NCBI GenBank assembly: GCA_012730105.1
Contig: JAAYBJ010000003.1
Location: forward strand, 13,450 to 77,449
Direction: 5' to 3'
DNA: 64,000 nucleotides
Source: Candidatus Hydrogenedentota bacterium
Lineage (GTDB): Bacteria; Hydrogenedentota; Hydrogenedentia; Hydrogenedentales; CAITNO01
In this document: piece after piece, positions 1 to 64,000 of the stretch
How positions within the stretch are numbered: the first letter of the stretch is position 1
Layout of the letters: each line of letters opens with the position of its first letter
Made by a program: the position numbers and the translations under genes
Notes under the pieces: model-generated
Told to the model about the DNA's origin: nothing
Database searches by the model: none
What the model saw: the letters and a program-made list of their open reading frames with translations, nothing else

Positions 1-1569
1 ATTGCCCATGCGCTGGCGCGGCAATACGACATGGAATACGCCCCGCTGGGCAAAACGCCGAGCGAAGCCGACGCGCTTTTGGCGGTTCCGGAAAGCCTGG
101 CGCTGAAACACCAGATGCTCCCCGTGCAGTTGTCCGGAAACACCCTTGTGACGCTCGTTGTCAGCCCCCAGACCCGCGAACGCCTGCAGGAGGTCGGGGT
201 ATTCCTGGCCAAGCGGATTGAAGCCCTGCTCACGGCCGCGGAAGACATTGAAGCGGAAATCAAGACCCGATACGCGGAACTGGAACGCGACCAGGCGCGG
301 GAGATCGATGCCGCTTTTCCGGACCACGGGGTGGGCAAGGCGGCCGGCGCGGAGAAGCCGGTCATCCAGGAAGGCGGGGCCGCAGGGGCGGAAGTACGGT
401 TCGAGGAGATTGCCCGGGCGGCGGCCGGCGCCTCGGTGGTGCAGATGGTGTCCATGATTATTGAAGGGGCCATCAACGCCGGCGCAACCGACATCCATAT
501 CGACCCCCAGGCTCCCGAATCACGCGTGCGGTACCGAATCGATGCCGTGCTGCATGACGTGATGAGCATCCCTGAAACGCTATACCCCGCCGTGGTGTCC
601 CGTATCAAGATCATCTCCGATTTGGACATTACCGAAACCCGCCACCCCCAGGACGGCCACATCAGCCTGGTACTGGGCGACCGGGAGGTTGACGTGCGCG
701 TGGCCACGCTTCCCACCTACCTGGGGGAGCGTGTCGTGCTGCGGCTGCTGGACCAGAGCGCAGTGCTGTCCGGGATCAAGGATTTGGGCCTCCGGGAAAA
801 AGACGAGAAGACGATGCATCGCATCATCAAGCAGCCCTACGGCATGATACTGGTAACCGGTCCCACGGGCAGCGGCAAGACCACGACGCTGTACGCGGCG
901 TTGAACCAGAAAAACGTGATGACGGAGAGCATCGTGACCCTGGAAGACCCGGTGGAATACCAGCTTTCGGGCATTAACCAGGTCCAGATAGACCCGGACA
1001 TCAACGTCACCTTCGCGAACACCCTGCGCGCGGCCATGCGCCAGGACATTGACGTGCTGCTGGTGGGCGAGATACGCGACCCGGAGACGGCCCAGATCGC
1101 CATCCGCGCCGCCATGACGGGCCACCTGGTATTCAGCACCCTGCACACCAACGACGCCGTAGAAGCGATAAGCACCCTGCGCAACATGGGGGTGCCCGCA
1201 TTCCTGATCGCGACAGCCATGACCGCCGTGATTGGACAGCGACTGGTGCGTAAGATCTGCCCGGAATGCAAGAACGGGTTCAAGCCGTCAGCCAGCCTCC
1301 TGAAATCCATTGGCATGCCGGCAACGGTGAAGCGGCTATATCGTGGAAAGGGATGCCAATCGTGCCACTTCACAGGAAACCGCGGCCGCACCGGTATTTT
1401 TGAAGTGTTTGAAATTACGCCCAAGGTGCGCAATCTGATTGAAACGGAGTCCGGCGCCGAGAAAATCGCCGCCTCGGAGCATTTCGACACCATGGCGGCC
1501 CATTGTCGAGAAAAAATTAAGGCGGGTATTGTGAACCCGGAAGAGTATTTGCGCGTTATAAGGATATGA
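1..1569 (+). CDS. Type II secretion / type IV pilus assembly ATPase, GspE/PilB family (5' end runs off window start)
   Basis: The frame is open from nt 1 (IAHALARQYDMEY...). N-terminal T2SS-E N-domain-like region; Walker A GPTGSGKTTT; C-terminal tetracysteine CPECKNG...CQSCHFTG typical of GspE/PilB. Confidence 0.9.
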   Translation: MAHALARQYDMEYAPLGKTPSEADALLAVPESLALKHQMLPVQLSGNTLVTLVVSPQTRERLQEVGVFLAKRIEALLTAAEDIEAEIKTRYAELERDQAREIDAAFPDHGVGKAAGAEKPVIQEGGAAGAEVRFEEIARAAAGASVVQMVSMIIEGAINAGATDIHIDPQAPESRVRYRIDAVLHDVMSIPETLYPAVVSRIKIISDLDITETRHPQDGHISLVLGDREVDVRVATLPTYLGERVVLRLLDQSAVLSGIKDLGLREKDEKTMHRIIKQPYGMILVTGPTGSGKTTTLYAALNQKNVMTESIVTLEDPVEYQLSGINQVQIDPDINVTFANTLRAAMRQDIDVLLVGEIRDPETAQIAIRAAMTGHLVFSTLHTNDAVEAISTLRNMGVPAFLIATAMTAVIGQRLVRKICPECKNGFKPSASLLKSIGMPATVKRLYRGKGCQSCHFTGNRGRTGIFEVFEITPKVRNLIETESGAEKIAASEHFDTMAAHCREKIKAGIVNPEEYLRVIRI

Positions 1570-1664
1570 ATTCCCCGGACAGTCTGTGCCCTATGACAGG
1601 AATTTGCCGCCGAACAGGACACAAAGGGGCTGTCCTCCATAAGGCCTTCAGCGTCCGCCATTAA

Positions 1665-1740
1665 CGATGAAAATGTAGACGCGGCATCTTGCCGCGTTGA
1701 AAGCGGCTGGAAGCCGCTTCTACAATTAGTGATTACACCA
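1665..1740. repeat. R3 double-palindrome element, copy 1 (aacGATGAAAATGTAGACGCGGC-loop-GCCGCGTTgaaAGCGGCTggaAGCCGCTTCTACAat..TGATTACA)
   Basis: About 85% identical to 18897..18976. Two perfect short palindromes (ACGCGGC/GCCGCGT and AGCGGCT/AGCCGCT) sit inside an outer TGTAGA/TCTACA stem. Contains TTGAAA-N18-TACAAT, which is promoter-like. Confidence 0.6.
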
Positions 1741-1878
1741 TGTGTAGTTATAATGAGTTAGTTAAATTTTAAGAGCGGACCCGTCTCATCCGCCGGGGCG
1801 GATTCGCTTGCGTCAGTCCCTGCATTCCAAGATTATTTTCACAACGGTAGAAACAAAACCGGCCATGGAGAAACGACC

Positions 1879-2976
1879 ATGCTGATTTCGACAACCTGTC
1901 TTATTGTATCGATTTTGGCCGCGGAGCCTATCGCGCCCACGGCACGGACCCGCTACCCCTACTGGCAGATGGTGGAAGAGGTTGTCACCCAGATCGAATC
2001 GCAACCGCCGCGCATGCAGAGCATCAACGAAGGCCTGCGCACCCCGGGACAGGAATACCCCTTTGAATCCTTCCGCCACCTGCGGACGGTCGACCTGCTT
2101 CGCGCCGCCAGGGAGGGCGTCTCTGTGGCGCGCCAGCAGGAGGCGCTCGGCAAGCCGGCCGCCGAAGTGGATCAGCAGGTGCTGCGCAACATTACCATCG
2201 CCCTGGAATATCTTCCCCTGGTCATCCGGGAAAACATCGACAACACCGAGGAGGATACCATCAAGGTGCATGCTTCGGGACAATACACGTATACGCCCAG
2301 GGAAACCGATGAAATATTTGAAATATTAATCAACAAAGATGACGACCCGGTTCTCAGAAAGTTCCTGCTCGAGCGTTCCGTGCCCGGATTTGCGCCGGAC
2401 AGCCTGTTGGCCCTGACCCTGCCGCAGTATCTCACAGCCAGGGACCAACGCCTCAGGGATGCCTTGATCACCGTGGCCTCACACCCGAGTGAGCACCCTT
2501 TCCTGCAACTCCTTGCCATAGACCTTTATATGAAATATATTCTTGATTCCTATAAAGCGATTTTTAACCGCGACCCCAAGGTCGTTGAACTTAAGGAAAC
2601 CGGCCAGCCTGTGGATTATAAAATGGCCATCGACCCGGACGCCCTTGGGTTATCCGAAGAAACACAAAAGGAATTGAAGCGGCTATCGTTCCGGCTGACC
2701 GATCTTGCGCTTGCCATCGCGGGGCACATCAGTGAAGGCAGCACACGCGATGAAGGGGTAAAAACGCGCACAAAAGCCGTCCTGGAAGAGATACGCGACA
2801 CCATCTACAACGTGGACAAGAATGTTATTTCCGAGTACCTGGCGGGCAGAGCGCCGGAACCGGAAACCGATTGGCCCGTATTGCCGACCACGGGCGTAGA
2901 ATCCCAGGGCGACCCGATGATGGACGGTTTGATAACGGTTCCGCTGCCCGAGGACGGTGGCCCCCCTGTCTTCTAG
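1879..2976 (+). CDS. Hypothetical protein (hydrophobic N-terminus, no recognisable domain)
   Basis: 365-aa ORF with GC-rich codon usage; GGAGA 8 nt upstream of the ATG; lies downstream of R3 copy 1. Confidence 0.5.
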   Translation: MLISTTCLIVSILAAEPIAPTARTRYPYWQMVEEVVTQIESQPPRMQSINEGLRTPGQEYPFESFRHLRTVDLLRAAREGVSVARQQEALGKPAAEVDQQVLRNITIALEYLPLVIRENIDNTEEDTIKVHASGQYTYTPRETDEIFEILINKDDDPVLRKFLLERSVPGFAPDSLLALTLPQYLTARDQRLRDALITVASHPSEHPFLQLLAIDLYMKYILDSYKAIFNRDPKVVELKETGQPVDYKMAIDPDALGLSEETQKELKRLSFRLTDLALAIAGHISEGSTRDEGVKTRTKAVLEEIRDTIYNVDKNVISEYLAGRAPEPETDWPVLPTTGVESQGDPMMDGLITVPLPEDGGPPVF

Positions 2977-3001
2977 GCCGGCAATCCCGACCCGAACGGC
3001 A

Positions 3002-4462
3002 CTAAGAACCGTCGGCAGAAAGGTCCGTTCCCGAACCTTTGGGAAAACGATTCCGCAACATCGCATACAGTCCGCCGAAAGCGCCATTGCTCATGATCAG
3101 GACGAGGTCATTATTCCCGACCGTTTCCGCAATGAACTCAGCGATGGGCGGCACGGCATCGAAGGCCTGTGCGGAAACCCCGGACCGGCACAGATTTTGC
3201 ACCAGTCCGGCGGTGTCCAGACGGTCCGCGTCGGGAATCGCCCCCCCACGGTGCACCGGCCCCAGGCACACCTCATCCGCCCCGGAGAAGGCCTCTTCCA
3301 GTTCTTTCTGGAAGCGGTTGGTGACGGTGGTGTTGGAGCGGGGCTCAAACACCGCGCGCAGGCGTCTTTCCGGCCAGCGCGTGCGCGCCGCGGCGATCGT
3401 TTCCCGTATGGCAGTGGGGTGGTGGGCGAAATCATCGACAAAAACCGCACCGTCCGCTTCAAGGAACACTTCCAGGCGTCTGCGCACGCCCGGGAAATCG
3501 TTTACGGCGGCCGCAATATCGGCGGCGCCCATACCCAGGGTCGCGGCCACAGCCACCGCGGCCAGGGTGTTCTGCATGTTGTGCCTGCCGAAGAGCGATG
3601 GGGTGAGTTCCCCCCACCTCGTTTCCCGGTGCCAGATTTCCAGGGTGATGACGCCGTTTGGGAAAGGTTTCATTGCGGCCCGCCAGTCGGCTCTCCTTTC
3701 CAGTCCGTAGGTCTCGACCCTGGAAAAGGCGTGCGTTTCCAGAAAAAGTGCATGGTTATCAGCGCACAGGAGCGCCAGGCCTTCTCCGGGAATCTGCCGG
3801 AGCAGGCGCTGAAAGGCGGTTTCAATTTCTCCGAGATCCTTGTATATATCCCCGTGGTCAAACTCAATGGAGGTGACAACGGCGATTTCCGGGATGTAAT
3901 GCAGGAACTTGGCGCGCTTGTCAAAGAATGCGGTGTCATATTCATCGCCCTCGATAACGAATGGCGCGCCGGGATTACCGAGCCGGGCGGAAAAGGGAAA
4001 GCCCAGGGCATCGCCGCCGATCAGGTAGCCGACACCGGGCATGCCCCTGTCAAGCACATGCGCGGTCAGGGCGGTCGTGGTGGTCTTGCCATGGGTGCCG
4101 CAAATGGCCACGGGACGCCTCTGGCGCAACACGTTTTCCTTCAGCCATTCGGGAAGGCTCAAATAGCGCAGGCGGCGGGACAACACAGCCTCCACCTCCG
4201 GATTTCCCCGGCTGAGGGCATTGCCGATGATGACGCTGTCCGGGTTCCAGTCGAGATTCGCCGCCGCGTACCCCTCCGCGACCGACACACCCAGGGCCGC
4301 AACCATGCGCGATGCCGGGGGATACAGGGGTCCGTCGCTGCCTCGCACTTCACAGCCCGCCTCAAGGGCAAGCCGCGCCCCGGCCACCATGGCGGTTCCC
4401 CCGATGCCGGCAAAATGTAGCCGTTTCCCTGGCGGAACTATTGGCTTGTCAGTAAAAGTCAT
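3002..4462 (-). CDS. mpl: UDP-N-acetylmuramate:L-alanyl-gamma-D-glutamyl-meso-diaminopimelate ligase (murein peptide ligase Mpl)
   Basis: Collinear similarity to E. coli Mpl: HFAGIGGTAM, ICGTHGKTTTT, EGDEYDTAFFDKRAKFLHY, DDFAHHPTAI, LVLIMSNGAFGG. The first ATG is at 4462; an upstream GTG at 4474 is the ORF-track start. Overlaps the 3' end of the upstream TMTC-like gene. Confidence 0.85.
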   Translation of the reverse strand: MTFTDKPIVPPGKRLHFAGIGGTAMVAGARLALEAGCEVRGSDGPLYPPASRMVAALGVSVAEGYAAANLDWNPDSVIIGNALSRGNPEVEAVLSRRLRYLSLPEWLKENVLRQRRPVAICGTHGKTTTTALTAHVLDRGMPGVGYLIGGDALGFPFSARLGNPGAPFVIEGDEYDTAFFDKRAKFLHYIPEIAVVTSIEFDHGDIYKDLGEIETAFQRLLRQIPGEGLALLCADNHALFLETHAFSRVETYGLERRADWRAAMKPFPNGVITLEIWHRETRWGELTPSLFGRHNMQNTLAAVAVAATLGMGAADIAAAVNDFPGVRRRLEVFLEADGAVFVDDFAHHPTAIRETIAAARTRWPERRLRAVFEPRSNTTVTNRFQKELEEAFSGADEVCLGPVHRGGAIPDADRLDTAGLVQNLCRSGVSAQAFDAVPPIAEFIAETVGNNDLVLIMSNGAFGGLYAMLRNRFPKGSGTDLSADGS

Positions 4463-6182
4463 TGAAAGGGTCACCTGAGAGGCTGTTTTCGATATCGGTC
4501 ATCAGTCCAGGCTCCAGCCCCAGCGCCTGCTGAAAATAGACCGTTGCCCGGCCGACTTCGCCCAGGGCCAGCATGGCCTTGCCTGTTTCACAGGCCGCAA
4601 GCGCGGCCACCTGCTTCCAGCCTTCCAGTTTGGACAGGCCGATCAGGGGGGCGTAGACGTTCACTGCCGCTTCATATTCCTGAAGGCGCATCAATACCCT
4701 GCCCAACGACATCCGCGCCTCAATTTCATCCTGCGGGGCCGCGAGGGCCCCTTCCGGGTCTTTCGCACGGTGGCGCGCCTGGATATCCAGATAACGCTCA
4801 TAATGCCGCCGGGCCCCCGCGTAATTGTTTTCCAGATCCTCGTAGGTGACGGCGAGATTGTAATGAACACGAGCGCTTTCCGGATTCTCGCGGAGTGTTG
4901 CCCGAAACAGGGTGACATTGTCCCGCCAGTCCAGGTTTCTCCGGGCGGTCATGCCGATAAAAACCAGGCAGAGTACAGCCACCGCCGTCCAGGCCAGACG
5001 CCTCGCGCGCCCGCGCCCGCAAAGAGAGTGAATCATTTCCGCCAGGGCCCACCAGAAGCCTGCCATGGGCACATACATCCAATGTTCGGCCATGGGGGCA
5101 TTCAACGGGAAAACGCCGGAAATGGGCAGCCAGGCCACCAGGAACCAGGCACAGCCCGCGGCAATGCGCTTATTACCCCGGCGCCAGTAAAACATAATGG
5201 CCCCAAGCATTACAACGAGAAACGCCACGCCCAGCAGCACGTACGCCCCGGAGACATCGTCCAGGACCCGTTCCATATGCAGGCCCGTGGGCACGAAAAG
5301 CAGTTTCAGGTAGAGCCCCAAGGCCTGGGCCGCCTCGAACAGACGTTGCGTAACAGGCGCGGCGGCAGATCCCCCCCCCTCGGAGAAACGAAGCACGGTC
5401 GCACGCAGCGCCAGGTAGACGACAAGCATAGCTCCGGCGAGGACCGCCGGCGCGGCCGTTCTGAGCCGGGAGGGCCTGTTCCCTTCATTGCCCGCCTGGT
5501 CCCGCATTACCGGCAGCATCAGGAGAAGCAGAAAGGGATAGATGAGGGTGGACTCCTTGCTCAACAGCCCCGCTGCGAAACATGCCGCGGCGGCCGACAA
5601 GGGGAACGCGGGCCTTTCAGAACGCAAGGCGCGGTATGAAAAATACAGGGCGGCGAAAATCGCCATGCCTGACATCATGTCGGCCCGCCCGCTGATGTAG
5701 GCCACCGCTTCCGTATGCAGGGGATGCACGACGAAAATCAACGGGGCCGCGAGGCGGACGAAAGCCGGGGCGGCAAGACGGTGCAGCATCAGGGCGAACA
5801 GAAGGGCCGCCGCCAGGTGCAGGAGCATGTTCGTCAAATGAAAGGGGAAAGTGGGGATTTCCGGTCCCTTGGGATTTTCTTCGGCCTCCGGCCCCGGACC
5901 GCCCGAAAGCCAATAGTCCGCCATGAAAGACACGGACACCAGTGGCCGGTAAAAATTGCCCTCTCCCCTGCCGAAAGCGTGCTGGTCCTCCCGGAACAGT
6001 TGAAAGAACTTTCCGGGGTCGCGCACATGTTTGTGGAGGAGAACAGAGGAGGCATCATCCCACACCCACTCCCCCCGGAAGGTGTTGGCGTAAGCCAAAA
6101 CACATGCGAGCGCCAACAGCAATGCCACCGTCCACAGAAAGGCATGCGAGTCAGGCCTATTGTCCGTACGTTGCGGATACAT
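4449..6182 (-). CDS. TMTC/PMT-like multi-pass membrane protein with C-terminal TPR repeats (putative glycosyltransferase family 39-like)
   Basis: The N-terminus YANTFRGEWVWDDASSV is the hallmark of TMTC/DUF1736-type mannosyltransferase-like proteins. Roughly 10 predicted TM helices are followed by TPR-like repeats. The likely start is M at 6182 (MYPQR), not the upstream 6278. Confidence 0.65.
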   Translation of the reverse strand: MYPQRTDNRPDSHAFLWTVALLLALACVLAYANTFRGEWVWDDASSVLLHKHVRDPGKFFQLFREDQHAFGRGEGNFYRPLVSVSFMADYWLSGGPGPEAEENPKGPEIPTFPFHLTNMLLHLAAALLFALMLHRLAAPAFVRLAAPLIFVVHPLHTEAVAYISGRADMMSGMAIFAALYFSYRALRSERPAFPLSAAAACFAAGLLSKESTLIYPFLLLLMLPVMRDQAGNEGNRPSRLRTAAPAVLAGAMLVVYLALRATVLRFSEGGGSAAAPVTQRLFEAAQALGLYLKLLFVPTGLHMERVLDDVSGAYVLLGVAFLVVMLGAIMFYWRRGNKRIAAGCAWFLVAWLPISGVFPLNAPMAEHWMYVPMAGFWWALAEMIHSLCGRGRARRLAWTAVAVLCLVFIGMTARRNLDWRDNVTLFRATLRENPESARVHYNLAVTYEDLENNYAGARRHYERYLDIQARHRAKDPEGALAAPQDEIEARMSLGRVLMRLQEYEAAVNVYAPLIGLSKLEGWKQVAALAACETGKAMLALGEVGRATVYFQQALGLEPGLMTDIENSLSGDPFNDFY

Positions 6183-6335
6183 GATAGCCTCACGCGAATT
6201 TATAAATAAACCAGCCGCTATTTTTCTGCATCCCGACTTGCCTTCTGTAAGGGGCCTGCAAAACCGCTTCGCACCCATCGGGCACGCACCACATTCCCTT
6301 GGACTGTTGTGAGCAAAATTATTGCCCTGGTCTGG

Positions 6336-7022
6336 TTATATTTTGCGATCCGGGCCAAGCACGTCGCGTTTCTTGGGGCCGATGCAGATCCAGGAATAAC
6401 TCAGGGGCAGGTATTCCACTTCGATGGACTGCTGGTTCCCGATAATTTTCACGAGGCGCAACACCTTGTGAAATTCCTCGCCTTCACGGACACGGTAGGC
6501 GGTCGTCACCCCATCGGTGGGATCAAAAAGATCGATAAAAACATAGAGTTCGTTGTCGAGCTCCATGAAGCCCGTCACGGTCAACACAGGCCGTTTCACC
6601 ATCAGGTCGGCATATTCCCGGGTCTTTTCAAACCGGGTATTATCCGGTTGGAACACCAAGTAGGCCCGGCACAGCGCCGACAGTTTGCGCCAGCGTTCTT
6701 CTTCCCGGGCCACCTTGATGGACTCTTCTATATCGCGGGTAACCATGCCCAGGGCGGCGCGGCCATTTTCGGTCGCGCCCAACTGCGTCTTGCGCGCCTG
6801 CAATTGGTTGAGAATATCCGGTATCAACACATCATCCTGGGCGGGAATACCAGACATCAGCATTTCCCCCATGATGCTCCGCAACTGCTGGTGGTACTCT
6901 TCAGGAGTGGGTTCGGGCGGCGGCGCCGGCTGGGGCGGCGGGGGCGGGGGTTCCGGCTTGCAGGCCGCCACAAGAAACAGCGCGAGACACAATACTACGG
7001 CAAGTGCGATTTTTCTTTTCAT
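6336..7022 (-). CDS. Lipoprotein with Pro-rich linker (hypothetical)
   Basis: MKRKIALAVVLCLALFLVAAC lipobox, followed by a PEPPPPPPQPAPPPEPTPEE linker. GGAAGAA RBS upstream of the ATG at 7022. The 5' extension to 7355 in the ORF track is unlikely to be real. Confidence 0.6.
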   Translation of the reverse strand: MKRKIALAVVLCLALFLVAACKPEPPPPPPQPAPPPEPTPEEYHQQLRSIMGEMLMSGIPAQDDVLIPDILNQLQARKTQLGATENGRAALGMVTRDIEESIKVAREEERWRKLSALCRAYLVFQPDNTRFEKTREYADLMVKRPVLTVTGFMELDNELYVFIDLFDPTDGVTTAYRVREGEEFHKVLRLVKIIGNQQSIEVEYLPLSYSWICIGPKKRDVLGPDRKI

Positions 7023-7245
7023 GGTTTCTTCCTTCTTGAAAGTACCGGCACAGTGTACCATATTCCTCCGCCGGGCACAAAAGCAAGACGCAAAGCTGAC
7101 GCAAAGCAAGACGCAATACCCGGGTCGCCGGACAAAATATTCTGTATCTGATGAACGCCGGCGATCAAGGCGTCTACCTGGACAGCGCTCGTGCATAGGA
7201 CAAAGGGGAGAGTAAGGTCCTGGTTCATTTGCGCTATTCCCAAAA

Positions 7246-7483
7246 CAACGCGTCATTCCGGTTTTTCGCGATGAAGAAGGGATCCGTATCGAAGGGTGTG
7301 GCCAGGCCGCGAAAAGACCGGAATCTATCATAAAAGCCATCAGCAGGAATAACATAGACTGCTGACCTACGAGACGAAGATTCTCTCCTTAAGTGACTTA
7401 ATCTGGATTCCGGTCTTTTTCGCGTTATCCGGCGGCGTTCTTTGATACAAGGCACAGGTCGCGAAAAAACCGGAATGACGTTT
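7246..7483. mobile_element. R1 MITE-like element, copy 1 (~240 bp, terminal inverted repeats CGTCATTCCGGTTTTTCGCG, two internal hairpin units)
   Basis: The left unit (7246-7330) and right unit (7400-7483) are reverse complements of each other. A near-identical element lies at 16535..16777. Confidence 0.55.
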
Positions 7484-7625
7484 GTTGAGGTTCTTTTAAA
7501 CTAAAAATGAAGTTCTTTAATACGGGGCTTGTTCCCGCTCTTTCCTTATTTCACCCTGTCGGTGCGGTCCGGATGTTCAGATGGATCTCTTCCCCCCCCA
7601 TTACGTTGATTCCATTTGCCAACAA

Positions 7626-7750
7626 GATTTCATCCTAAAAACGGCTGTTAACGCAGGGAAAACCTCTTAAAAGAAAGGACCCAAAGGACCAAAAAGACTT
7701 AAAGGAAACACTATGCAGGAAAGCGTTTTACAGTCCTTTTTTTTCTCTGG
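7626..7750. repeat. R2 palindromic repeat, copy a (TCATCCTAAAAACGGCTGTTAACGC...AAAGGACCCAAAGGAC...GTCCTTTTTT)
   Basis: Shares about 50 bp of near-identity, in reverse orientation, with 16925..17045 and 23886..24003. A partial end copy lies at 16381..16405. Confidence 0.5.
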
Positions 7751-7825
7751 TTTAAATAACACTCCTGAGTCTGACTGCCGTTTTTTGGGGAACACAGGTT
7801 ATCTGACACTAGGGGGCCAGAGGCA

Positions 7826-7864
7826 GTAAAACGGCGGCGCCGTTAGATACTCCGGCGCCGCCGT
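7826..7864 (-). terminator. Rho-independent terminator-like hairpin downstream of the 7885..10008 gene
   Basis: Perfect 10-bp stem GGCGGCGCCG/CGGCGCCGCC with a 10-nt loop, followed on the minus strand by GUUUUACUG. Confidence 0.5.
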
Positions 7865-7884
7865 AAAAAGCGAATCAGTGTTGT

Positions 7885-10008
7885 TTATTTGCCGCGTTTA
7901 CGCAGGGCCACCGCGCCTGCCAGGGCGGTAACGGCGGATGCAAGGGCAAGGCCCACCAAACCAGCCACCGGGATGCCCGTGCCCACAGTAAGGGTGATTT
8001 CGGGCGAAGGCTCGGTGTACATGGAATCCGACACGTCGCAGCGATAGACGCCGGAATCTTCCAGCTGGGCAGCCGCAATCGTGTACATCGGGGAATTCAG
8101 GGCGTCGGGAATCACAATAAACTCGCCGCCGATGTCCTGTTTCTTCCATTCGTAGCTGACGGCGCCGACCGCGCAGGAGGCGGGATCCAGCGCCACTTCG
8201 AGGGTAACCTCATCATCAGGCAAAGCACTGACGATCGTAACCGGTGCGGTGACGATGAGTTTGCAGGTTTCGCGCTGGACAATCACATCGAGATACGCCG
8301 TGTTGAGGTTGCCTATACCGTCAGAGGCCGTGTAGGAAACCACATGCGTACCGATCACGCCGGTATTTACGCTGCCGCTGTCAATGACAATGGATTCGGG
8401 CGGAATATCGCCTTCACAAGCGTCCCATGCCGTGGCGCCCTGCTCGATGTAGGGGGCGCCGCCGTCCAACACGACCGGGCTGGCTGCCAGCAGGGTGATG
8501 ACCGGGCCGGTGGTGTCCATGACATTCACCGTGCGAACCAAGGTGTCCGCTGCGAGGGGAACGCTGTCTGAAACGTCATAGGTGATCAAATAGGTGCCGG
8601 TAACGGCGGTATCCACTGTGTCACCGCCAATAATCACTTCAAGGTCGCCTTCGCACTGGTCCACCGCTGTGGCGCCGGGTTCTTCGTACGAGTCAATGTT
8701 GCACTCCAAGTTCATCGTATCGGCGCCATTCAGGCTCAGCACGGGCGCAAGGGTGTCGGCAATGGTCACCACGCGCTGTTTCTGACCGGCCGGGGTGCCT
8801 TCCAAGTCAACCACATCGTAGAGGATCGTGTAAACGCCGGGGGTGATCAGCGGGAAAGTGACATTGCTCATGACAATGGAGGCGGTCAGGTCGCCGTCCT
8901 CGGGATCGCTGGCGGATACGCCTTCCATGGCCATCAGCTCGGTATACCCTGTGGTATCGCATTCCATATCCACCGTTGCCGGGTCCACGGTAATGACCGG
9001 CCTGCCGCTGAAAGTGGCCTCAATGGTGTGCTCAGCCGTCACACCGGTAAAGGTATATGTATAGGTCTCCAGACCGCCTGCCTCGGTTACCGGCACGCCG
9101 TCCACCAGCACCTGGGCGATAACGTAATCCACGTTGGCATCCACCTGGAAGGCCTGGCTGCCACCGGAAAGGACCGGCACTTCGCCCGACGGGGTAATGG
9201 CGCCGTTGGCGCCCGCGCTGGCGTCAATGGTATAGGCCGCGCGGAAACGGACCGCCACGATACTCCAGTTGTCGCTCACGTTCAAGGTATATGAAAAATT
9301 CTGGGCCGTGTTGGCCGTTTTCACGAGATACCCGGTCAGACCTTTGATGGACGGTGTGGCATTGTTCTGCTGGTCCCACGTCTTGACCGGCGCGCGGCCG
9401 GTAACACTTGCCGAAGGGCCAGCGTTGTGCGTGGCGGCGTCTACCACCAGGTAATCCACGTTGGCAATGAATGAACTGATCAAGGGAGTGGTTCCCGTGC
9501 TTGCGGCGTCCTTGCCATTGGTATCGCCCACTACAGGCGCGAATGCGGGGTCCAGATTACCCATGACATGCACATGCACGACCTTGGCCTCGGTCAGGGC
9601 ATTGGCCATACGGATGCGGACGCTGTGATCGCCGGAAACAGCGTTGTCAATATGGCGGTATAACAGCGTCGTGCTTTGATGCATGGGGGCCACGCTGCGG
9701 ATGGCCTGACGCGCCTTGGTCAGCAACGCGCCGGCGTCGCCGTCCAGATTCGCCCAGTCCACCGTGACATAGTCCGCTGTGGGGCCGGTGTCTGTGCGCG
9801 CATGCACGGTGACGATAATGGTGCGGTTTCTGCCCGCGGGCACGGCGAAAAGGCCGGTATCGGCTTCCTGGCCGCTCACAATGAAGTCGTACCGAGCCAG
9901 CCTCACCGGCGCCGCCGTGGCCGACACGGCCATCAGGGCGAGCGCGAGGCACGCCATGCCGAAAACTACCGTCCGAGGGGCGGCACACCTTCTGGTTTTT
10001 ACTGTCAT
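7885..10008 (-). CDS. Secreted surface protein with tandem Ig-like (DUF5011/HYR-like) domains and a C-terminal GxPVAG-TM-RKRGK anchor
   Basis: Signal peptide MTVKTRRCAAPRTVVFGMACLALALMAVSATA. Repeated GATAxDxCEGDL...YxVxDxxGN motifs. Strong AGAAGGAG RBS before the ATG at 10008. The C-terminal ~90 aa are homologous to the C-terminus of the 10193..14497 product. Confidence 0.8.
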   Translation of the reverse strand: MTVKTRRCAAPRTVVFGMACLALALMAVSATAAPVRLARYDFIVSGQEADTGLFAVPAGRNRTIIVTVHARTDTGPTADYVTVDWANLDGDAGALLTKARQAIRSVAPMHQSTTLLYRHIDNAVSGDHSVRIRMANALTEAKVVHVHVMGNLDPAFAPVVGDTNGKDAASTGTTPLISSFIANVDYLVVDAATHNAGPSASVTGRAPVKTWDQQNNATPSIKGLTGYLVKTANTAQNFSYTLNVSDNWSIVAVRFRAAYTIDASAGANGAITPSGEVPVLSGGSQAFQVDANVDYVIAQVLVDGVPVTEAGGLETYTYTFTGVTAEHTIEATFSGRPVITVDPATVDMECDTTGYTELMAMEGVSASDPEDGDLTASIVMSNVTFPLITPGVYTILYDVVDLEGTPAGQKQRVVTIADTLAPVLSLNGADTMNLECNIDSYEEPGATAVDQCEGDLEVIIGGDTVDTAVTGTYLITYDVSDSVPLAADTLVRTVNVMDTTGPVITLLAASPVVLDGGAPYIEQGATAWDACEGDIPPESIVIDSGSVNTGVIGTHVVSYTASDGIGNLNTAYLDVIVQRETCKLIVTAPVTIVSALPDDEVTLEVALDPASCAVGAVSYEWKKQDIGGEFIVIPDALNSPMYTIAAAQLEDSGVYRCDVSDSMYTEPSPEITLTVGTGIPVAGLVGLALASAVTALAGAVALRKRGK

Positions 10009-10149
10009 GAATGCACTCCTTCTCTTTTTGCGGTTATGGGCCGCGCGTTCACTCACCCAAAAGATAATTCCACACTGCCTTTTTGATCGGACAGATCCGA
10101 CCGATCTGACTGATCACCTTATTTATCGATTCAATAAAGCCCAAAGGGC

Positions 10150-10179
10150 GGCGCTGACGTTACAGTCAGCGCCGCCTTG
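10150..10179 (-). terminator. Rho-independent terminator-like hairpin just 3' of the giant gene
   Basis: 12-bp perfect stem GGCGGCGCTGAC/GTCAGCGCCGCC with a 6-nt loop, 14 nt after the stop; a U-rich tract (CUUUGGGCUUUAUUG) follows on the minus strand. Confidence 0.5.
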
Positions 10180-10192
10180 ATTCAACAGTTGA

Positions 10193-13100
10193 CTAGCGGC
10201 GCTTGCGCAGCGAGGCGACACCGGCGAGCGCGGAGGCGGCGGCTGCCAAGAGCAGGCCGAAGGCGCCCGCAACGGGCACACCGGAAGTGACGATGAGCGC
10301 CACTTCATTGGTGTCCACCGAACTCGACGCATCACTCACGCTGCACTTGTACGCCCCGGTATCCGTGAACTCGGCGCTTTCGATGACATAGATCGCCGCA
10401 TCCGGCGCATCCGGGATCACTTCGCCATTCTTCGTCCAGATGTAATGAAGTTCCCCGGCGCTGCAATTTTCAGACAACGGGGCGGCGGTGAAGGTCGAGG
10501 TGCCGCCCGGCGTTACCGGGTTAACGTCCACCGTCAGTTCATAAGCCAGCTCGCAGTCTTCGGGCTTCACCACCACGGTGCGCGCCGTCGCAACCGAATT
10601 CGCGGAGCTGTCACTGACCGTGTAGGTGAGCACATACGTGGCGACTTCATTTGTATTGGCCACGTCACCGTCGATAACGATGGCGCCGGACAGGTCGCCT
10701 TCGCATTCGTCCCACGCCTCGGCACCGGCTTCCACATAGAGGCTGCCGTCGGTGAGGATCACCGGGTTGTCGCCCAGCAGCGCGATGGACGGAGCCGTAG
10801 TATCCGCGACGGTCACCTCGCGCTCCGCGTTGGCAGTATTGCCGGCGCCGTCGGAAACGCTGTAGGTTACGATCTGCAGGCCGAGGACGGCGGTATTGGC
10901 GCCCTCGCCAATGACGATGGCACTGGTCAAGTCGCCTTCACAGACATCCGCCGCTGTCGCGCCGGCTTCTTCATAGATGTCGACGTTGCATTCCAACTGC
11001 AGTACGGCTTCGCCCAGCAGTTCAATCACCGGCGCGGCTGTGTCGGCCACCGTTACGGTCCGGGTGACTGTGGCCGCATTGCCCGCGGCGTCCTCGGCGT
11101 CGTAAGAAACGATATAGGCGTCGGGCACAGCTGTATTCACCAGGTCATCCCCGGTAATAATTACCGGCACAGAACCGTCTACGTTGTCTTCCGCGGTGGC
11201 GCCTGCTTCAATGAAGATGTCCGTATTGCATTCGAGCGTTTCATCGGAGCCGTTCATGGTAATCACAGGCGCTTCGCCGATGGCGCCGCCAAGATCGGAA
11301 CCTTCATTGTCGCGGATGAAGTTGCCCGCCGAATCTTCGACGGAGAAGGGCGTTACTGTAATCACAATATCGCCGCCGTTGAACATTTCATCGGGACGCA
11401 CCCAAACCAGACGGTATTCGGTGCCGCTCACCGTTTCCACACTGCTGGGATTGGCGGACAAGGTGCCGATGCCGGAACCGGAAACCGTGTAGTTGCCGGG
11501 AACATCCATGCCGATACCGCCCGTCATGTCCTTGTTGTAAGTCACCACGACAGTCAATTCGCTTTCCACTTGGACCAGCACGATATCCGGTTGTGAGGTA
11601 TCGAGCACGATCACCGTGCGGGTTACCTGCACCGCGTCGTTGCCCTGGGCGTCGGCAACATCATAAGTGACCGTGTAGGTGTCAGGAGTATTGGTGTCCA
11701 CCGGATTCACCGTGACAATGCTGCCGGTCAGGTCAACAGCGCCGCAACTGTCAGCGGCGGTGGCGCCAGCATCGGTGTAGACACTGAACATGTCCACGTA
11801 CACAACCGAGTCGCCTAGCAGGGTAATCACCGGCAGGGTGGTATCCACCACATGCACCGTGCGCGTCACCTGGGTCGCGGCATTAAGGGCCGTATCGCTG
11901 ACATCATAGGTGACCGTATAGTCGCCGACAACATCCACGTCCACCGGATTGACCGTAGAAATAGAACCGGTCAACTCACCGTCGCACACGTCATCAGCGG
12001 TCGCACCGGCATCGGTGTAACTGGTACTGCATTCCACCGTTACCTCCGCATCACCCACCAAGGTGATGACCGGCGCCGTGGTATCCACCACGTTGACCTG
12101 GCGCACAACCGGTATCGCGGCGTTACCCGCGGCATCAGATACGGTGTAGGTCACCGTGTAATTGCCGGGCACGGCCGTATCAACAGTGCTGACCGCGTTC
12201 GGGGTCAATGGCCCGTCGCAGTTATCATTCGCGGTGGCGCCAGCATCTGTGTAGGTGGCGCCGCATTCGACGGTCACCGGGCTCACGCCACTCATCGCAA
12301 TAACCGGCAGAACATCGTCCACCACCGTTACAGTGGCGTTGCACGATGCCAAATTACCCGCCCCGTCCCGCACATTCAACACTGCAGATACCGACGGCAT
12401 GTCGGCGCACGTAAAGGTCCGGGTTGCCGCACCGTCAATCAGCCACTGGGTGATGCCGCAGTTGTCCGTGCTCCCGCCGTCAATGGCATTGGCATTAATC
12501 GTGGGCGAACTCAAGTTCACTGTGATGTTCTTGCACACCGCGACCGGGTTGGTCGTGTCCGTAATGGTTAAGGTGGTATTGCAGGTGGCGGTAAGCCCGG
12601 CCGTATCCGTCACGGTGATGGTCACGGTTTGCGTACCCGTCACCATTGTACCGGCCGGGGGATTCTGGGCCACACTGGCGACACCACAATTATCCGCATA
12701 CACGCCGGTCGGGAGGAAGTTGGGCATGACCGCCTGGCAGTTGGCGTCGCCGACCGCCGACTGGGGCGGCGGGCAAACCGAAATCACCGGCGGCGTCACA
12801 TCCACCACCGTCACTACAGGACCGCAGGGCACTGCATTGCCACCCACGTCCGTTACCGTGATTTGAATCGGGATGGGGCCGAGCGGCAGAAGCGTGCCCG
12901 CGGCCGGGAATTGGGTAATACTCGCGATGCCGCAGTTGTCCGTCGCGGTTACCAGCGCGGCCAGGTTCGGCGCCGGCGCCACGCACGCGGCATTAGCGTT
13001 CAGTGTCTGATTGCCCGGGCAGAAAGTGATGACCGGGGCGATCGGGTCGTTCACGGTCACCGTGGCGTTGCACGTTGCCGTGCGGCCGATTCGATCCGTT

Positions 13101-14497
13101 ATGGTCAAGGTCACCGTCTTGCTCGGGATATCGGCGCTGCCGAAAGTGGTCTGAGAGGCAATACGCTTATAGATGCCCGCCTCGGCGATGCTGCCGCCGT
13201 CAATGTTGGCCGCTGTCATGGTGCCTGCACAACTGGCATCCAGGTTCACGGTGTAGGCCGCACACACGGCCGACGGCCCGTTCGCGCTGTATTCATACGC
13301 GCCCATATCACGCGCGCCGCCAAGCGGACGCGGGACCAGGCGAATGTCCTCAGTGATGGCCGAACTACCGGTATTCAAACAGGGCGCGCCGGTGATCTGA
13401 TAGGGGAACGGCGCGGCGCCGGAGAAGTTCGGGAGTGCATTGATATTGCCCGTGCCCGGATAGAGGCCGCCGTCAATATCGCTATAGGTACAGGTCAGGT
13501 TCTTTACGGCGCCGGTGATGGCGGCATTTACAATACCGACATTCCCTGTGTTGCCATAGGAGATGGCAGAAAGGACCGAGCCGGCCGTCGCGGGCAGGGT
13601 GCCCACGGTCACGTTAAAGATACCACCGCTGGTAAGACCATGATTCGGGTTGCCGGGCACAGCCGCACCCAAGCCCACGGTATTGGCCGTGATGGTGCAA
13701 TGAATCACTTGCGGCGTGGAAAGATTGATGAACAGGCCGCCGCCGCCTCGGGCCGGATTGCTCTGCCAGTCTAGGTTACGCGTGGCCGTGTTGCCGTCAA
13801 TCACGCAGTTGATGTACTGGGCGGCCGCCGCATCGCCCGAGATGCCTTCGTTCGCCACACCGCCGCCGCTGACGCTGGCGGTATTGCCGTAAATGCGGCA
13901 GTTGGCGATGACCGGGTTGGACCGCCAGTTGTAGATGCCGCCGCCGCGATAGGCATGATACACGCCCGATACGCCCGCGGCGTTACCGCCCGTAATCTGA
14001 AACCCGTCGAGTCTTGAACCCACCGTGGGGGCGGCGCCTTTGCCGAACACCACCACGTGATAGGCGGGACTGCCCGCGCGGGACGTGGCGCCGTTGATGA
14101 CGGTAACATTGATGCCGGGCGCGCGTTGGTTCAGGAGGGTTTCCTGCTGGCCCGTGCCGCCGCGCCATCCTTCAAACCCGCCATACACGGCGACGTTGTC
14201 CTTCATGACCAGCGAGCCGGCATAGGCGGTCGGGCCGCCCCACAATTCCGTGCGCGCTTCATTGTAGACCACGCCGCCCGGCGCACCGGCGACCCACACC
14301 TGGCCGCCGCCCGCGGCGAACATGGCGTCAATGGCGGGCTGAATCGTCGTAAAGGCGTTCTGCCACGACGTGCCGTTGTTCGCGCCCGTGGCGGATTTGT
14401 CCACGAATCTGACCTGCGCGTCAGCGTCTACTGCGGCAAAAAACGTTACCACAATAGCGCATAGGAAAACAGATAAAGACAATCGAGAGGGTTTCAT
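10193..14497 (-). CDS. Giant (1434-aa) secreted adhesin-like protein: N-terminal right-handed beta-helix (pectin-lyase fold) domain, about 10 Ig-like (DUF5011-type) repeats, and a C-terminal GVPVAG-TM-LRKRR anchor
   Basis: Signal peptide MKPSRLSLSVFLCAIVVTFFAAVDADA; TAAGGAG RBS. Beta-helix repeats (NCRIYGNTASVSGGGV, NCVIDGNTA). Repeated GATAxDxCDGxLT Ig-like modules. The C-terminal Ig-like domain and hydrophobic/basic tail are shared with the 7885..10008 product. Confidence 0.85.
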   Translation of the reverse strand: MKPSRLSLSVFLCAIVVTFFAAVDADAQVRFVDKSATGANNGTSWQNAFTTIQPAIDAMFAAGGGQVWVAGAPGGVVYNEARTELWGGPTAYAGSLVMKDNVAVYGGFEGWRGGTGQQETLLNQRAPGINVTVINGATSRAGSPAYHVVVFGKGAAPTVGSRLDGFQITGGNAAGVSGVYHAYRGGGIYNWRSNPVIANCRIYGNTASVSGGGVANEGISGDAAAAQYINCVIDGNTATRNLDWQSNPARGGGGLFINLSTPQVIHCTITANTVGLGAAVPGNPNHGLTSGGIFNVTVGTLPATAGSVLSAISYGNTGNVGIVNAAITGAVKNLTCTYSDIDGGLYPGTGNINALPNFSGAAPFPYQITGAPCLNTGSSAITEDIRLVPRPLGGARDMGAYEYSANGPSAVCAAYTVNLDASCAGTMTAANIDGGSIAEAGIYKRIASQTTFGSADIPSKTVTLTITDRIGRTATCNATVTVNDPIAPVITFCPGNQTLNANAACVAPAPNLAALVTATDNCGIASITQFPAAGTLLPLGPIPIQITVTDVGGNAVPCGPVVTVVDVTPPVISVCPPPQSAVGDANCQAVMPNFLPTGVYADNCGVASVAQNPPAGTMVTGTQTVTITVTDTAGLTATCNTTLTITDTTNPVAVCKNITVNLSSPTINANAIDGGSTDNCGITQWLIDGAATRTFTCADMPSVSAVLNVRDGAGNLASCNATVTVVDDVLPVIAMSGVSPVTVECGATYTDAGATANDNCDGPLTPNAVSTVDTAVPGNYTVTYTVSDAAGNAAIPVVRQVNVVDTTAPVITLVGDAEVTVECSTSYTDAGATADDVCDGELTGSISTVNPVDVDVVGDYTVTYDVSDTALNAATQVTRTVHVVDTTLPVITLLGDSVVYVDMFSVYTDAGATAADSCGAVDLTGSIVTVNPVDTNTPDTYTVTYDVADAQGNDAVQVTRTVIVLDTSQPDIVLVQVESELTVVVTYNKDMTGGIGMDVPGNYTVSGSGIGTLSANPSSVETVSGTEYRLVWVRPDEMFNGGDIVITVTPFSVEDSAGNFIRDNEGSDLGGAIGEAPVITMNGSDETLECNTDIFIEAGATAEDNVDGSVPVIITGDDLVNTAVPDAYIVSYDAEDAAGNAATVTRTVTVADTAAPVIELLGEAVLQLECNVDIYEEAGATAADVCEGDLTSAIVIGEGANTAVLGLQIVTYSVSDGAGNTANAEREVTVADTTAPSIALLGDNPVILTDGSLYVEAGAEAWDECEGDLSGAIVIDGDVANTNEVATYVLTYTVSDSSANSVATARTVVVKPEDCELAYELTVDVNPVTPGGTSTFTAAPLSENCSAGELHYIWTKNGEVIPDAPDAAIYVIESAEFTDTGAYKCSVSDASSSVDTNEVALIVTSGVPVAGAFGLLLAAAASALAGVASLRKRR

Positions 14498-14858
14498 CAC
14501 GTAGACTCCTTACGTTGTTGTTCCATCGAAGCACACCGCCAACGTGCAGACCGGGTACAGGACTACCGATGTAAAGATATCCTGTTGCCTCAACCCTTCA
14601 CTGTCGTGGCTCCGACGCCTCACATTACTTGTTTCTTATAAATACGACACCCAAGAAGAAACGCCTTGCGTTTCCATATTTTAGTAAAAATCCCAGACTA
14701 CCTGAATAACGCTTACACTACAGGGTAAATCAAATTTCACGAAAAGTCAAGAACTTTAAACGAGGCGCTTGTTTTTTCTCGGGCTAAATGCGATATACAT
14801 CACATCCAGATCTGACTGATATAGACACGGTCCATCAAACACGCATTATTCACAGTAT

Positions 14859-15136
14859 AGGATATCGGTTACTTAAAATTTGTTTTTTTTATAAAAATGC
14901 ACTTGCGTTGGGCGGAACACAGGTAAGGGGGGCCGGGGAATGCGGAAGGCGGAAGGCGAAAGGCGAAACCCCTTTTATAGGATCCATAGGACTTATAGGA
15001 CCCATAAGACCCGCAAGAAAAGCGCCTTGACCTGAGCCGCGCCCCGAATGATTTCATTCCGCCTTCCGCATTCCGCATTCCGCTGTCAGGCATACCGATG
15101 AAACGCTTGATACAATTCCGCCTGAACCGATATCCT
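14859..15136. repeat. Nested inverted-repeat element in a divergent intergenic region
   Basis: Outer 12-bp perfect IR AGGATATCGGTT (14859-14870) / AACCGATATCCT (15125-15136). Inner GC-skewed IR GAATGCGGAAGGCGGAAGG (about 14966-14996) / CCGCCTTCCGCATTCCGCATTC (about 15085-15113). Central ATAGGAC direct repeats. Confidence 0.4.
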
Positions 15137-15236
15137 AGCGTTCTCCTGTTTCTTTATGGACACCGATCGTGTTTAAGGACACCGCCCCACAGTTGTTCCC
15201 ACATCCTCATTCGCGTTCAATAGAAAGGGTAAGGAA

Positions 15237-16211
15237 ATGAAAATCGTGATTACCCGCCGTATACCCGAGGCGGGGGTTGAAACGCTTGTCCACGCATTCG
15301 GCACGGAACAGGTCCGACGGCATGAGGAAGAACGACCCATGACACGGGCCGTACTTCTTGATGCCCTCCGGGGCGCGACGGCCGTGCTTTGCACCATTAC
15401 GGAGAAGATGGACGCGGAGGCCATGGACGCCGCAGGCGACCAGTTGAAAATCATCGCGAATATGGCCGTCGGTTATGACAATATTAACCTGGCCGATGCT
15501 GCGGCGCGGAATATTTTGGTAACCAATACGCCCGGCGTCCTGACGGAAGCCACGGCGGACCTGGCTTGGGCGCTGATCCTGGGCGCGGCGCGCCGTACAG
15601 GCGAAGCGGAACGCTGCCTGCGCGCCGGGTTGTGGGAAGGCTGGGGACCGCTCCAGTTCCTGGGCGCGTCGGTGCACGGCAAAACGCTGGGCATTTTCGG
15701 CATGGGCCGCATCGGCCGCGCTGTGGCGCGTCGCGCCCTCGGTTTTGACATGCCCGTCCTCTACTGCGACACAAACCGCCTCGATGCTGAAACGGAGCGG
15801 CAGCTGCATGCCCGGCTCGTTGACAAAGACACTTTGCTTCGCGAATCGGATATCCTGACCCTGCACTGCCCCCTAACCCCGGAAACGCGCCACGCCTTCA
15901 CCCTGCGGGAATTCAAACAGATGAAACGTGGCGCCCTGATCGTCAACACTTCCCGGGGCCCCGTAATCAAAGAGGAGGACTTGTCCGCCGCGCTACGGGA
16001 AGACCTGATTTTCGCCGCAGGCCTCGACGTGTATGAACACGAACCCGCCGTGCACGCAGCACTGCTGAAACAAGAACAGGCCGTGCTGCTGCCGCACCTG
16101 GGCAGCGCCACCGTGGAAACGCGCGCCACCATGGCGCGCATGGCGGCGGAAAATATCGTCGCCGCCCTGTCCGGCAGTGAACCGCCGAACCGGGTCCTCC
16201 TCCCTTCGTGA
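15237..16211 (+). CDS. D-isomer-specific 2-hydroxyacid dehydrogenase (glyoxylate/hydroxypyruvate reductase family)
   Basis: NAD-binding GIFGMGRIGRAVARRA. Overall architecture typical of GhrB/glycerate dehydrogenase-like enzymes, with catalytic R/E/H spacing. Confidence 0.9.
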   Translation: MKIVITRRIPEAGVETLVHAFGTEQVRRHEEERPMTRAVLLDALRGATAVLCTITEKMDAEAMDAAGDQLKIIANMAVGYDNINLADAAARNILVTNTPGVLTEATADLAWALILGAARRTGEAERCLRAGLWEGWGPLQFLGASVHGKTLGIFGMGRIGRAVARRALGFDMPVLYCDTNRLDAETERQLHARLVDKDTLLRESDILTLHCPLTPETRHAFTLREFKQMKRGALIVNTSRGPVIKEEDLSAALREDLIFAAGLDVYEHEPAVHAALLKQEQAVLLPHLGSATVETRATMARMAAENIVAALSGSEPPNRVLLPS

Positions 16212-16245
16212 TCCTAATACGGGCGCTGCCCACAACCCAACGCCC

Positions 16246-16385
16246 CATCGTATTCGTGCTCGTAACTCGTATTCGTAATCGGAAAAAACAGAACAGAGAT
16301 TCGATTACGAAGCACGAGTACGAAGCACGAGTACGAAGCACGAGTACGAAGCACGAGTACGAAGCACGAGTACGAAGCACGATTC
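16246..16385. repeat. 13-bp tandem repeat array (CGAAGCACGAGTA x about 5.7, 16308-16383) preceded by a degenerate inverted copy (16246-16285), forming a potential long hairpin
   Basis: Direct reading of the sequence; lies 35 bp after the stop of the dehydrogenase gene. Confidence 0.75.
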
Positions 16386-16534
16386 ATCCTAAAAACGGCC
16401 GTTGGATTCAGAAGTGGTTTTCAAACCAAGGCGCTTAGGGTCATTTCGCTGACAATTAATTATGAGTTCTGCTTTAAGTATAGGTAACCAAGAAGAGTGT
16501 CATGTTTTGATTTGTCTCAAAGACCCAAAAACAA

Positions 16535-16777
16535 CGCGTCATTCCGGTTTTTCGCGGTGGGAAAAAGAAATGTATCGAAGAGTGTGCCAAGCCGCGAAAA
16601 GACCGGAATCTATCTTTGGAAGCCGCGCATGAGGAACAGCCCGTGTCGGATTTATTTTTTAAGATGGGAAATGGGCATTCATTGCGGTGCGACGAATCTG
16701 GATTCCGGTCTTTTTCGCGTTGTACAGTACCGTTCTTCGATCCGAGCCAGAGATCGCGAAAAAACCGGAATGACGCG
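16535..16777. mobile_element. R1 MITE-like element, copy 2
   Basis: Same TIRs (CGCGTCATTCCGGTTTTTCGCG / CGCGAAAAAACCGGAATGACGCG) and same internal unit sequences as 7246..7483. The centre is variable. Confidence 0.55.
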
Positions 16778-16924
16778 ACTTGGGGTTGTTTATAATAAAA
16801 AGCGAAGTGCGTTGATGCGGGCGTTTTTATTCACCTTTTTTTTCGTATGTAGTGTTGACTTTTGCTGCGCCAAGGGCGTCACTTCTTCCGGGCGAAGTCC
16901 CGGACGAAGCGTAGGGACTTGAAG

Positions 16925-17045
16925 GATATAAAGGACGAAAAGGACTGTAAACCGCTCTCCTGATTAGTATGTCCTTTACGCCTCTTAAGTCCTTTCGGTC
17001 CTTTCTTTTAAGAGGCTTTCCTGGCATTAACTGCCGTTTATGGGT
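16925..17045. repeat. R2 palindromic repeat, copy b (reverse orientation)
   Basis: AAAGGACGAAAAGGAC...GTCCTTTCGGTCCTTTCTTTTAAGAGGCTTTCCTGGCATTAACTGCCGTTT matches the other copies. Confidence 0.5.
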
Positions 17046-17396
17046 TCATAACACGCGTGCTCATACGTGAGACCAAGCAGTATGAACAGGAGTGAACACC
17101 ATGGCTGACTTCATTATTTTTTGTCGATTACAAGCCGATAAAGCTCTTTTATACATTTCATTATCCGGCAAAAGTGCCGGATAATTCCTATTCAGAGAAC
17201 CACTGTCAAACGCTTTGCGCCGGTGTCAGTTGAGGATTACCCCTGTTTCATGGATGTGAATCGACGGGTATGTTTTTTTGACATCGCGGCGCCAGCGCGT
17301 GTACACTTCCCGCAACCGGATGTCAGGTTCCGGTACAGGCTACGCCGCAGACTGCTGAAAACAGCGGCACATTCACCCTACGACCCCGGCCGTTAA

Positions 17397-18758
<1,362 letters not shown>

Positions 18759-18785
18759 TGTAAGGAATGTCACGAATGAAACACA

Positions 18786-18848
18786 GGGGCAGTCCCGTCT
18801 CGCTTCCGTTGGTCGCTCATTTGGGACAGTCCCTGTGTTTCAATTTAA
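18786..18848 (+). terminator. Terminator-like long imperfect hairpin after gdhA
   Basis: AAACACAGGGGCAGTCCC ... GGGACAGTCCCTGTGTTT, followed by CAATTT. Confidence 0.45.
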
Positions 18849-18896
18849 GCCCGCAAAGTAGGGACAGTTCCTCATGACACTTTGCGTTCCCCAGAA

Positions 18897-18976
18897 ACGA
18901 TGAAAATGTAGACGCGGCGTCCCCGCCGCGTTATAAAAGCGGCTGGGAAGCCGCTTCTACATTCATTGATTACAAC
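18897..18976. repeat. R3 double-palindrome element, copy 2, abutting the GTG start of the next gene
   Basis: AACGATGAAAATGTAGACGCGGCGTCCCCGCCGCGTTATAAAAGCGGCTGGGAAGCCGCTTCTACATTCATTGATTACA. The stems are conserved relative to copy 1 while the loops differ. Confidence 0.6.
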
Positions 18977-21658
18977 GTGTTATTTGAAATTTTCAGGGCA
19001 GACCAAAGGAACCACACTGTGGTCAAAAAGACGGATTTAAGCACAGGCCTCCAGGAACTGGATCAGCTGCTGCGCGGTTTGATCTCGGGGGACAACCTGG
19101 TCTGGCGCGTGGATCACGTCGAGGATTACGCGGTTTTCGCGCGGCCGTACTGCGCGTTCGGGCTGGCATCGGGGCGGCCGGTAGTCTACCTGCGCTACGC
19201 AAACCATCCACCGATCCTGACGCCGGACGACTTTTCCGGCAATGTCAAGATTTACGATCTCGACCCGCGCATCGGGTTCGAACCTTTTCTTGACGCCGTC
19301 CACGACGCCATTGAAGAGACGCCCCGGGACGCCTACTATGTCTTTGATTCGCTGTCCAGCCTGGCGGAAACCTGGTACAGCGACCAGATGCTCTGCAATT
19401 TTTTCATGCTTACCTGCCCCTACCTGTACGACCGGGGGGACATCGCTTATTTCGCGCTGATGCGCGACCTGCATTCGAACGAGGCGGTCATGCCCATCCG
19501 AGACACGGCGCAGGTCATGGTGGACGTGCACCGGCACGAAGGCGAGCTGTACCTGCGCCCATTGAAAACCCAGCAGCGCTTCTCGCCGACCATGCACATG
19601 ATGCATCATTGGAGCGGCCGCTCGTTTCAGCCCATCTCAGAGAGTTACACCATCGCCGGGGTGCTGCACACTGCCCCGCCCTCGGCGGTCGGTTGCGCGG
19701 TGCGCCCGTTGGACGCCTGGAACAAGACCTTCCTGCAGGCACAGGATCTCCTGCTCGGCCCCGAGGAGGCGAGGAATAGCGAATACGCGGGGCTGCTCTT
19801 CGAGCGCCTGCTGCGCATGGTCATCTCCAGGGACGCGCGCATCCTGGAGCTGGCGCGGGAATATCTCACGCTGGACGACATGCTCGACATCGGGCGGCGG
19901 GTCATCGGGACCGGCATGATCGGCGGCAAGGCGGTCGGCATGCTCCTGGCCCAGGCCATTCTGAAACGGCATGCGCCGGAGCGGTGGCGCGGGCTTCTTG
20001 AAGGTCATGACAGTTTCTATATCGGCGCGGACGTCTTCTACACCTTTTTAGTGCGCAACGGTTGCTGGTGGATCCGGCGCCGTCAAAAAACGGCCAGCGA
20101 TTTCCTGGAGGGCGCCCAGCAGATCCGGCGGCGCATCATCACGGGGGTGTTCCCCCGCGAGGCCGAGGACGAACTGGCGCGCATGCTGGATTATTTCGGG
20201 TGCTCCCCCATCATTGTGCGTTCCAGTTCCCTGCTGGAAGACAATTTCGGCAACGCCTTCGCCGGTAAGTATGAGAGCGTGTTTTGTCCGAACCAGGGCT
20301 CCTTCCAGCAACGCCTGGAAGACTTCAAGTCGGCCGTGCGCACCGTTTACGCCAGCGCGATGAGCGAAGACGCCCTGGCCTACCGCAAGTGCCACGGTCT
20401 GCTGGACAAGGAAGAACAGATGGGCCTGCTCGTGCAGCGCGTTTCGGGCGTGCAGCGGGCGGACCTGTTCTTTCCGGACGCGGCGGGCGTCGCCTTTTCC
20501 TACAACCCCTACGTCTGGCACGAGGACATCGACCCCGAGGCCGGTATCGTGCGCCTGGTGTTCGGCCTGGGCACCCGCGCCGTAAACCGCGCCGACGACG
20601 ACTACACGCGCATCATCGCGCTTAACGCTCCCCTGCAGACCCCGGAGAGCGGACGTGCGGCAGGGCGGAAATATTATCAGCACAAGGTGGACGTGCTGGA
20701 CCTCGGCGCCAACCACCTGACCACGATGGATTTCGGCCAGGTACTTAAACGCATAGAAAACGGGCAGTGCACCTCCTGGCGCCTCGTGTCCATGCGCGAC
20801 CAGGAACTGGAACGGAGAAACCGGCAGGGAGAGCGGCAGAGCGCCTCGCCCCTGTTCATCAATTTCGACCGGTTCCTGAAGGAAACCCATTTCGTCGAGG
20901 ACATGCGCAACGGGCTGGAAATTATCCAGAAGGCCTACCGGTACCCGGTGGACGTGGAGTTTACCCTGAATTTCGCCGCCGAGAAAGAATACCGCATCAA
21001 CATCGTCCAGTGCAGGCCCCTGCAGGTGAAAGGGAACGCCCGGGCGGAGGCCCTGCCCGACAATATCCCGGAGGACCGGATACTGCTGCGCTCCTCAGGG
21101 CCCGTGATCGGCCAGACGCGGTCGGACGTGGTGGACCGTTTTATCTTTGTCAACCCGGAAACCTACGGGCAACTGCCCGTGCAGGAGCGCCACCGCATCG
21201 CGCGCCTTATCGGGCAGTTGACCCACTGCGATGCCGTCTGCCAGCATCCCCAAGTAATGCTGCTCGGACCGGGACGCTGGGGCACATCCACACCTTCGCT
21301 GGGCGTGCCGGTGAATTTCGCCGAGATCGAGAACGTGTCGGTCCTGTGTGAAATTGTGGCCATGCGCGAAGACCTGGTGCCCGACGTGTCCATGGGCACG
21401 CACTTTTTCAGCGAGCTGGTGGAGATGGAGATGCTTTATCTGACCCTGTTTCCGGACAAGGCGGACTCGGTGCTCGCGTCCCGGTTCTTCCTGGAAGCGC
21501 CCAACCACCTCGCGGAGGCGCTGCCGGGCGCAGAGCCCTATGCGGATGTGGTGCGGCTGCTGCACCTGGACGATATCGCCCCCGGCGCCCGGGCGCGGCT
21601 TTACGCCGATTCGATGAAGCAGCAGACGCTGTGCTTTATCGAACCGGCCTCCAAGTAA
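18977..21658 (+). CDS. Large (893-aa) protein: unknown N-terminal ~300-aa domain fused to a PEP-synthase/PPDK N-terminal-like ATP-binding (ATP-grasp) kinase domain
   Basis: GGKAVGMLLAQ and IIVRSSSLLEDNFGNAFAGKYESV resemble the nucleotide-binding motifs of pyruvate,water dikinase / rifampin phosphotransferase N-domains. There is no His swivel domain. GTG start, with no ATG for about 138 codons. Confidence 0.75.
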   Translation: MLFEIFRADQRNHTVVKKTDLSTGLQELDQLLRGLISGDNLVWRVDHVEDYAVFARPYCAFGLASGRPVVYLRYANHPPILTPDDFSGNVKIYDLDPRIGFEPFLDAVHDAIEETPRDAYYVFDSLSSLAETWYSDQMLCNFFMLTCPYLYDRGDIAYFALMRDLHSNEAVMPIRDTAQVMVDVHRHEGELYLRPLKTQQRFSPTMHMMHHWSGRSFQPISESYTIAGVLHTAPPSAVGCAVRPLDAWNKTFLQAQDLLLGPEEARNSEYAGLLFERLLRMVISRDARILELAREYLTLDDMLDIGRRVIGTGMIGGKAVGMLLAQAILKRHAPERWRGLLEGHDSFYIGADVFYTFLVRNGCWWIRRRQKTASDFLEGAQQIRRRIITGVFPREAEDELARMLDYFGCSPIIVRSSSLLEDNFGNAFAGKYESVFCPNQGSFQQRLEDFKSAVRTVYASAMSEDALAYRKCHGLLDKEEQMGLLVQRVSGVQRADLFFPDAAGVAFSYNPYVWHEDIDPEAGIVRLVFGLGTRAVNRADDDYTRIIALNAPLQTPESGRAAGRKYYQHKVDVLDLGANHLTTMDFGQVLKRIENGQCTSWRLVSMRDQELERRNRQGERQSASPLFINFDRFLKETHFVEDMRNGLEIIQKAYRYPVDVEFTLNFAAEKEYRINIVQCRPLQVKGNARAEALPDNIPEDRILLRSSGPVIGQTRSDVVDRFIFVNPETYGQLPVQERHRIARLIGQLTHCDAVCQHPQVMLLGPGRWGTSTPSLGVPVNFAEIENVSVLCEIVAMREDLVPDVSMGTHFFSELVEMEMLYLTLFPDKADSVLASRFFLEAPNHLAEALPGAEPYADVVRLLHLDDIAPGARARLYADSMKQQTLCFIEPASK

Positions 21659-21693
21659 GACAACGGGGGCACAGCGCGAAAGGAATATCAGTC

Positions 21694-22125
21694 ATGAACG
21701 AGGAACAGGCCCTGCCTTTTTCGCTGTCCGTCAAGGCCATTGTCATGGATAAGGATAAACGGTGCCTCGTGCTCCGGCGTTCCATGGCGTCAAAAAATAA
21801 TGCGGGTAAATGGGAGTTCCCCGGGGGAAAACTAAATCCGGGCGAATCCTTCGACAACGCGCTTGAACGCGAGGTACATGAGGAGACCGGCCTGGAAATC
21901 ACCCTGCTGCGTCCCTTCGACACCGCCATGTCGTCCATCCAAGACCGGCGCGTGGTCTATCTGTTCATGCTTGCCGAAACCGGGACGGATCGGGTGCGCC
22001 TGAGCAACGAGCATGACGCGTTCCAGTGGGTCGCTGTGGACCGGCTCGCGGAGGTGGACCTGGCGCGACAGTTCCAAAGCGTGGCGCAGCGCATGGCCGA
22101 AGCTGTTCTGAACGGCGCGCTGTGA
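21694..22125 (+). CDS. Nudix hydrolase
   Basis: Nudix box GGKLNPGESFDNALEREVHEETGL (GX5EX7REUXEEXGU). AAAGGAA RBS before the ATG at 21694. Begins 33 bp after the upstream gene ends. Confidence 0.85.
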   Translation: MNEEQALPFSLSVKAIVMDKDKRCLVLRRSMASKNNAGKWEFPGGKLNPGESFDNALEREVHEETGLEITLLRPFDTAMSSIQDRRVVYLFMLAETGTDRVRLSNEHDAFQWVAVDRLAEVDLARQFQSVAQRMAEAVLNGAL

Positions 22126-22189
22126 ATGAATTTCGAAACCCAGGGACCGAAAAATAGCGATAACGTCCTGCCCGGACATGCGCCTAAGA

Positions 22190-22423
22190 CTAGGCATGCA
22201 CCATCTCCAATTCCATGGTAACGATCATGGTGGGGTTTGCGGCCAACCCCATATCGGACAGATCTTCATCCTCGAGATGCAAAGAAACCGCTTCATGCAA
22301 ATTCGCAATGGTTTCGTCAAGTGTCCGGCCTTGAGTAACGACGGGGATTTCCAGACACTCCGCCACATAACCCGAATTATCTCCGCAACGGACCACGGCC
22401 TTTATTGTATGCTGCAATTGCAT
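22190..22423 (-). CDS. HicB-like (UPF0150 family) antitoxin-like protein, apparently orphan
   Basis: GYVAECLEIPVVTQGRTLDETIANLHEAVSLHLED matches the HicB N-domain consensus. AGGAGA RBS. No recognisable HicA found nearby. Confidence 0.65.
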   Translation of the reverse strand: MQLQHTIKAVVRCGDNSGYVAECLEIPVVTQGRTLDETIANLHEAVSLHLEDEDLSDMGLAANPTMIVTMELEMVHA

Positions 22424-22684
22424 CGACTCATCTCCTGAATATCAGTACCGCCTTCTGGAAGAAGATCAGTAGTATCCTTTTTTGTATTATACCCCAGCAT
22501 GAAATCTGTAAGGCCAAAGCACAAAGTATAAGGCTTGACCCACAGCATCGTCCATAGAGGCCTGATGATTAGAATTCGATCACTTTCCGCCAGGCAACGA
22601 CTTTGATACAATGAAACTATCGACGGCGCGGAATAAGAATCACCGCGTCCTGCCGGGCTGCGAATACATAAGGAGCCTGCGTTC

Positions 22685-23761
22685 ATGTGTTACCGACATT
22701 TTCTTGCCGGAATCCTTCTACCGGGCCTGATCTGTTGCGCACAGGCCGGGGCTGAAAACACTTTCACGGCGGCTGCCTCGCCGCAGGAGGAACGGATAAA
22801 AGCGTTTTGCATTGATTTTAACTGGGGCCCGGAGGGCTTTGCCAAGCCGGGCATGTGCGCCGGCGCGTCGGCAAAAAAACATTTCGAATGGTACCGGGAC
22901 ATGGGGGTCAACACCATTCAGACCTTCTGCGTGAGCTGTCCCGGATACGCGTGGTACAACAGCGACGTCGCCCCGGTACAGCCGGGCATGGAGGGTGATT
23001 TCCTCAAGGAACTGGTGGAACTCGGACACGGGGCGGGCATGCGCGTCATGGGCTATTTCTGTATCGGCGCCAACACCTACTGGAATGAAAAGCATCCAGA
23101 CCTGAGCCACAACTTCCCCAGCGCCATTTCCATCCCTTTTACCCTGCAATACCTGGACTACCTGGAACGGGTCATCCGCGAGGCCGTCAGCAAGACGGGT
23201 ATTGACGGCTTCATGATCGACTGGGTCTACAACGCCTCCCATCTCTATCCCGACCGAAAGTATACCTGGCTGGATTGTGAGAAGCAGATGTACACGGAAT
23301 TATTCAACGAAGCGTTTCCCGGGGACGCAGCCATGGATGAAGGGCGCATCAACGCGTTCAACAAACGCGCCACGGAACGCTGCTGGGACCGCATTCGCAG
23401 CGCTACGAAATCGACCAATCCGGACTGCATCCTCTGGCTGACCTGTTATGACCTACAGCATCCCATGCTGAAAGGTTCCCGAATGCTGCGCGAAGTGGAT
23501 TGGATCATGAACGAACATCCCGACACGGAAAAACTGGCCAATCTGCGCGCCGTCATCGGGCCACAAACAAAAATCATCCAGTGCATCTGCGGCTGGGGCG
23601 ACCAGCACAATGCGGAAAAGATTATTAACGATCCCGCCTTCAATGCCCTCGGCCTCTACGGGTTCGCGCGCCCCGACCTCACCACCACCCTGCCCCCGGA
23701 CGACGACTCCGGAAATGCCCGCAATATCGCGGCCATGCGCAAGGCCTTTAATCTGCGGTAG
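22685..23761 (+). CDS. Secreted hypothetical protein, possibly a glycoside-hydrolase-like TIM-barrel
   Basis: Signal peptide; AAGGAG RBS. Weak resemblance to the N-domain of the 29410 gene product (GYAWYNSD vs NYAYYNSK). Family not assignable by eye. Confidence 0.6.
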   Translation: MCYRHFLAGILLPGLICCAQAGAENTFTAAASPQEERIKAFCIDFNWGPEGFAKPGMCAGASAKKHFEWYRDMGVNTIQTFCVSCPGYAWYNSDVAPVQPGMEGDFLKELVELGHGAGMRVMGYFCIGANTYWNEKHPDLSHNFPSAISIPFTLQYLDYLERVIREAVSKTGIDGFMIDWVYNASHLYPDRKYTWLDCEKQMYTELFNEAFPGDAAMDEGRINAFNKRATERCWDRIRSATKSTNPDCILWLTCYDLQHPMLKGSRMLREVDWIMNEHPDTEKLANLRAVIGPQTKIIQCICGWGDQHNAEKIINDPAFNALGLYGFARPDLTTTLPPDDDSGNARNIAAMRKAFNLR

Positions 23762-23885
23762 TTGTCGAATGTTCTTTTTGACAGCCCCTCAATAAGACCT
23801 TATAATCACCCTTTCCATGGCGACGGAAAACACTGCAACTATGCAATAAAAAAACGGCAGTTGAATTGTGAAGCGGTTTTCGAAC

Positions 23886-24003
23886 CAAAGGACATAAATG
23901 ACCAAAAGGACAGTAGAACATTCTCCCGGTTGGTGCGTCCTTGACGTCCTTTCGGTCCTTTTTTTTAAGAGATTTTCCCGGCGTTAACAGCCGTTTTTTT
24001 TTG
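23886..24003. repeat. R2 palindromic repeat, copy c
   Basis: CCAAAGGACATAAATGACCAAAAGGAC...GTCCTTTCGGTCCTTTTTTTTAAGAGATTTTCCCGGCGTTAACAGCCGTTTTT. Confidence 0.5.
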
Positions 24004-24052
24004 GATGAACGCCGGCAGAAACCCAAGCAAATCGTTAGGAAAGAGAAAACAA

Positions 24053-26281
24053 ATGCGTCTTGGAACCTATTTATTAATTGGGGCGTGCCTGTCAACAACG
24101 ATTTCAACCGCCTGGGCGGAAGACCTGTACACGGTAACCTGGGAATCCCCCAGCGACGGTCCTTCGGGTTCCATGCCTCTCGGCAACGGCGCTTATGGCA
24201 TCAACCTGTGGGTGGAACCTAATGGCGAGATCTGTTTTTATGTCTCGGGGAGCGGCGCATGGAGCGGCAACGCCCGCCTGCTCAAACTGGGCCGGGTGCG
24301 AATAAGCCTCACTCCTACTCCCTTCCGTGAGAACACTCCTTTCCGGCAAGTACTGGACACGCGCCGGGGCGTTGCCACCCTTGTATTCGGCGGGCCGGAC
24401 GAAGAAACGCACGTGGAAATATGGGTGGACGCCCTGTATCCCGCGATACGCGTATATATGCAAAGCGCCTTGCCCAGGCGCATGCGCGCCGTCGCGGAAA
24501 CCTGGCGAACCGCTCCAAGAGAACTGCTTCCCGAGGAACGGGGCAGCGCTTATGGACTTGCGGAATCGGGAAAGCCCATTATGGTGGAACCGGACAGATA
24601 CGCGGAAGGGGTCGCCGACGCCGTCGTACTTTTCCACCGGAATGAACACTCCATCTGGGCGGAAACGCTGCGTCACCAGGGCATGGAACGCTGGCTGGCA
24701 CAAGGAAAGGATCCCCTGCTGTATCGCACTTTCGGCATGCGCCTGTCCGGGGCGGGATTCCGGTCCGAGGACGCGCGCACCCTCACCGCTGACGAAACAC
24801 GCGAATGCCTGATAAATGTACACCTGCATACGGCCCAGACTGAAAGCATCGATGCCTGGCGTGAAGCCCTTGAAGACGTGGCGCGGACAGATACCCGGCC
24901 TTATGACCAGGCGCTACAAGAGCATTCAGCCTGGTGGGATGCGTTTCAGGAACGCAGCTGGATTCACATCGAAGGCAAGGATGTGGAACATATCAATCGC
25001 GGTTATGCCCTGCAGCGGTATATTACGGCCTGCGCGGGCCGGGGCGAATTTCCCATTAAGTTCAACGGCTCCCTGTTTACAGTGGACGCTGTGGAAAACG
25101 GGAAGCGCCTTGACGCCGACTACCGTCGCTGGGGCGGGCCATACTGGTTCCAGAACACGCGCCTGGTCTATTGGCCCATGCTTGCCGCGGGCGATACGGA
25201 AATGATGTTCCCTCTCTTCAACATTTACCGCGAGATGCTGCCTTTCACGGAGTCCCGCACGCAAGTGTATTTCAACCACGGAGGGGCGTTTTTCCCGGAA
25301 ACGCTCTATTTCTGGGGCGCTTACGCCAATGACAATTACGGGTACAACCGCGGGGACCTGCCTGTGGGCATCACGGAAAACCGCTATATCCGCCATTACT
25401 ACGACGGCGCCCTGGAATTGATAATGTTAATGCTCGCCTATCACGCCTACACGGAAGAAAACGCTTTTCTGGAAGAATACGTGTTTCCTTTGGCGGAACC
25501 CGTGTTGCGATTTTATTTTGAACATTATGGAACGGATGATCTGGGCAAACTGCGGATATATCCGTCGCAGGCACTGGAAACCTATCAGGACGCAGTGAAT
25601 CCCATGCCGGCTGTTGCGGGGCTGCAAAGCGTTCTCGAGGGATTACTTGCTCTGCCAGAGGCGTCGACCCGTGCGGAGCAGCGGGTGCAATGGGAGCGGT
25701 GGGTCAGCCTGCTGCCCGGGCTGCCCACACGCGAAGAAGAGGGTAAAACGCTGCTCTCAGCTGCCGAGAAAATACTGGAGCAGTCCGCCAATGTGGAGAA
25801 TCCTGAATTGTATGCCGTATTCCCCTACCGCCGCTACGGCATCGGCAAGCCGGACCTCGACGTGGCGCGCCGCACCTTCGAATTGCGGCGCATAAAGGGG
25901 AACACCGGGTGGAACCAGGACGAAACGCAAGCGGCCTTGCTGGGCCTGGCGGAAGAGGCGCGACGCGGTCTTGATGACCGTCTCCGAAGGAAGCACGAGC
26001 GTAGCCGCTTCCCGGCCTTCTGGGGTCCCAATTACGACTGGATTCCCGACCAGGACCACGGCGGCAATGCCATGATGGCGCTACAGACCATGTTGCTGCA
26101 GGCGGACGGAGACCGACTCTACCTGTTCCCCGCCTGGCCAAAAGACTGGAATGTTTCGTTTAAACTGCATGCCCCCGATAACACCGCTGTCACGGGCATC
26201 TACCGTGACGGAAACGTTGTTGAACTTTCGGTAGACCCGGAAATACGGCGCAGTCGACTCATCATCATGACGCCGCAGTAG
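24053..26281 (+). CDS. Secreted glycoside hydrolase, GH95-like (N-terminal PLGNG motif domain plus alpha/alpha-barrel); family assignment tentative
   Basis: Signal peptide MRLGTYLLIGACLSTTISTAWA. SMPLGNGAYGINLW resembles the GH95/GH65-N-type LPIGNGRLGAMV motif. 742 aa. Confidence 0.7.
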   Translation: MRLGTYLLIGACLSTTISTAWAEDLYTVTWESPSDGPSGSMPLGNGAYGINLWVEPNGEICFYVSGSGAWSGNARLLKLGRVRISLTPTPFRENTPFRQVLDTRRGVATLVFGGPDEETHVEIWVDALYPAIRVYMQSALPRRMRAVAETWRTAPRELLPEERGSAYGLAESGKPIMVEPDRYAEGVADAVVLFHRNEHSIWAETLRHQGMERWLAQGKDPLLYRTFGMRLSGAGFRSEDARTLTADETRECLINVHLHTAQTESIDAWREALEDVARTDTRPYDQALQEHSAWWDAFQERSWIHIEGKDVEHINRGYALQRYITACAGRGEFPIKFNGSLFTVDAVENGKRLDADYRRWGGPYWFQNTRLVYWPMLAAGDTEMMFPLFNIYREMLPFTESRTQVYFNHGGAFFPETLYFWGAYANDNYGYNRGDLPVGITENRYIRHYYDGALELIMLMLAYHAYTEENAFLEEYVFPLAEPVLRFYFEHYGTDDLGKLRIYPSQALETYQDAVNPMPAVAGLQSVLEGLLALPEASTRAEQRVQWERWVSLLPGLPTREEEGKTLLSAAEKILEQSANVENPELYAVFPYRRYGIGKPDLDVARRTFELRRIKGNTGWNQDETQAALLGLAEEARRGLDDRLRRKHERSRFPAFWGPNYDWIPDQDHGGNAMMALQTMLLQADGDRLYLFPAWPKDWNVSFKLHAPDNTAVTGIYRDGNVVELSVDPEIRRSRLIIMTPQ

Positions 26282-26308
26282 AAAGCGCAACCAACGAGGA
26301 ATGACAAT

Positions 26309-28504
26309 ATGAATTTTTGGCGATTATTGTCTCTTGCCCTGTGCGTATGCGCGGCGGCGACTGCCGATGACCTGGGCAGCCTGCATTCACTGTCAGAGGA
26401 GGTGGCGGTCGTGGGAGCGGATTGGCTGGTAGACCCGATAGAAACAAAAGCGGGCGTCTATCGCGGGCCCGACGGGAAGAGCATGGTTCTTTCCAACGGC
26501 CTGTTGCGACGCACCTTTCGCTTGGAACCCAATGCCGCCACTATCAGGTTTGACAATCTCGTATCGGGTGAGGCGTTGCTGCGCGGCGTAAAGCCTGAGG
26601 CTGTCATTACGATTGACGGTAAATCAATCGAGGTGGGCGGTCTGAAAGGGCAGCCCAATTACGCCTTCCTGCGCGAGGAATGGCTCAATACCCTCAGCGC
26701 CGCACCGGAAGCAATGCGTTTTACGGGCTTTGCCGTCGGGCCCATAGAGGAACGGATGACCTGGAACCGGGTCCGTCATCATGCGCCCGGCATTGCCTGG
26801 CCGCCGAAAGGCATACACCTGCGCATGGTGTACGCCATGCCCGAAGGCACAGCTTCGCCGCTACAGGATGTTACCGTATCGGTGCACTATGAGCTGTACG
26901 ACGGGTTGCCCGTGCTCTGCAAATGGATATCTGTCACCAACACCGGGACCAAGCCGGTCATGCTCGACCGTTTCATCAGCGAGTTACTTGCCGCGGTGGA
27001 ATACAGTTCCGACGTGGAGGACCGGGCCGGCGCGGCGCGCCACCCGAATATTCTCGTGGAAACGGATTACGCTTTCCTGGCCATGAGTTCCATGAACGCG
27101 GGCCGTCATGCCGTGCGCTGGACGCCCGATCCCGACTACGAAACGCAGGTCAACTACGAGCGGAAGAATCCCTGCCTGCTGCAGGTCGGCCCGGATCCCG
27201 GCCCGGCGGCAACACTGCAGCCCGGCGAAACCTTTTCCTCCTTCCGGACCTGGTTGCTCCCCTTTGACGGAGACGACCGGGAACGGAACGGTCTCGCCCA
27301 GCGGCGGATGTACCGCACCATAGCGCCATGGGTCACGGAGAATCCGCTGATGCTGCACGCGCGATTCTCTAATCAAAAAGCGGTCGAGAAAGCCATCGAC
27401 CAGTGCGCCGACGTCGGCTTCGAAATGGTCATCCTGACCTTCGGCAGCGGCTTTGATATTGAGGATGACAGCCCGGCTTACCTGGAAAAAATGAAGGGGT
27501 ATGCGGAATACGCCCATGCCCGGGGCATTGAAATCGGGGGCTATTCTCTTTTAGCCTCAAGAAGCATCGACCCGGAAAATAATATCGTTTCTCCGGAAGA
27601 TTCCCCGCCCGCTTTCGGCCAATCCCCCTGCATCCAAAGCGCATGGGGACAGGCGTATTTCAAAAAGTTGTATGCGTTTTATGAGCGTACCGGCTTCACC
27701 CTTTTAGAACATGACGGCTCCTATCCCGGCGATCTGTGCGCAAGCGCGAGCCATCCGGGGCATCGCGGTCTGGAAGACTCCCGCTGGTCCCAATGGAAAA
27801 CCATAACGGATTTCTATCACTGGTGCCGCGGCCGGGGCGTCTTCCTGAATGTGCCGGACTGGTATTTCCTGAGCGGGTCGAACAAGACCGGAATGGGCTA
27901 CCGGGAAACCAATTGGAACCTGCCACGGGATCAGCAGGTTATCCACACGCGCCAGAATATTTATGACGGCACTTGGGAGAAAACGCCCGGCATGGGCTGG
28001 ATGTTCGTGCCCCTCACCGAGTACCACGGCGGCGGCGAAGCGGCCACTATCGAACCACTTGACGAGCACCTTGACCACTATGAACGCATGCTCGTGAGCA
28101 ACCTGGCCTTCGGCGTCCAGGCCTGCTATCGTGGCCCGCGTCTTTACGATACGGACCGCACCCGGGACACGGTTAAGAAGTGGGTTTCCTGGTACAAGAC
28201 ACACCGGGACATCCTGGAAAGCGACCTTATCCATGGTCGGCGCGCGGACGGGCGTGATCTTGACTGGATGCTGCATGTGAACCCGCTGTTACCGGTCAAA
28301 GGCATGCTGGTCGTATTCAATCCCCTCGACCAGCCCATGGAACGAACCCTGGCCGTTAATCTGTATTATACGGGTTTGAAAGAACGGGCGGTTATTGTCG
28401 GGGAATCAGGAGAAGAACAGGAATTGCTCCTGAATCGTAATTACACGGTTCCCATAACGGTCCAAGCGAGTGCATGCGGTTTTACCTGGTATAAGATACG
28501 ATGA
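26309..28504 (+). CDS. Secreted glycoside hydrolase-like protein (family unassigned; alpha-galactosidase/GH36-like architecture suspected)
   Basis: Signal peptide. N-terminal beta-sandwich, then a TIM-barrel-like core with many conserved aromatic/acidic residues. 731 aa. Low confidence on family. Confidence 0.7.
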   Translation: MNFWRLLSLALCVCAAATADDLGSLHSLSEEVAVVGADWLVDPIETKAGVYRGPDGKSMVLSNGLLRRTFRLEPNAATIRFDNLVSGEALLRGVKPEAVITIDGKSIEVGGLKGQPNYAFLREEWLNTLSAAPEAMRFTGFAVGPIEERMTWNRVRHHAPGIAWPPKGIHLRMVYAMPEGTASPLQDVTVSVHYELYDGLPVLCKWISVTNTGTKPVMLDRFISELLAAVEYSSDVEDRAGAARHPNILVETDYAFLAMSSMNAGRHAVRWTPDPDYETQVNYERKNPCLLQVGPDPGPAATLQPGETFSSFRTWLLPFDGDDRERNGLAQRRMYRTIAPWVTENPLMLHARFSNQKAVEKAIDQCADVGFEMVILTFGSGFDIEDDSPAYLEKMKGYAEYAHARGIEIGGYSLLASRSIDPENNIVSPEDSPPAFGQSPCIQSAWGQAYFKKLYAFYERTGFTLLEHDGSYPGDLCASASHPGHRGLEDSRWSQWKTITDFYHWCRGRGVFLNVPDWYFLSGSNKTGMGYRETNWNLPRDQQVIHTRQNIYDGTWEKTPGMGWMFVPLTEYHGGGEAATIEPLDEHLDHYERMLVSNLAFGVQACYRGPRLYDTDRTRDTVKKWVSWYKTHRDILESDLIHGRRADGRDLDWMLHVNPLLPVKGMLVVFNPLDQPMERTLAVNLYYTGLKERAVIVGESGEEQELLLNRNYTVPITVQASACGFTWYKIR

Positions 28505-28671
28505 ACCTGAAAACGCTTGTTGAAAGAAAGAACCCAAAAGATTAACACGGGTTTTGCCCGTCCCCCGTAGCGTAATGATAAATACGGAGTATAATGGGAT
28601 GGTCTCCGTCGCGCGTGAAGACCGTGGGCACCCTTGGGACGCTGGCCTACATCGTTATTCCGAAAGATGTA

Positions 28672-28977
28672 CTATGTCAGTCTTTCTTGCCATTTATCCG
28701 GATCCTGAGCGCAATGGAATACAGAATAAACAATACAACTATTGCGGTCCTGTTCTGCTTCGAAGAATACGACATAAGGGAAACGACGCAGTATTGCCCG
28801 GCGGCACGTTCCTTGTACTTTTGGATAGATAGTCGGTGTGCGCTGAATCGCGGCCAGTATAACCTCCAGACAACGCAGGAATTCCATGCCAAGGCCGACG
28901 GATTGTGCCTCGTACCAGCGATAGGCCTGCTCTACATCCTTTTTCGCTTCAGGAAGGAGTAATATCGTTGCGTTCAT
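28672..28977 (-). CDS. ParE/RelE-family toxin
   Basis: 101 aa. C-terminal VFHCAQDPDKW, typical of ParE. 4-nt ATGA overlap with the upstream antitoxin gene. Confidence 0.85.
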   Translation of the reverse strand: MNATILLLPEAKKDVEQAYRWYEAQSVGLGMEFLRCLEVILAAIQRTPTIYPKVQGTCRRAILRRFPYVVFFEAEQDRNSCIVYSVFHCAQDPDKWQERLT

Positions 28978-29192
28978 TGTGATTGCAGTATGTCACGCTT
29001 AGCCTGATCCCAAGTCAGCACCGAATCCGGGTTCCGCAAGAAGATTTCTTTGCGTCTCGCCAATTCGTCCTTCTGCCACTGTGGTATCGGGACTTCCGTG
29101 TTACTCCGTGCAATGCTATCCCATAAATCCTCTACGAGTTGCAGCCGTTCGGCTACGGAGAGTTTTTCAAGTTCTTCGAGTACGTTTGCCAT
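28974..29192 (-). CDS. Putative addiction-module antitoxin (TIGR02574-like family) paired with ParE
   Basis: LSVAERLQLVEDLWDSIA matches the 'putative addiction module component' signature. AGGAG SD before the ATG at 29192; the GTG at 29204 is the ORF-track start. Confidence 0.75.
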   Translation of the reverse strand: MANVLEELEKLSVAERLQLVEDLWDSIARSNTEVPIPQWQKDELARRKEIFLRNPDSVLTWDQAKRDILQSQ

Positions 29193-29409
29193 GATATCAT
29201 ACACTCCTGCTTACGCAATGTTGCGCAAAAGCTATATTTAGCGTTTTTTAAATGTACCACAACATCCTGGGTCGGTTCCAAAGACCTATTATTACTTGGT
29301 GCCGAAAGAATATAAGACAATGATAAAATCTTATTCGCCATTGGCCATCTTGTGTAGAAATCCAAACCCACTTCTTAGAGTGCTGTCTGTTTGTAAGGAA
29401 AAACCTACC

Positions 29410-31572
29410 ATGAGGACGATTTGGATAATCCTGATGATCATTCTCCTTGTCATAATGAACGCCAGCGCCGCTGATGTGCCCTGGTATGTGATTTCGCTGG
29501 TGGGGATGGAGGTCGGGCCCACAGGCGCCCAGTTTGGATACAGCGATCCAGCGGATACACGCTATTGTTCCCGCTTCAACGGCACCGAGATAGTGCAGCA
29601 CTGTGTTGAGACCAAGAGTGAGTATCTCGTCATGTGGGTACGCGACGGTAATTACGCCTATTACAATTCAAAGCTGCTGCCGAAGGCTCCGGGGCTTGGA
29701 GATCGTGACCCGCTCCGGGAGACCGTGGAGGAAGCCGCATCCAAAGGCATGCCCGTGATCGCCTATTGCGTGGTGCAGCAGGGCGGCCATTTCCTGAAAG
29801 AACATCCGGAATTCGAGATGCGGGATGTGAACGGCGCGCCCATTGGCCGTTTCTGCTATAACTCCGGGTATCTCGATGCCATGAAAGGAATCGTCGCGGA
29901 ACAGTTGGCCTACGACATAGCGGGTTTTCACATTGATATGCTGGACCAGGGCTTCGGCCCGCCATACGGCTGCTGGTGCGACGTCTGCCGCGCGCAATTT
30001 GAAAGCGAGTACGGCCGCAAGATGCCCGCCGGGATTACCTGGGACGAAGACTGGGATAAGTTCCTTGAATTCCGTTATAAGAGCAGCGAACGTTTCATGC
30101 AAAGCCTGTGCGCATTTATCAAGTCCGTCAAACCGGAAGCAACCGTGGATTTCAATTATCACGGGAATCCGCCCTTCTCCTTTGAAGTGGGGCAACGCCC
30201 GGTTCAGCACGCGGATAATGCCGATTTCGTCACGGGCGAAACCGGCGTCTGGGGATTCAGCGCCCTGACTGTGGGGCTGAATGTCGCTTTCTATCGGGCT
30301 GCAACGCCCGGCAGGCCGGTGCAAGTGGCCATGCAACGGGGTGTACGCATGTATCATGACCAGACCACGCGTCCCCTGGCGGATATGCGCTGGGAATTGT
30401 TATCCCTGCTGACCCACGGCGCTTTTGTCACCATGGTCGACAAGACGGCATTTGACGGCGCCCTCGATACCCAAGCGTATAAACGCATCGGCAAGGCTTT
30501 TGCCGAGGTTCACGCAAAACGTGCCCACTTCGGGCAGTCCCCTCTTGCCGATGTGGGCATATACTTCAGTCATAGAACCCGTGACTGGATCGGCAGGGAG
30601 AAACCCTCCGACTACTTCGCCGCTTTTCAAGGTGCGCACAAGGCTATGGTTTATGAGCATATTCCCTGGGGCGTTATTCTGGATGAAAACGCAGACCTGG
30701 ATACCCTGCGCCGCTTCCCGGTAATCCTGTTGTGCAATGCGGGCATTATCAGTCCGGGAGAAATGGAATTGTTTTCCACTTATGTGCGGGACGGCGGCAA
30801 AATGATCGTAACGGGATTGTCGGGGTGTTATGATCACATGGGTGTTCCAGTGCAAAGCAGCTCACTAGAATCTCTTATCGGAGCTCGTTTCAAAGGTTCC
30901 TTACCTTCCCTCGACAACTGGGTACGCCTGTCCGCGGACATGCCGGAAACGCTGCGCGGGGGAATAGATCCTGATTGGGCTTTCCTCGTGAAAGGCCCTG
31001 CCGCCATTTACGAGCCGACCGGCGCCCAGGCCTATGTTGAACTGCTTAAGCCGTACAGGACCACACGGCAGATGGAAGGCAAGGAAGGCACGGAATGGCC
31101 CATGAGCGCTGACACACCGGTAGGCCCCGCCCTGCTGTTAAACCGGGTCGGGGACGGTGAAGTGCTCGTTTTTGCGGCTTCACCGGATTACGCCACGGCC
31201 AGCGAGCATGCCATTACCGAAGCCAGGCGGCTGCTTGCCGCCGCGATGGACTATCTGCACCCTACGCGCCGCGTGCGCGTCCGGGCGCCCCTGACTGTCC
31301 AGTCCGTTGTTACCGACGATCCCCCGGCACGTCTGCTGCGTGTGCATCTTATATGTTACAACAGCCCGCCACAGACAACGCCTCCTAACAATCGTCCCTA
31401 TATCATTCCCGGCCTGATTGAAGACGTGCCCTCGTATCGGGCTGAGATCGAAGTTGCGGCCGCCATCCAGAAGGCAACGGCATTCAATCCGGAAACCCAA
31501 CTGAGTCTTGAGGGCAACACCATCCACGCCGTTGTAAACGATATTCACGAAGTACTACTGATATCCTATTGA
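29410..31572 (+). CDS. Secreted GH42-like glycoside hydrolase (TIM barrel plus beta-galactosidase trimerisation-like / GATase1-like domain)
   Basis: Signal peptide MRTIWIILMIILLVIMNASAAD. The central VGIYFSHRTRDW...FPVILLCNAGIISPGEMELFSTYVRDGGKMIVTG resembles the GH42 middle domain. Family tentative. Confidence 0.7.
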   Translation: MRTIWIILMIILLVIMNASAADVPWYVISLVGMEVGPTGAQFGYSDPADTRYCSRFNGTEIVQHCVETKSEYLVMWVRDGNYAYYNSKLLPKAPGLGDRDPLRETVEEAASKGMPVIAYCVVQQGGHFLKEHPEFEMRDVNGAPIGRFCYNSGYLDAMKGIVAEQLAYDIAGFHIDMLDQGFGPPYGCWCDVCRAQFESEYGRKMPAGITWDEDWDKFLEFRYKSSERFMQSLCAFIKSVKPEATVDFNYHGNPPFSFEVGQRPVQHADNADFVTGETGVWGFSALTVGLNVAFYRAATPGRPVQVAMQRGVRMYHDQTTRPLADMRWELLSLLTHGAFVTMVDKTAFDGALDTQAYKRIGKAFAEVHAKRAHFGQSPLADVGIYFSHRTRDWIGREKPSDYFAAFQGAHKAMVYEHIPWGVILDENADLDTLRRFPVILLCNAGIISPGEMELFSTYVRDGGKMIVTGLSGCYDHMGVPVQSSSLESLIGARFKGSLPSLDNWVRLSADMPETLRGGIDPDWAFLVKGPAAIYEPTGAQAYVELLKPYRTTRQMEGKEGTEWPMSADTPVGPALLLNRVGDGEVLVFAASPDYATASEHAITEARRLLAAAMDYLHPTRRVRVRAPLTVQSVVTDDPPARLLRVHLICYNSPPQTTPPNNRPYIIPGLIEDVPSYRAEIEVAAAIQKATAFNPETQLSLEGNTIHAVVNDIHEVLLISY

Positions 31573-31663
31573 GCGGTCCGCCTGTCGGGCGCTTCCACAG
31601 GGCGACGGCCCCGCATCAAACAGCCCCATCAACAAAATACTTTCCGCCCTACTGATTCCCAGA

Positions 31664-32320
31664 TTACTTCAGCGCCGCCACGATATCTTCGACGTCCTTC
31701 CAGACCTTCTCGTGTTGGTCGGTCCTGGTCGGTTTTTTGTCGAAGATGTCGGCGAGAAAGGGAGAATCTTCCGAAAACTGGGCGTAACTGAGTGTGCCTA
31801 TCGGATCCTTTGCGCCTGCCGGCGGCGGCGTGTAAAATGCCAGGGAAGCAACCCCGTTTTTGCGCCAGCAGAATACCGCCACCGGCTGTTCCTCCGGAGA
31901 ACCCGGGTAGACCAGGATGCTCTTGCGCTCATACGGGCGGCCGTGACGCTTCATGACCGATGAAAGAAAACTGAGCGCGTGGGCGCGCATGACCGCAGCC
32001 TCGCCCTTCCAGACGGCCACCAGTTCATAGAGGCTGCCTTCTTTAAACCCGAAATTGGCGAAACTGTAATGGCCGAGGAAGGGATCCTGATCGTGTACGA
32101 TCAGCATGGCGCCGGGCGTTTCTTTGGTCACCGGCGTGCCGCGCAGGGCGTCATCGCTGTAGACCGCCTCCGGGTGCGTATCGACAAAGACATCGAAAGC
32201 CATTCCTATGCCTGCGCCGCGCAACACTTTTTCTATTCCTTCGGCCGTTTCTCCGCTCGACGCCGGGATGGCGTATGACACGCACAACGCCAGGGCGCTT
32301 AACAAGGCAAGGATTCGCAT
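31664..32320 (-). CDS. Secreted hypothetical protein
   Basis: Signal peptide MRILALLSALALCVSYA at an internal ATG (32320). No recognisable domain. Confidence 0.55.
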   Translation of the reverse strand: MRILALLSALALCVSYAIPASSGETAEGIEKVLRGAGIGMAFDVFVDTHPEAVYSDDALRGTPVTKETPGAMLIVHDQDPFLGHYSFANFGFKEGSLYELVAVWKGEAAVMRAHALSFLSSVMKRHGRPYERKSILVYPGSPEEQPVAVFCWRKNGVASLAFYTPPPAGAKDPIGTLSYAQFSEDSPFLADIFDKKPTRTDQHEKVWKDVEDIVAALK

Positions 32321-32354
32321 GACAGATGCTCCTGATAAGGGGAAAAGGGCGCGG

Positions 32355-33734
32355 TCAGACAGTGACGGACACCTTTTCCTCCATGATGGTAACGTTACGG
32401 ACACCTTTATCGCCCAGCCCGGAGCGAAGCGCTTCCAGCGACGCCGGTTCCCCATGCACCAGCAAAACCTTCTGATGTTTGCCCGGGAAACGCGCCCCGA
32501 AATCAATCAGTTCGGAGCGGCCGGCGTGGGCGCTGAAGGCGTTCATGATCTTCACTTCGGCTTTCAAGGGGCGTTTCACGCCGAAAATTTTAATTTCCGG
32601 CTGCCGTTCCACGATCCGGCGGCCCAAGGTGTTCTCGGCCATAAAGCCCACAATCAGAATGGTGTTGCGCGGGTCTTCGCAGTTGTTCCGCAAGTGGTGC
32701 AGTATACGGCCCACTTCGCACATGCCCGAAGCGGAGATGATGATACAAGGCTCCTTGAGCGTGTTAAGACGCATGGAATCATCCGCGTTCCGGACATACT
32801 CGATGTGGTTGAGTTCAAAAGGATCGCCGGCCGTACTCATTACCTGTTTGGTTTCCCGGTCGAACAACTCCGTGTGGTAGCGAAATATTTCCGTGATATT
32901 TACCGTCAGCGGGCTGTCGACATAAACCGGGATCGTGGGAATAGCACCATTCATTTCCAGGCGTTTCAGCGCGAATACGATTTCCTGGGCGCGTTCCAGC
33001 GCGAAGCTGGGAATGATGATTTTGCCACCCCTTCGGATGGTCGCCAACACTACCTCGGCCAGCTGCGCTTCCATGGCTTCAATGGGGTCATGGTCGCGGT
33101 CGCCGTAGGTGCTTTCCATAATGACGGTGTCGGCATCCTCGGGCACCCAGGGATCGCGGAGCAGAGGCATGTTTTTCCGGCCGAGATCGCCACTGAAAAG
33201 CAGGCGCCGCTCCACGCCATCTTCCTTGTAGTCCACCACCACCATGGCCGAACCGAGCACATGTCCAGCGTCCTGAAAGGTGACAAACACATCCGGAACC
33301 ACTTCAAAACGATCCCCATAGGGATACCCAACGAAATGCCGCATCGCTTCATAGACATCTTCTTCTTCATACAGCGCCGGAACAAATTCACGGTTTTTCT
33401 TCTGCAGCCATTCCGCGTCCCGCTTCTGGATGTTCGCGCTGTCCTGCAGCATCACACCGCACAGGTCATGGGTGGCCGGCGTCGTGTAAATGCGCCCCCG
33501 GTAGCCACTCTTATGAAGCATGGGAACCGTGCCCGTGTGGTCGATATGGGCATGGCTCAGCACCACCGCGTTCAGTTTTTCCGAGACGAAAGGAAAGGAC
33601 CGGTTCTTTCGGGCGGTTTCTTCGCGTTTGCCCTGGAACATACCGCAATCCAGGAGGATACGGTAGCCGTTGATTTCGAGAAGATGCTTGGAACCGGTGA
33701 CACCGCCCGCGGCGCCGTAAGACGTAATTTTCAT
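32355..33734 (-). CDS. MBL-fold beta-CASP ribonuclease (RNase J / CPSF-like)
   Basis: HxHxDH motif SHAHIDHTG and the downstream beta-CASP motifs. 459 aa. Confidence 0.9.
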   Translation of the reverse strand: MKITSYGAAGGVTGSKHLLEINGYRILLDCGMFQGKREETARKNRSFPFVSEKLNAVVLSHAHIDHTGTVPMLHKSGYRGRIYTTPATHDLCGVMLQDSANIQKRDAEWLQKKNREFVPALYEEEDVYEAMRHFVGYPYGDRFEVVPDVFVTFQDAGHVLGSAMVVVDYKEDGVERRLLFSGDLGRKNMPLLRDPWVPEDADTVIMESTYGDRDHDPIEAMEAQLAEVVLATIRRGGKIIIPSFALERAQEIVFALKRLEMNGAIPTIPVYVDSPLTVNITEIFRYHTELFDRETKQVMSTAGDPFELNHIEYVRNADDSMRLNTLKEPCIIISASGMCEVGRILHHLRNNCEDPRNTILIVGFMAENTLGRRIVERQPEIKIFGVKRPLKAEVKIMNAFSAHAGRSELIDFGARFPGKHQKVLLVHGEPASLEALRSGLGDKGVRNVTIMEEKVSVTV

Positions 33735-33858
33735 CCGTGTATCCTTTTAGTCTGAGTCATGGCATCACCGGCGGCATGGCTACATCTTTCCAGCCGCCCT
33801 TGACACGATTATTCATGCGCTGGTCGCGCTTACGATTTCGGGCCTGGCAGATAACCGC

Positions 33859-35424
33859 CTACGCTTCCTCCACCACCGTATAGCCCAGGGCATCCGCCAA
33901 GGCAAACACCGGTTCTTTCAAATCGCCGTAAAAAGTGACCCGGTGCCATCCCCACTGGTCCCATTGGGTGAACAGCTTTTCGATGTCGCCAATGGGCTCC
34001 GCGCACAATTTTGTGCGGCAAGCGCGGTCGTCGGGATCGTTGGCCACGGCTTTCGCCTGATGAAACAGAATTTCTTTGCGTTCTGGGCTTACCTCAAGTG
34101 AGGTTGTCATATAACCGCTCGGCAACAGGGAACGGACCGCGGCGCCCTGTCTGTCCTCTGAGTGGGTCAGTATGGAGAAGGGGTTTTCTATTCCCGCAGG
34201 GCCAAACGCCCGGTTTGAAGCCACGCAGTGGGCATAAATAATCTGACGTTTCGCGGTGTCCACCACCGGGTCAGAAATATACCCCGGCCGGCCCTGGGTA
34301 AGAGCCGTAAAGGTGGTCATGGTGGCCGTGGAACGCACGTCCGCTTCACAGGCGCCCACAAGACCTTCGTTGTTCAACTCGTGGAAACCGAGACAGGGAT
34401 AGGCGTGAATATGATTGCCGTAGAAACCGCCCAGGCAGTTAATCGTTATCGCGTTGGCGTCGTATTTGGCAAGGAGGGCTTTATTGGCGAGATACATGGC
34501 CGCCGACGTTTCCAGCGTTTCCCGCGTGACATCCGTAATAGAGGATGCCCGTTTTTCCCATCGGTCCGCAACTGCCCGCGCTTCATCCTTGTCGGCGGAT
34601 TCCCACAAGGCATTCAACTCTGAAAAGGCTACCTGGACCATGGGAATACCCATATAGGGGTCAAGCGCCTTGGATTCCTGGTCCCGCACCACCAAAATTT
34701 TGGAGGTTTTCATCCGTTCAATGCATTCGGTGGTCGACAGGGTTTTAAGCGGATCGGGAAGGCAGCCTAGGTCCCCGGGCGGAGGTGTGCAACCCCGGCG
34801 CGCTTGCGCGGTGGCGGCAACAAAGGCTGCAGGGGCGCCGCCATCCAGCACGGTCTTAAAACATTTCACCGCCGCGATCACATCATCCATGCGTGAAGAA
34901 GCGGCAAAACCCACATTGGGAGTTTGCTTACGGAGAAAATCCGCCGTATACACGAGGAAACCGCCGCTGCCACCGAACTGGAAGTCCACGTAAAGCGTGG
35001 GTTTTCCGGTTTCCGCGACAGTCTGGACGACACGATTCCAGCAGTTCAACTGATACACGATGTACCCTAATATGGATTCCGGGGCGTCTTCTTTAATAAT
35101 GGCGGCCGCCTCTTCGGGCCCCGTGGCCATTGACGGCACGAATTCGAATTCAGGACAGCTGTTGGCAAGGACGGTGTTGATCTGTTCCATAACCGGGCCG
35201 AAGGCGAAACCCACATTCGGCCAGTCCGGGCCAGGCTGTGTTTCCGCATGAAGCGAATACAGGATCCGAATGCGGGGTTTGTTTCCCGCGGACGCTGCGA
35301 ATACCGGGCGCGACGCGGTCATCAGCCCCAGAGCCCCAGCGCAGGCAGCACAGCCGGAGGCCAGGAAATTACGCCTTGATACACCGCAACACGCACAGCC
35401 GGTCAGGATAGGTGTGGATTCCAT
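33859..35424 (-). CDS. TAT-secreted hypothetical protein
   Basis: Twin-arginine motif SRRNFLASGCAACAGALG after the internal ATG at 35424. About 520 aa, no recognisable domain. Confidence 0.65.
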   Translation of the reverse strand: MESTPILTGCACCGVSRRNFLASGCAACAGALGLMTASRPVFAASAGNKPRIRILYSLHAETQPGPDWPNVGFAFGPVMEQINTVLANSCPEFEFVPSMATGPEEAAAIIKEDAPESILGYIVYQLNCWNRVVQTVAETGKPTLYVDFQFGGSGGFLVYTADFLRKQTPNVGFAASSRMDDVIAAVKCFKTVLDGGAPAAFVAATAQARRGCTPPPGDLGCLPDPLKTLSTTECIERMKTSKILVVRDQESKALDPYMGIPMVQVAFSELNALWESADKDEARAVADRWEKRASSITDVTRETLETSAAMYLANKALLAKYDANAITINCLGGFYGNHIHAYPCLGFHELNNEGLVGACEADVRSTATMTTFTALTQGRPGYISDPVVDTAKRQIIYAHCVASNRAFGPAGIENPFSILTHSEDRQGAAVRSLLPSGYMTTSLEVSPERKEILFHQAKAVANDPDDRACRTKLCAEPIGDIEKLFTQWDQWGWHRVTFYGDLKEPVFALADALGYTVVEEA

Positions 35425-35710
35425 GCTCAGATTCCTTCTCAAAAAGGGTTTATGGTGCCCAAACAAGGTACAGCCTGAAGACCATACTATACGTTCAATC
35501 CTTTCTTGGCATCAACTTTTTATAAAAACGGCTTTGCGTAAAAACGATCCTTATTATATCAATCTCCCTGTAATTTCACCTGTGTTTCCGGACACGGCAG
35601 GAACATTAAGGATATATCATTTAAATTGTGGTAGAATCAGTTCGTCTCGGTTTCTTAACCGGGACTGATGAAAAATGCCCATGTGTACGTATGGAGCAAT
35701 GGAGTCTTTC

Positions 35711-37087
35711 ATGAAAATCTGTAACCCGACACATTTCCTTGTCACCTTAACTTTTTTATACAGTGCGGCACAGTGCATTGAGCCGACTTCAGCCGGTGCG
35801 GACACCGCCGGTACGGAGTGGCAGGCGGGTGTGGCCCGTGTCGATATCACGCCAGAAGAACCTTTATGGCTTGGGGGGTACGCAGCACGAACGAAGCCGG
35901 CGGAGGGTACCTTGCACCCCCTGTGGGCAAAAGCCCTGTCCCTCAAAGATTCGGCGGGGAACCAGGCCGTGCTGGTGACCACGGACATCCTGGGATATCC
36001 CAGGGACGTGGCGGAACGGATCCGCGCACGGATCGAACAGGAATATGGTCTTCCCCGGGCAAACCTGATCCTCAGCGCTTCGCACACCCACAGCGCCCCC
36101 GTGATTGGCGCGTCACTGAAATGCATCTATGCCTTCGATGCCTCGGGAGAACAAAAATTAACCGACTATACGGAACAATTCGAGGACAAGGTAACAGCCC
36201 TTGTCGGTGAAGCGCTGGCCAAAATGGCGCCGGCATCTCTCGAATCCGGAAACGGCACCGCCCGCTTTGCCGTCAACCGGCGCAGCAACAAGGAAGGCGC
36301 CTTGACCGCGACCAGTCCGCTTCAAGGCCCCAATGACCATGCGGTGCCGGTTTTAAAGGTTATGCGAACGGACGGCGCCGTTGCGGCGATCATCTTCGGC
36401 TATGCCTGCCATGCGACAGTTCTGGACGGGTATCAGTGGAGCGGCGATTATCCCGGGTTTGCCCAGGCCGCCCTGGAAGCGCAATATCCAACCGCCACCG
36501 CCCTGTTTTTCGCGGGCTGCGGCGCCGACCAGAACCCCCTGCCCCGGCGAAGTGTCGCTCTGGCGCGTCAATACGGCGTCACGCTGGCGGCAGCGGTCGC
36601 TTGTGTGCTGGAAGGAACCATGACACCCCTGCCCCCCACACTGATAACAGGATACAAAGAAGTGGACCTGGCGCTGGAATCCGTGCCCGATGAAGCCGCC
36701 CTTCGCCAACGCGCGGAAAGCACTTCCGGCTATGAGCAACGCTGCACGGAAGACCTGCTTGCCCGGGTTACCCGTGAAGGAAGCCTCCCGGCTTCCTACC
36801 CGTATCCCGTACAAACCTGGCAGATGGGCGGGCAGACGCTAGTCGTTCTTGGCGGGGAGGTTGTGGTGGATTATGCCCTTGCCATCAAGGAGCGCCTTGG
36901 ACAGAACGCCTTTATCATGGCGTATGCCAATGATTTAATGGCGTACATTCCTTCGGAACGTGTTCGGGAAGAAGGAGGCTATGAAGGGCAAGGCGCGCAA
37001 ATTATTTACGGGTTACCAAGTCCCTGGGCGGACGGACTGCAGGAGCGCATTCTCAGCGAAATATGGAATCAGGCGGGAATAAAATAG
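35711..37087 (+). CDS. Neutral/alkaline ceramidase N-domain-like secreted hydrolase
   Basis: Signal peptide. LWLGGYAARTKPAEGTLHPLWAKALSL resembles the conserved N-terminal region of non-lysosomal ceramidases. GGAG RBS. An alternative start lies at 35699. Confidence 0.65.
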   Translation: MKICNPTHFLVTLTFLYSAAQCIEPTSAGADTAGTEWQAGVARVDITPEEPLWLGGYAARTKPAEGTLHPLWAKALSLKDSAGNQAVLVTTDILGYPRDVAERIRARIEQEYGLPRANLILSASHTHSAPVIGASLKCIYAFDASGEQKLTDYTEQFEDKVTALVGEALAKMAPASLESGNGTARFAVNRRSNKEGALTATSPLQGPNDHAVPVLKVMRTDGAVAAIIFGYACHATVLDGYQWSGDYPGFAQAALEAQYPTATALFFAGCGADQNPLPRRSVALARQYGVTLAAAVACVLEGTMTPLPPTLITGYKEVDLALESVPDEAALRQRAESTSGYEQRCTEDLLARVTREGSLPASYPYPVQTWQMGGQTLVVLGGEVVVDYALAIKERLGQNAFIMAYANDLMAYIPSERVREEGGYEGQGAQIIYGLPSPWADGLQERILSEIWNQAGIK

Positions 37088-37258
37088 GCGGTGCTCCCGC
37101 TGAAATTTCAAGGTAAACGCGGTCATGAATGTTCGTTTACTCAGGTTACGGGCACAAGATTCCTCACAGAAGGTATTTAAGCACGGCCTATAATATGATA
37201 GGATAAGAGTTAAAGATGTGGCATTTTTAACCGTTTCCCGTTACGAAAGCATTTTTGG

Positions 37259-39718
37259 GTGAAACCAACCGGCTTAGCGGGGAGATTGGGAACCATGGGT
37301 ATTTCTTTGTCCGGCATTACGCACGCAGGACAAAACCTGCGCAAACCCGTGCTGTTGACTTTATTGGGGGTTTGCATTGAGATTGAAGTTGTAATCGCGA
37401 GTTTTATACTGAGTGAGGTATGGCGAGAGTGGGGACGCGGGCTTTTCGGTTCCACTAAAATCTATCACCAGTGGCATCAAGGCAATTCCTTACTTGGCCT
37501 GTTCGGTTCCCTTATCCTGGTTTTGGGTGTGACTTCATTTAGCCGGAAACTGCGCATCAGCCGCGCGGCTTTAAACTGGGTTTATGTTGCCGGCGGCTTC
37601 CTTATTATCCTGAAGTCCTTCGATGTGGTAAATACAGTCTTTGTGGATTACATGGACCGCTTGTTTGAGTCCTATCCGGATATGGATAGTTTCATTAACA
37701 ATCTGCTTATATTATGCGGTTGCCTAACTGTGCTGGTCGGCCTCATGTGGGCTATGTATGATATCAGCCGTCTGAACATCACCCTTTCCGAACAGAACGC
37801 CCAGCTGGACCGGGAAATGCAAGAGCGCTCAGACACGGAATCACGGCTTTCCGTTCAGGAAAAGCGCCTGTCCTCAATATTACAGGCCTTGCCTTCGCCT
37901 GTTTTTCTGTTAAATATAGATGGTTTCATACTGGCGCATAACAAGTTTTTTGCCTTGCTGTGGGGACGGGGGGAAGAGAATTTGGTGGGTCTGCACCTGA
38001 GGCAGGTACTGCCGGAAGCATTGTTTGAAAGGGGAAAGTCCTTCTCAATGCGGGTGTTTGAAAGAAATGCCCCCGAGAATTACGTTGTAAACATCAGCAA
38101 CCGGACTTACGAAATCAATACCTATCCCACCATGGACGAGGAAGGGAACGTCCCTTCCATCACGGTGCTTGCCCTGGACATTACGGACAAACTCCGCGGA
38201 GAAGAAGAGCGGCGCCTGCTGCAGGAAGCCGTAAACAGCGCCGCCGAAAGCATTATCATCGTGGATGAAACCGGCCTGATCGAATATGTCAACCCCGCCT
38301 TCGAGGAACAGTCCGGCTATTCCCGAAAAGAAGTTCAAGGTCAGCTTTATAACCTTATGCATAGTGAGGCGCTTGATGAAGCGTTGATCCAGGAGATAAA
38401 GGACACCCTAGAACAGGGCAAGTCCTGGCGCGGCCGCCTGATAAGCCAAAAGAAGGATGGCGCGCTCATGTATGAAACCGCCACCATTTCACCCATAACG
38501 AACCAGGACGGCGTCATCAAGCATTACGTGTCCGTAAAACGGAATATCACCCGGGAACTGCAGTTGGAACAACAGTTGCAGCAGGCGCAGAAACTGGAGG
38601 CCCTGGGCACCATGGCCGGGGGAATCACCCATAACCTGAACAACGTACTTGCCATTATTCTCGGCCGGTCCGAACTCGGCGCGCAAATGCTGGAGGCGGA
38701 AAATCCCGCCCGGGAAAATTTTGAAATCATCATGCGCACCGCGGCCCGCTCCTCCGACATGATCAAACGGTTGTTGACTTTTTCACGCAAACAGGCCGGG
38801 GGAATGAAGCCCGTGGAAGTCGCTCCCCTGATCCGCGAACAACTGAGCCTGATGCGCAATTATCTTCCGAGCAATATCACTATCCTTGAAGCCATTTTGC
38901 TGGACAAGGAAATCATCATCGCAGACGCGGTGGAATTGCAGCAGGCTTTCGTGAATCTTATCAACAACGCAAACTATGCGATGCAGCCTGAAGGCGGCGA
39001 ACTCGAAATCGGACTGGATAAAGTTTGCATTGACAATGAACTGCTCGCCACCACGGGCATGCTCAGCCCGGGCGATTATGTACGCCTTCGTGTCCGCGAC
39101 ACGGGCTGCGGCATGGACAGCGACACGCAGATGCGCATGTTCGATCCGTTCTTTACGACCAAGGCGGCGGATGAGGGCACCGGCCTGGGACTGCCCATGG
39201 TGCATGGGAGCGTGCTGCGCGCAGGAGGACAGATCCAGGTGGAAAGTGCGCCCGGCAAGGGCACTGAAATAAGCCTTTATCTGCCCGCGGCTGAAGAAAC
39301 GGCACGAGGCATTGAAGAGGCCTCGCTGGAAATGCCGGTTTCGGGAAGGGGTATTACGGTCATGGTGGTGGATGACATGGCGGATTTTTCTGACTTGCTC
39401 ACCATGAACCTGGAATATTTCGGTTTCGAAGTATGCTCCTTTTCGGATCCCGAAGAGGCAATGGCCTTCTTCAGCGACAACCCGGACATGGTCAAAGTCG
39501 CCGTGCTGGACTACATGATGCCCGGGATGAACGGCAAGGATCTCGGCGCTGCGTTAAAGAACATCCGGCCCGGGCTGCCCCTGGTGTTGCTAAGCGGTTA
39601 TGCCTGCGGTATTACCAACGAAAACGCGCGCGATTTCGGTTTCAGTGCCATGTTTGACAAGCCGGTTGAAATTTCCACGCTTGCCCGAATGCTAGCGAGT
39701 CTGGTTTCCCAGTCCTGA
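37259..39718 (+). CDS. Membrane-anchored PAS-domain hybrid sensor histidine kinase with C-terminal receiver domain
   Basis: N-terminal TM helices; two PAS-like regions; HisKA H-box HNLNNVLAIILGRSEL; HATPase_c motifs (DTGCGMD, GTGLGL); receiver D in VAVLDYMMPGMNG. The start may instead be the ATG at 37295. Confidence 0.9.
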   Translation: MKPTGLAGRLGTMGISLSGITHAGQNLRKPVLLTLLGVCIEIEVVIASFILSEVWREWGRGLFGSTKIYHQWHQGNSLLGLFGSLILVLGVTSFSRKLRISRAALNWVYVAGGFLIILKSFDVVNTVFVDYMDRLFESYPDMDSFINNLLILCGCLTVLVGLMWAMYDISRLNITLSEQNAQLDREMQERSDTESRLSVQEKRLSSILQALPSPVFLLNIDGFILAHNKFFALLWGRGEENLVGLHLRQVLPEALFERGKSFSMRVFERNAPENYVVNISNRTYEINTYPTMDEEGNVPSITVLALDITDKLRGEEERRLLQEAVNSAAESIIIVDETGLIEYVNPAFEEQSGYSRKEVQGQLYNLMHSEALDEALIQEIKDTLEQGKSWRGRLISQKKDGALMYETATISPITNQDGVIKHYVSVKRNITRELQLEQQLQQAQKLEALGTMAGGITHNLNNVLAIILGRSELGAQMLEAENPARENFEIIMRTAARSSDMIKRLLTFSRKQAGGMKPVEVAPLIREQLSLMRNYLPSNITILEAILLDKEIIIADAVELQQAFVNLINNANYAMQPEGGELEIGLDKVCIDNELLATTGMLSPGDYVRLRVRDTGCGMDSDTQMRMFDPFFTTKAADEGTGLGLPMVHGSVLRAGGQIQVESAPGKGTEISLYLPAAEETARGIEEASLEMPVSGRGITVMVVDDMADFSDLLTMNLEYFGFEVCSFSDPEEAMAFFSDNPDMVKVAVLDYMMPGMNGKDLGAALKNIRPGLPLVLLSGYACGITNENARDFGFSAMFDKPVEISTLARMLASLVSQS

Positions 39719-39857
39719 CACTCGCGTGGGATCCGGAAATCCCGGTTCGTCCCGCCACTTGTGGGCCCTGTTTTTTGTATGGTACAGTGAGGCTGCCGAT
39801 TTCACGTTGGTCCTGCGCAAAGACGGGGCCGGTGTTCCTGGCGATAAAGGTGCCCAG

Positions 39858-42197
39858 ATGAAATCCCAACTGATTCCTTCTCTGCTTCTGGCAATACTTG
39901 CGGCGGCATGTCCCTCTATGGGCACGGCGGATGACCAGCCTGAAAACCGGCCGGACGCCCGGCACCACCAGCGCCTGGTGGAAGACGACTGGCAGCTGCA
40001 GGAAGCGCGTCAGGGCCGGAACGCGGGAAGCCTGGAGGCGGTGCGCGCCGCCATGGTCAGGGCGGAAGCCCTGTACCAGGATCTTTCCGGGGTTGCCGGG
40101 ATGGAAGACTGCCGGGAACAAATGGAACTGTTCGCCCGACAAGTGGGCCGCGCCGAAGCCATGGAAGACAGCGAACGCCTGGCGCTTTATTACGCCCTGC
40201 GCTGGTTCACCCGCGAACTGGCGTTGCAGAATCCGCTGATCGCCGACACACCCCTGGTGTTCATGCAACGGCGCCGTTTCATCTGCCAGATGCTGCATGA
40301 ATATCTCGGCTATTATTATGATTACGGGGATATTGAAGGGGGCGGTGTCTTCATCCTCGAACAGCCCGGCAAGTCCTTTGCCGCGCGCGAACTGGTCCGC
40401 GGACGACTGCCACGGGGCAATTACACTACCCTGGCGCTTTCTTATGACGCAAAAACCATCCACTTTGCATTCGCGCCCCGCGCACCCGGGGAAAAACCGG
40501 ATTTCTATTCCGGTGAACGCCGCTGTTTTCATTTGTACAGCATGGACAGCGACGGAAACAACCTGCGGCCGCTGACGGAAGGACCTGACGACGATTTTGA
40601 TCCCTGCCCGCTGCCGGACGGCGGCATCGCGTTCATGTCCACCCGACGGGGCGGTTTCACGCGCTGCAACAACCCCTGGGAACCGCTGCCCGCCCACACG
40701 CTGCACCGGCTGGACCCGGACGGCGCAGTCCGTTGCCTGTCTTATCATGAGACCAGCGAGTGGCATCCGCAGGTGCTCCATGACGGGCGGATCGCCTACA
40801 TCCGATGGGACTATGTGGACCGTTCGGCGGCGCATTTCCACGGCATCTGGGCCACCAACCCCGACGGGACCGAAACGCGCCAGATTTTCGGCAATTATAC
40901 GCAACGGATCAACGCCTGTTATCAGCCGCATCCCGTGCCGGGTTCCCGCCGTCTGGCCTTTCTTGCCGGGGCCCATCACGCCAATGTCGGAGGATCACTT
41001 GTACTATTCGACCCCGCCAAAGCCGCCTTCGACCCCGCGACCGGGGAAGACGATTTCGGTTCCCTTGAACCGTTAACGCCGGAGGTATGTTTCGCGGAGA
41101 CGCCGGACGTGTGGCCTGAATCCTATTTTCACAGCCCCTGGCCGCTTTCAGAAGGCTATTTCCTCATCAGTTTCTCTTTTGATCCCCTGCCAGGCATGAG
41201 CGCCCGTACGAAAGAAGACACCGAAACGGGCATCTATCTGTGGGACCGGTTTGGAAACCTGGAACTCCTGTACCGTGAGCCCGGCATCTCCTGCATGTAT
41301 CCACTCCCCTTGAAACCACGGCCGATACCGCCCGCGCTGCCAAGCCGGCTTGATCCAACACTGGGCGATTCAGGAGAGTTTTATCTCGCCAATGTGTATG
41401 AAAGCCATTTACCATTCCCTAAAGACCGGCCGATCCACGGCTTGCATATTTATCAACTCCTGCCCAAAAGTGAAACGCATGTGGCCAACCAGCCGCGTAT
41501 CGGGTATGCCAATGCGGAATCCGCCCGGATGCTGCTGGGTTTCGTGCCGGTCGAAAAGGATGGTTCCGCCCGTTTCAAGGCGCCCGCCGGGAAACCGCTC
41601 GCCTTTCAGGCCGTGGATGAATCCGGCCGAGCGGTGCAGGGTATGCGCAGCGCCGTGTACCTGCAGCCGGGCGAACGCCGGAGTTGTGTGGGCTGCCATG
41701 AATCTCCGGAACGATCCGGAACTGTTCCCTTAGGAAAACAGATCGCCTTCGGCCGCGGGCCTTCCGAGATTACGCCCGGCCCGGACGGCGTCATGCCGTG
41801 GAGTTTTCCCAGGCTGGTGCAACCGATTCTGGACACGCACTGCGTCCGCTGCCATGGCGAAGCGGGCAATGCAAGACCATGCCTTGAGGCGAAGGTACAG
41901 GACGAATTTACTGAGGCTTACACCGTGCTGAAACCTTACGCGCGCTGGTACGAATGGGGCGGGGAAAGCATCAGCATAATTGTAACCCGTCCGGGCGAAA
42001 TGCCCGCCGACGTGAGTCCATTGACCGCCATACTGAATGATGCCAATCACGCGTCCGAACTGCGCCTGCCCGAGGCCGCGCAGCGAATCCTGTACTTGTG
42101 GCTGGACGGTAACGCGGCGTTTTACGGAACCTACTCGCCGACCGAGCGGCTCGCCCAGTTTGAAGGCAGTAAGGTGCCGCCTCCCGCGCTGCAGTGA
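39858..42197 (+). CDS. Secreted beta-propeller protein with C-terminal Planctomycete-type cytochrome c (PSCyt1-like) region, double CXXCH
   Basis: Signal peptide MKSQLIPSLLLAILAAAC. TolB/HzsA-like propeller segments. CVGCHESP and FPRLVQPILDTHCVRCHGEAGN, the latter matching the PSCyt1 consensus (V/I)xPILxxxCxxCHG. Confidence 0.8.
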   Translation: MKSQLIPSLLLAILAAACPSMGTADDQPENRPDARHHQRLVEDDWQLQEARQGRNAGSLEAVRAAMVRAEALYQDLSGVAGMEDCREQMELFARQVGRAEAMEDSERLALYYALRWFTRELALQNPLIADTPLVFMQRRRFICQMLHEYLGYYYDYGDIEGGGVFILEQPGKSFAARELVRGRLPRGNYTTLALSYDAKTIHFAFAPRAPGEKPDFYSGERRCFHLYSMDSDGNNLRPLTEGPDDDFDPCPLPDGGIAFMSTRRGGFTRCNNPWEPLPAHTLHRLDPDGAVRCLSYHETSEWHPQVLHDGRIAYIRWDYVDRSAAHFHGIWATNPDGTETRQIFGNYTQRINACYQPHPVPGSRRLAFLAGAHHANVGGSLVLFDPAKAAFDPATGEDDFGSLEPLTPEVCFAETPDVWPESYFHSPWPLSEGYFLISFSFDPLPGMSARTKEDTETGIYLWDRFGNLELLYREPGISCMYPLPLKPRPIPPALPSRLDPTLGDSGEFYLANVYESHLPFPKDRPIHGLHIYQLLPKSETHVANQPRIGYANAESARMLLGFVPVEKDGSARFKAPAGKPLAFQAVDESGRAVQGMRSAVYLQPGERRSCVGCHESPERSGTVPLGKQIAFGRGPSEITPGPDGVMPWSFPRLVQPILDTHCVRCHGEAGNARPCLEAKVQDEFTEAYTVLKPYARWYEWGGESISIIVTRPGEMPADVSPLTAILNDANHASELRLPEAAQRILYLWLDGNAAFYGTYSPTERLAQFEGSKVPPPALQ

Positions 42198-42204
42198 GTG
42201 AGGC

Positions 42205-42252
42205 GCACTGTGGACGATATGGACAGTATGGACGATATGGACAAGATGGACC
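42205..42252 (+). repeat. 9-bp-periodic ATGGAC tandem repeat (x5: acTGTGGAC GATATGGAC AGTATGGAC GATATGGAC AAGATGGAC)
   Basis: Direct reading. Lies immediately after the stop of the upstream gene and supplies four in-frame ATGs at the 5' end of the UDG ORF. A related repeat lies at 60249..60283. Confidence 0.75.
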
Positions 42253-42836
42253 GCGCGCTCGCACTTTGCCTTAAACGGGTGCGCGCCTGTCGCCGTTGCG
42301 CAGCCGCGCTGCCCTTGGGTCCCCGGCCCATTGTGCGCGCCCGAATCACAGCGCGTATCCTCATCGTTGGGCAGGCGCCCGGCCTCAAGGTGCATCAAAC
42401 AGGTATCCCATGGAACGACCCGAGCGGGGACCGCCTGCGCCGCTGGCTCGGCCTCGACCGTGAACAATTCTATGATGAGTCCCGGATCGCCATCATCCCA
42501 ATGGGCTTGTGTTATCCTGGTCGCAACCCACAGGGAGGTGACCTGCCGCCGCGAACGGAATGCGCTCCGGCATGGTTTCCTAAACTGCTCCCCCTCCTGC
42601 CAACTATTGCAACAACGATCCTTGCCGGCGCCTATGCCCAGAATGGGTACTTGGGTGAAAAGACAAAACCCACTCTGACGGAAACTGTCCGGAACTGGCG
42701 CGCCTATGCACCGGAATACTTCCCGCTCCCCCACCCCTCGTTCCGTAACAATCAGTGGCTGAAAAACAACCCCTGGTTCGAAGAGGAACTCGTGCCCGCG
42801 TTAAAGGCGCGGCTCCGCGAAATACTCAATTACTAG
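42219..42836 (+). CDS. Uracil-DNA glycosylase superfamily protein
   Basis: GQAPG motif in LIVGQAPGLKVHQTGIPW and C-terminal FPLPHPSFRN, typical of UDG-family enzymes. True start ambiguous (ATGs at 42219/42228/42237/42246; the GTG at 42198 is the ORF-track start). Confidence 0.75.
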   Translation: MDSMDDMDKMDRALALCLKRVRACRRCAAALPLGPRPIVRARITARILIVGQAPGLKVHQTGIPWNDPSGDRLRRWLGLDREQFYDESRIAIIPMGLCYPGRNPQGGDLPPRTECAPAWFPKLLPLLPTIATTILAGAYAQNGYLGEKTKPTLTETVRNWRAYAPEYFPLPHPSFRNNQWLKNNPWFEEELVPALKARLREILNY

Positions 42837-43131
42837 GACGGGAACAAATTGGCTGCAAATACGCTGGCGGAATAGAGGTTTTACTTTTCAATAAAACTAA
42901 GGATACGAAAAATAACCTCTTTTTATACCGACCGATCTAATCAGTAATAATTTGCAAAAACGGTTGGGATAGGATAAAATAAATTCAATTTGACCGTAGC
43001 GTGTGAAACTGTAGATGGGAGGGTGAGAAGGGGTATGGGGAACGCGATTGGGCGTGTTTTTCGATCATGACAGGACATATTTTACAGTTGCAGAAAATAA
43101 GAATAGTTGAAACAAACAGAAGGAGGCAATA

Positions 43132-44943
43132 ATGATGAAGAAAAATGTGTTTATCTGCGTGTTGATTCTGGCGATTACAGGTCCGGCCTTTGCCGTGCAT
43201 ACCCCGGTACCGGATATGGATTCCTGTCCACCAACAGTGGACGAATACGGCACACCCATCAACTGGAACTTTGTTCCGCTGCCCCTGTTCAATATCAATG
43301 TGCTTGGCAGTACTGTAAATTTTACACCCATTGCCGGACAAGTGGACTTCTGTGCCTATACGGACATCATCTTTTGTTCCCTGGGACCTGTGGGGGATTT
43401 GGTACCTGAGGTAATGGCTTTTGCCAACCTGGTGCAATGCAACGGATTTAAACGGATTTACGAATGGACCTGTCCCTGCACAAGTACGGTACAAACAGGC
43501 GTGGTGCCGGACGGTGAATGTGTCACTTATGTTGAAGGAGAGACTTCGGAAGGGGAGATCGCATGTCAGCAAGAGTGGGTGCGGGGCAGTCTGGTCGAAA
43601 GTATCCCCGTGCACATGGATATCAATGGTCCTATTGACTTACAGGCGGAACTGCCAGTCACCGGCAACGGCATTCCGGACGGCCAGTATGAGCTTGGAAT
43701 TCTTGCGGCCATTTACAATGACGATACCCATCCCCTGCATGCAACCGTGGTTGCCGCCTATCAGGCGAACTATAAGGCGGTCAAAGATTTAATTGTGGAT
43801 GCCCTTGCCGCCGCGAATTTAAAAAATGACAAAGACCTTCGCCCGATTGTACAATCCGTCGCGCCCTATCTGGTAAGGGCTTTAAGCTCGATTCTGGCCG
43901 GCTTTGCCACTATGGCTGATCCCCAAACTAATATGGCGCTCGACCAGTTGCTTTTGCTGCTGGCGGAAATTGGTATTGCCCCGCCCGAGGGCGGCATAGC
44001 CGGGATTGCGACAGGTATTCCCGAACTGGGGCCGGAAGGCGACGCGGACGGCGGCGGCGCCACCAACCGTCAGGAGTATGAATACTTTGTAACAGTACTC
44101 GGCTATGGTCCGGCCGAGTACGTGGCCGCCGCTCTTGATCCCGCACAGGAACCGCCCGTGGAGAATGAAGGCGAAACTGAAACAGAAGGCGAAGGCGAAG
44201 CGGTGCCTGAAGGGGAAGGCGAAATCGTCGCCGAAGGTGAAGTGTCGTCCGAAGGCGAGGGCGAAGGGATGAGTGAAGGCGAAGCCCCATACGAAGGTGA
44301 ACCCTCCGGGGAAGGCGAGTTTGAATCTGAAGGCGAGATACCGGCCGAAGGGGAAATCGTTGTAGAAGGCGAGGGTGAAGCCGCTGCTGAAGGTGAAATC
44401 GTTGACGAAGGCGAGGGTGAAGCCGCTGCTGAAGGCGAAATCATTGAAGAAGGCGAGGGTGAAGCCGCTGCTGAAGGCGAAATCGTTGAAGAAGGCGAGG
44501 GTGAAACCGCTGCTGAAGGCGAAATCATTGAAGAAGGCGAGGGTGAAGCCGCTGCTGAAGGCGAAATCGTTGAAGAAGGCGAGGGCGAAGCGCCTGCAGA
44601 AGGTGAAGGCGAAGCGCCTGCAGAAGGTGAAGGCGAAGCGCCTTCAGAAGGTGAGGGTGAAATCGTTGCCGAAGGAGAAGGAGAAGCACTTGCAGAAGGA
44701 GAAGGTGAAGTCATTGCCGAAGGAGAAGGAGAAGCACTTGCAGAAGGAGAAGGTGAAGTCATTGCCGAAGGCGAAGGAGAAGCACCTGCAGAAGGTGAAG
44801 GCGAAGACGAGACTTCCAGCTGCTGCGGCACCTCTGGGAAAGACATGAACATCAGGAAACTCATGGACCGCACCATCGGTGATTGGTTATTAATCGGCAT
44901 GAGTCTGTTGGGATTGACGGCATTCTCCCTTGTCCGTAAATAA
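43132..44943 (+). CDS. Secreted acidic-repeat protein A: signal peptide, ~320-aa unique domain, ~215 aa of EGEGExxA-type tandem repeats, Cys-rich/GDWLLIG C-terminal anchor module
   Basis: Perfect GAAGGAGG RBS. Signal peptide [20 protein letters not shown]. Repeats run from about residue 340. C-terminus [42 protein letters not shown]. Confidence 0.85.
44160..44810 (+). repeat. Coding tandem repeats (24-bp basic period, 42-bp super-period) encoding [12 protein letters not shown](V/I)(E/D) units
   Basis: Direct reading. Generates frame-artefact ORFs on both strands (SPSPS... and KAKSLKK...). Confidence 0.8.
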
Positions 44944-44967
44944 ACTGTTTCATGACACAATAATGAA

Positions 44968-44989
44968 TTTCCTCGGAGGAAACATTTTT
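44968..44989 (+). terminator. Weak terminator-like hairpin plus T-run after gene A
   Basis: TTTCCTcggAGGAAA followed by CATTTTT. Short AU-rich stem. Confidence 0.3.
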
Positions 44990-45333
44990 CGGCGTGAGTT
45001 GTACCCTATGTAGCGGTATGCGCGATGCCCTATTCATTAGGGAGCCTTTACCGAAGGCTCTTTCTTAAGAAGCAAATGTTTTGGCCACCTCGAAATGTCT
45101 TAATCGGCAGGTCATCCCGCGTTCGGGTTGCGGCTGTGTGCTGCGAGGGACGAACGAAACTGACAGTTGGGCGTGCTTGACGTACGTTTTTGGCGCTTTC
45201 ACCAGGGTGCCCCCCAAGTAGTGGATAACGCCCTTGGTACCAGTGACATAGACAATAGGGTATGGTATACGGCAAGGAATGACATGGGTTCAAACACATG
45301 TTTATTCACAATAAGTTGCACTGCAAAATGTAT

Positions 45334-45362
45334 TTGACATAAATTTGAATAAACTGTATATT
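45334..45362 (+). promoter_or_regulatory. Sigma70-consensus-like promoter for gene B (TTGACA-N17-TATATT)
   Basis: Exact -35 TTGACA, a 17-nt spacer, and -10 TATATT about 75 nt upstream of the ATG at 45441. Lies in a 500-bp, lower-GC intergenic region. Confidence 0.5.
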
Positions 45363-45440
45363 AACTGTGTTAATGGATGAGTGCGGTTAGAAAATCTTCG
45401 TTCTTTGGGTTGAAGCCAACAATTTAAAAAGGGATGCACC

Positions 45441-48400
45441 ATGAAAAAGATACTGGTAAGTGTTTTGGGTCTTGCGATCTGCCTGCTGCCGATGGCGGTA
45501 TTTGCCGCTCCCGGTGATGTGCCCATGCCGGATACGGTCCTGGAGGCTGCCGTTGAAGCGGAAATCGGCGATGACGGGGTCAGCGGCGCTGTGGACAGCA
45601 CCCTGCTGCTGAACCTCGTCCAATTGGGCGGGCTCGATGATTTTCCCAACCAACTGGTCACCGGCGTAACGGACTTAACGGGGCTGGAAGCGGCAACAAA
45701 TCTCGAGTTTTTGCTGTTGTTAAACGGTGATATCGACAGTCTGGAACCAGTTGCGGATTTGCCCGCCTTAACCGGCCTGGCCCTGTTCGATATGGGCGTT
45801 GAGGACGCCGATGTGGCGGAACTTGCCGCCGGAACCGCTGAACCTGTTGCGTTACTGATTTCAAACCTGGGAACAGGAACTCCGAACGACCTGACCACCA
45901 CGGGTATTAATAGTATTGGTCAGATCGGCAGTATTGTGGAACTGTCTCTGTCGGGCTTGGGAAATGAATTTGACATCTCAGGTTTAAGCACCTTGTCGCT
46001 GGGGGATTTGGGTTTTGGTCTTGGACTGTCCATGGACGGCAATACCATTGTGGACGGGTTTGAAGTTATCGCCGGGTTTACAGGCCTGACGGCGCTTTCA
46101 CTTGGCCAAACAGGCATTACCAGTGCAGACTTGGACCTCGTTGACTGGTCCCTGATGACCAGCCTGGGGGAATTGCTGCTGCCCTTCAATGCCATTACGG
46201 ATATTTCCATGTTGCTGGATCTCGGAGCTCCGTCCGGCGCAATTATAGACCTTGCCGGCAACCCCCTTGATAATGCCGCTGTATGTACGCATATCCCCGC
46301 GTTAGTAACTGCCGGTTATACCGTTTTGGATGGCCAGGTTCTCCCCTGTGGTTCCCCAGTACTTACCCTGACTCTGAACGGTGTAGGCGAAATCAATCCC
46401 GCGCCAGGTGAGTACCGCTATGAGGTCGGTACGGAAGTGTTTCTAAATGCCAACCAGATCAGCGGCGGTGGTGTTTTTTCCCATTGGACTGGTGACGTGG
46501 CGGATCCTAGCAACCCGAACACCAGCATCGTCATGAATGCAGACGAGGCTGTGGAGGCGGTGTTTGTGGATGGCGACTATACATTGACGATCCAGTACGC
46601 CGGGGACGGAACGGGCGTTACCTCTCCCCCGGCAGGCGTATGGGCCTATCAGGACGGGGCTTCCGTTGGCTTGAATTTTACCCCCGACCCGGGCAATTTC
46701 TGGGGCGGCTGGCAGGGGGATCTTACGGGCATTATCGCCAATACGATCATCATGGACAGCGACAAAACGGTTACGGCCGTATTCGGCGCCACAGGTTATG
46801 ATTTGATCATCGGCGTAAATGATACAGATCTGGGCTTTACCTTTCCGGTGATGGGCACGTATCCCCTTGCAACGGGAACCGTGGTGGATATCAACGCGAT
46901 TGTGGACTTCTCCGAGCCAACCTATATTTTCGGTGAATGGACCGGTGATATCGGCACGGCCGATCCTGCCAACCCAGAACTGCAGGTCACCATGGACCAG
47001 GCGCGTACCGTCACCGCCAACTTCAGAAAACCTGAGTTAACCATCAGCATCACTGGGGAAGGGACAACGAATCCCGTACCGGGAGTATATCCGTATGACA
47101 ACGGCGCCTTTGCCGCTGTGACTGCGACACCCGCCGATGGATGGTTTTTCGTCGGTTGGCAAGGTGATGCGGAAGGGGCAGGTGAATTAAATATTTTGAT
47201 GGACGGCGACAAGGCGGTAACAGCGGTATTCGAACAGATTCCCGTCTATACGCTGACCATTAATGCCGCTGATGGTGGTTCCACTAATCCGCCAGCGGGA
47301 AGTTATCCCTATGATGAAGGTGCCGTTGTGGAAATAACTGCCACACCGGAGACAGGATGGCAATTCCTTCGCTGGGAGGGCGACGTTACCAGTACCGACC
47401 CCTCCACTTTGGTTAATATGGATGGCGATAAAACAGTAACGCCCGTTTTTGAAATTTTATCCTACGATGTCACCATTAATGTTGTAGGCAATGGAACGAC
47501 CTTGCCTGCCGCAGGTACCTCTCCATGGGATTACGGGTCGGTAGTGATGATCACGGCCACTCCTGCAACTGGATGGCAATTTGTACGCTGGGAAGGCGAC
47601 TTTTCTGTTCCGAATCCGGAAGTGCCCAACTTCGCTGAAGTAGAAGTGGACGGTCCGAAAACCGTAACCGCGGTGTTCGAACAGATTACCTATACACTGA
47701 CTATTTCAGTGGCAGGCGATGGCACTACAGATCCCCCTACAGGCGGGGTTTACACTTCAGGTACGCCTGTAACGATTACAGCCCAGCCTGCGGATGGTTG
47801 GAACTTTGCCAGATGGGAAGGGGATGTTTCCGGTACGGAATCCACACTATCGTTCACTATGGATAGCGACATATCCGTTACGGCGGTCTTTGAAGAGCAA
47901 ATAATTGAAGGCGAGGGTGAAACCCCTGTTGAAGGCGAAGGCGAAGCCCCTGTTGAGGGTGAAGGTGAAGAACCCATTGAAGGCGAAGGCGAAGAGCCCG
48001 TCGAAGGCGAAGGTGAAGAACCCGTCGAAGGCGAAGGCGAAGAGCCCGTCGAAGGCGAAGGTGAAGAACCCGTCGAAGGCGAAGGTGAAGAACCCGTCGA
48101 AGGCGAAGGTGAAGAACCTGTCGAAGGCGAAGGCGAAGAACCTGTCGAAGGCGAAGGCGAAGAACCTGTCGAAGGCGAAGGTGAAGAACCTGTCGAAGGC
48201 GAAGGTGAAGAACCTGTCGAAGGCGAAGGTGAAGAACCTGTCGAAGGCGAAGGTGAAGAACCTGTCGAAGGTGAAGGTGAAGCCCCTGTCGAAGGCGAAG
48301 GTGAAGAACCTGTCGAAGGCGAAGGTGAAGAACCTGTCGAAGGTGAAGGTGAAGCCCCTGTCGAAGGTGAAGGCGAAGAGCCTGTCGAAGGCGAAGGCGA

Positions 48401-48689
48401 AGAACCTGTCGAAGGCGAAGGTGAAGCCCCCGTTGAGGGCGAAGGTGAAGTAACCGCCGAAGGCGAGGGCGAAGAACCTGTCGAAGGTGAAGGCGAAGAG
48501 CCTGTCGAAGGCGAGGGTGAAACCCCCGTTGAGGGCGAAGGCGAGGGCGAAGAAGAAGCCTGCGGTTGCTGCCAGCAGAATGAAAAAGCCCTTACCATAA
48601 AAGAAATGGTAGAAAAGAGTTTGGGCGACTGGCTGTTAATCGGCGTAAGCCTTCTTGGACTTACGGCTTTGGCCGGTATGCGCAAATAA
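45441..48689 (+). CDS. Secreted acidic-repeat protein B, internalin-like: signal peptide, leucine-rich repeats, about 8 InlB-B-repeat (Listeria-Bacteroides repeat)-type domains, about 27 copies of EGEGEEPV, Cys-rich/GDWLLIG C-terminal anchor
   Basis: AAAGGGA RBS. Signal peptide [25 protein letters not shown]-like LxxLxxLxLxxNxI segments. Repeated YTLTIxxxGxGTxxPxxGxYxYxxGxxVxLxAxPxxGWxFxxWxGD modules. C-terminus [43 protein letters not shown]. Confidence 0.85.
47905..48555 (+). repeat. Near-perfect 24-bp coding tandem repeats (GAAGGCGAAGGTGAAGAACCTGTC x about 27) encoding EGEGEEPV
   Basis: Direct reading. Copies differ mostly at synonymous third positions (gag/gaa, ccc/cct, gtc/gtt). Confidence 0.85.
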
Positions 48690-48705
48690 TCTTCCATAAT
48701 TAATT

Positions 48706-48746
48706 GCGGGGCCGCTTCAGCAATGAAGCGGCCCCGTTTGCTTTAT
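48706..48746 (+). terminator. Rho-independent terminator after gene B
   Basis: 13-bp GC-rich stem CGGGGCCGCTTCA/TGAAGCGGCCCCG with loop GCAA, followed by TTTGCTTTAT. Confidence 0.7.
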
Positions 48747-48920
48747 AACGCTGTGGAAATTGATGTGATGGACCTCACCCTGAATACAGCGGCATGAAAC
48801 ACAGGACTGTTTCCCGAACGACCAGTCCGCGCATCACCAGCGCAGTGCGCGCATTACAGGCGGAGAATGCCGGTATAGTTCCTGTGGCAAGGACAAAAAC
48901 TGCCTTAAATCGTCAGACAA

Positions 48921-49880
48921 TCAATCGCCCGCCCAGCGGGCTTTCTTGCTGAGCAGCCCCTCTATGATCAGGTCGGTGGCCTCGTCCTCGGTCAGCCCCC
49001 TGCTCAACAGGGTCTGGAGCTGCCTGGAATCCACGCTGCCGATGGCGGCTTCGTGGGTGATATGGGCGCTTGGATTGCGCACCTCCACGGTGGGCACCGC
49101 CCTTGCCACGGCGCGGCCGAGCACAATTTCCTTGCAGTCCACATGGCCGCGTGCACGGTCGCCGGTGGCTACAAGGTCGTTATAGATTTCGGCAGAGGCA
49201 TCGTCACGGAGCGCGATATGGGAGATCAGGGCTGCCCGGGCGTCCTCACCCGACAGCAGGGCTTTTTCATGAATCACAATGGTATCGTCGCCGCGCCCGT
49301 TGATGCGGGCGGTCATCTCCACCACACTTCGGGCGTGGCACACGGTATCGTATTCGAAATCAATCCGTCCGGCCCGCCCCTTGATTAATTCAAATTCCGT
49401 GGTGAACTCCGCCCCTTCATGAACGATCACTTTTGCGCGGGGCACTACATTGACCCCACCGCCGGGCCCGTGGACATGGCGTTCGAAGTAAGCGTAACGG
49501 GCGCCGGGTTCCACCGCTATCACCGCATCCATGGTATGCTGCACGTTTATCGCGTTCGGGAACGTGCAGTGGGCCAGGAAGGACGCGCGGGCATCCTGTT
49601 TGACTCGAATGTCGAGGGCGATGTGCTGCAGGCCGTTTTCGGGCAGCACACCGAAACAGATATGAACCGGTTTTTCAAGGTGCGCGCCGTCATCGACGGA
49701 TATCACGGCATTGATGCCGGTGTCCGTTTCGTCGGCGTCCACGTGAAGTCCTTTCACGAGTTTGAGCCCCACAACGCGGTTCTCATGAATTTCTATGCGC
49801 GCCACATCGTCCCCGAAGGGATGCGCGGGATCCATGCCGATGGATTGAAGCAATTCCGCCACCACGTCTTTTTTGGTCAT
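48921..49880 (-). CDS. Fe-S cluster assembly protein, SufB/SufD family
   Basis: About 320 aa with SufBD-like beta-helix region. Start MTKKDVVAELL at 49880 overlaps the sufC stop (translational coupling). Confidence 0.75.
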   Translation of the reverse strand: MTKKDVVAELLQSIGMDPAHPFGDDVARIEIHENRVVGLKLVKGLHVDADETDTGINAVISVDDGAHLEKPVHICFGVLPENGLQHIALDIRVKQDARASFLAHCTFPNAINVQHTMDAVIAVEPGARYAYFERHVHGPGGGVNVVPRAKVIVHEGAEFTTEFELIKGRAGRIDFEYDTVCHARSVVEMTARINGRGDDTIVIHEKALLSGEDARAALISHIALRDDASAEIYNDLVATGDRARGHVDCKEIVLGRAVARAVPTVEVRNPSAHITHEAAIGSVDSRQLQTLLSRGLTEDEATDLIIEGLLSKKARWAGD

Positions 49881-50614
49881 GCCTTGATCTCCGTCAGCGC
49901 AGGCTGGTTGATGTGGTCGCAGGCAATGCATTTGTTGGCGAAATATTTTCCGATTTTTTTCACGCCGCCCTTGTCCAAAAGTTTCCCCTGGCAGATGAGA
50001 AAGGCATGATCGGCCTGTTCGAGCACAGCCATGCTGTGGGTGATCATAACAACCGTAACGCCCTTGTCTTTCAGGTGGCGTAGCCCCTCGAAAATATACT
50101 GGAGCGCCTCCACATCGATGCCGGAATCCGGCTCATCCATGAGAATAAGGCGCGGTTCCATAGCAAGGATGGAAGCCAGTTCAATCCGCTTGCGCTCTCC
50201 GCCGCTCAGGGTACGGTCCACGCTGCGGTGCATATATCGCTCCGGTTCAAGCCCGAGCGCCCCAAGCAGTTCCTTGACATAAGCGGTGTCTTTGCGTTGC
50301 GAGCCGGCTGTAATGAAACGCGGCACAGACAGTCCCTCAAAGCGGGCCGGTTCCTGCCAGGCGAGGGTAATGCCCCGACGCGCCCGTTCATCCACAGCCA
50401 CCCCCTTCAGGGATTGCCCGTCATAAAGAATGTCGCCCTCGTAATTCGTATAGCCGTGGAGGCCCATGATGGCGCTGGCCAGGGTCGACTTGCCGGCGCC
50501 GTTCGGACCAATCACCGCATGGATGTGGCCGCGCCAGAAGTCGAGGGAGAGGTCGTCCAGTATCTTCTTGTTATCAAGGGTGAGCGTTACATTGTTTACG
50601 GATAGGATATTCAT
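49877..50614 (-). CDS. sufC: Fe-S cluster assembly ATPase SufC
   Basis: Walker [10 protein letters not shown], signature LSGGERKR, Walker B LILMDEPDSG. Start MNILSVNN at 50614. Confidence 0.9.
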   Translation of the reverse strand: MNILSVNNVTLTLDNKKILDDLSLDFWRGHIHAVIGPNGAGKSTLASAIMGLHGYTNYEGDILYDGQSLKGVAVDERARRGITLAWQEPARFEGLSVPRFITAGSQRKDTAYVKELLGALGLEPERYMHRSVDRTLSGGERKRIELASILAMEPRLILMDEPDSGIDVEALQYIFEGLRHLKDKGVTVVMITHSMAVLEQADHAFLICQGKLLDKGGVKKIGKYFANKCIACDHINQPALTEIKA

Positions 50615-50892
50615 TTTCGTTCCGTTTTTAGTGGGAAAATACGCGTTGACGGCGCCCGGAACACACCTGTCTCGGATCAGGATGCCATCACAAACCGGCG
50701 CGGGAACCGTGCCGATATAGTACCACAAAGATTCGGCGGACTGCCCACTTTACCGCGTCTTGGGTCGCGTCGCCCTTTTTCCCGGCGCATCAGGAATAAG
50801 CACCGGGCAGAAGGTGTTTGTTATAATAGTGTAAGTGTTTATACGTGTCAACGCATGCGTTGGTAACTAAACCAAAAACGGGAGGATACCCC

Positions 50893-51486
50893 ATGAGTTT
50901 CAAACAACCAGAACTGCCCTATGACCTGAAAGCGCTAAGCCCCTTTGTGTCCGAAGAGCAAATGAGTTTCCACTATGGAAAGCATCATGCCGCGTATTTT
51001 ACCAACCTGAACGGCCTGGTGGACGGCAAGGCCGAATCGGACATGCCTCTAAAAGAGGTGGTTCTGAAATCGGAAGGCCCTGTGTTCAATAATGCGGCCC
51101 AGGCATGGAATCACAGTTTCTTCTGGCACTGCATGTCCCCTTCGGGGGGCGGGGCGCCTTCAGCGGACCTTGTCACGCATATTGAACGTGACTTCGGTTC
51201 CTTTGACGACTTCAAATCTCAGTTTTCCACGGCCGCGGCCAAGTTGTTCGGTTCCGGCTGGGCCTGGCTTGCGATGGACAGCGCGGGTAAACTGGAGATC
51301 ATGGCGCTGAGTAATGCTGACACGCCGCTGCGTCACGGCAAGGAGCCCATCCTGACGCTGGACGTCTGGGAACACGCCTACTACATCGACTATCGCAATC
51401 AGCGCCCGAAGTTTATCGAAGGCTTTTGGGATGTGGTCAACTGGGATTTTGTCAAGCAGTCCCTCGGCACACCCTTTAAGGAATAG
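50893..51486 (+). CDS. Fe/Mn superoxide dismutase
   Basis: FHYGKHHAAY, DVWEHAYYIDY metal-binding motifs. GGGAGGA RBS. Confidence 0.95.
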   Translation: MSFKQPELPYDLKALSPFVSEEQMSFHYGKHHAAYFTNLNGLVDGKAESDMPLKEVVLKSEGPVFNNAAQAWNHSFFWHCMSPSGGGAPSADLVTHIERDFGSFDDFKSQFSTAAAKLFGSGWAWLAMDSAGKLEIMALSNADTPLRHGKEPILTLDVWEHAYYIDYRNQRPKFIEGFWDVVNWDFVKQSLGTPFKE

Positions 51487-51514
51487 GCGCCTAAGGGCAA
51501 AGACTTAATTCAAA

Positions 51515-51543
51515 CCGCCGGAAGGGTATGCATCCTTCCGGCG
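51515..51543. terminator. Possible bidirectional terminator hairpin between convergent SOD and SGNH genes
   Basis: CCGCCGGAAGG-gtatgcat-CCTTCCGGCG. 10-bp stem; flanks are modestly T-rich. Confidence 0.4.
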
Positions 51544-51575
51544 ACTTTCATTACGTAGTAAAGCGCAAAGCCCGG

Positions 51576-52865
51576 TCAGGGCAGTTCGCGCAGTTTGATG
51601 TTCCGGTAGTCCAGCCGGGAACCATGGTCCTGCAGCCCGATAAATCCCGCAGTGCGCAGAACGCCGGGGTGGTCTTTCGCCCTGTCCTTGAAGGTGCTGA
51701 TATCGCTGTTCACAATCTCCTCGCCGTTCAGTTTGACCTGGATGTTAACTCCTTCATACCGGATATACATGGTCTGCCATTCACCGGCAGCCTTGGACGC
51801 CCGTCTCGAAGGCGCGACAAGGGAATACACTGAGCCGGTAAACTGCCAGGGCTTCAAGTCCCCGAATACTTTCGTGTCATCGTCAAGCACCTGTATCTCC
51901 AGGCCCTGGTAAGCGGGGTTACCCTCAAGCGTTGAACGGACAAAGACGCCGCTGTTGCCGCCCGCGGGCACCTTGAATTCAAGTTCGAGTTCGAAATTCG
52001 CGAATTCACGGGTGGTGCCCAGCCAACCGCCGCCACCACCGTCGGTAAAGAGCATGCCATTATCCACGCCCCAGGTCAGTTTTTCCCCGCCGACCTGGCT
52101 CCAACCGGTCAGATCCTTGCCGTTGAACAAATCGCTCCACCCTTCTTCCCCCATCAGGCGGGCGATGGTCGGTTCAACCGCATGGGCCCACAGGGCGTAG
52201 CCGAGTTCATTAGGATGGAGGAAATCGGGCATGACTTCTTTTGTCAACACGCCTTCACGGTTCAGAAAGGCCCGGTTGATGTCCAGGAACTCGACCATGG
52301 GATCTTCGGCTGCCGGGGCAAAGAGCGCGGTAGCCTGGCGCAGTTTTTCCTGGTTGTCCTTGTCGACATCCGTGCGTGGGAAAATGGCCAGCAGTAGGAT
52401 TTTCATGTCGGGCAGCGTTGCGCGCAGTTTGGCCACAATGGCTTTGACGCCTTCGGCGATTTCTTCCGCCGTATTGTCGCCAAAATTGTTGGTGCCGATC
52501 ATAATGACCGCCAGTTTCGGGCTGATACCCGCCAGGTGTCCATTCTCAAGCCGCCATAACACATGCTGGGTACGGTCGCCTGAAAAGCCCATGTTCACCG
52601 CGTTGCGTTTGGCGTAGTACGTGTCCCATTCCGCTTTTCCGGCGCTTTCCCACCCGTGAGTGATGGAATCGCCTATCATGAGCAGGTCCACGTTGCCCTC
52701 CTTGATGCGGGCGTTGACGGCGTCATTCCGCTGGGTCCACCAGTCGTCCGGTCGGGGCACGGGGGTCACTGTGGATTCCGCGCAGGCAACCGAAACCGCA
52801 AGCGCCATACAACACGCCGTCGCGAGAAATAAACGAGAAGCCCAAATGCTGCCTTGGTTTTTCAT
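51576..52865 (-). CDS. Secreted SGNH/GDSL hydrolase fused to a DUF1080 (3-keto-disaccharide hydrolase-like, LamG-fold) domain
   Basis: LLMIGDSITHGW GDSL motif and DxxH near FLHPNELGY. The C-terminal GWxxxGxxxW...QDHG pattern is typical of DUF1080. Confidence 0.8.
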   Translation of the reverse strand: MKNQGSIWASRLFLATACCMALAVSVACAESTVTPVPRPDDWWTQRNDAVNARIKEGNVDLLMIGDSITHGWESAGKAEWDTYYAKRNAVNMGFSGDRTQHVLWRLENGHLAGISPKLAVIMIGTNNFGDNTAEEIAEGVKAIVAKLRATLPDMKILLLAIFPRTDVDKDNQEKLRQATALFAPAAEDPMVEFLDINRAFLNREGVLTKEVMPDFLHPNELGYALWAHAVEPTIARLMGEEGWSDLFNGKDLTGWSQVGGEKLTWGVDNGMLFTDGGGGGWLGTTREFANFELELEFKVPAGGNSGVFVRSTLEGNPAYQGLEIQVLDDDTKVFGDLKPWQFTGSVYSLVAPSRRASKAAGEWQTMYIRYEGVNIQVKLNGEEIVNSDISTFKDRAKDHPGVLRTAGFIGLQDHGSRLDYRNIKLRELP

Positions 52866-52905
52866 GTCTTCTTTTCCTTCATCGTCCGGGTTATCACCTT
52901 ATACC

Positions 52906-54150
52906 TTACACAAAAGCCGGGCGCGTCATGGCCGCCCAGTCTTTCTTGAACACAAAGAAATTAATGCCGTCCGCGCCGTTCTCTCTTGCAAGGCGGGCGG
53001 TGTCTTTCATCATGGGGTCATCAATGTAAATGATGGGCGCCAGTTCTTTGTCCTTGCCCAGGAGTGCTCGGGCACGACCCGTTTCGAGGCCGACTGTTTC
53101 CGGGGGCAGTTCTTTTTTGACGGTTTCCACGCGAGGCGCGATATCGAGCCCCGCGAATCCCGCCCAGGCCAGGATCGCGTTCACGACGGCCGCTTCTTCC
53201 GGGGCACCCGCAAGGCCGAGCTCGCCGGGCAATTCGGCCAGTTCCCAGTTCAGGCACGCGGGACCGGGATGATCCGGGTAGTTACGATAAATCATGGGCG
53301 CGAAGACGTCAACGAACTCACGCAGGTCATGATAAGACTGGCCCACGAGGGGCGCCATGCACGGGGTAAAAATATAAACGCCCATTTTCAGTCCGGCGCC
53401 GTGTATGATTGCCGATAACGCCTTGAAATGGGACGTGGTATGGGTCCGCCGGAACCGCAACCACTCCAGGATTCCGGGATGGCCCGTAAGCCATTCCAGC
53501 ATCCCGGAAGACGAGGCGAGCCGGGCGAAGAAAGATGAACGCTCTTCGGCCAGGCCAGTCAGCAAAACGTGCAACGCCGTAACGTCCCGTTTCATCAGCG
53601 AGAAATCAAAGCCGAGCTCGCCGGCCCGTTTTTCAGCCTGCTCCGAAAAATCCGTGAGGAAGGGCATCAACCCGCTGGCGGGTGACGCGAAGCGGACGCC
53701 GTCCACCAGAATGCCTGTGATGCCCTCCGTTGCCGCCATTTTCGTGTAAGACACCAAAGACGCTTCCTGTATTTCCGGGCAGCAGGGGGAGCCTGAACCG
53801 AACCATACTTGCGGTGCGCCGTGGACATCGCGCGCTTTCAGGGCGTCCTCATCGCGCACCAGGGGAAATCCGCCGCCACAGAGCCAGGCTTCCATGCCCG
53901 CACCAGTTACCGCTTCTATCACCGCGGCGCCACCGGCAACAACCACATTAAAGCCCGCATCCCGAAGCGCCCCGGCCAAAGCATTTGGATCTTCGCTTTC
54001 AAAGCCGTGCATCCAGTATTTTATGCTTGCGGCTGTCTGGTTGTCCTGCGATTCCACGGGCGCGTCCTCCGCTTTCGAGGTGACAGCCATTCCCGCGCCC
54101 AGGGCGGCCGCCTGTAAAAAAGCCCGCCTTCCAACATGCCGGTTATTCAT
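52906..54150 (-). CDS. TAT-secreted hypothetical protein (possible glycoside hydrolase-like TIM barrel)
   Basis: RRAFLQAAALGAGMAV twin-arginine signal. No recognisable catalytic motif. Confidence 0.65.
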   Translation of the reverse strand: MNNRHVGRRAFLQAAALGAGMAVTSKAEDAPVESQDNQTAASIKYWMHGFESEDPNALAGALRDAGFNVVVAGGAAVIEAVTGAGMEAWLCGGGFPLVRDEDALKARDVHGAPQVWFGSGSPCCPEIQEASLVSYTKMAATEGITGILVDGVRFASPASGLMPFLTDFSEQAEKRAGELGFDFSLMKRDVTALHVLLTGLAEERSSFFARLASSSGMLEWLTGHPGILEWLRFRRTHTTSHFKALSAIIHGAGLKMGVYIFTPCMAPLVGQSYHDLREFVDVFAPMIYRNYPDHPGPACLNWELAELPGELGLAGAPEEAAVVNAILAWAGFAGLDIAPRVETVKKELPPETVGLETGRARALLGKDKELAPIIYIDDPMMKDTARLARENGADGINFFVFKKDWAAMTRPAFV

Positions 54151-54258
54151 GAGAAATCCCTTCCGGAAACAACATTCCCCGTAACAGATTGGGGGGAATC
54201 CACAGTCGGTAATAGTATACCCCTAAGGCATTCGCGTAACAAATGCTGGAACATCATA

Positions 54259-55008
54259 TCAGCGCCGCATTTCCGGGCGCTCCAGAATATCCAAGACGCC
54301 CCGTATATCCGGCCAGGGCGACACATAATCCGCCACCGCCTTGAGACCCGGCACGGCGTTGGCCGGACAGGCGAAGAAATGCACCGCCTCACGAATGGAA
54401 ATATCGCCCATCGTGTCGCCGATGCCGGCGATATCCTCTTTTTCCAACCCGAGGCCATGTGCCAGGCCTTGAACGGCCGCGCCCTTGGTAACCCCCTTCA
54501 GGTCGATGTTCAGGTAAAAGTGGGTGGGGGTCACCTGGAGTTCCAGGCCGGGAACCGTCTCCGCGAAGGCAAGAATCCTGGGGGTAATCTCTGTGAAACA
54601 CGCGGGCTGCTCGGAAAACAGGGACATCTGCGCTTCTTTGCCGAATTGATAGATCAGCCCGGGATACTCCGGAAGCAGTTCTGAGGAAATATACTCGCGC
54701 ACCCGGTGCAGCCCCCGGATCATTTCGGCGGTAACCTCGGGGACAAAGACAGAACGGTTGTCATTTAGGGTGTAATACACCGCGCCCGCCTCGCAGATGG
54801 CCGGATAGCGGATGTCCAGCAGCTTCATCAGGACTTCCACGTAAGGCTGGGGCCGCCCGGTGCACAGGGTCATGGGTGCGAGGCCGCTTTCTCCCGCAGA
54901 AGCGGCCCGGCTCAATCCGGCCAACCGCGCGAAAAGATCCATCTCCCAGGCGCGGGACTCTTCAGGAGAGATGCATCCGTCTATATCGGAAATGATGAGT
55001 TTGGTCAT
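54259..55008 (-). CDS. HAD-superfamily hydrolase, subfamily IIB (sugar-phosphate phosphatase-like)
   Basis: Motif I IISDIDGC and motif IV GIGDTMGD. Internal ATG at 55008 (MTKLIISDIDG). Confidence 0.8.
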   Translation of the reverse strand: MTKLIISDIDGCISPEESRAWEMDLFARLAGLSRAASAGESGLAPMTLCTGRPQPYVEVLMKLLDIRYPAICEAGAVYYTLNDNRSVFVPEVTAEMIRGLHRVREYISSELLPEYPGLIYQFGKEAQMSLFSEQPACFTEITPRILAFAETVPGLELQVTPTHFYLNIDLKGVTKGAAVQGLAHGLGLEKEDIAGIGDTMGDISIREAVHFFACPANAVPGLKAVADYVSPWPDIRGVLDILERPEMRR

Positions 55009-55125
55009 GAGAAGGCTTTCTTTCACGGGATTCTTGGGGAAAAAGGCGTGTATTCACCTTAGGCAGTAGTATATCATGCCTTCGGGTTTCAATCGCACAG
55101 ACTAAGTAACACAGGGTAAACACGC

Positions 55126-56418
55126 GTGACACCACTGAACAGTAACGAAGCGGCCCGGGTCGTACAAATACGTGCGCAATCCGCATCAGCCTTGTCCGAT
55201 AACCTGATGCCCTTCTGGGCGAACAATACCTGGGATGAGGAATACGGCGGTTTCCTGACCCGGCTGGACCGGCGGGGCCAGCGACTGGACGACTTGGAAA
55301 AAGTACTGATGATGCAGGTGCGCATGATCCACAGCCTGTCGGCGGCACACCGTCACGGCCTGCGCGACCGCGGTTACCTGGAGTTGGCGGACCGGGGCTT
55401 TGACTACCTCATCCATACCTTTTGGGACAACACAAACGGCGGCTTGTATTTTTCCGTCAACCGCGATGGAAACCCCCGCTCCACGCGCAAGAATACGGAT
55501 TTCCACGCGTATGCCTTGACCGGGCTTTCAGAATATTACCTGGCGTCCGGACAGTCCGAAGCGCTCCAGTGGGCATGCCGCGTGTTTGACATGCTGCTGG
55601 CAAGCGCGGCTGACCGCGACCTGGGTTTTATCGAAGACTTTGACGGTAAAGACTGGCCGGCGTTAAACGCCGAACAGATGGGCCTGGGCGGCCGGACCGG
55701 CATCAAGACCATCGACATGCATACCAATGTGCTTGAGGGGATGACCTACCTGGCGCGGGCATCAGGCGAGCAAAAACACAGGGAAGCGCTGGACGCCCTG
55801 CTTGACCTCATCTGCCGGAAAGGCATTCACCCCAGCCCCGGATGCACCATCACCGCCTTTGACGCGGGCTGGTATCCTGTGAGTGACGCGGCAGGACGGA
55901 TGACCACCTCCTATGGGTTGAACGTGGAACTTGCCTGGCTAATTTGGGAGGCCATGGATGTACTGGGAAAAACAGAGGATTTTTATCACCAGATCGCGCT
56001 GGGCTTGATTGACCACGCACTGGCCTTCGGCTTTGACCAGGAACGGGGCGGCCTCGCGGCGAATGGGCCGATTACCGGCTTCATTCTGGATGCGGGCGAA
56101 TTGGGCGAAGCGCGCCTGCATAAGTCATGGTGGGCCCAGGCGGAATTATTGAACGCCCTGTGCGGCGCTTTTGCACGTACCGGGAACCGGAAGTATTTTG
56201 ACGCCCTGGTCAAAACCTTCGACTGGGTCTACCGCTTTCAGATCGACCACGAATGCGGCGACTGGTACCAGGATACCCGCTGGGATACCGGCGAACCCCT
56301 CACCACCGACAAAGGCCGGGAATTCAAGACTTCCTTTCATGCGGGACGGGCGCTGATTCGGCTCAGCGAAGCCTTAAGAAAATGGGGGGACTCCGCTACT
56401 TCTCAAGGGAGACCATAA
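55126..56418 (+). CDS. N-acylglucosamine 2-epimerase (AGE)-family sugar epimerase/isomerase
   Basis: (alpha/alpha)6 barrel-type sequence with repeated aromatic/His/Glu positions characteristic of AGE, cellobiose 2-epimerase and YihS. GTG start. Confidence 0.8.
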   Translation: MTPLNSNEAARVVQIRAQSASALSDNLMPFWANNTWDEEYGGFLTRLDRRGQRLDDLEKVLMMQVRMIHSLSAAHRHGLRDRGYLELADRGFDYLIHTFWDNTNGGLYFSVNRDGNPRSTRKNTDFHAYALTGLSEYYLASGQSEALQWACRVFDMLLASAADRDLGFIEDFDGKDWPALNAEQMGLGGRTGIKTIDMHTNVLEGMTYLARASGEQKHREALDALLDLICRKGIHPSPGCTITAFDAGWYPVSDAAGRMTTSYGLNVELAWLIWEAMDVLGKTEDFYHQIALGLIDHALAFGFDQERGGLAANGPITGFILDAGELGEARLHKSWWAQAELLNALCGAFARTGNRKYFDALVKTFDWVYRFQIDHECGDWYQDTRWDTGEPLTTDKGREFKTSFHAGRALIRLSEALRKWGDSATSQGRP

Positions 56419-56847
56419 TGAAGCAAAGACCGAGCAGAAGTTTTGTAATGGCTATGTTTATTGTTGGACCGGCTGTTGGTGGCTTGATTGGAATGACCAT
56501 GGTTATTGTTTCAATGCTTTTTTTTCATGGAGTATGTCGTTGGAGCGGGCTTGATACTGATTCTCGCCGGAGTTTTGGGAAGTGTTACGGGAGGTATCTT
56601 TGCGCCGATTACCTATCCCTTTATTCGACATATGGACATTCCCAAGGTTGTTGGTTGTTTGGCGGGAGGTACGTTCATTTTCGGAATGATTCCAAGTATC
56701 GTATTCTATTGCCGTCTAGGGGAGGCTATGCCCATACTAAACTGGCCTGCGGGAATGTTGGGTTATTGGATAACCTTTTTGTTCCGCCATGAACTCATTT
56801 GGCTTATCGACTGGTGGCAGGCCCGTCGACATACGGAAACTGAATAA
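56418..56847 (+). CDS. Small multi-TM membrane protein, reading frame apparently split at a T8 homopolymer (56518-56525); the downstream frame 56506..56847 is intact
   Basis: Two overlapping hydrophobic ORFs in different frames (56418.. and 56506..) would fuse into a ~143-aa protein with a +/-1 shift in the run GCTTTTTTTTCATGG. The region is AT-richer than its surroundings. Confidence 0.4.
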
Positions 56848-57131
56848 GAATTAATTTTTACCTGGGACTTCGCCCGGAAAAATGGCATCTACCCCGTTCC
56901 CGGCATTTTCGAACCCACAAATTTTTGTTGAAGAAATAGGCCTAAGCGCTTAGGTTACCCTGGTACTCACTAAAATGGATTGGACTGTAATGCACTTAAA
57001 AACAGTTGCGTTTCAGAAGCGCTCACCATTTGATACCAGATCTGAAAGGGAAAAGGGGAGGCAAATTTACTATAATGGTGCCGTAACAATACGTGAAAAC
57101 CTATTAGGGGTCAGACACGAGGAGGCGTTTT

Positions 57132-57383
57132 ATGACACGGATAGAGATACAAGTGCCGGAAGGCGTACTTGCAAGTCTTCATTTTGCGCCAGACCAGTTT
57201 AGTCGTGAGCTGCGCCTGGCAGCCGCTGTCAAGTGGTATGAGTCCGGCAAATTAAGCCAGTCTCGAGCCGCTGAAATCGCAGGCCTTTCACGAACGGAAT
57301 TCATGGATTCCCTCAGCCACTTTCAGGTAACTCCTTTTCAGACATCCGTTAACGAATTATGCGACGAGGTCGTGCATGAGTGA
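57132..57383 (+). CDS. UPF0175-family antitoxin
   Basis: AAAVKWYESGKLSQSRAAEIAGLSRTEFMDSL matches the UPF0175 consensus. GGAGG RBS. Confidence 0.8.
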   Translation: MTRIEIQVPEGVLASLHFAPDQFSRELRLAAAVKWYESGKLSQSRAAEIAGLSRTEFMDSLSHFQVTPFQTSVNELCDEVVHE

Positions 57384-57870
57384 TATGTGGGTACTAAATG
57401 CCTCGCCTGTCATTGCCCTTGCCAAGGCCAATTCTCTCTTTATTCTTGCTGAATCCAACCGCGAACTTATAATTCCGGATGCTGTGGCCGAGGAAATACG
57501 GCAAGGACCTCCCCAGGATCCCGCCCGGCAGGCGTTAGAGTCGGGGTGGGGACCAAAGCCTGCGGTCAGCAAACTCGAATACGATGTGCTTGAATGGGGA
57601 CTTGGACAAGGAGAGTCCGCGGTATTGAGCCTGGCCAGGCAAAAAACGGCATGGGCTGTGGTGGATGACCGGGCGGCGCGAAATGCCTGTAAGGCTTTAG
57701 GCATTCGTTTTATAGGCACGTTGGGGGTTATTTTGCTTGCAAAGGTCGAAGGTCGAATCTCATCGTCGGTTGCCGTACTTAAAACATTGCAGAACGCCGG
57801 CTTATATCTCGACGATGAAATGATTCGAACCGGGTTATTAAAATCTACCGGAGAAATATGGCCTGTATGA
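57376..57870 (+). CDS. DUF3368 (PIN-like) toxin partner of UPF0175
   Basis: LNASPVIALAKANSLFIL...VVDDRAARNACKALGIRFIGTLGVILLAK matches the DUF3368 pattern. 8-nt overlap with the antitoxin gene. Confidence 0.8.
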   Translation: MSDMWVLNASPVIALAKANSLFILAESNRELIIPDAVAEEIRQGPPQDPARQALESGWGPKPAVSKLEYDVLEWGLGQGESAVLSLARQKTAWAVVDDRAARNACKALGIRFIGTLGVILLAKVEGRISSSVAVLKTLQNAGLYLDDEMIRTGLLKSTGEIWPV

Positions 57871-57939
57871 ACGACTTCCAGGCTTGAATACTATCCGAGT
57901 TAAACCGTGATCCGTATTCCCTACGTCAGGAAAAAAACT

Positions 57940-60231
57940 ATGAACTTGCTTGTCGCGGCCAACCTCCTTGCCCTTCTTGTCACGCACACGCCTACAACAC
58001 TCGTCCATGAATTCCCTCTGGCTCAGGTCCGCTTGCTGGACGGGCCGTTCAAGGTCGCTATGGACCAGAACACGGTGTGGCTGCTGTCGCTGGATGCGGA
58101 CCGGTTGCTGGCGGGATTCCGAGAGTCTGCGGGGCTGGAACCCAAGGCCCCACGCTACGGCGGCTGGGAACAACAGGGCGTCGCCGGCCATTCGCTGGGC
58201 CATCACCTGTCAGCCTGCGCCGCCATGAGCGCCCAGGGCGACGCGCGCTTTACGGAACGGGTAAACTACATCGTCCATGAACTGGCCCTGTGCCAGGAGG
58301 CGGGCGGTGACGGCTATGTGGGCGCCATCCCGGACGGGCGCCGCGTATTTTCCGAAATCGCCCGGGGCGACATCCGTGCGGAGAATTTCAACCTGAACGG
58401 CGTTTGGGTGCCGTGGTACACCATGCACAAGGTCATGGCAGGGTTACGCGACGCGTGGCGTCTTGCCGGGAATGAGGAAGCACTGGCCGTCTACAAAAAA
58501 CTGGGCGATTGGGAATTGCAGGTGACAGACGCACTCACCCCGGAACAACTGCAGACCATGCTCAGCTGCGAACACGGCGGTATGAACGAGGTTGCCGCGG
58601 ATTTGTTTGCCGCCACGGGCGATGAAAAGTACCTGGAGTTAGCGCGGCGGTTTTATCACAAGGCGGTGCTGGATCCAGCGGCAAAGCACCATAATGCCTT
58701 GAACGGCCTGCACGCGAACACGCAGTTCCCGAAGTTCATCGGCCTGGCGCGTCAATATGAAGTCGCTGGTGACACATGGGCGGGCGAAGCATCCAGGTTC
58801 TTCTGGGAAACCGTGGTGCGCCATCACAGTTACGTCACGGGCGGTAACAGCGACCACGAGCACTTCGGTCCGCCGGATCAATTGTCGGAGCGGCTCAGCG
58901 ACCAGACCACGGAAAGCTGCAACACCTACAACATGCTCAAATTGACGCGCCGCCTGTTCATGCAGGCACCCAAGCCTGACTACGCGGAGTTCTATGAACG
59001 GGCCCTGTTCAACCACATCCTGGGATCCCAAGACCCGGCGACCGCCCGGGTGACCTATTATGTGCCCCTGAAATCCGGCTTGGAAAAGACCTACCAGACC
59101 CTGGACGACACCTTCTCCTGTTGCGTGGGCACGGGCATGGAAAACCATACGCAGTACGGGTCAAGCATTTATTTTCATAGTGATGACGCCCTGTATATCA
59201 ACCTGTTCATTGCTTCCGAACTTTCCTGTCCCGAAAAGGGGCTAACCCTGACGCAGGAAACACGCTACCCGGAGGAAGATGCCTCGCGATTCAAATTCGC
59301 CTGCACGCAGCCGGTTCGTTTAACCGTCTATTTGCGATATCCGGCGTGGGCAAAAGACGGCGCGTCCCTTAGCATAAACGGTGTCGCGGAAACGTTAAAA
59401 GCCACACCGGGTAGTTTCATTCCCCTAGTGCGGGAATGGAAAGATGGTGATGTGCTGTCCGTGAAATATCCCATGTCCCTGCGGACGGAAGCCATGCCCG
59501 ATAATGCCGCCCGGCTTGCCTTTTTCTACGGCCCCGTGCTGCTGTCGGGCGCGCTGGGCAAGAACGAATGCCCCCCGGCCAACATGCCGGTACTCATCGC
59601 CAACGAAAAACCTTTGGAACACTGCCTGGAACCCGTTCCCGGCGAATCGCTTACGTTCAAGACTTCCGGCATCGGCCATCCCGAAGACCTGACCCTGATT
59701 CCTTTCTACCGCATGCACCATCAGCGCCACATCGTCTACTGGGACCTGTTTACCCGGGAACAGTGGGAAGAACGACAGGCGGCCTACCGCGCGGAACAGG
59801 AGCGGCTGCGCCGGCTGGAAGCGCGCACCCTGGATTTTGTGCAGCCTGGTGAGATGCAACCCGAACGGGACCACGCCTTTGAAGGTGTAAACAGCCGCCA
59901 CGGATCGCACCTGGACCGCACGTGGCGCGACGCCGCCGACGGCGGATGGTTCGCGTTCACCATGCAGGTATCGCCGGACAAGCCCGTGGAGCTGGTCGTC
60001 ACTTATTGGGGCAGTGATGCCGGCCCGCGCACGTTCGACATCCTTGTGGACGGTACGGTCATTGCCACCCAGCAACTGGACAACCCTTCACCGGGCAACT
60101 TCTGGGATGTGGCCTATCCCGTTCCTTCTGAACTGACCCACGACAAGGAAACGGTGCGCGTCACCTTCCAAGCCCATCCGGGCAATATGGCAGGCGGCAT
60201 CTTCGGGCTGCGAACCGCAGTGCCGGAATAA
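57940..60231 (+). CDS. Glycoside hydrolase family 127-like (beta-L-arabinofuranosidase HypBA1-type, DUF1680)
   Basis: ESCNTYNMLKL and FSCCVGTGMENH correspond to the Glu/Cys and Cys-Cys zinc/catalytic motifs of GH127. 764 aa with a signal-like N-terminus. AGGAAAAA RBS. Confidence 0.85.
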   Translation: MNLLVAANLLALLVTHTPTTLVHEFPLAQVRLLDGPFKVAMDQNTVWLLSLDADRLLAGFRESAGLEPKAPRYGGWEQQGVAGHSLGHHLSACAAMSAQGDARFTERVNYIVHELALCQEAGGDGYVGAIPDGRRVFSEIARGDIRAENFNLNGVWVPWYTMHKVMAGLRDAWRLAGNEEALAVYKKLGDWELQVTDALTPEQLQTMLSCEHGGMNEVAADLFAATGDEKYLELARRFYHKAVLDPAAKHHNALNGLHANTQFPKFIGLARQYEVAGDTWAGEASRFFWETVVRHHSYVTGGNSDHEHFGPPDQLSERLSDQTTESCNTYNMLKLTRRLFMQAPKPDYAEFYERALFNHILGSQDPATARVTYYVPLKSGLEKTYQTLDDTFSCCVGTGMENHTQYGSSIYFHSDDALYINLFIASELSCPEKGLTLTQETRYPEEDASRFKFACTQPVRLTVYLRYPAWAKDGASLSINGVAETLKATPGSFIPLVREWKDGDVLSVKYPMSLRTEAMPDNAARLAFFYGPVLLSGALGKNECPPANMPVLIANEKPLEHCLEPVPGESLTFKTSGIGHPEDLTLIPFYRMHHQRHIVYWDLFTREQWEERQAAYRAEQERLRRLEARTLDFVQPGEMQPERDHAFEGVNSRHGSHLDRTWRDAADGGWFAFTMQVSPDKPVELVVTYWGSDAGPRTFDILVDGTVIATQQLDNPSPGNFWDVAYPVPSELTHDKETVRVTFQAHPGNMAGGIFGLRTAVPE

Positions 60232-60248
60232 AGGCGGATTGTTTGAAC

Positions 60249-60283
60249 CAATGGACGTAATGGACATCATGGACATAATGGAG
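60249..60283 (+). repeat. 9-bp-periodic ATGGAC repeat (CAATGGACG TAATGGACA TCATGGACA TAATGGAGC) encoding mini-ORF MDVMDIMDIMEPP
   Basis: Direct reading. Lies 18 bp after the GH127 stop. In-frame ATGs at 60251/60260/60269/60278; TAA stop at 60290. Confidence 0.75.
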
Positions 60284-60360
60284 CCGCCCTAAATGATAAT
60301 GGCGCAAACAACCCAAGTGAACACCACAGGGTATTGCTCAACCCTGCCTACCCCCAAAAC

Positions 60361-61461
60361 CTAATCCGAGGTCTTCCGCATTAAGCGCACGGCCAGGGCA
60401 AGAAACAGCAGGGCAAGACCGCATTGCCCGAGGATGGGCCGCCACAACGCGCGCGGACCGACTCCCTTTGTGACTATGCCTTGAACGATTTCCAGAAACC
60501 AGCGTAGAGGGTCGAGGAAGGTGAGGTATTGAAACAGGACGGGCATGTTGCGAACGGGAAAGATGAAGCCGCTGAGCAGCACGCAGGGCATCATGAAGAA
60601 AAAGGCGGTGAGCAGGGCCTGCTGCTGTGTTTTGGCGGTAGTGCTGATGACGAGGGCGAGGCCAAGATTACCAGCGATGTACACACCGGCCATGACATAG
60701 AGCAGCAGGAGGCTGCCCTGCACGGAAATGCCGAACATCACGCGGGTCAACACAAGCATCATAGTCATGATAAGGTACCCGAGCACCATATAGGGAATGG
60801 TCTTGCCGAGGATAAACTCGGTCTTGCCGATGGGCGTGACCAGCAGTTGTTCGATGGTGCCGATTTCCTTTTCACGCACGATGGCGATACTGGCCAGCAG
60901 GATGCTGACCACAAGCAGCATGACGGCGATGAGCCCGGGCACAAAATAGAACTTGCTTTCCAGGTTCGGGTTGAACCAGGCGCGCGTTTCAATGTCGATG
61001 GCACCGGGAAAGGACGCGGCCGAGTTCCCCAGGTGACCCGTGAGCACCTGGCTGGCGTAGTTGAACACGATGGCGGTGCTGTTGCTGTCCGTGGCGTCGG
61101 CGAGCAGCTGTACCCGGGCAGTGCGCCCGCCACGCAGGTCGCGCTCGAAGCCGGCCGGGAAATGGAACACACAGCGGACCTGCCCGGCGTCGAGGACCCG
61201 TGCCATGTCCGACTGCCGTTCGAGCGGCTCGATGATGTCGAAATAGCCGCTGCCGGTGAAGGCGGCAATAAGCGCGCGCGACGAGGGGGTCTGGTCGAGG
61301 TCGAGGACCGCCGCGCGGATATGGGTCACGTCGGTGGTGAGCGCGAAGGCGAAAATGAGCATCTGCAGCACGGGCATGAGGAGGATCATGGCGCGCATGC
61401 GCGGGTCGCGCAGCATCTGCAGAAACTCCTTGATTAACATTTCGCGGATTCGGCGGAACAT
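60361..61461 (-). CDS. ABC-2 family transporter permease
   Basis: About 6 TM helices with a large N-terminal periplasmic loop; ABC-2/YhhJ-like pattern. Confidence 0.85.
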   Translation of the reverse strand: MFRRIREMLIKEFLQMLRDPRMRAMILLMPVLQMLIFAFALTTDVTHIRAAVLDLDQTPSSRALIAAFTGSGYFDIIEPLERQSDMARVLDAGQVRCVFHFPAGFERDLRGGRTARVQLLADATDSNSTAIVFNYASQVLTGHLGNSAASFPGAIDIETRAWFNPNLESKFYFVPGLIAVMLLVVSILLASIAIVREKEIGTIEQLLVTPIGKTEFILGKTIPYMVLGYLIMTMMLVLTRVMFGISVQGSLLLLYVMAGVYIAGNLGLALVISTTAKTQQQALLTAFFFMMPCVLLSGFIFPVRNMPVLFQYLTFLDPLRWFLEIVQGIVTKGVGPRALWRPILGQCGLALLFLALAVRLMRKTSD

Positions 61462-61464
61462 GGG

Positions 61465-62595
61465 TTATTCCAATTTCAGTTTCATGCTCTTGTGGGCGAG
61501 CACGACCATCAGCGCGGCGTATATCGCAAGGAGCAGCGTGTTGAACCAGATGATTTCCAGGCCGACCCCCTTAAGGTAGATATCGCGCAGGATTTCAATG
61601 AAATAGCGCCCGGGAATCAGGTAGGTCAGCAGTTGCACGGGCACGGGCATATTCTCAATGGCGAAGGCGAAACCGCTGAGCAGCAGCGTTGGCAAATAAC
61701 TGGCCATGATGGCGGCCTGGTTGGCGAGGACCTGCGCCTTGAGGCGGATGCTCAGCATGAGCCCGAAAAAGAGGGCGCCCGTCAGAAAGATCGCGGCGGT
61801 GAAAAATACCAGGGCGGGGTGGCCACGCAGTGGCACCTGGAACAGCCACTGGCCGAGCACGACCGCGATGGCCACGTCGGCCATACCGATGACGTAATAG
61901 GGAAGCACCTTGCCCAGGACCAGTTCGGGCACGCGGATGGGCGTGCCGATGAGCTGTTCCATGGTGCCCAGTTCCCATTCCCGGGCTACGGTGACACTGG
62001 TCAGCATGGCGGCTATGACGATCATCACGATGACGATAATGCCGGGCACGGTGGTATTGACGCTGCGCAGGTCCGGATTGTACCAGGCGCGTAACTCCAG
62101 GACAATCGGCGCGGCTGCCGCGCCGCGGCCGGAAATCCGGGCGAGCGACGCCGCGACACGTCCGTTATAAAGGGCGCCCAAGGCGGATGCGTAACCCAGG
62201 GCAAGCCGGGCCGTGTTCGCATCGCTGCCATCGGCGATCACCTGGGCCTGTGCGCGGCCCTGGCGCAGACGCTGTACGAAGTCAGCGGGCACGACCAGGC
62301 CGAGCAGGGCCTTGCCGTTCTCCAGACGGCGTTGCATTTCCCCGTAGCTGTCAGAATACCCGGAGATGGAGAAGTAGGGCGAACCGCTGAAGAGGGCGAT
62401 CAACTCCCGGCTTTCGGGCGTACGCGACTGGTCCCAGACGACTGTGGGCACGTTGTCCAGGTCCATATCGAGGGCATACCCGAAGATGAGAATGAGCAGG
62501 GCCGGGATTGCCACCGCCAGCACCAGGCTGCGCCAGTCCCGGAACACATGGATAAATTCCTTGCGCGCTACGGCGCGTAACCGCCTGAAATTCAT
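61465..62595 (-). CDS. ABC-2 family transporter permease (paralog)
   Basis: Same architecture as the downstream gene. Start overlaps the stop of the ATPase gene (ATGA). Confidence 0.85.
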   Translation of the reverse strand: MNFRRLRAVARKEFIHVFRDWRSLVLAVAIPALLILIFGYALDMDLDNVPTVVWDQSRTPESRELIALFSGSPYFSISGYSDSYGEMQRRLENGKALLGLVVPADFVQRLRQGRAQAQVIADGSDANTARLALGYASALGALYNGRVAASLARISGRGAAAAPIVLELRAWYNPDLRSVNTTVPGIIVIVMIVIAAMLTSVTVAREWELGTMEQLIGTPIRVPELVLGKVLPYYVIGMADVAIAVVLGQWLFQVPLRGHPALVFFTAAIFLTGALFFGLMLSIRLKAQVLANQAAIMASYLPTLLLSGFAFAIENMPVPVQLLTYLIPGRYFIEILRDIYLKGVGLEIIWFNTLLLAIYAALMVVLAHKSMKLKLE

Positions 62596-64000
62596 GGTTG
62601 CCTCCCCCCCGCGTTGGCGGCCGAAGCAGCCTCCTCCCGGTCCACCTGTTCGATCAACGACACAAACACATCCTCCATGGAGGGCGTGATTTCGCGGACA
62701 TGAGCCGGGGCGGACCCGTACTCCTCGAAAGCCCGGTTCACCGCGCCGGCGACGGTTTCGGGATCCGCGACCACGAGGTGGATGCCCGCGCCGAACAGGG
62801 CCGCCTCGCGCACCCCGGGCAGCGCGGCCAGCGTTTCGATCAGGTCCTGGGGCGCGTCACAGGCGACGTCAAGAATGCGCTCGCGCATCACGCCGGTCTT
62901 CAGTTCGAGGGGCGTGCCCAGGGCGATCATCCGGCCCCGGTAAATCATGGCGAGCCGGTCGCAGTATTCGGCCTCCTCCATGTAGTGGGTGGTGACAAAT
63001 ACCGTCACGCCGTTCCCAGCCATGTCGTAAATGAGGTCCCAGAAACGCCGCCGGTTCAAGGGGTCCACCCCGCTGGTCGGCTCGTCGAGGAAAAGCACGG
63101 GCGGTTCGTGCAGTACGGCGCAGGCCATGGCAAGGCGCTGTTTCCAGCCTCCGCTGAGCACACGCGCCGGGCTCTGACGCCGTTCGCGCAGGCCCGTCAT
63201 GTCAAAAGCCCAGTCCTTGCGCGCGGCAAGGCGCCGCCCGGATAGCCCGTAGATCCCCCCGTAAAAATTAATGTTCTCCTCGACCGTCAGATCCTCGTAC
63301 AGGGAAAAGCGCTGGCTCATGTAGCCGATGTTCTTCTTGATGGCTTCGGGCTGGGTTCGCACATCGAAACCCGCCACCGTTCCCGAGCCTTCCGTCGGCG
63401 CAAGCAGCCCGCAGAGCATGCGGATGGTGGTGCTTTTCCCGGCGCCGTTCGGGCCTAGAAACCCGAAGATTTCGCCGCGCGCCGTTTCAAAACTCACCCG
63501 GTCCACCGCGGTAAACTTGCCGAAACGCCGGGTAAGCCCTTCGACGCGCACGGCAGGTCCGTCCGTCACGGAAGGCGGGGTATGGGAAGCAGCTTCGGAA
63601 ACCTGCCCGGGATGGGCCTCGGACGCTCCGTCCGCGCCCAGCACGGCCACGAAGACATCCTCCAGGGATGGAGTCTGCTCTCCGAGGTCTTCCGCGTCCA
63701 GGCCGGAGGACGCGATGGCCGCGAGCGCGTCCCGGCGCGCCCCCGCAATGTCGTCGGCCACCACATGCACCTGCGCGCCGAACACGTCCACGCTGGCACC
63801 GGACAAATGTGCGCGCAGCATCCGGGCGAGCTCCCTCGCACGCGTGCTGCGGAATGCCGTCAGACCACGATGCATCAGGCCCTTGATTTCACGGGGGCTA
63901 CCCTGGGCCAGCAGGCCGCCCCGGTCAAGCAGCGCCAGCCGGCCGCAGCGTTCCGCCTCATCGAGATAGGCGGTGCTTACGAGTATGGCCACATCCTGTT
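62592..64000 (-). CDS. ABC transporter ATP-binding protein with tandem ATPase domains (RbbA/YhiH-like); 5' end runs off the window
   Basis: Complete second domain ([37 protein letters not shown]), preceded by the C-terminal part of a first ABC domain ([14 protein letters not shown]). The frame is open to nt 64000. Confidence 0.9.

What the first reader, a model, noticed from the sequence alone, without database searches (positions are those of the whole stretch)
43132..48689. Paralogous pair of secreted hyper-acidic repeat proteins sharing an apparently undescribed C-terminal anchoring/sorting module
Two adjacent same-strand genes encode proteins with similar Sec signal peptides (…[15 protein letters not shown] / …[14 protein letters not shown]). 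Each has unrelated central domains, then about 215 residues of 8-aa periodic Glu/Gly repeats (EGEGEAxA…, EGEGEEPV x about 27) that give a very strong negative charge. Both end in the same ~42-aa module: a Cys cluster (SSCCGTSG / ACGCCQQ), an ~15-aa spacer, an invariant GDWLLIG, a hydrophobic helix (SLLGLTA), and a short basic tail ((V/M)RK). This layout (motif, TM helix, basic tail at the extreme C-terminus) is the grammar of exosortase/rhombosortase/archaeosortase substrates (PEP-CTERM, GlyGly-CTERM, PGF-CTERM). The motif itself (Cys cluster plus GDWLLIG) is not one I can match to any described sorting signal. The Cys cluster suggests lipidation or disulfide tethering. The poly-acidic repeats suggest Ca2+/metal binding, as in biomineralisation, S-layer or cell-wall spacer proteins. 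Together this predicts a dedicated processing enzyme elsewhere in the genome and a distinctive cell-surface structure.
Basis: partly seen in the sequence, partly recalled or inferred. Interest (0 to 1): 0.8.

Follow-up and report, generated by a model that had tools for sequence, protein, structure and literature searches.

The report
Undescribed Hydrogenedentota C-terminal surface-protein sorting tail
Two neighbouring genes of an uncultured Hydrogenedentota bacterium encode secreted proteins that end in a conserved ~45-residue cysteine-plus-membrane-helix tail; the same tail ends dozens of otherwise unrelated surface proteins in this phylum, matches no catalogued sorting signal, and most likely directs anchoring to the cell surface through an enzyme not yet identified.

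Summary
ORF A (43132-44943, 603 aa) and ORF B (45441-48689, 1082 aa) each have a Sec-type signal peptide and an unrelated passenger. Each then has about 217 residues of EGEGExxx repeats with no Lys or Arg, and the same C-terminal tail.

An exhaustive HMMER scan of 1.84 billion protein representatives found 43 true relatives. All carry the tail at the extreme C-terminus, behind GLUG, beta-helix, PASTA, Ig, EF-hand, FGE-sulfatase and LRR passengers. Every member with a taxonomic label is Candidatus Hydrogenedentota.

The geometry is rigid: a CGCC cluster, 18 residues to GDW, then about 17 hydrophobic residues and 1-3 basic residues. AlphaFold predicts one continuous helix from the juxtamembrane segment through the membrane span.

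No NCBIfam or Pfam sorting-signal model matches. A second tail class in the same genome does score at the PEP-CTERM threshold, which serves as a positive control. Homologues of A's passenger carry that second tail, so the two tails are interchangeable anchors.

The closest known relatives are the Cys-containing tripartite signals (MYXO-CTERM and its myxosortase). The layout is similar but homology is not detectable. No processing enzyme was found in about 300 kb of context. Cleavage, lipidation and surface display are inferred.

Verdict: a new variant of a known kind, of moderate interest.

The parts
43132..44943 (+). Gene A (603 aa; NLV42906.1, GXY07_00225, annotated 'hypothetical protein').
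   Evidence: ORF list. Identical to P0001.
43132..43194 (+). A signal peptide, residues 1-21 (KK, hydrophobic core, AFA|V).
   Evidence: Read directly from the sequence. No signal-peptide predictor was available. The same N-terminal pattern occurs in homologues.
43195..44166 (+). A passenger, residues 22-345. A Hydrogenedentota-specific alpha-helical domain with a conserved [13 protein letters not shown] Ca-loop-like motif. It has an A-specific Cys-containing insert at about residues 105-160 of the protein.
   Evidence: About 65 homologue clusters, all labelled ones from Hydrogenedentes. Alignment A6. AF2 pLDDT 81, pTM 0.79. No structural neighbour. No Pfam or NCBIfam hit.
44167..44814 (+). 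A acidic repeat stalk, residues 346-561 (EGEGEAxA / EGEIVEEG units; 85 E, 50 G, 0 K/R).
   Evidence: TRF. Composition. Allele P0045 has two extra 8-aa units.
44815..44943 (+). A tail, residues 562-603: [42 protein letters not shown] plus stop. GDW starts at 44878.
45334..45362 (+). Promoter-like site upstream of B (TTGACA-17-TATATT, 11 of 12 matches).
   Evidence: Consensus scan. This is a consensus match only.
45441..48689 (+). Gene B (1082 aa).
   Evidence: ORF list. Metagenome contigs L001 and L003-L006 carry its 3' end and break inside the repeats.
45441..45506 (+). B signal peptide, residues 1-22 (KK, hydrophobic core, VFA|A).
   Evidence: Read directly from the sequence.
45507..46352 (+). 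B N-terminal LRR-like region, about residues 23-304.
   Evidence: Weak LRR_4 and internalin hits, all below curated cut-offs. Boundaries are approximate.
46353..47906 (+). B: seven divergent InlB B-repeat domains (PF18998 Flg_new_2), about residues 305-822.
   Evidence: Pfam E=1.7e-63, 7 stretches. Boundaries are approximate.
47907..48560 (+). B acidic repeat stalk, residues 823-1040 (EGEGEEPV x about 26; 103 E, 55 G, 25 P, 0 K/R).
   Evidence: TRF: 24 nt x 25.6 copies, 89% matches. Composition.
48561..48689 (+). B tail, residues 1041-1082: [42 protein letters not shown] plus stop. GDW starts at 48624.
   Evidence: AF2 predicts a continuous helix from T(IKEM..) to the end, pLDDT 83-95.
48706..48737 (+). 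Terminator-like hairpin after B (14-bp stem, 10 GC pairs, T-rich tail).

Best explanation
A and B are Sec-exported cell-envelope proteins of a diderm Candidatus Hydrogenedentota bacterium. Each has four modules.

1. A cleavable signal peptide.
2. A functional passenger. A carries a lineage-specific helical domain. B carries an LRR-like region plus InlB B-repeats, which looks like an adhesin.
3. A stalk of about 217 residues made of EGEGExxx repeats. It is polyanionic and almost certainly disordered, and it acts as a spacer.
4. A lineage-specific C-terminal sorting and anchoring signal of about 45 residues.

The signal consists of:
- a CGCC cysteine cluster;
- an 8-residue linker with an invariant Lys;
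- a helix N-cap (S/T-P);
- a 9-residue juxtamembrane helix ending in R-T-L;
- a G-D-W motif at the membrane interface;
- about 17 hydrophobic residues;
- 1-3 basic residues on the cytoplasmic side.

Proposed mechanism, by analogy with MYXO-CTERM/myxosortase and GlyGly-CTERM/rhombosortase:
- After Sec export, the C-terminal helix holds the precursor in the inner membrane, N-out and C-in.
- A dedicated membrane enzyme recognises the [10 protein letters not shown] face at the outer-leaflet boundary.
- The Cys cluster is modified, most likely lipidated, and the helix is cut off.
- The mature protein is passed across the outer membrane, plausibly by a type II secretion system.
- It stays tethered by its modified C-terminus, and the acidic stalk holds the passenger away from the surface.

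Shown here: the modules, the family, the tail's rigid geometry and conservation pattern, its interchangeability with a PEP-CTERM-like tail, and the lack of any match to known models.

Inferred: cleavage, Cys modification, the enzyme, the T2SS route and surface exposure.
For: 1. Family and position. A profile of the two window tails finds 43 true cluster representatives among 1.84e9 proteins, all at the extreme C-terminus. Independent DNA-level scans found 10 metagenome loci and one Hydrogenedentota MAG with two tandem tail genes.

2. Modularity. The same tail follows at least six unrelated passenger architectures: GLUG, NosD/Chlam_PMP beta-helix plus PASTA, CarboxypepD_reg-like repeats, FGE-sulfatase, EF-hand, and LRR plus Flg_new_2.

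3. Rigid geometry. The last Cys lies exactly 18 residues before the G of GDW in 36 of 41 members. GDW lies 21-23 residues from the C-terminus in 33 of 42.

4. Conservation peaks: Cys cluster 3.8 bits, K14 3.95, R24 3.3, GDW 4.2, G33 4.1. The outer TM half (2.9 bits) exceeds the inner half (1.9 bits). Haft uses this pattern to argue for recognition by an intramembrane enzyme (10.1101/2023.06.07.544157).

5. Structure. AF2 predicts a single continuous helix over residues 18-46 with pLDDT 83-95.

6. Choice of anchor. About 60 homologue clusters of A's passenger carry an Ig domain plus a VPVGG...LAGACALAGVAGLRRRK tail instead. That tail scores at the PEP-CTERM cut-off (16.2 vs 16) and near IPTL-CTERM. 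It also ends two other surface proteins in this window.

7. Export signals. All members that look complete have signal-peptide-like N-termini: 19 of 29 members of >=200 aa, and the rest look truncated.

8. Several carriers per genome. The source MAG has at least three (A, B and GXY07_14960).

9. The host phylum is predicted to be diderm (PMC11406978).

10. In L019 a tail protein is encoded directly downstream of GspK/L/M-like genes.

11. TraA's MYXO-CTERM has the same layout: FCCG, a spacer of about 13 residues, a TM and a basic tail. It needs its cysteines, a CPBP protease and the T2SS (PMC11980579).
Against: - No candidate sorting enzyme (CPBP, exosortase, rhombosortase, sortase) lies in the window or in about 240 kb of related contigs. 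Genome-wide co-occurrence could not be tested.
- There is no experimental or proteomic evidence of cleavage, lipidation or surface exposure.
- The basic cluster is weak (usually RK, KK or RR) compared with the Arg-rich ends of classical signals.
- The module is about twice as long as PEP-CTERM, PGF-CTERM or GlyGly-CTERM. Its Cys cluster is separated from the membrane by a conserved helical spacer, which would also suit a permanent structural anchor.
- The T2SS adjacency is a single case.
- The family set was recruited with a profile or pattern containing GDWLLIG, so conservation of that motif is partly ascertainment. Against this, seed-identical positions G38, T40 and A41 are not conserved in the family.
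Confidence: 0.55

Rival explanations
1. Permanent, unprocessed type-I membrane anchor. The C-terminal helix simply stays in the inner membrane. The juxtamembrane helix and the GDW/GxxxxxG face mediate oligomerisation. The Cys cluster forms inter-chain disulfides or a metal site. The acidic stalk lets the passenger span or fill the periplasm. No sorting enzyme exists.
For: - AF2 predicts one continuous 29-residue helix with an interfacial Trp and a positive-inside end. This is what a plain anchor looks like.
- No enzyme candidate was found in any context.
- The basic cluster is weak and the module is unusually long with a fixed spacer.
- No curated sorting-signal HMM hits it.
Against: - A plain anchor needs no invariant G-D-W, K14, R24 or Cys cluster shared across unrelated passengers whose tails are about 36-62% identical to the window B tail.
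- The passengers are typical extracellular or adhesin domains (LRR/InlB, GLUG, PASTA, dockerin-like, Ig). They would be trapped in the periplasm of a diderm cell.
- The same passenger family otherwise uses a PEP-CTERM-like tail.
- The organisms come largely from anoxic digester-type samples, where structural periplasmic disulfides are less expected. This last point is inference.
Confidence: 0.27
2. The defining function is cation (Ca2+ or other metal) binding or mineral nucleation by the polyglutamate repeats. On this view the tail is only a tether for a metal-sequestering or biomineralising surface layer.
For: - The repeat regions hold 85-103 Glu and no basic residue in about 217 residues.
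- Ca-binding motifs occur nearby in relatives: EF-hand or dockerin-like segments before the tail in P0032, P0038, P0068 and L021, and a DADGDG loop in A's passenger.
- A Na/Ca exchanger (L007) and MgtE (L013) lie next to two tail genes.
Against: - Only 21 of 43 tails follow a clearly acidic stretch.
- EGEGE repeats also occur as inter-domain linkers unrelated to the tail (P0008, P0025, P0073).
- Repeat number varies between alleles (603 vs 619 aa), as expected for a length-tolerant spacer.
- The transporter neighbours are single, non-recurrent cases.
- No binding data exist.
Confidence: 0.1
3. Not a real biological feature: a chance similarity or an assembly or annotation artefact of a repeat-rich region.
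For: - Short-read contigs break inside the repeats.
- Long mechanical antisense ORFs (SPSPS...) overlap both repeat regions.
Against: - Both ORFs run uninterrupted from signal peptide to tail.
- A is identical to a deposited GenBank protein.
- The tail recurs in at least 43 independent clusters from NCBI, JGI, ENA and Logan assemblies.
Confidence: 0.01

Closest known systems
MYXO-CTERM / myxosortase (MrtX, a CPBP/Rce1-type intramembrane protease) and the other Cys-containing tripartite signals (JDVT-CTERM, Synerg-CTERM, CGP-CTERM)
   Same: - Located at the extreme C-terminus of signal-peptide-bearing surface proteins with many unrelated passengers.
- Has a conserved Cys or Cys pair. MYXO-CTERM often has GCGC, TraA has FCCG, and this tail has CGCC.
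- In TraA the Cys motif is followed by a spacer of about 13 residues, then a hydrophobic helix and a short basic end.
- Lineage-restricted.
- The host is diderm.
- One tail gene sits next to T2SS genes, and MYXO-CTERM cargo needs the T2SS.
   Different: - No hit to TIGR03901 or to any other CTERM model at E<=10.
- hhalign against the TraA tail aligns only the CC dipeptide (probability 2.6%).
- The spacer here is a fixed 18 residues and is itself conserved: invariant K, a helix N-cap and R-T-L.
- A near-invariant G-D-W sits at the membrane boundary and has no counterpart in MYXO-CTERM.
- The basic end is only 1-3 residues.
- It occurs in a different phylum.
- No CPBP gene was found nearby. Genome-wide presence was not tested.
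PEP-CTERM / exosortase, and the related PGF-CTERM / archaeosortase and IPTL-CTERM
   Same: - Tripartite grammar, with a low-complexity spacer preceding the signal.
- Several carriers per genome.
- In this phylum a PEP-CTERM-like tail (VPVGG-TM-RRRK) occupies the same slot on homologues of A's passenger.
   Different: - There is no PEP-like motif.
- TIGR02595 does not hit the GDW tail, although it does hit the other tail class at threshold.
- The Cys cluster and the 18-residue spacer are absent from PEP-CTERM.
GlyGly-CTERM / rhombosortase (e.g. Vibrio VesB)
   Same: - A C-terminal TM signal on T2SS-dependent surface proteins of a diderm bacterium.
- Conserved small residues at the start of the helix.
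   Different: - No TIGR03501 hit.
- The motif is different.
- No rhomboid gene was seen in any context.
Staphylococcal Sdr/Clf MSCRAMMs (passenger, Ser-Asp repeat stalk, LPXTG signal)
   Same: - Same overall build: signal peptide, binding domain, long acidic dipeptide-type repeat stalk of variable length, and a C-terminal sorting signal.
- The repeats give weak composition-driven hits to ClfB and serine-rich models.
   Different: - Those hits are far below cut-off (15-23 bits against 650-999).
- The repeats are Glu-Gly rather than Ser-Asp.
- There is no LPXTG.
- The host is diderm, with no sortase seen.

Membership tests
[quoted passage not shown] | Located at the extreme C-terminus of the protein. 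| tested here: met
   43 of 44 HMMER hits end within a few residues of the C-terminus. Both window proteins do too.
[quoted passage not shown] | Signature motif, then a hydrophobic TM segment, then a basic cluster. | tested here: met
   GDW, then about 17 hydrophobic residues, then 1-3 R/K. AF2 predicts a helix. The basic cluster is weaker than usual.
[quoted passage not shown] | Carriers have N-terminal signal peptides and otherwise unrelated architectures, with several per genome. | tested here: met
   Signal-peptide-like N-termini in 19 of 29 members of >=200 aa; the rest look truncated. At least six passenger architectures. At least 3 carriers in the source MAG and 2 in L017. Signal peptides were judged by inspection and a crude hydropathy rule only.
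[quoted passage not shown] | A cognate sorting enzyme that co-occurs phylogenetically. | not testable with these tools
   No whole Hydrogenedentota genomes could be profiled. None was found in about 300 kb of window plus loci.
[quoted passage not shown] | Proteolytic removal of the TM segment, or attachment of a new moiety. | not testable with these tools
   This needs proteomics or biochemistry.
MYXO-CTERM (TIGR03901) | Match to the family HMM at or above its cut-off. | tested here: not met
   No hit at E<=10 for four different tails or for the full proteins.
MYXO-CTERM (TIGR03901) | Invariant Cys in the signature motif. | tested here: met
   C8 is invariant, C9 is present in 33 of 35 and C6 in 27 of 35. 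However, the cluster lies 18 residues from the TM boundary.
MYXO-CTERM (TIGR03901) | Detectable homology to a bona fide member (the TraA tail). | tested here: not met
   hhalign probability 2.6%, with 8 columns aligned around CC only.
MYXO-CTERM (TIGR03901) | A myxosortase (CPBP, PF02517) in the same genome. | not tested
   None lies in the contexts held. Genome-wide presence is unknown.
PEP-CTERM (TIGR02595) | HMM match and a Pro-Glu-Pro-type motif abutting the TM. | tested here: not met
   No hit for the GDW tails. Positive control: the other tail class of the same phylum scores 16.2 against a cut-off of 16.
GlyGly-CTERM (TIGR03501), LPXTG (TIGR01167), IPTL-CTERM, PGF-CTERM, CGP-CTERM, Synerg-CTERM, JDVT-CTERM | Match to the respective NCBIfam model. 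| tested here: not met
   No hits at E<=10. The best unrelated sub-threshold hit is LPxTATN at 12.8 bits against a cut-off of 32, covering the TM part only.
InlB B-repeat / Flg_new_2 (PF18998) proteins (passenger of B) | Pfam HMM above the gathering score. | tested here: met
   211 bits against a cut-off of 23.6, with 7 stretches.

The most novel reading that the evidence does not exclude
The CGCC-(18)-GDW tail is the substrate signal of a sorting system that has not been described at all. On this reading the signal has two parts: a Cys cluster that becomes modified, and a separate helical GDW recognition element. Its enzyme belongs to none of the known sorting-enzyme families (sortase, exosortase/archaeosortase, rhombosortase, CPBP/myxosortase). 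It would define how the uncultured phylum Hydrogenedentota builds its cell surface, in parallel with a PEP-CTERM-like system in the same cells.
Probability: 0.15. Interest if true: 0.75.

Novelty: new variant of a known kind. Interest (0 to 1): 0.55.

Why it matters
C-terminal sorting signals are the handles by which bacteria decide which proteins end up fixed on their surface. Each newly recognised signal has led to a new sorting enzyme: sortase, exosortase, archaeosortase, rhombosortase and, most recently, myxosortase.

This tail gives a clean, computable marker for a set of surface proteins in Hydrogenedentota. These are adhesin-like, glycan-related and beta-helix proteins. The phylum has no isolate described in the Hydrogenedentota papers consulted here, and the contigs recovered come from metagenomes such as anaerobic digesters.

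The marker can be used immediately in two ways. An HMM would let annotation pipelines stop calling these proteins 'hypothetical'. The same HMM can serve as the query profile for partial phylogenetic profiling to find the partner enzyme.

The find also shows that one cell can run two different C-terminal tail classes on homologous passengers. This raises a testable question of whether the two tails specify different destinations.

A practical by-product: the long EGEGE repeats systematically break short-read assemblies. This protein class is therefore under-represented in MAG catalogues.

Tried and rejected
1. Word-indexed protein search with the two-tail alignment returned nothing. This was a weak negative, because identical contig-edge fragments exist. 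The later 38-tail profile recovered only short fragments.

2. The first genome-collection scan used the pattern [TS][IL]GDWLLIG and confirmed nothing. That pattern would miss the common G-L-GDWLLIG form. The repeat scan with a broader alignment found one Hydrogenedentota MAG.

3. Exact look-ups of A, B and P0005 in the contig index failed. The context of the window was reached through its SOD gene instead.

4. Search for a neighbouring sorting enzyme:
- Pfam annotation of about 30 window proteins and of all polytopic membrane proteins near tail genes gave only a Na/Ca exchanger, MgtE, PlsY, a CDP-alcohol transferase, PAP2 and PMT-like glycosyltransferases.
- A CPBP signature scan over 508 ORFs gave no credible hit.

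5. Polytopic TPR or PMT-like proteins recur near tail genes (window 4449-6278, L011, L019). I tested them as a possible shared partner. They are mutually unrelated by BLASTP and were rejected.

6. Synteny around homologues of A: none.

8. PDB sequence search with the tail profile gave only chance-level hits.

9. Small ORFs between A and B: nothing credible. No Rfam families or tRNAs in the window.

10. Literature string search for the motif and the repeat unit: no paper.

11. Antisense ORFs 44103-44960 and 47750-48697 (SPSPS...) were rejected as mechanical by-products of the repeats.

Full report
**1. The observation**

The two ORFs are as described.

Protein A (43132-44943, +, 603 aa) starts with [21 protein letters not shown]|VHTP. 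Protein B (45441-48689, +, 1082 aa) starts with [22 protein letters not shown]|APGD. By inspection both are classical signal peptidase I signals: a basic n-region, a hydrophobic core and an AxA-like c-region. No predictor was available.

A residues 346-561 contain 85 Glu, 50 Gly and no Lys or Arg. B residues 823-1040 contain 103 Glu, 55 Gly, 25 Pro and no Lys or Arg. At DNA level B has a 24-nt unit repeated 25.6 times at 47907-48521 with 89% matches. A has mixed 24/42/96-nt periods at 44167-44806.

Both proteins end in the same module. The positions C-C, K, GDWLLIG, SLLGLTA and RK are identical. No third copy exists in the window in any frame.

B has its own near-consensus promoter-like site at 45334-45362 and a strong terminator-like hairpin at 48706-48737.

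The long antisense ORFs over the repeats are mechanical.

**2. Source organism**

Protein A is identical to NLV42906.1 (GXY07_00225). It is annotated 'hypothetical protein' in a Candidatus Hydrogenedentes MAG, on a 163-kb contig.

The same MAG has a third tail-bearing gene fragment, GXY07_14960 (P0005).

The phylum is predicted to be Gram-negative, with the Raetz LPS pathway in more than 94% of 179 genomes (PMC11406978).

Metagenome contigs of the same organism (L001, L003-L006) all terminate inside B's repeats. A natural allele of A (P0045, 619 aa) carries two extra 8-residue units.

**3. Is the tail a family?**

Yes.

A profile built only from the two window tails was run with HMMER against 1.84 billion cluster representatives. 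It returned 44 hits at E<=1e-3. One of these (P0035) is a false positive with internal GDWLVIG repeats in a beta-helix. The other 43 carry the match at the very C-terminus.

Independent DNA-pattern scans gave 10 metagenome loci. They also gave one genome among about 185,000 species representatives. This is a Candidatus Hydrogenedentota MAG with two tandem tail genes.

Every member with a taxonomic label is Hydrogenedentota.

Public names are only 'hypothetical protein' or 'GLUG motif-containing protein'. NCBI's annotation pipeline therefore recognises no sorting domain in them.

**4. Anatomy of the tail**

Across the family the consensus is:

(acidic) - C-G-C-C - x4 - K - x - L - [ST] - [LP] - [KR] - [ED] - L - [FLI] - [ED] - R - T - L - G-D-W - L-[LV]-[IV]-G-[LMV]-S-L-x-x-L-x-A-[LF] - x3 - [RK][RK]

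- The last Cys lies exactly 18 residues before the G of GDW in 36 of 41 members.
- GDW lies 21-23 residues from the end in 33 of 42 members.
- Information content peaks at the Cys cluster (3.8 bits), K14 (3.95), R24 (3.3), GDW (4.2) and G33 (4.1).
- The outer half of the hydrophobic stretch (2.9 bits) is more conserved than the inner half (1.9 bits).

The set was recruited with a profile containing GDWLLIG, so some of this conservation is ascertainment. However, positions identical in the two seeds (G38, T40, A41) are not conserved in the family. R24, which differs between the seeds, is conserved. The peaks are therefore informative.

More distant members (P0068-P0072) keep the CGCC cluster and the LGDWLL(I/V)GLSLL core but have an 11-13-residue spacer.

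AlphaFold2 with a 35-sequence alignment predicts one continuous helix from residue 18 (the S/T-P N-cap) to residue 46, with pLDDT 83-95. The Cys cluster lies in a non-helical, low-confidence segment.

**5. Known signal?**

No NCBIfam (release 20, June 2026) or Pfam model hits any of four isolated tails or the full proteins at E<=10.

The scan can detect such signals. A second tail class from the same phylum, given in isolation, scores 16.2 bits against PEP-CTERM (cut-off 16) and 16.7 against IPTL-CTERM.

Other checks were also negative:
- PDB sequences gave only chance-level hits.
- The motif and repeat strings occur in no paper of the library.
- The two Hydrogenedentota genomics papers do not mention sorting systems.

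**6. Modularity and choice of anchor**

The tail follows these passengers:
- GLUG repeats (many members).
- NosD/Chlam_PMP beta-helix plus PASTA.
- CarboxypepD_reg-like repeats.
- FGE-sulfatase plus dockerin-like segments.
- EF-hands.
- HYR/Ig domains.
- LRR plus InlB B-repeats.

A's passenger (residues 22-345) has about 65 homologue clusters. All those with a taxonomic label are Hydrogenedentes. Nearly all of the sequences inspected are about 400 aa. They consist of the same passenger, then an Ig domain, then a tail ...VPVGG..LAGACALAGVAGLRRRK.

That second tail also ends the two large Ig-repeat surface proteins on the minus strand of this window, at 7885-10056 and 10193-14500. One of these carries a choice-of-anchor Q domain.

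So one passenger family uses either of two tails within the phylum. One of those tails resembles PEP-CTERM. This is the strongest internal evidence that the GDW tail fills the anchor or sorting slot.

**7. The acidic repeats**

The repeats are frequent but not obligatory. 21 of 43 tails follow a stretch with at least 28% D/E.

The same repeats occur as linkers between domains and before other C-terminal domains (P0008, P0025, P0073). Copy number varies between alleles.

This favours a length-tolerant, polyanionic, disordered stalk. It resembles the Ser-Asp stalk of staphylococcal Sdr/Clf proteins. The weak hits to those models are compositional and far below cut-off.

Cation binding is plausible but untested.

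**8. Partner enzyme**

None was identified.

- The window encodes no exosortase, rhomboid, CPBP or sortase homologue.
- Polytopic proteins next to tail genes elsewhere are unrelated housekeeping or transport proteins.
- Recurrent TPR or PMT-like membrane proteins proved mutually unrelated.
- A CPBP signature scan over 508 ORFs (about 300 kb) was negative.
- Loci around homologues of A are not syntenic.

One context is suggestive. In L019 a 914-aa tail protein (beta-helix, InlB-repeat, EGEGE) lies directly downstream, on the same strand, of GspK-, GspL/PilM- and GspM-like genes.

**9. Comparison with what is known**

The closest described systems are the Cys-containing tripartite signals (MYXO-CTERM, JDVT-, Synerg- and CGP-CTERM). 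These are cleaved by CPBP/Rce1-type myxosortases. Cys lipidation is proposed for them, and MYXO-CTERM cargo is displayed via the T2SS (10.1101/2023.06.07.544157; PMC11980579).

TraA's tail is ...GGAFCCGTTADATPAGSTT-FLLLLAAGLTFL-RPRRPAR. Its layout matches the tail here: a CC(G) motif, a spacer, a TM and a basic end.

Homology is not detectable. hhalign aligns only the CC region, with probability 2.6%.

The fixed, conserved helical spacer and the GDW motif have no counterpart in those families. I therefore say the tail works like a MYXO-CTERM-type signal, but I do not file it as a member.

**10. Verdict**

The interpretation as an undescribed C-terminal sorting or anchoring module is supported as far as sequence analysis can go. 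Processing, the enzyme and the final location remain inferred.

The main rival is a permanent inner-membrane anchor with an oligomerising or Cys-linked juxtamembrane segment.

This is a new variant of a known kind. It is of moderate interest, and its value is practical: an HMM for annotation and a query profile for finding the enzyme in an uncultured phylum.

Noticed in passing
window 7885-10056 (-) and 10193-14500 (-): Two large Ig-repeat surface proteins (PF16403). One also has HYR and a choice-of-anchor Q domain. Both end in a different tail, G[IV]PVAG - hydrophobic helix - LRKR(R/GK). The same tail class (VPVGG..LAGACALAGVAGLRRRK) ends about 60 homologue clusters of A's passenger. It scores at the PEP-CTERM cut-off (16.2 vs 16) and near IPTL-CTERM. 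This looks like a lineage-specific PEP-CTERM-like signal, which implies an exosortase-type system in this phylum.
   Followed up: partly
window 43195-44166 (+), and P0073-P0137: A's passenger is a Hydrogenedentota-restricted alpha-helical domain family of about 65 clusters. It has an invariant DINGP motif and a [17 protein letters not shown] (TSP3/dockerin-like) loop. It has no Pfam or NCBIfam model and no structural neighbour. Protein A alone has a Cys-containing insert of about 55 residues after LVQC. P0073 and P0075 replace the tail with a different C-terminal domain of about 70 residues that lacks a TM.
   Followed up: partly
L019 37-7517 (+): GspK-like, GspL/PilM-like and GspM-like genes lie immediately upstream, on the same strand, of a tail-bearing protein with beta-helix, InlB-repeat and EGEGE modules. 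This is a possible link between the tail and type II secretion, but it is a single instance.
   Followed up: partly
L017 3846-4184 and 5661-6014 (+): In the Hydrogenedentota MAG each of the two tandem tail genes is followed by a small paralogous lipoprotein-like gene (MxMFRKAVVLALVVSGMVALxGC...). No equivalent exists between A and B in the window.
   Followed up: no
L001, L003-L006 5' ends; P0045: Short-read metagenome contigs of this organism all break inside B's EGEGE repeats. An allele of A has two extra repeat units (619 vs 603 aa). Repeat length is polymorphic, and this gene class is likely under-represented or truncated in MAGs.
   Followed up: partly
P0032, P0038, P0068; L021 9758-10177; L018 9789-10156: In a sub-branch of the family the tail is preceded by EF-hand or dockerin-like Ca-binding motifs, and the Cys-to-GDW spacer is shortened to 11-13 residues. 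In several contigs the tail is called as a separate tiny ORF, probably because of frameshifts or assembly errors in the repeats.
   Followed up: no
window 31-1569 (+): A type II secretion / type IV pilus ATPase (PF00437, E=3e-127, with an MshEN N-domain) lies at the start of the window, followed by two unannotated ORFs. It is about 41 kb from gene A, so no linkage is claimed.
   Followed up: no
window 39726-42197 (+): An 823-aa secreted protein with a hydrazine-synthase-alpha middle domain (PF18582) and a C-terminal CxxCH haem-binding motif (HCVRCHGE) lies directly upstream of the UDG-family gene and gene A.
   Followed up: no
L007 4268-5227; L013 12047-13420: A Na+/Ca2+ exchanger and an MgtE Mg2+ transporter lie within a few kb of tail genes in two different contigs. 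These are non-recurrent and probably coincidental.
   Followed up: no
window 44103-44960 (-) and 47750-48697 (-): Long antisense ORFs encoding SPSPS... repeats overlap both acidic repeat regions. They are mechanical consequences of the GAAGGC-rich repeat and could be mis-called as genes.
   Followed up: yes

What the first reader, a model, noticed from the sequence alone, without database searches (positions are those of the whole stretch)
45441..47904. Internalin-like architecture (LRR plus InlB B-repeat domains) in a Gram-negative, high-GC organism
Residues about 50-290 of protein B show leucine-rich-repeat periodicity (…[42 protein letters not shown]…). About 8 consecutive ~85-aa modules follow, with the Listeria-Bacteroides repeat / InlB-B-repeat signature (YTLTIxxxGxGTxxPxxGxYxYxxGxxVxLxAxPxxGWxFxxWxGD…KTVTAVF). 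This LRR plus B-repeat combination is classic for Firmicute internalins. Finding it fused to an acidic repeat tract and a novel anchor suggests a host/particle-binding adhesin built by domain shuffling.
Basis: partly seen in the sequence, partly recalled or inferred. Interest (0 to 1): 0.5.

Follow-up and report, generated by a model that had tools for sequence, protein, structure and literature searches.

The report
LRR-tipped repeat-stalk surface protein, Hydrogenedentota
This gene from an uncultured Hydrogenedentota bacterium encodes a surface protein with a leucine-rich-repeat head on a stalk of seven divergent InlB-B-repeat domains; both parts are common in environmental microbes, so it resembles Listeria internalins without being one.

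Summary
The ORF at 45441..48689 (+) encodes 1082 aa.

- **Stalk:** residues 305-823 hold seven, not eight, tandem modules of about 74 aa, not 85. They match Pfam PF18998 Flg_new_2 at 211 bits.
- **Not a Listeria-type internalin:** it has no Ig-like inter-repeat domain, no Internalin_N match, no canonical Flg_new match, and no LPXTG or GW anchor.
- **Not a Firmicute speciality:** PF18998 arrays occur in at least 825 proteins across many bacterial and archaeal phyla. The same LRR-plus-stalk design recurs in Hydrogenedentota MAGs with different C-terminal modules.
- **Source:** a Candidatus Hydrogenedentes MAG, with no evidence of host association.
- **Most likely function:** a fibrillar-adhesin-like surface protein with an LRR binding tip, a B-repeat stalk, a polyacidic tether and a C-terminal membrane tail.

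Two more interesting points lie at the edges of the finding. The LRR tip is mosaic relative to a near-identical orthologue. The Cys-cluster/GDWLLIG tail matches no curated sorting-signal model.

The parts
45334..45362 (+). Promoter-like site upstream of gene B (TTGACA, 17 nt spacer, TATATT; 11 of 12 matches).
   Evidence: Consensus scan. The 120 nt upstream of the start codon are 119/120 identical in the orthologous contig L023.
45441..48689 (+). Gene B, the complete CDS (1082 aa plus stop).
   Evidence: ORF list. Conserved homologues.
45441..45509 (+). Signal peptide, residues 1-23 ([22 protein letters not shown]|AP).
   Evidence: Read directly from the sequence. The n-h-c layout and an A-x-A-type cleavage site are conserved in homologues. 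No signal-peptide predictor was run.
45510..45650 (+). N-terminal cap of the LRR domain, residues 24-70 ([23 protein letters not shown]...).
   Evidence: Helix at model residues 9-19. The motif is invariant across the family and aligns with the 'IPDDALRTAI' cap of the ordinary LRR protein P0003. Pfam Internalin_N is not matched.
45651..46271 (+). Eight irregular leucine-rich repeats, residues 71-277.
46272..46352 (+). LRR C-cap, residues 278-304 ([27 protein letters not shown]). It holds invariant Cys282 and the conserved 'PC' at 302-303. It sits where internalins have the Ig-like inter-repeat domain.
   Evidence: Helix plus strand in the model. Invariant columns C282 and P302. No LRR_adjacent hit.
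46353..46574 (+). B-repeat 1 (Flg_new_2), residues 305-378.
46575..46802 (+). B-repeat 2, residues 379-454.
46803..47030 (+). B-repeat 3, residues 455-530. This is the most divergent unit.
47031..47246 (+). B-repeat 4, residues 531-602.
47247..47462 (+). B-repeat 5, residues 603-674.
47463..47684 (+). B-repeat 6, residues 675-748.
47685..47909 (+). B-repeat 7, residues 749-823.
   Evidence: Best Pfam stretch at residues 751-819. Also.
47910..48560 (+). Polyacidic tract, residues 824-1040. The unit is (EGEGEEPV)n. Net charge is -102, with no Lys or Arg.
   Evidence: TRF finds a 24-nt unit x 25.6 copies at 89% matches, 47907-48521. Composition.
48561..48686 (+). C-terminal tail, residues 1041-1082. 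It has a Cys cluster (CGCC), an 18-aa segment (probably amphipathic), the motif LGDWLLIG, a hydrophobic helix, and a basic end (MRK).
   Evidence: Sequence. No NCBIfam match, and in Pfam only a noise-level hit (UL135, E = 3.3, 7.1 bits). The same module occurs on unrelated proteins in 14 metagenome loci.
48706..48737 (+). Terminator-like hairpin (14-bp stem, 10 G-C pairs) directly after the stop codon.
43132..44943 (+). Neighbouring gene A (603 aa; NLV42906.1, 'hypothetical protein'). It has a different, unassigned N-terminal domain but the same polyacidic tract and the same Cys-cluster/GDWLLIG tail.

Best explanation
Gene B most likely encodes a secreted, cell-surface, fibrillar-adhesin-like protein of an uncultured Candidatus Hydrogenedentota bacterium.

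- **Export:** a Sec signal peptide exports the protein (inferred).
- **Binding tip:** a capped solenoid of eight irregular LRRs sits at the far end. The fold is shown; binding is inferred from what LRR domains do.
- **Stalk:** seven tandem Flg_new_2 (divergent InlB-B-repeat) domains hold the tip away from the cell. Family membership is shown; the beta-grasp-like fold and the stalk role are inferred from InlB and from the fibrillar-adhesin literature.
- **Tether:** a 217-residue (EGEGEEPV)n tract with a charge of about -100 acts as an extended, self-repelling tether (inferred).
- **Anchor:** the tail (Cys cluster, GDWLLIG hydrophobic helix, basic end) either anchors the protein in a membrane or is a sorting signal cleaved by an unidentified enzyme (inferred).
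- **Ligand:** unknown. Given a free-living, polysaccharide-degrading lineage, particles, polymers or other cells are more likely targets than an animal host.
- **Variation:** strain-level recombination in the LRR tip suggests variable binding specificity.
For: - **LRR fold:**
- **Seven PF18998 domains:**
- **InlB layout and B-repeat fold:** InlB consists of an internalin domain, then a B repeat, then GW domains. Its B repeat resembles a beta-grasp fold (PMC8900821).
- **Stalk role:** Flg_new domains are treated as stalk domains of fibrillar adhesins (PMC9210967) and as adhesin-like proteins in archaea (PMC9723798).
- **Conserved head-plus-stalk unit:** P0006, P0007, P0008, P0009, P0010, P0012 and P0017, and loci L001-L005 in Hydrogenedentota MAGs, all have the same N-terminal LRR followed by 4-11 B-repeats and varied C-terminal surface or attachment modules.
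- **Mosaic tip:** against orthologue P0006 the upstream DNA is 119/120 identical and the stalk is 91-96% identical (dN/dS about 0.1). LRR1-5 are 53% identical and LRR8 plus C-cap 57%, with saturated dS. In these segments B is closer to other alleles (P0001, P0002).
- **Tail module:** it is shared with neighbour A and with unrelated passenger domains in 14 metagenome loci.
- **Own transcription unit:** a promoter-like site and a terminator-like hairpin flank the gene.
- **Source organism:**
Against: - No ligand, localisation or expression data exist.
- Pfam LRR models are below threshold.
- The B-repeat fold was not modelled with confidence. The first AF2 run gave pLDDT of about 35 there. The repeat profile finds no solved structure by sequence.
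- If the tail is a plain inner-membrane anchor in a diderm cell, how the head crosses an outer membrane is unexplained.
- No sorting enzyme was found in the window or next to tail-bearing genes.
- The extreme acidity (ectodomain net charge about -200, and no Lys or Arg in the LRR domain) could point to cation or mineral binding rather than specific adhesion.
Confidence: 0.6

Rival explanations
1. It is a scaffold or docking protein of a cell-surface polymer-degrading assembly, in the manner of a cellulosome. The LRR head would recruit enzymes or substrate rather than mediate cell adhesion.
For: Family members with the same head and stalk end in a cohesin domain (P0008). Others (P0010, P0012, P0017, L005) end in a dockerin- or EF-hand-like 'DxDGDxxIxLxELLRxIQFYN' motif plus DUF4397. 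The window is rich in glycoside-hydrolase-type genes: GH127, GH95-like, GHL6 and GlcNAc 2-epimerase.
Against: Protein B itself has no cohesin or dockerin module. None of the glycoside-hydrolase-type genes lies next to A or B; the nearest (GlcNAc 2-epimerase, 55126..56418) starts about 6.4 kb downstream. Gene B appears to be its own transcription unit.
Confidence: 0.17
2. It is a polyanionic envelope or matrix protein. Its main role would be charge-based: binding cations or minerals, hydrating the surface, or building a repulsive coat. The LRR and repeats would be merely structural.
For: The ectodomain has a net charge of about -200, no Lys or Arg in the 281-aa LRR domain, and a 217-aa tract that is 47% Asp plus Glu. 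The neighbour A, with an unrelated head, carries the same kind of tract. Tail-bearing proteins in metagenomes also carry EGE-rich tracts.
Against: Several close relatives with the same head and stalk lack the acidic tract entirely. The tract therefore travels with the tail module, not with the head. The mosaic, fast-diverging LRR tip fits specific recognition better than bulk charge.
Confidence: 0.12
3. It is a true Listeria-type internalin, acquired from Firmicutes and used to bind or invade eukaryotic host cells.
For: The best sequence and structure matches of the head are Listeria internalins. The LRR-then-B-repeat order is as in InlB.
Against: It has no Ig-like inter-repeat domain, no Internalin_N match, no canonical Flg_new match and no LPXTG or GW anchor. 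Identity to internalins in the structural alignments is only 16-28%. The nearest relatives are all Hydrogenedentota or environmental sequences. Gene GC (54.6%) is close to the window's (57.3%). The source is an uncultured environmental MAG.
Confidence: 0.03

Closest known systems
Listeria monocytogenes InlB and the internalin family (InlA, InlC2, InlF, InlH)
   Different: The LRRs are irregular (22-31 aa). A small helix-strand C-cap with a conserved Cys pair replaces the Ig-like inter-repeat region. There are seven divergent (PF18998) repeats rather than one to four canonical ones. There are no GW, LPXTG or WxL anchors. The organism is an environmental Hydrogenedentota bacterium, not a Firmicute pathogen.
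'InlB B-repeat-containing proteins' / TIGR02543-family repeat proteins of environmental bacteria and archaea (Pfam PF18998 Flg_new_2)
   Same: It carries tandem arrays of the same roughly 73-aa domain with the signature 'G.Y.Y..G..V.ItA.P..GW.F..W.GD....m..dktVtAvF'. It scores 211 bits against a cut-off of 23.6. Hundreds of such arrays are fused to varied heads.
   Different: This clade combines the array with an N-terminal LRR head. This particular member adds a polyacidic tract and an unclassified tail.
Fibrillar adhesins (adhesive tip, repeated stalk domains, cell anchor; Monzon et al., PMC9210967)
   Same: The overall logic and polarity match: a putative binding domain at the N-terminal tip, a repeated stalk and a C-terminal anchor. 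Flg_new is one of the recognised stalk domains.
   Different: That class was defined mainly in Firmicutes and Actinobacteria with LPXTG anchors. Here the anchor is different and adhesion is untested.
Hydrogenedentota LRR plus 11 B-repeat proteins (P0010, P0012, P0017; loci L001-L003)
   Same: They have a homologous head (41-47% identity) and the same stalk domain type, and they come from the same phylum.
   Different: They are about 1600 aa long with 11 repeats. They end in a dockerin-like motif plus DUF4397 instead of an acidic tract plus GDWLLIG tail.
Tripartite C-terminal sorting signals (PEP-CTERM, MYXO-CTERM, JDVT-CTERM, CGP-CTERM, Synerg-CTERM; Haft, bioRxiv 10.1101/2023.06.07.544157)
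   Same: The tail has a short conserved motif (GDW) followed by a hydrophobic helix and a basic cluster. It has invariant Cys residues, and it is shared by proteins with unrelated passenger domains.
   Different: No curated model matches. The Cys cluster lies about 20 residues upstream of the helix rather than within the signature motif. No cognate protease was identified.

Membership tests
Listeria-type internalin family | N-terminal signal peptide | tested here: met
   Residues 1-23 ([22 protein letters not shown]|AP) show a basic n-region, a hydrophobic core and an A-x-A-like cleavage site. The layout is conserved in homologues. This rests on inspection only; no predictor was run.
Listeria-type internalin family | Helical N-terminal cap (Pfam Internalin_N, PF12354) | tested here: not met
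   There is no PF12354 hit at E <= 1, whereas the true internalin P0162 scores 29.9 bits. A different, conserved helical cap motif is present instead.
Listeria-type internalin family | Regular 22-residue LRRs forming a curved solenoid | tested here: met
Listeria-type internalin family | Ig-like inter-repeat region fused to the last LRR (LRR_adjacent, PF08191) | tested here: not met
   There is no PF08191 hit. The LRR C-cap ends at residue 304 and the first B-repeat starts at 305, so an 80-100-aa domain cannot fit. P0162 scores 26.9 bits on this model.
Listeria-type internalin family | Cell attachment by LPXTG, GW or WxL modules | tested here: not met
   No such Pfam or NCBIfam hits were found. 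The C-terminus is a Cys-cluster/GDWLLIG hydrophobic tail.
Canonical InlB B-repeat (Pfam Flg_new PF09479 / TIGR02543 List_Bact_rpt) | A match to the family model above its threshold | tested here: inconclusive
   PF09479 is not reported at E <= 1. TIGR02543 scores 22.1 against a cut-off of 20.95, but no single stretch passes on its own. hhalign to a genuine Flg_new domain aligns 22 columns around 'P..GW.F..W' at probability 13%. Many relatives carry both PF09479 and PF18998 hits.
Pfam PF18998 Flg_new_2 (divergent InlB B-repeat) | A match above the gathering score, in tandem copies | tested here: met
   The score is 211 bits against 23.6, E = 1.7e-63, with 7 stretches. The seven units were delimited independently.
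Pfam PF18998 Flg_new_2 (divergent InlB B-repeat) | Beta-grasp-like fold, as in the InlB B repeat | not tested
Both structure-prediction jobs went on the head. The repeat profile finds no PDB sequence.
LRR superfamily | Pfam LRR model above the gathering score | tested here: not met
   LRR_4 scores 13.8 bits against 27. Orthologue P0006 has only a 'faint' LRR_4 hit.
LRR superfamily | Right-handed beta/alpha solenoid with a parallel beta-sheet on the concave face | tested here: met
Fibrillar adhesin | Distal binding domain, tandem stalk domains and a cell anchor at the opposite end | tested here: met
   The architecture was established, and from the tail sequence.
Fibrillar adhesin | Demonstrated surface location and binding | not testable with these tools
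   This needs experiment.
Tripartite C-terminal protein-sorting signal | Signature motif, then hydrophobic helix, then basic cluster at the extreme C-terminus, shared by unrelated proteins | tested here: met
   A and B share 20 invariant positions. Fourteen metagenome loci carry the same module on different passengers.
Tripartite C-terminal protein-sorting signal | A match to a described CTERM model, or a cognate sorting enzyme | tested here: not met
   There are no NCBIfam hits at E <= 10. The same library does report weak hits for another short tail, so the search was sensitive enough to show them. No polytopic protease candidate lies in the window. Tail-bearing loci share no conserved neighbour.

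The most novel reading that the evidence does not exclude
The most novel reading concerns the module that travels with the head and stalk, not the LRR/B-repeat combination. The polyacidic EGE tract, CGCC-type Cys cluster, roughly 18-aa spacer, 'LGDWLLIG' helix and basic end may form a previously undescribed C-terminal protein-sorting or anchoring signal. It would be used by Hydrogenedentota and related uncultured bacteria to display many unrelated passenger domains, and would be processed by an unidentified enzyme. Alongside this, the LRR tip of this adhesin family may diversify by cassette-like recombination between alleles while the stalk and promoter stay nearly identical.
Probability: 0.35. 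Interest if true: 0.55.

Novelty: new member of a known kind. Interest (0 to 1): 0.3.

Why it matters
As filed, the finding matters little. It shows that 'internalin-like' layouts are a general way of building bacterial and archaeal surface proteins, not a Firmicute or virulence hallmark. Such calls in environmental MAGs should therefore not be read as evidence of host interaction.

It does give a first structural annotation for a family that GenBank lists as 'hypothetical protein' in Candidatus Hydrogenedentota. This phylum has no cultured representative that I know of (my own knowledge, not checked here), and its cell surface is unknown.

Two side observations could be useful if confirmed. 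An unclassified C-terminal tail shared by unrelated surface proteins could lead to a new sorting pathway. A mosaic LRR tip on a conserved stalk could be a natural example of strain-level variation in binding specificity.

Tried and rejected
- **First AF2 run.** Residues 1-385 with a 4-sequence alignment gave pLDDT 49.7 and was discarded. It was redone with 19 sequences.
- **Solved structure for the repeats.** A profile of the seven repeats finds nothing significant among PDB sequences (best E = 0.3).
- **Direct link to canonical Flg_new.** hhalign gives only probability 13% over 22 columns. The 'InlB B-repeat' label therefore rests on Pfam's PF18998 family definition and on co-occurring PF09479 hits in relatives.
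- **AlphaFold-database fold search.** The library was unavailable.
- **Exact-sequence contig look-ups.** Look-ups for B and A found nothing on record. The source was identified through cluster names instead.
- **Sorting enzyme for the tail.** The window holds no exosortase, rhomboid or CPBP-type candidate. The only polytopic membrane proteins are a TPR protein, a histidine kinase and two ABC-2 permeases. Loci L006-L019 share no conserved neighbour gene.
- **Lipoprotein reading of the signal peptide.** The 'LAIC' motif was rejected as a lipobox because the Cys is not conserved in homologues.
- **Horizontal transfer from Firmicutes.** Rejected on gene composition and on the nearest relatives.
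- **Long ORFs in other frames over the acidic tracts.** These are 44103..44960 (-), 47750..48697 (-), 44375..44848 (+) and 47905..48453 (+). They are by-products of the GAAGGC-type repeat (SPSPS and KAKVK translations), not genes.
Full report
**1. What is at the coordinates**

The finding's range (45441-47904) is the first 821 codons of one ORF, 45441..48689 on the + strand, encoding 1082 aa. A promoter-like site lies at 45334-45362 (11 of 12 consensus matches). A 14-bp-stem terminator-like hairpin at 48706-48737 follows the stop codon directly. The gene therefore looks like its own transcription unit.

Long ORFs in other frames over the 3' part of this gene and of the upstream gene translate as SPSPS or KAKVK. 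They are by-products of a GAAGGC-rich repeat, not genes.

**2. The N-terminal part is a real LRR domain, but curated LRR models miss it**

- Pfam gives LRR_4 only 13.8 bits against a gathering score of 27. NCBIfam gives only noise-level internalin matches.
- phmmer of residues 1-320 against all PDB sequences puts Listeria internalin A first (E = 2.3e-8), followed almost entirely by other internalins.
- An exhaustive phmmer search over 1.8 billion cluster representatives finds 2086 relatives at E <= 1e-3 and 357 at E <= 1e-10.
- A profile of the nine closest heads retrieves 17 proteins. Apart from the two closest relatives (P0001, P0002), all carry standard LRR Pfam families, with E-values down to 3e-32. 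One (P0162) is a genuine internalin with Internalin_N, LRR_adjacent and Flg_new.
- A first AlphaFold run with four sequences was poor (pLDDT 50). A second run on residues 24-304 with 19 sequences gave pLDDT 88.4 and pTM 0.84. It shows a helical cap, a ladder of short beta-strands and a terminal helix-strand cap.
- Foldseek against the PDB returns internalins (InlF, InlC2, InlA, InlB, InlH) at probability 1.0.

The strand spacing (22, 25, 30, 35, 16, 26, 24 and 26 residues) shows about eight irregular repeats between residues 71 and 277. A cap covers residues 24-70. A C-cap covers 278-304 and contains the invariant Cys282 and the conserved Pro-Cys at 302-303.

**3. The repeat array**

Pfam PF18998 (Flg_new_2, 'Divergent InlB B-repeat domain') scores 211 bits (E = 1.7e-63) with seven stretches. 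A self-search seeded with the last unit delimits seven units between residues 305 and 823, with a period of about 74 aa.

The canonical family PF09479 is not reported. TIGR02543 just passes, at 22.1 against 20.95. Profile-to-sequence comparison with a true Flg_new domain aligns only the 'P..GW.F..W' core, 22 columns at probability 13%. The repeat profile finds no solved structure by sequence. The link to InlB's B repeat is thus the one Pfam asserts for PF18998. It is supported indirectly, because many relatives hit both models. I could not test the beta-grasp-like fold described for InlB (PMC8900821).

**4. The rest of the protein**

- Residues 824-1040 are a polyacidic tract. At the DNA level it is a 24-nt unit repeated 25.6 times at 89% matches. 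At the protein level it is (EGEGEEPV)n with net charge -102 and no Lys or Arg.
- The last 42 residues hold a Cys cluster (CGCC), an 18-residue segment, 'LGDWLLIG', a hydrophobic helix and a basic end.
- The whole ectodomain is very acidic, at about -200 net. The 281-residue LRR domain contains no Lys or Arg at all.
- The upstream gene A (43132..44943, 603 aa) has an unrelated, unassigned Cys-rich head. It carries the same kind of acidic tract and the same tail, with 20 invariant positions.

**5. Source and context**

Exact-sequence look-ups identify the window's glutamate dehydrogenase as NLV42889.1. They identify protein A as NLV42906.1 ('hypothetical protein GXY07_00225'). Both are from a MAG labelled Candidatus Hydrogenedentes/Hydrogenedentota, on a 163-kb contig.

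The window is 57.3% GC and gene B 54.6%, so there is no compositional sign of recent transfer. The immediate neighbours are functionally unrelated:
- a PAS histidine kinase;
- an HZS-alpha-like protein;
- a UDG-family glycosylase;
- SufD and SufC;
- a superoxide dismutase;
- a GDSL/DUF1080 protein.

Further out lie several glycoside-hydrolase-type genes and two other large surface proteins.

**6. Relatives**

The closest cluster representatives have the same signal peptide, cap and LRR head, followed by 4-11 Flg_new_2 units. These are P0006, P0007, P0008, P0009, P0010, P0012 and P0017, at 41-66% identity in the head. Their C-termini differ:
- an acidic tract (P0006);
- an Ig domain plus a 'VPLTG'-type hydrophobic tail (P0007);
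- a cohesin plus Cys-rich repeats (P0008);
- a dockerin- or EF-hand-like motif plus DUF4397 (P0010, P0012, P0017).

In GTDB species genomes the head is found in four Hydrogenedentota MAGs and one MAG labelled Nitrospirales. Where the gene is complete it encodes a 1300-1600-aa protein with 10-11 repeats. More distant LRR relatives mostly end in T9SS-type C-terminal domains. The head-plus-stalk unit is thus conserved, and attachment modules have been swapped around it.

**7. How unusual the combination is**

It is not unusual. They come from Hydrogenedentes, Chloroflexi, Bacteroidetes, Zixibacteria, Chitinispirillaceae, Coriobacteriia, Bathyarchaeia and others.

These arrays are fused to many different domains. 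NCBI already names them 'InlB B-repeat-containing protein', and JGI names them 'uncharacterized repeat protein (TIGR02543 family)'.

LRR co-occurrence also appears outside this clade. P0155 has two Flg_new_2 units followed by regular LRRs. P0227 is named 'BspA family leucine-rich repeat surface protein' and carries PF18998.

Flg_new proteins are described as adhesin-like proteins in gut archaea (PMC9723798). They are also described as stalk domains of fibrillar adhesins (PMC9210967).

**8. Membership versus resemblance**

The protein works like InlB in layout: a capped LRR followed by B-repeat-type domains. It fails several defining features of the Listeria internalin family:
- no Internalin_N match;
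- no Ig-like inter-repeat region (no PF08191 hit, and no room between residues 304 and 305);
- no canonical Flg_new match;
- no LPXTG, GW or WxL anchor.

It is a clear member of PF18998 and, by structure, of the LRR superfamily. Its overall plan fits the fibrillar-adhesin concept.

**9. Mechanism**

The best-supported reading (confidence about 0.6) is a surface-displayed, adhesin-like protein. The LRR concave face binds a ligand. The seven repeats form a stalk. The polyanionic, Pro-containing tract acts as an extended tether. The tail anchors or sorts the protein.

Shown: the domain identities, their order, their conservation, and the modular exchange of C-termini. Inferred: export, surface location, the stalk and tether roles, and binding.

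One extra piece of evidence favours a recognition role for the head. It comes from orthologue P0006 (contig L023, JGI 3300038974).
- The 120 nt upstream are 119/120 identical.
- The first 17 residues of the signal peptide are identical.
- The stalk is 91-96% identical, with dN/dS about 0.1.
- LRR1-5 are only 53% identical and LRR8 plus C-cap 57%, with saturated synonymous divergence. LRR6-7 in between are 88% identical.
- In the divergent segments B is closer to other alleles (P0001, P0002) than to P0006.

This is phylogenetic incongruence of the kind expected from recombination. It rests on few sequences and on a crude dN/dS count.

**10. Rivals**

- A cellulosome-like scaffold or docking role draws on the cohesin and dockerin-like modules in relatives and the glycoside-hydrolase-rich window. 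B itself lacks those modules.
- A mainly charge-based envelope or matrix role draws on the extreme acidity. The acidic tract, however, travels with the tail rather than with the head.
- A horizontally acquired host-invasion internalin is contradicted by the missing internalin parts, the relatives, the gene composition and the source.

**11. The tail (outside the finding's range, but relevant to function)**

Neither Pfam nor NCBIfam recognises the tail. NCBIfam does return weak hits for another short tail, so the search was sensitive enough to show them.

A metagenome scan found 14 loci with the same module: an EGE-rich tract, C-G-C-C-K/Q-S, a spacer of about 15-18 aa, 'LGDWLLIG[VM]SL', then basic residues. 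It sits on unrelated passengers, such as 'NCTFTNNTA'-type beta-helix repeats.

This matches the tripartite logic of known sorting signals, four of which have invariant Cys residues (Haft, bioRxiv 10.1101/2023.06.07.544157). Here, though, the Cys cluster lies about 20 residues upstream of the helix. I found no cognate enzyme in the window or beside those loci. It may be a new sorting signal or just a conserved membrane anchor.

**12. Verdict**

It is wrong that this is a Firmicute hallmark surprising in a Gram-negative, and there is no evidence for host binding. The protein is a new, uncharacterised member of known kinds of surface protein. Interest is modest at 0.3, and comes mainly from the unclassified tail module and the mosaic LRR tip.

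Noticed in passing
window 44818..44940 (gene A, residues 563-603) and 48561..48686 (gene B, residues 1041-1082); loci L006-L019: A shared C-terminal module matches no Pfam or NCBIfam model. It consists of an EGE-rich acidic tract, a Cys cluster (CGCC or SCCG), a spacer of about 18 aa, 'LGDWLLIG[VM]SLLGLTA', and a basic end. It recurs on unrelated passenger domains in 14 metagenome contigs. It is a candidate undescribed sorting or anchor signal.
   Followed up: partly
window 7885..10056 (-) and 10193..14500 (-): Two other large surface proteins carry Bact_surface_Ig-like and HYR domains. Both end in a second, different tail: an Ig-like domain, '(V/I)P(V/L)(A/T)G', a hydrophobic helix, then RKRGK or RKRR. 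P0007, a 57%-identical homologue of B's head, has the same tail type. NCBIfam gives only a sub-threshold NPXTG-anchor resemblance (E = 0.03).
   Followed up: partly
window 45651..46352 compared with L023 (JGI 3300038974, Ga0416721_021846): The LRR tip shows mosaic divergence. The promoter region is 119/120 identical and the stalk 91-96% identical. LRR1-5 are 53% identical and LRR8 plus C-cap 57%, with saturated dS. In these segments B is closer to other alleles. This suggests recombination at the binding tip.
   Followed up: partly
window 45510..46352 and the whole ectodomain 45510..48560: The 281-aa LRR domain contains no Lys or Arg (net charge -40). The whole ectodomain has a net charge of about -200. 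The reason for this extreme acidity is unknown.
   Followed up: no
window 43132..44220 (gene A, residues 1-363): The N-terminal domain of protein A (about residues 23-345, with 8 Cys) matches no Pfam or NCBIfam family. GenBank lists it as a hypothetical protein (NLV42906.1).
   Followed up: partly
window 39726..42197 (+): An 823-aa protein matches the hydrazine synthase alpha-subunit middle domain (PF18582, 78 bits). It has CxxCH-type motifs (CVGCHE, CVRCHG) and sits in a non-anammox lineage.
   Followed up: no
L001-L003 and L005; P0008, P0010, P0012, P0017: Homologues with the same LRR head and stalk carry cohesin (P0008), or a dockerin/EF-hand-like 'DxDGDxxIxLxELLRxIQFYN' motif plus DUF4397. 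This hints at cellulosome-like assembly modules in Hydrogenedentota.
   Followed up: partly
window 44103..44960 (-), 47750..48697 (-), 44375..44848 (+), 47905..48453 (+): Long ORFs in alternative frames over the acidic tracts translate as SPSPS- and KAKVK-type sequences. They are artefacts of the GAAGGC-rich 24-nt repeats and should not be annotated as genes.
   Followed up: yes
L005 (CAZMVU010000069.1): This MAG is labelled 'uncultured Nitrospirales bacterium'. It carries a head-plus-10-repeat homologue at 51% identity, closer than those in the Hydrogenedentota MAGs. The cause could be mis-binning or lateral transfer.
   Followed up: no
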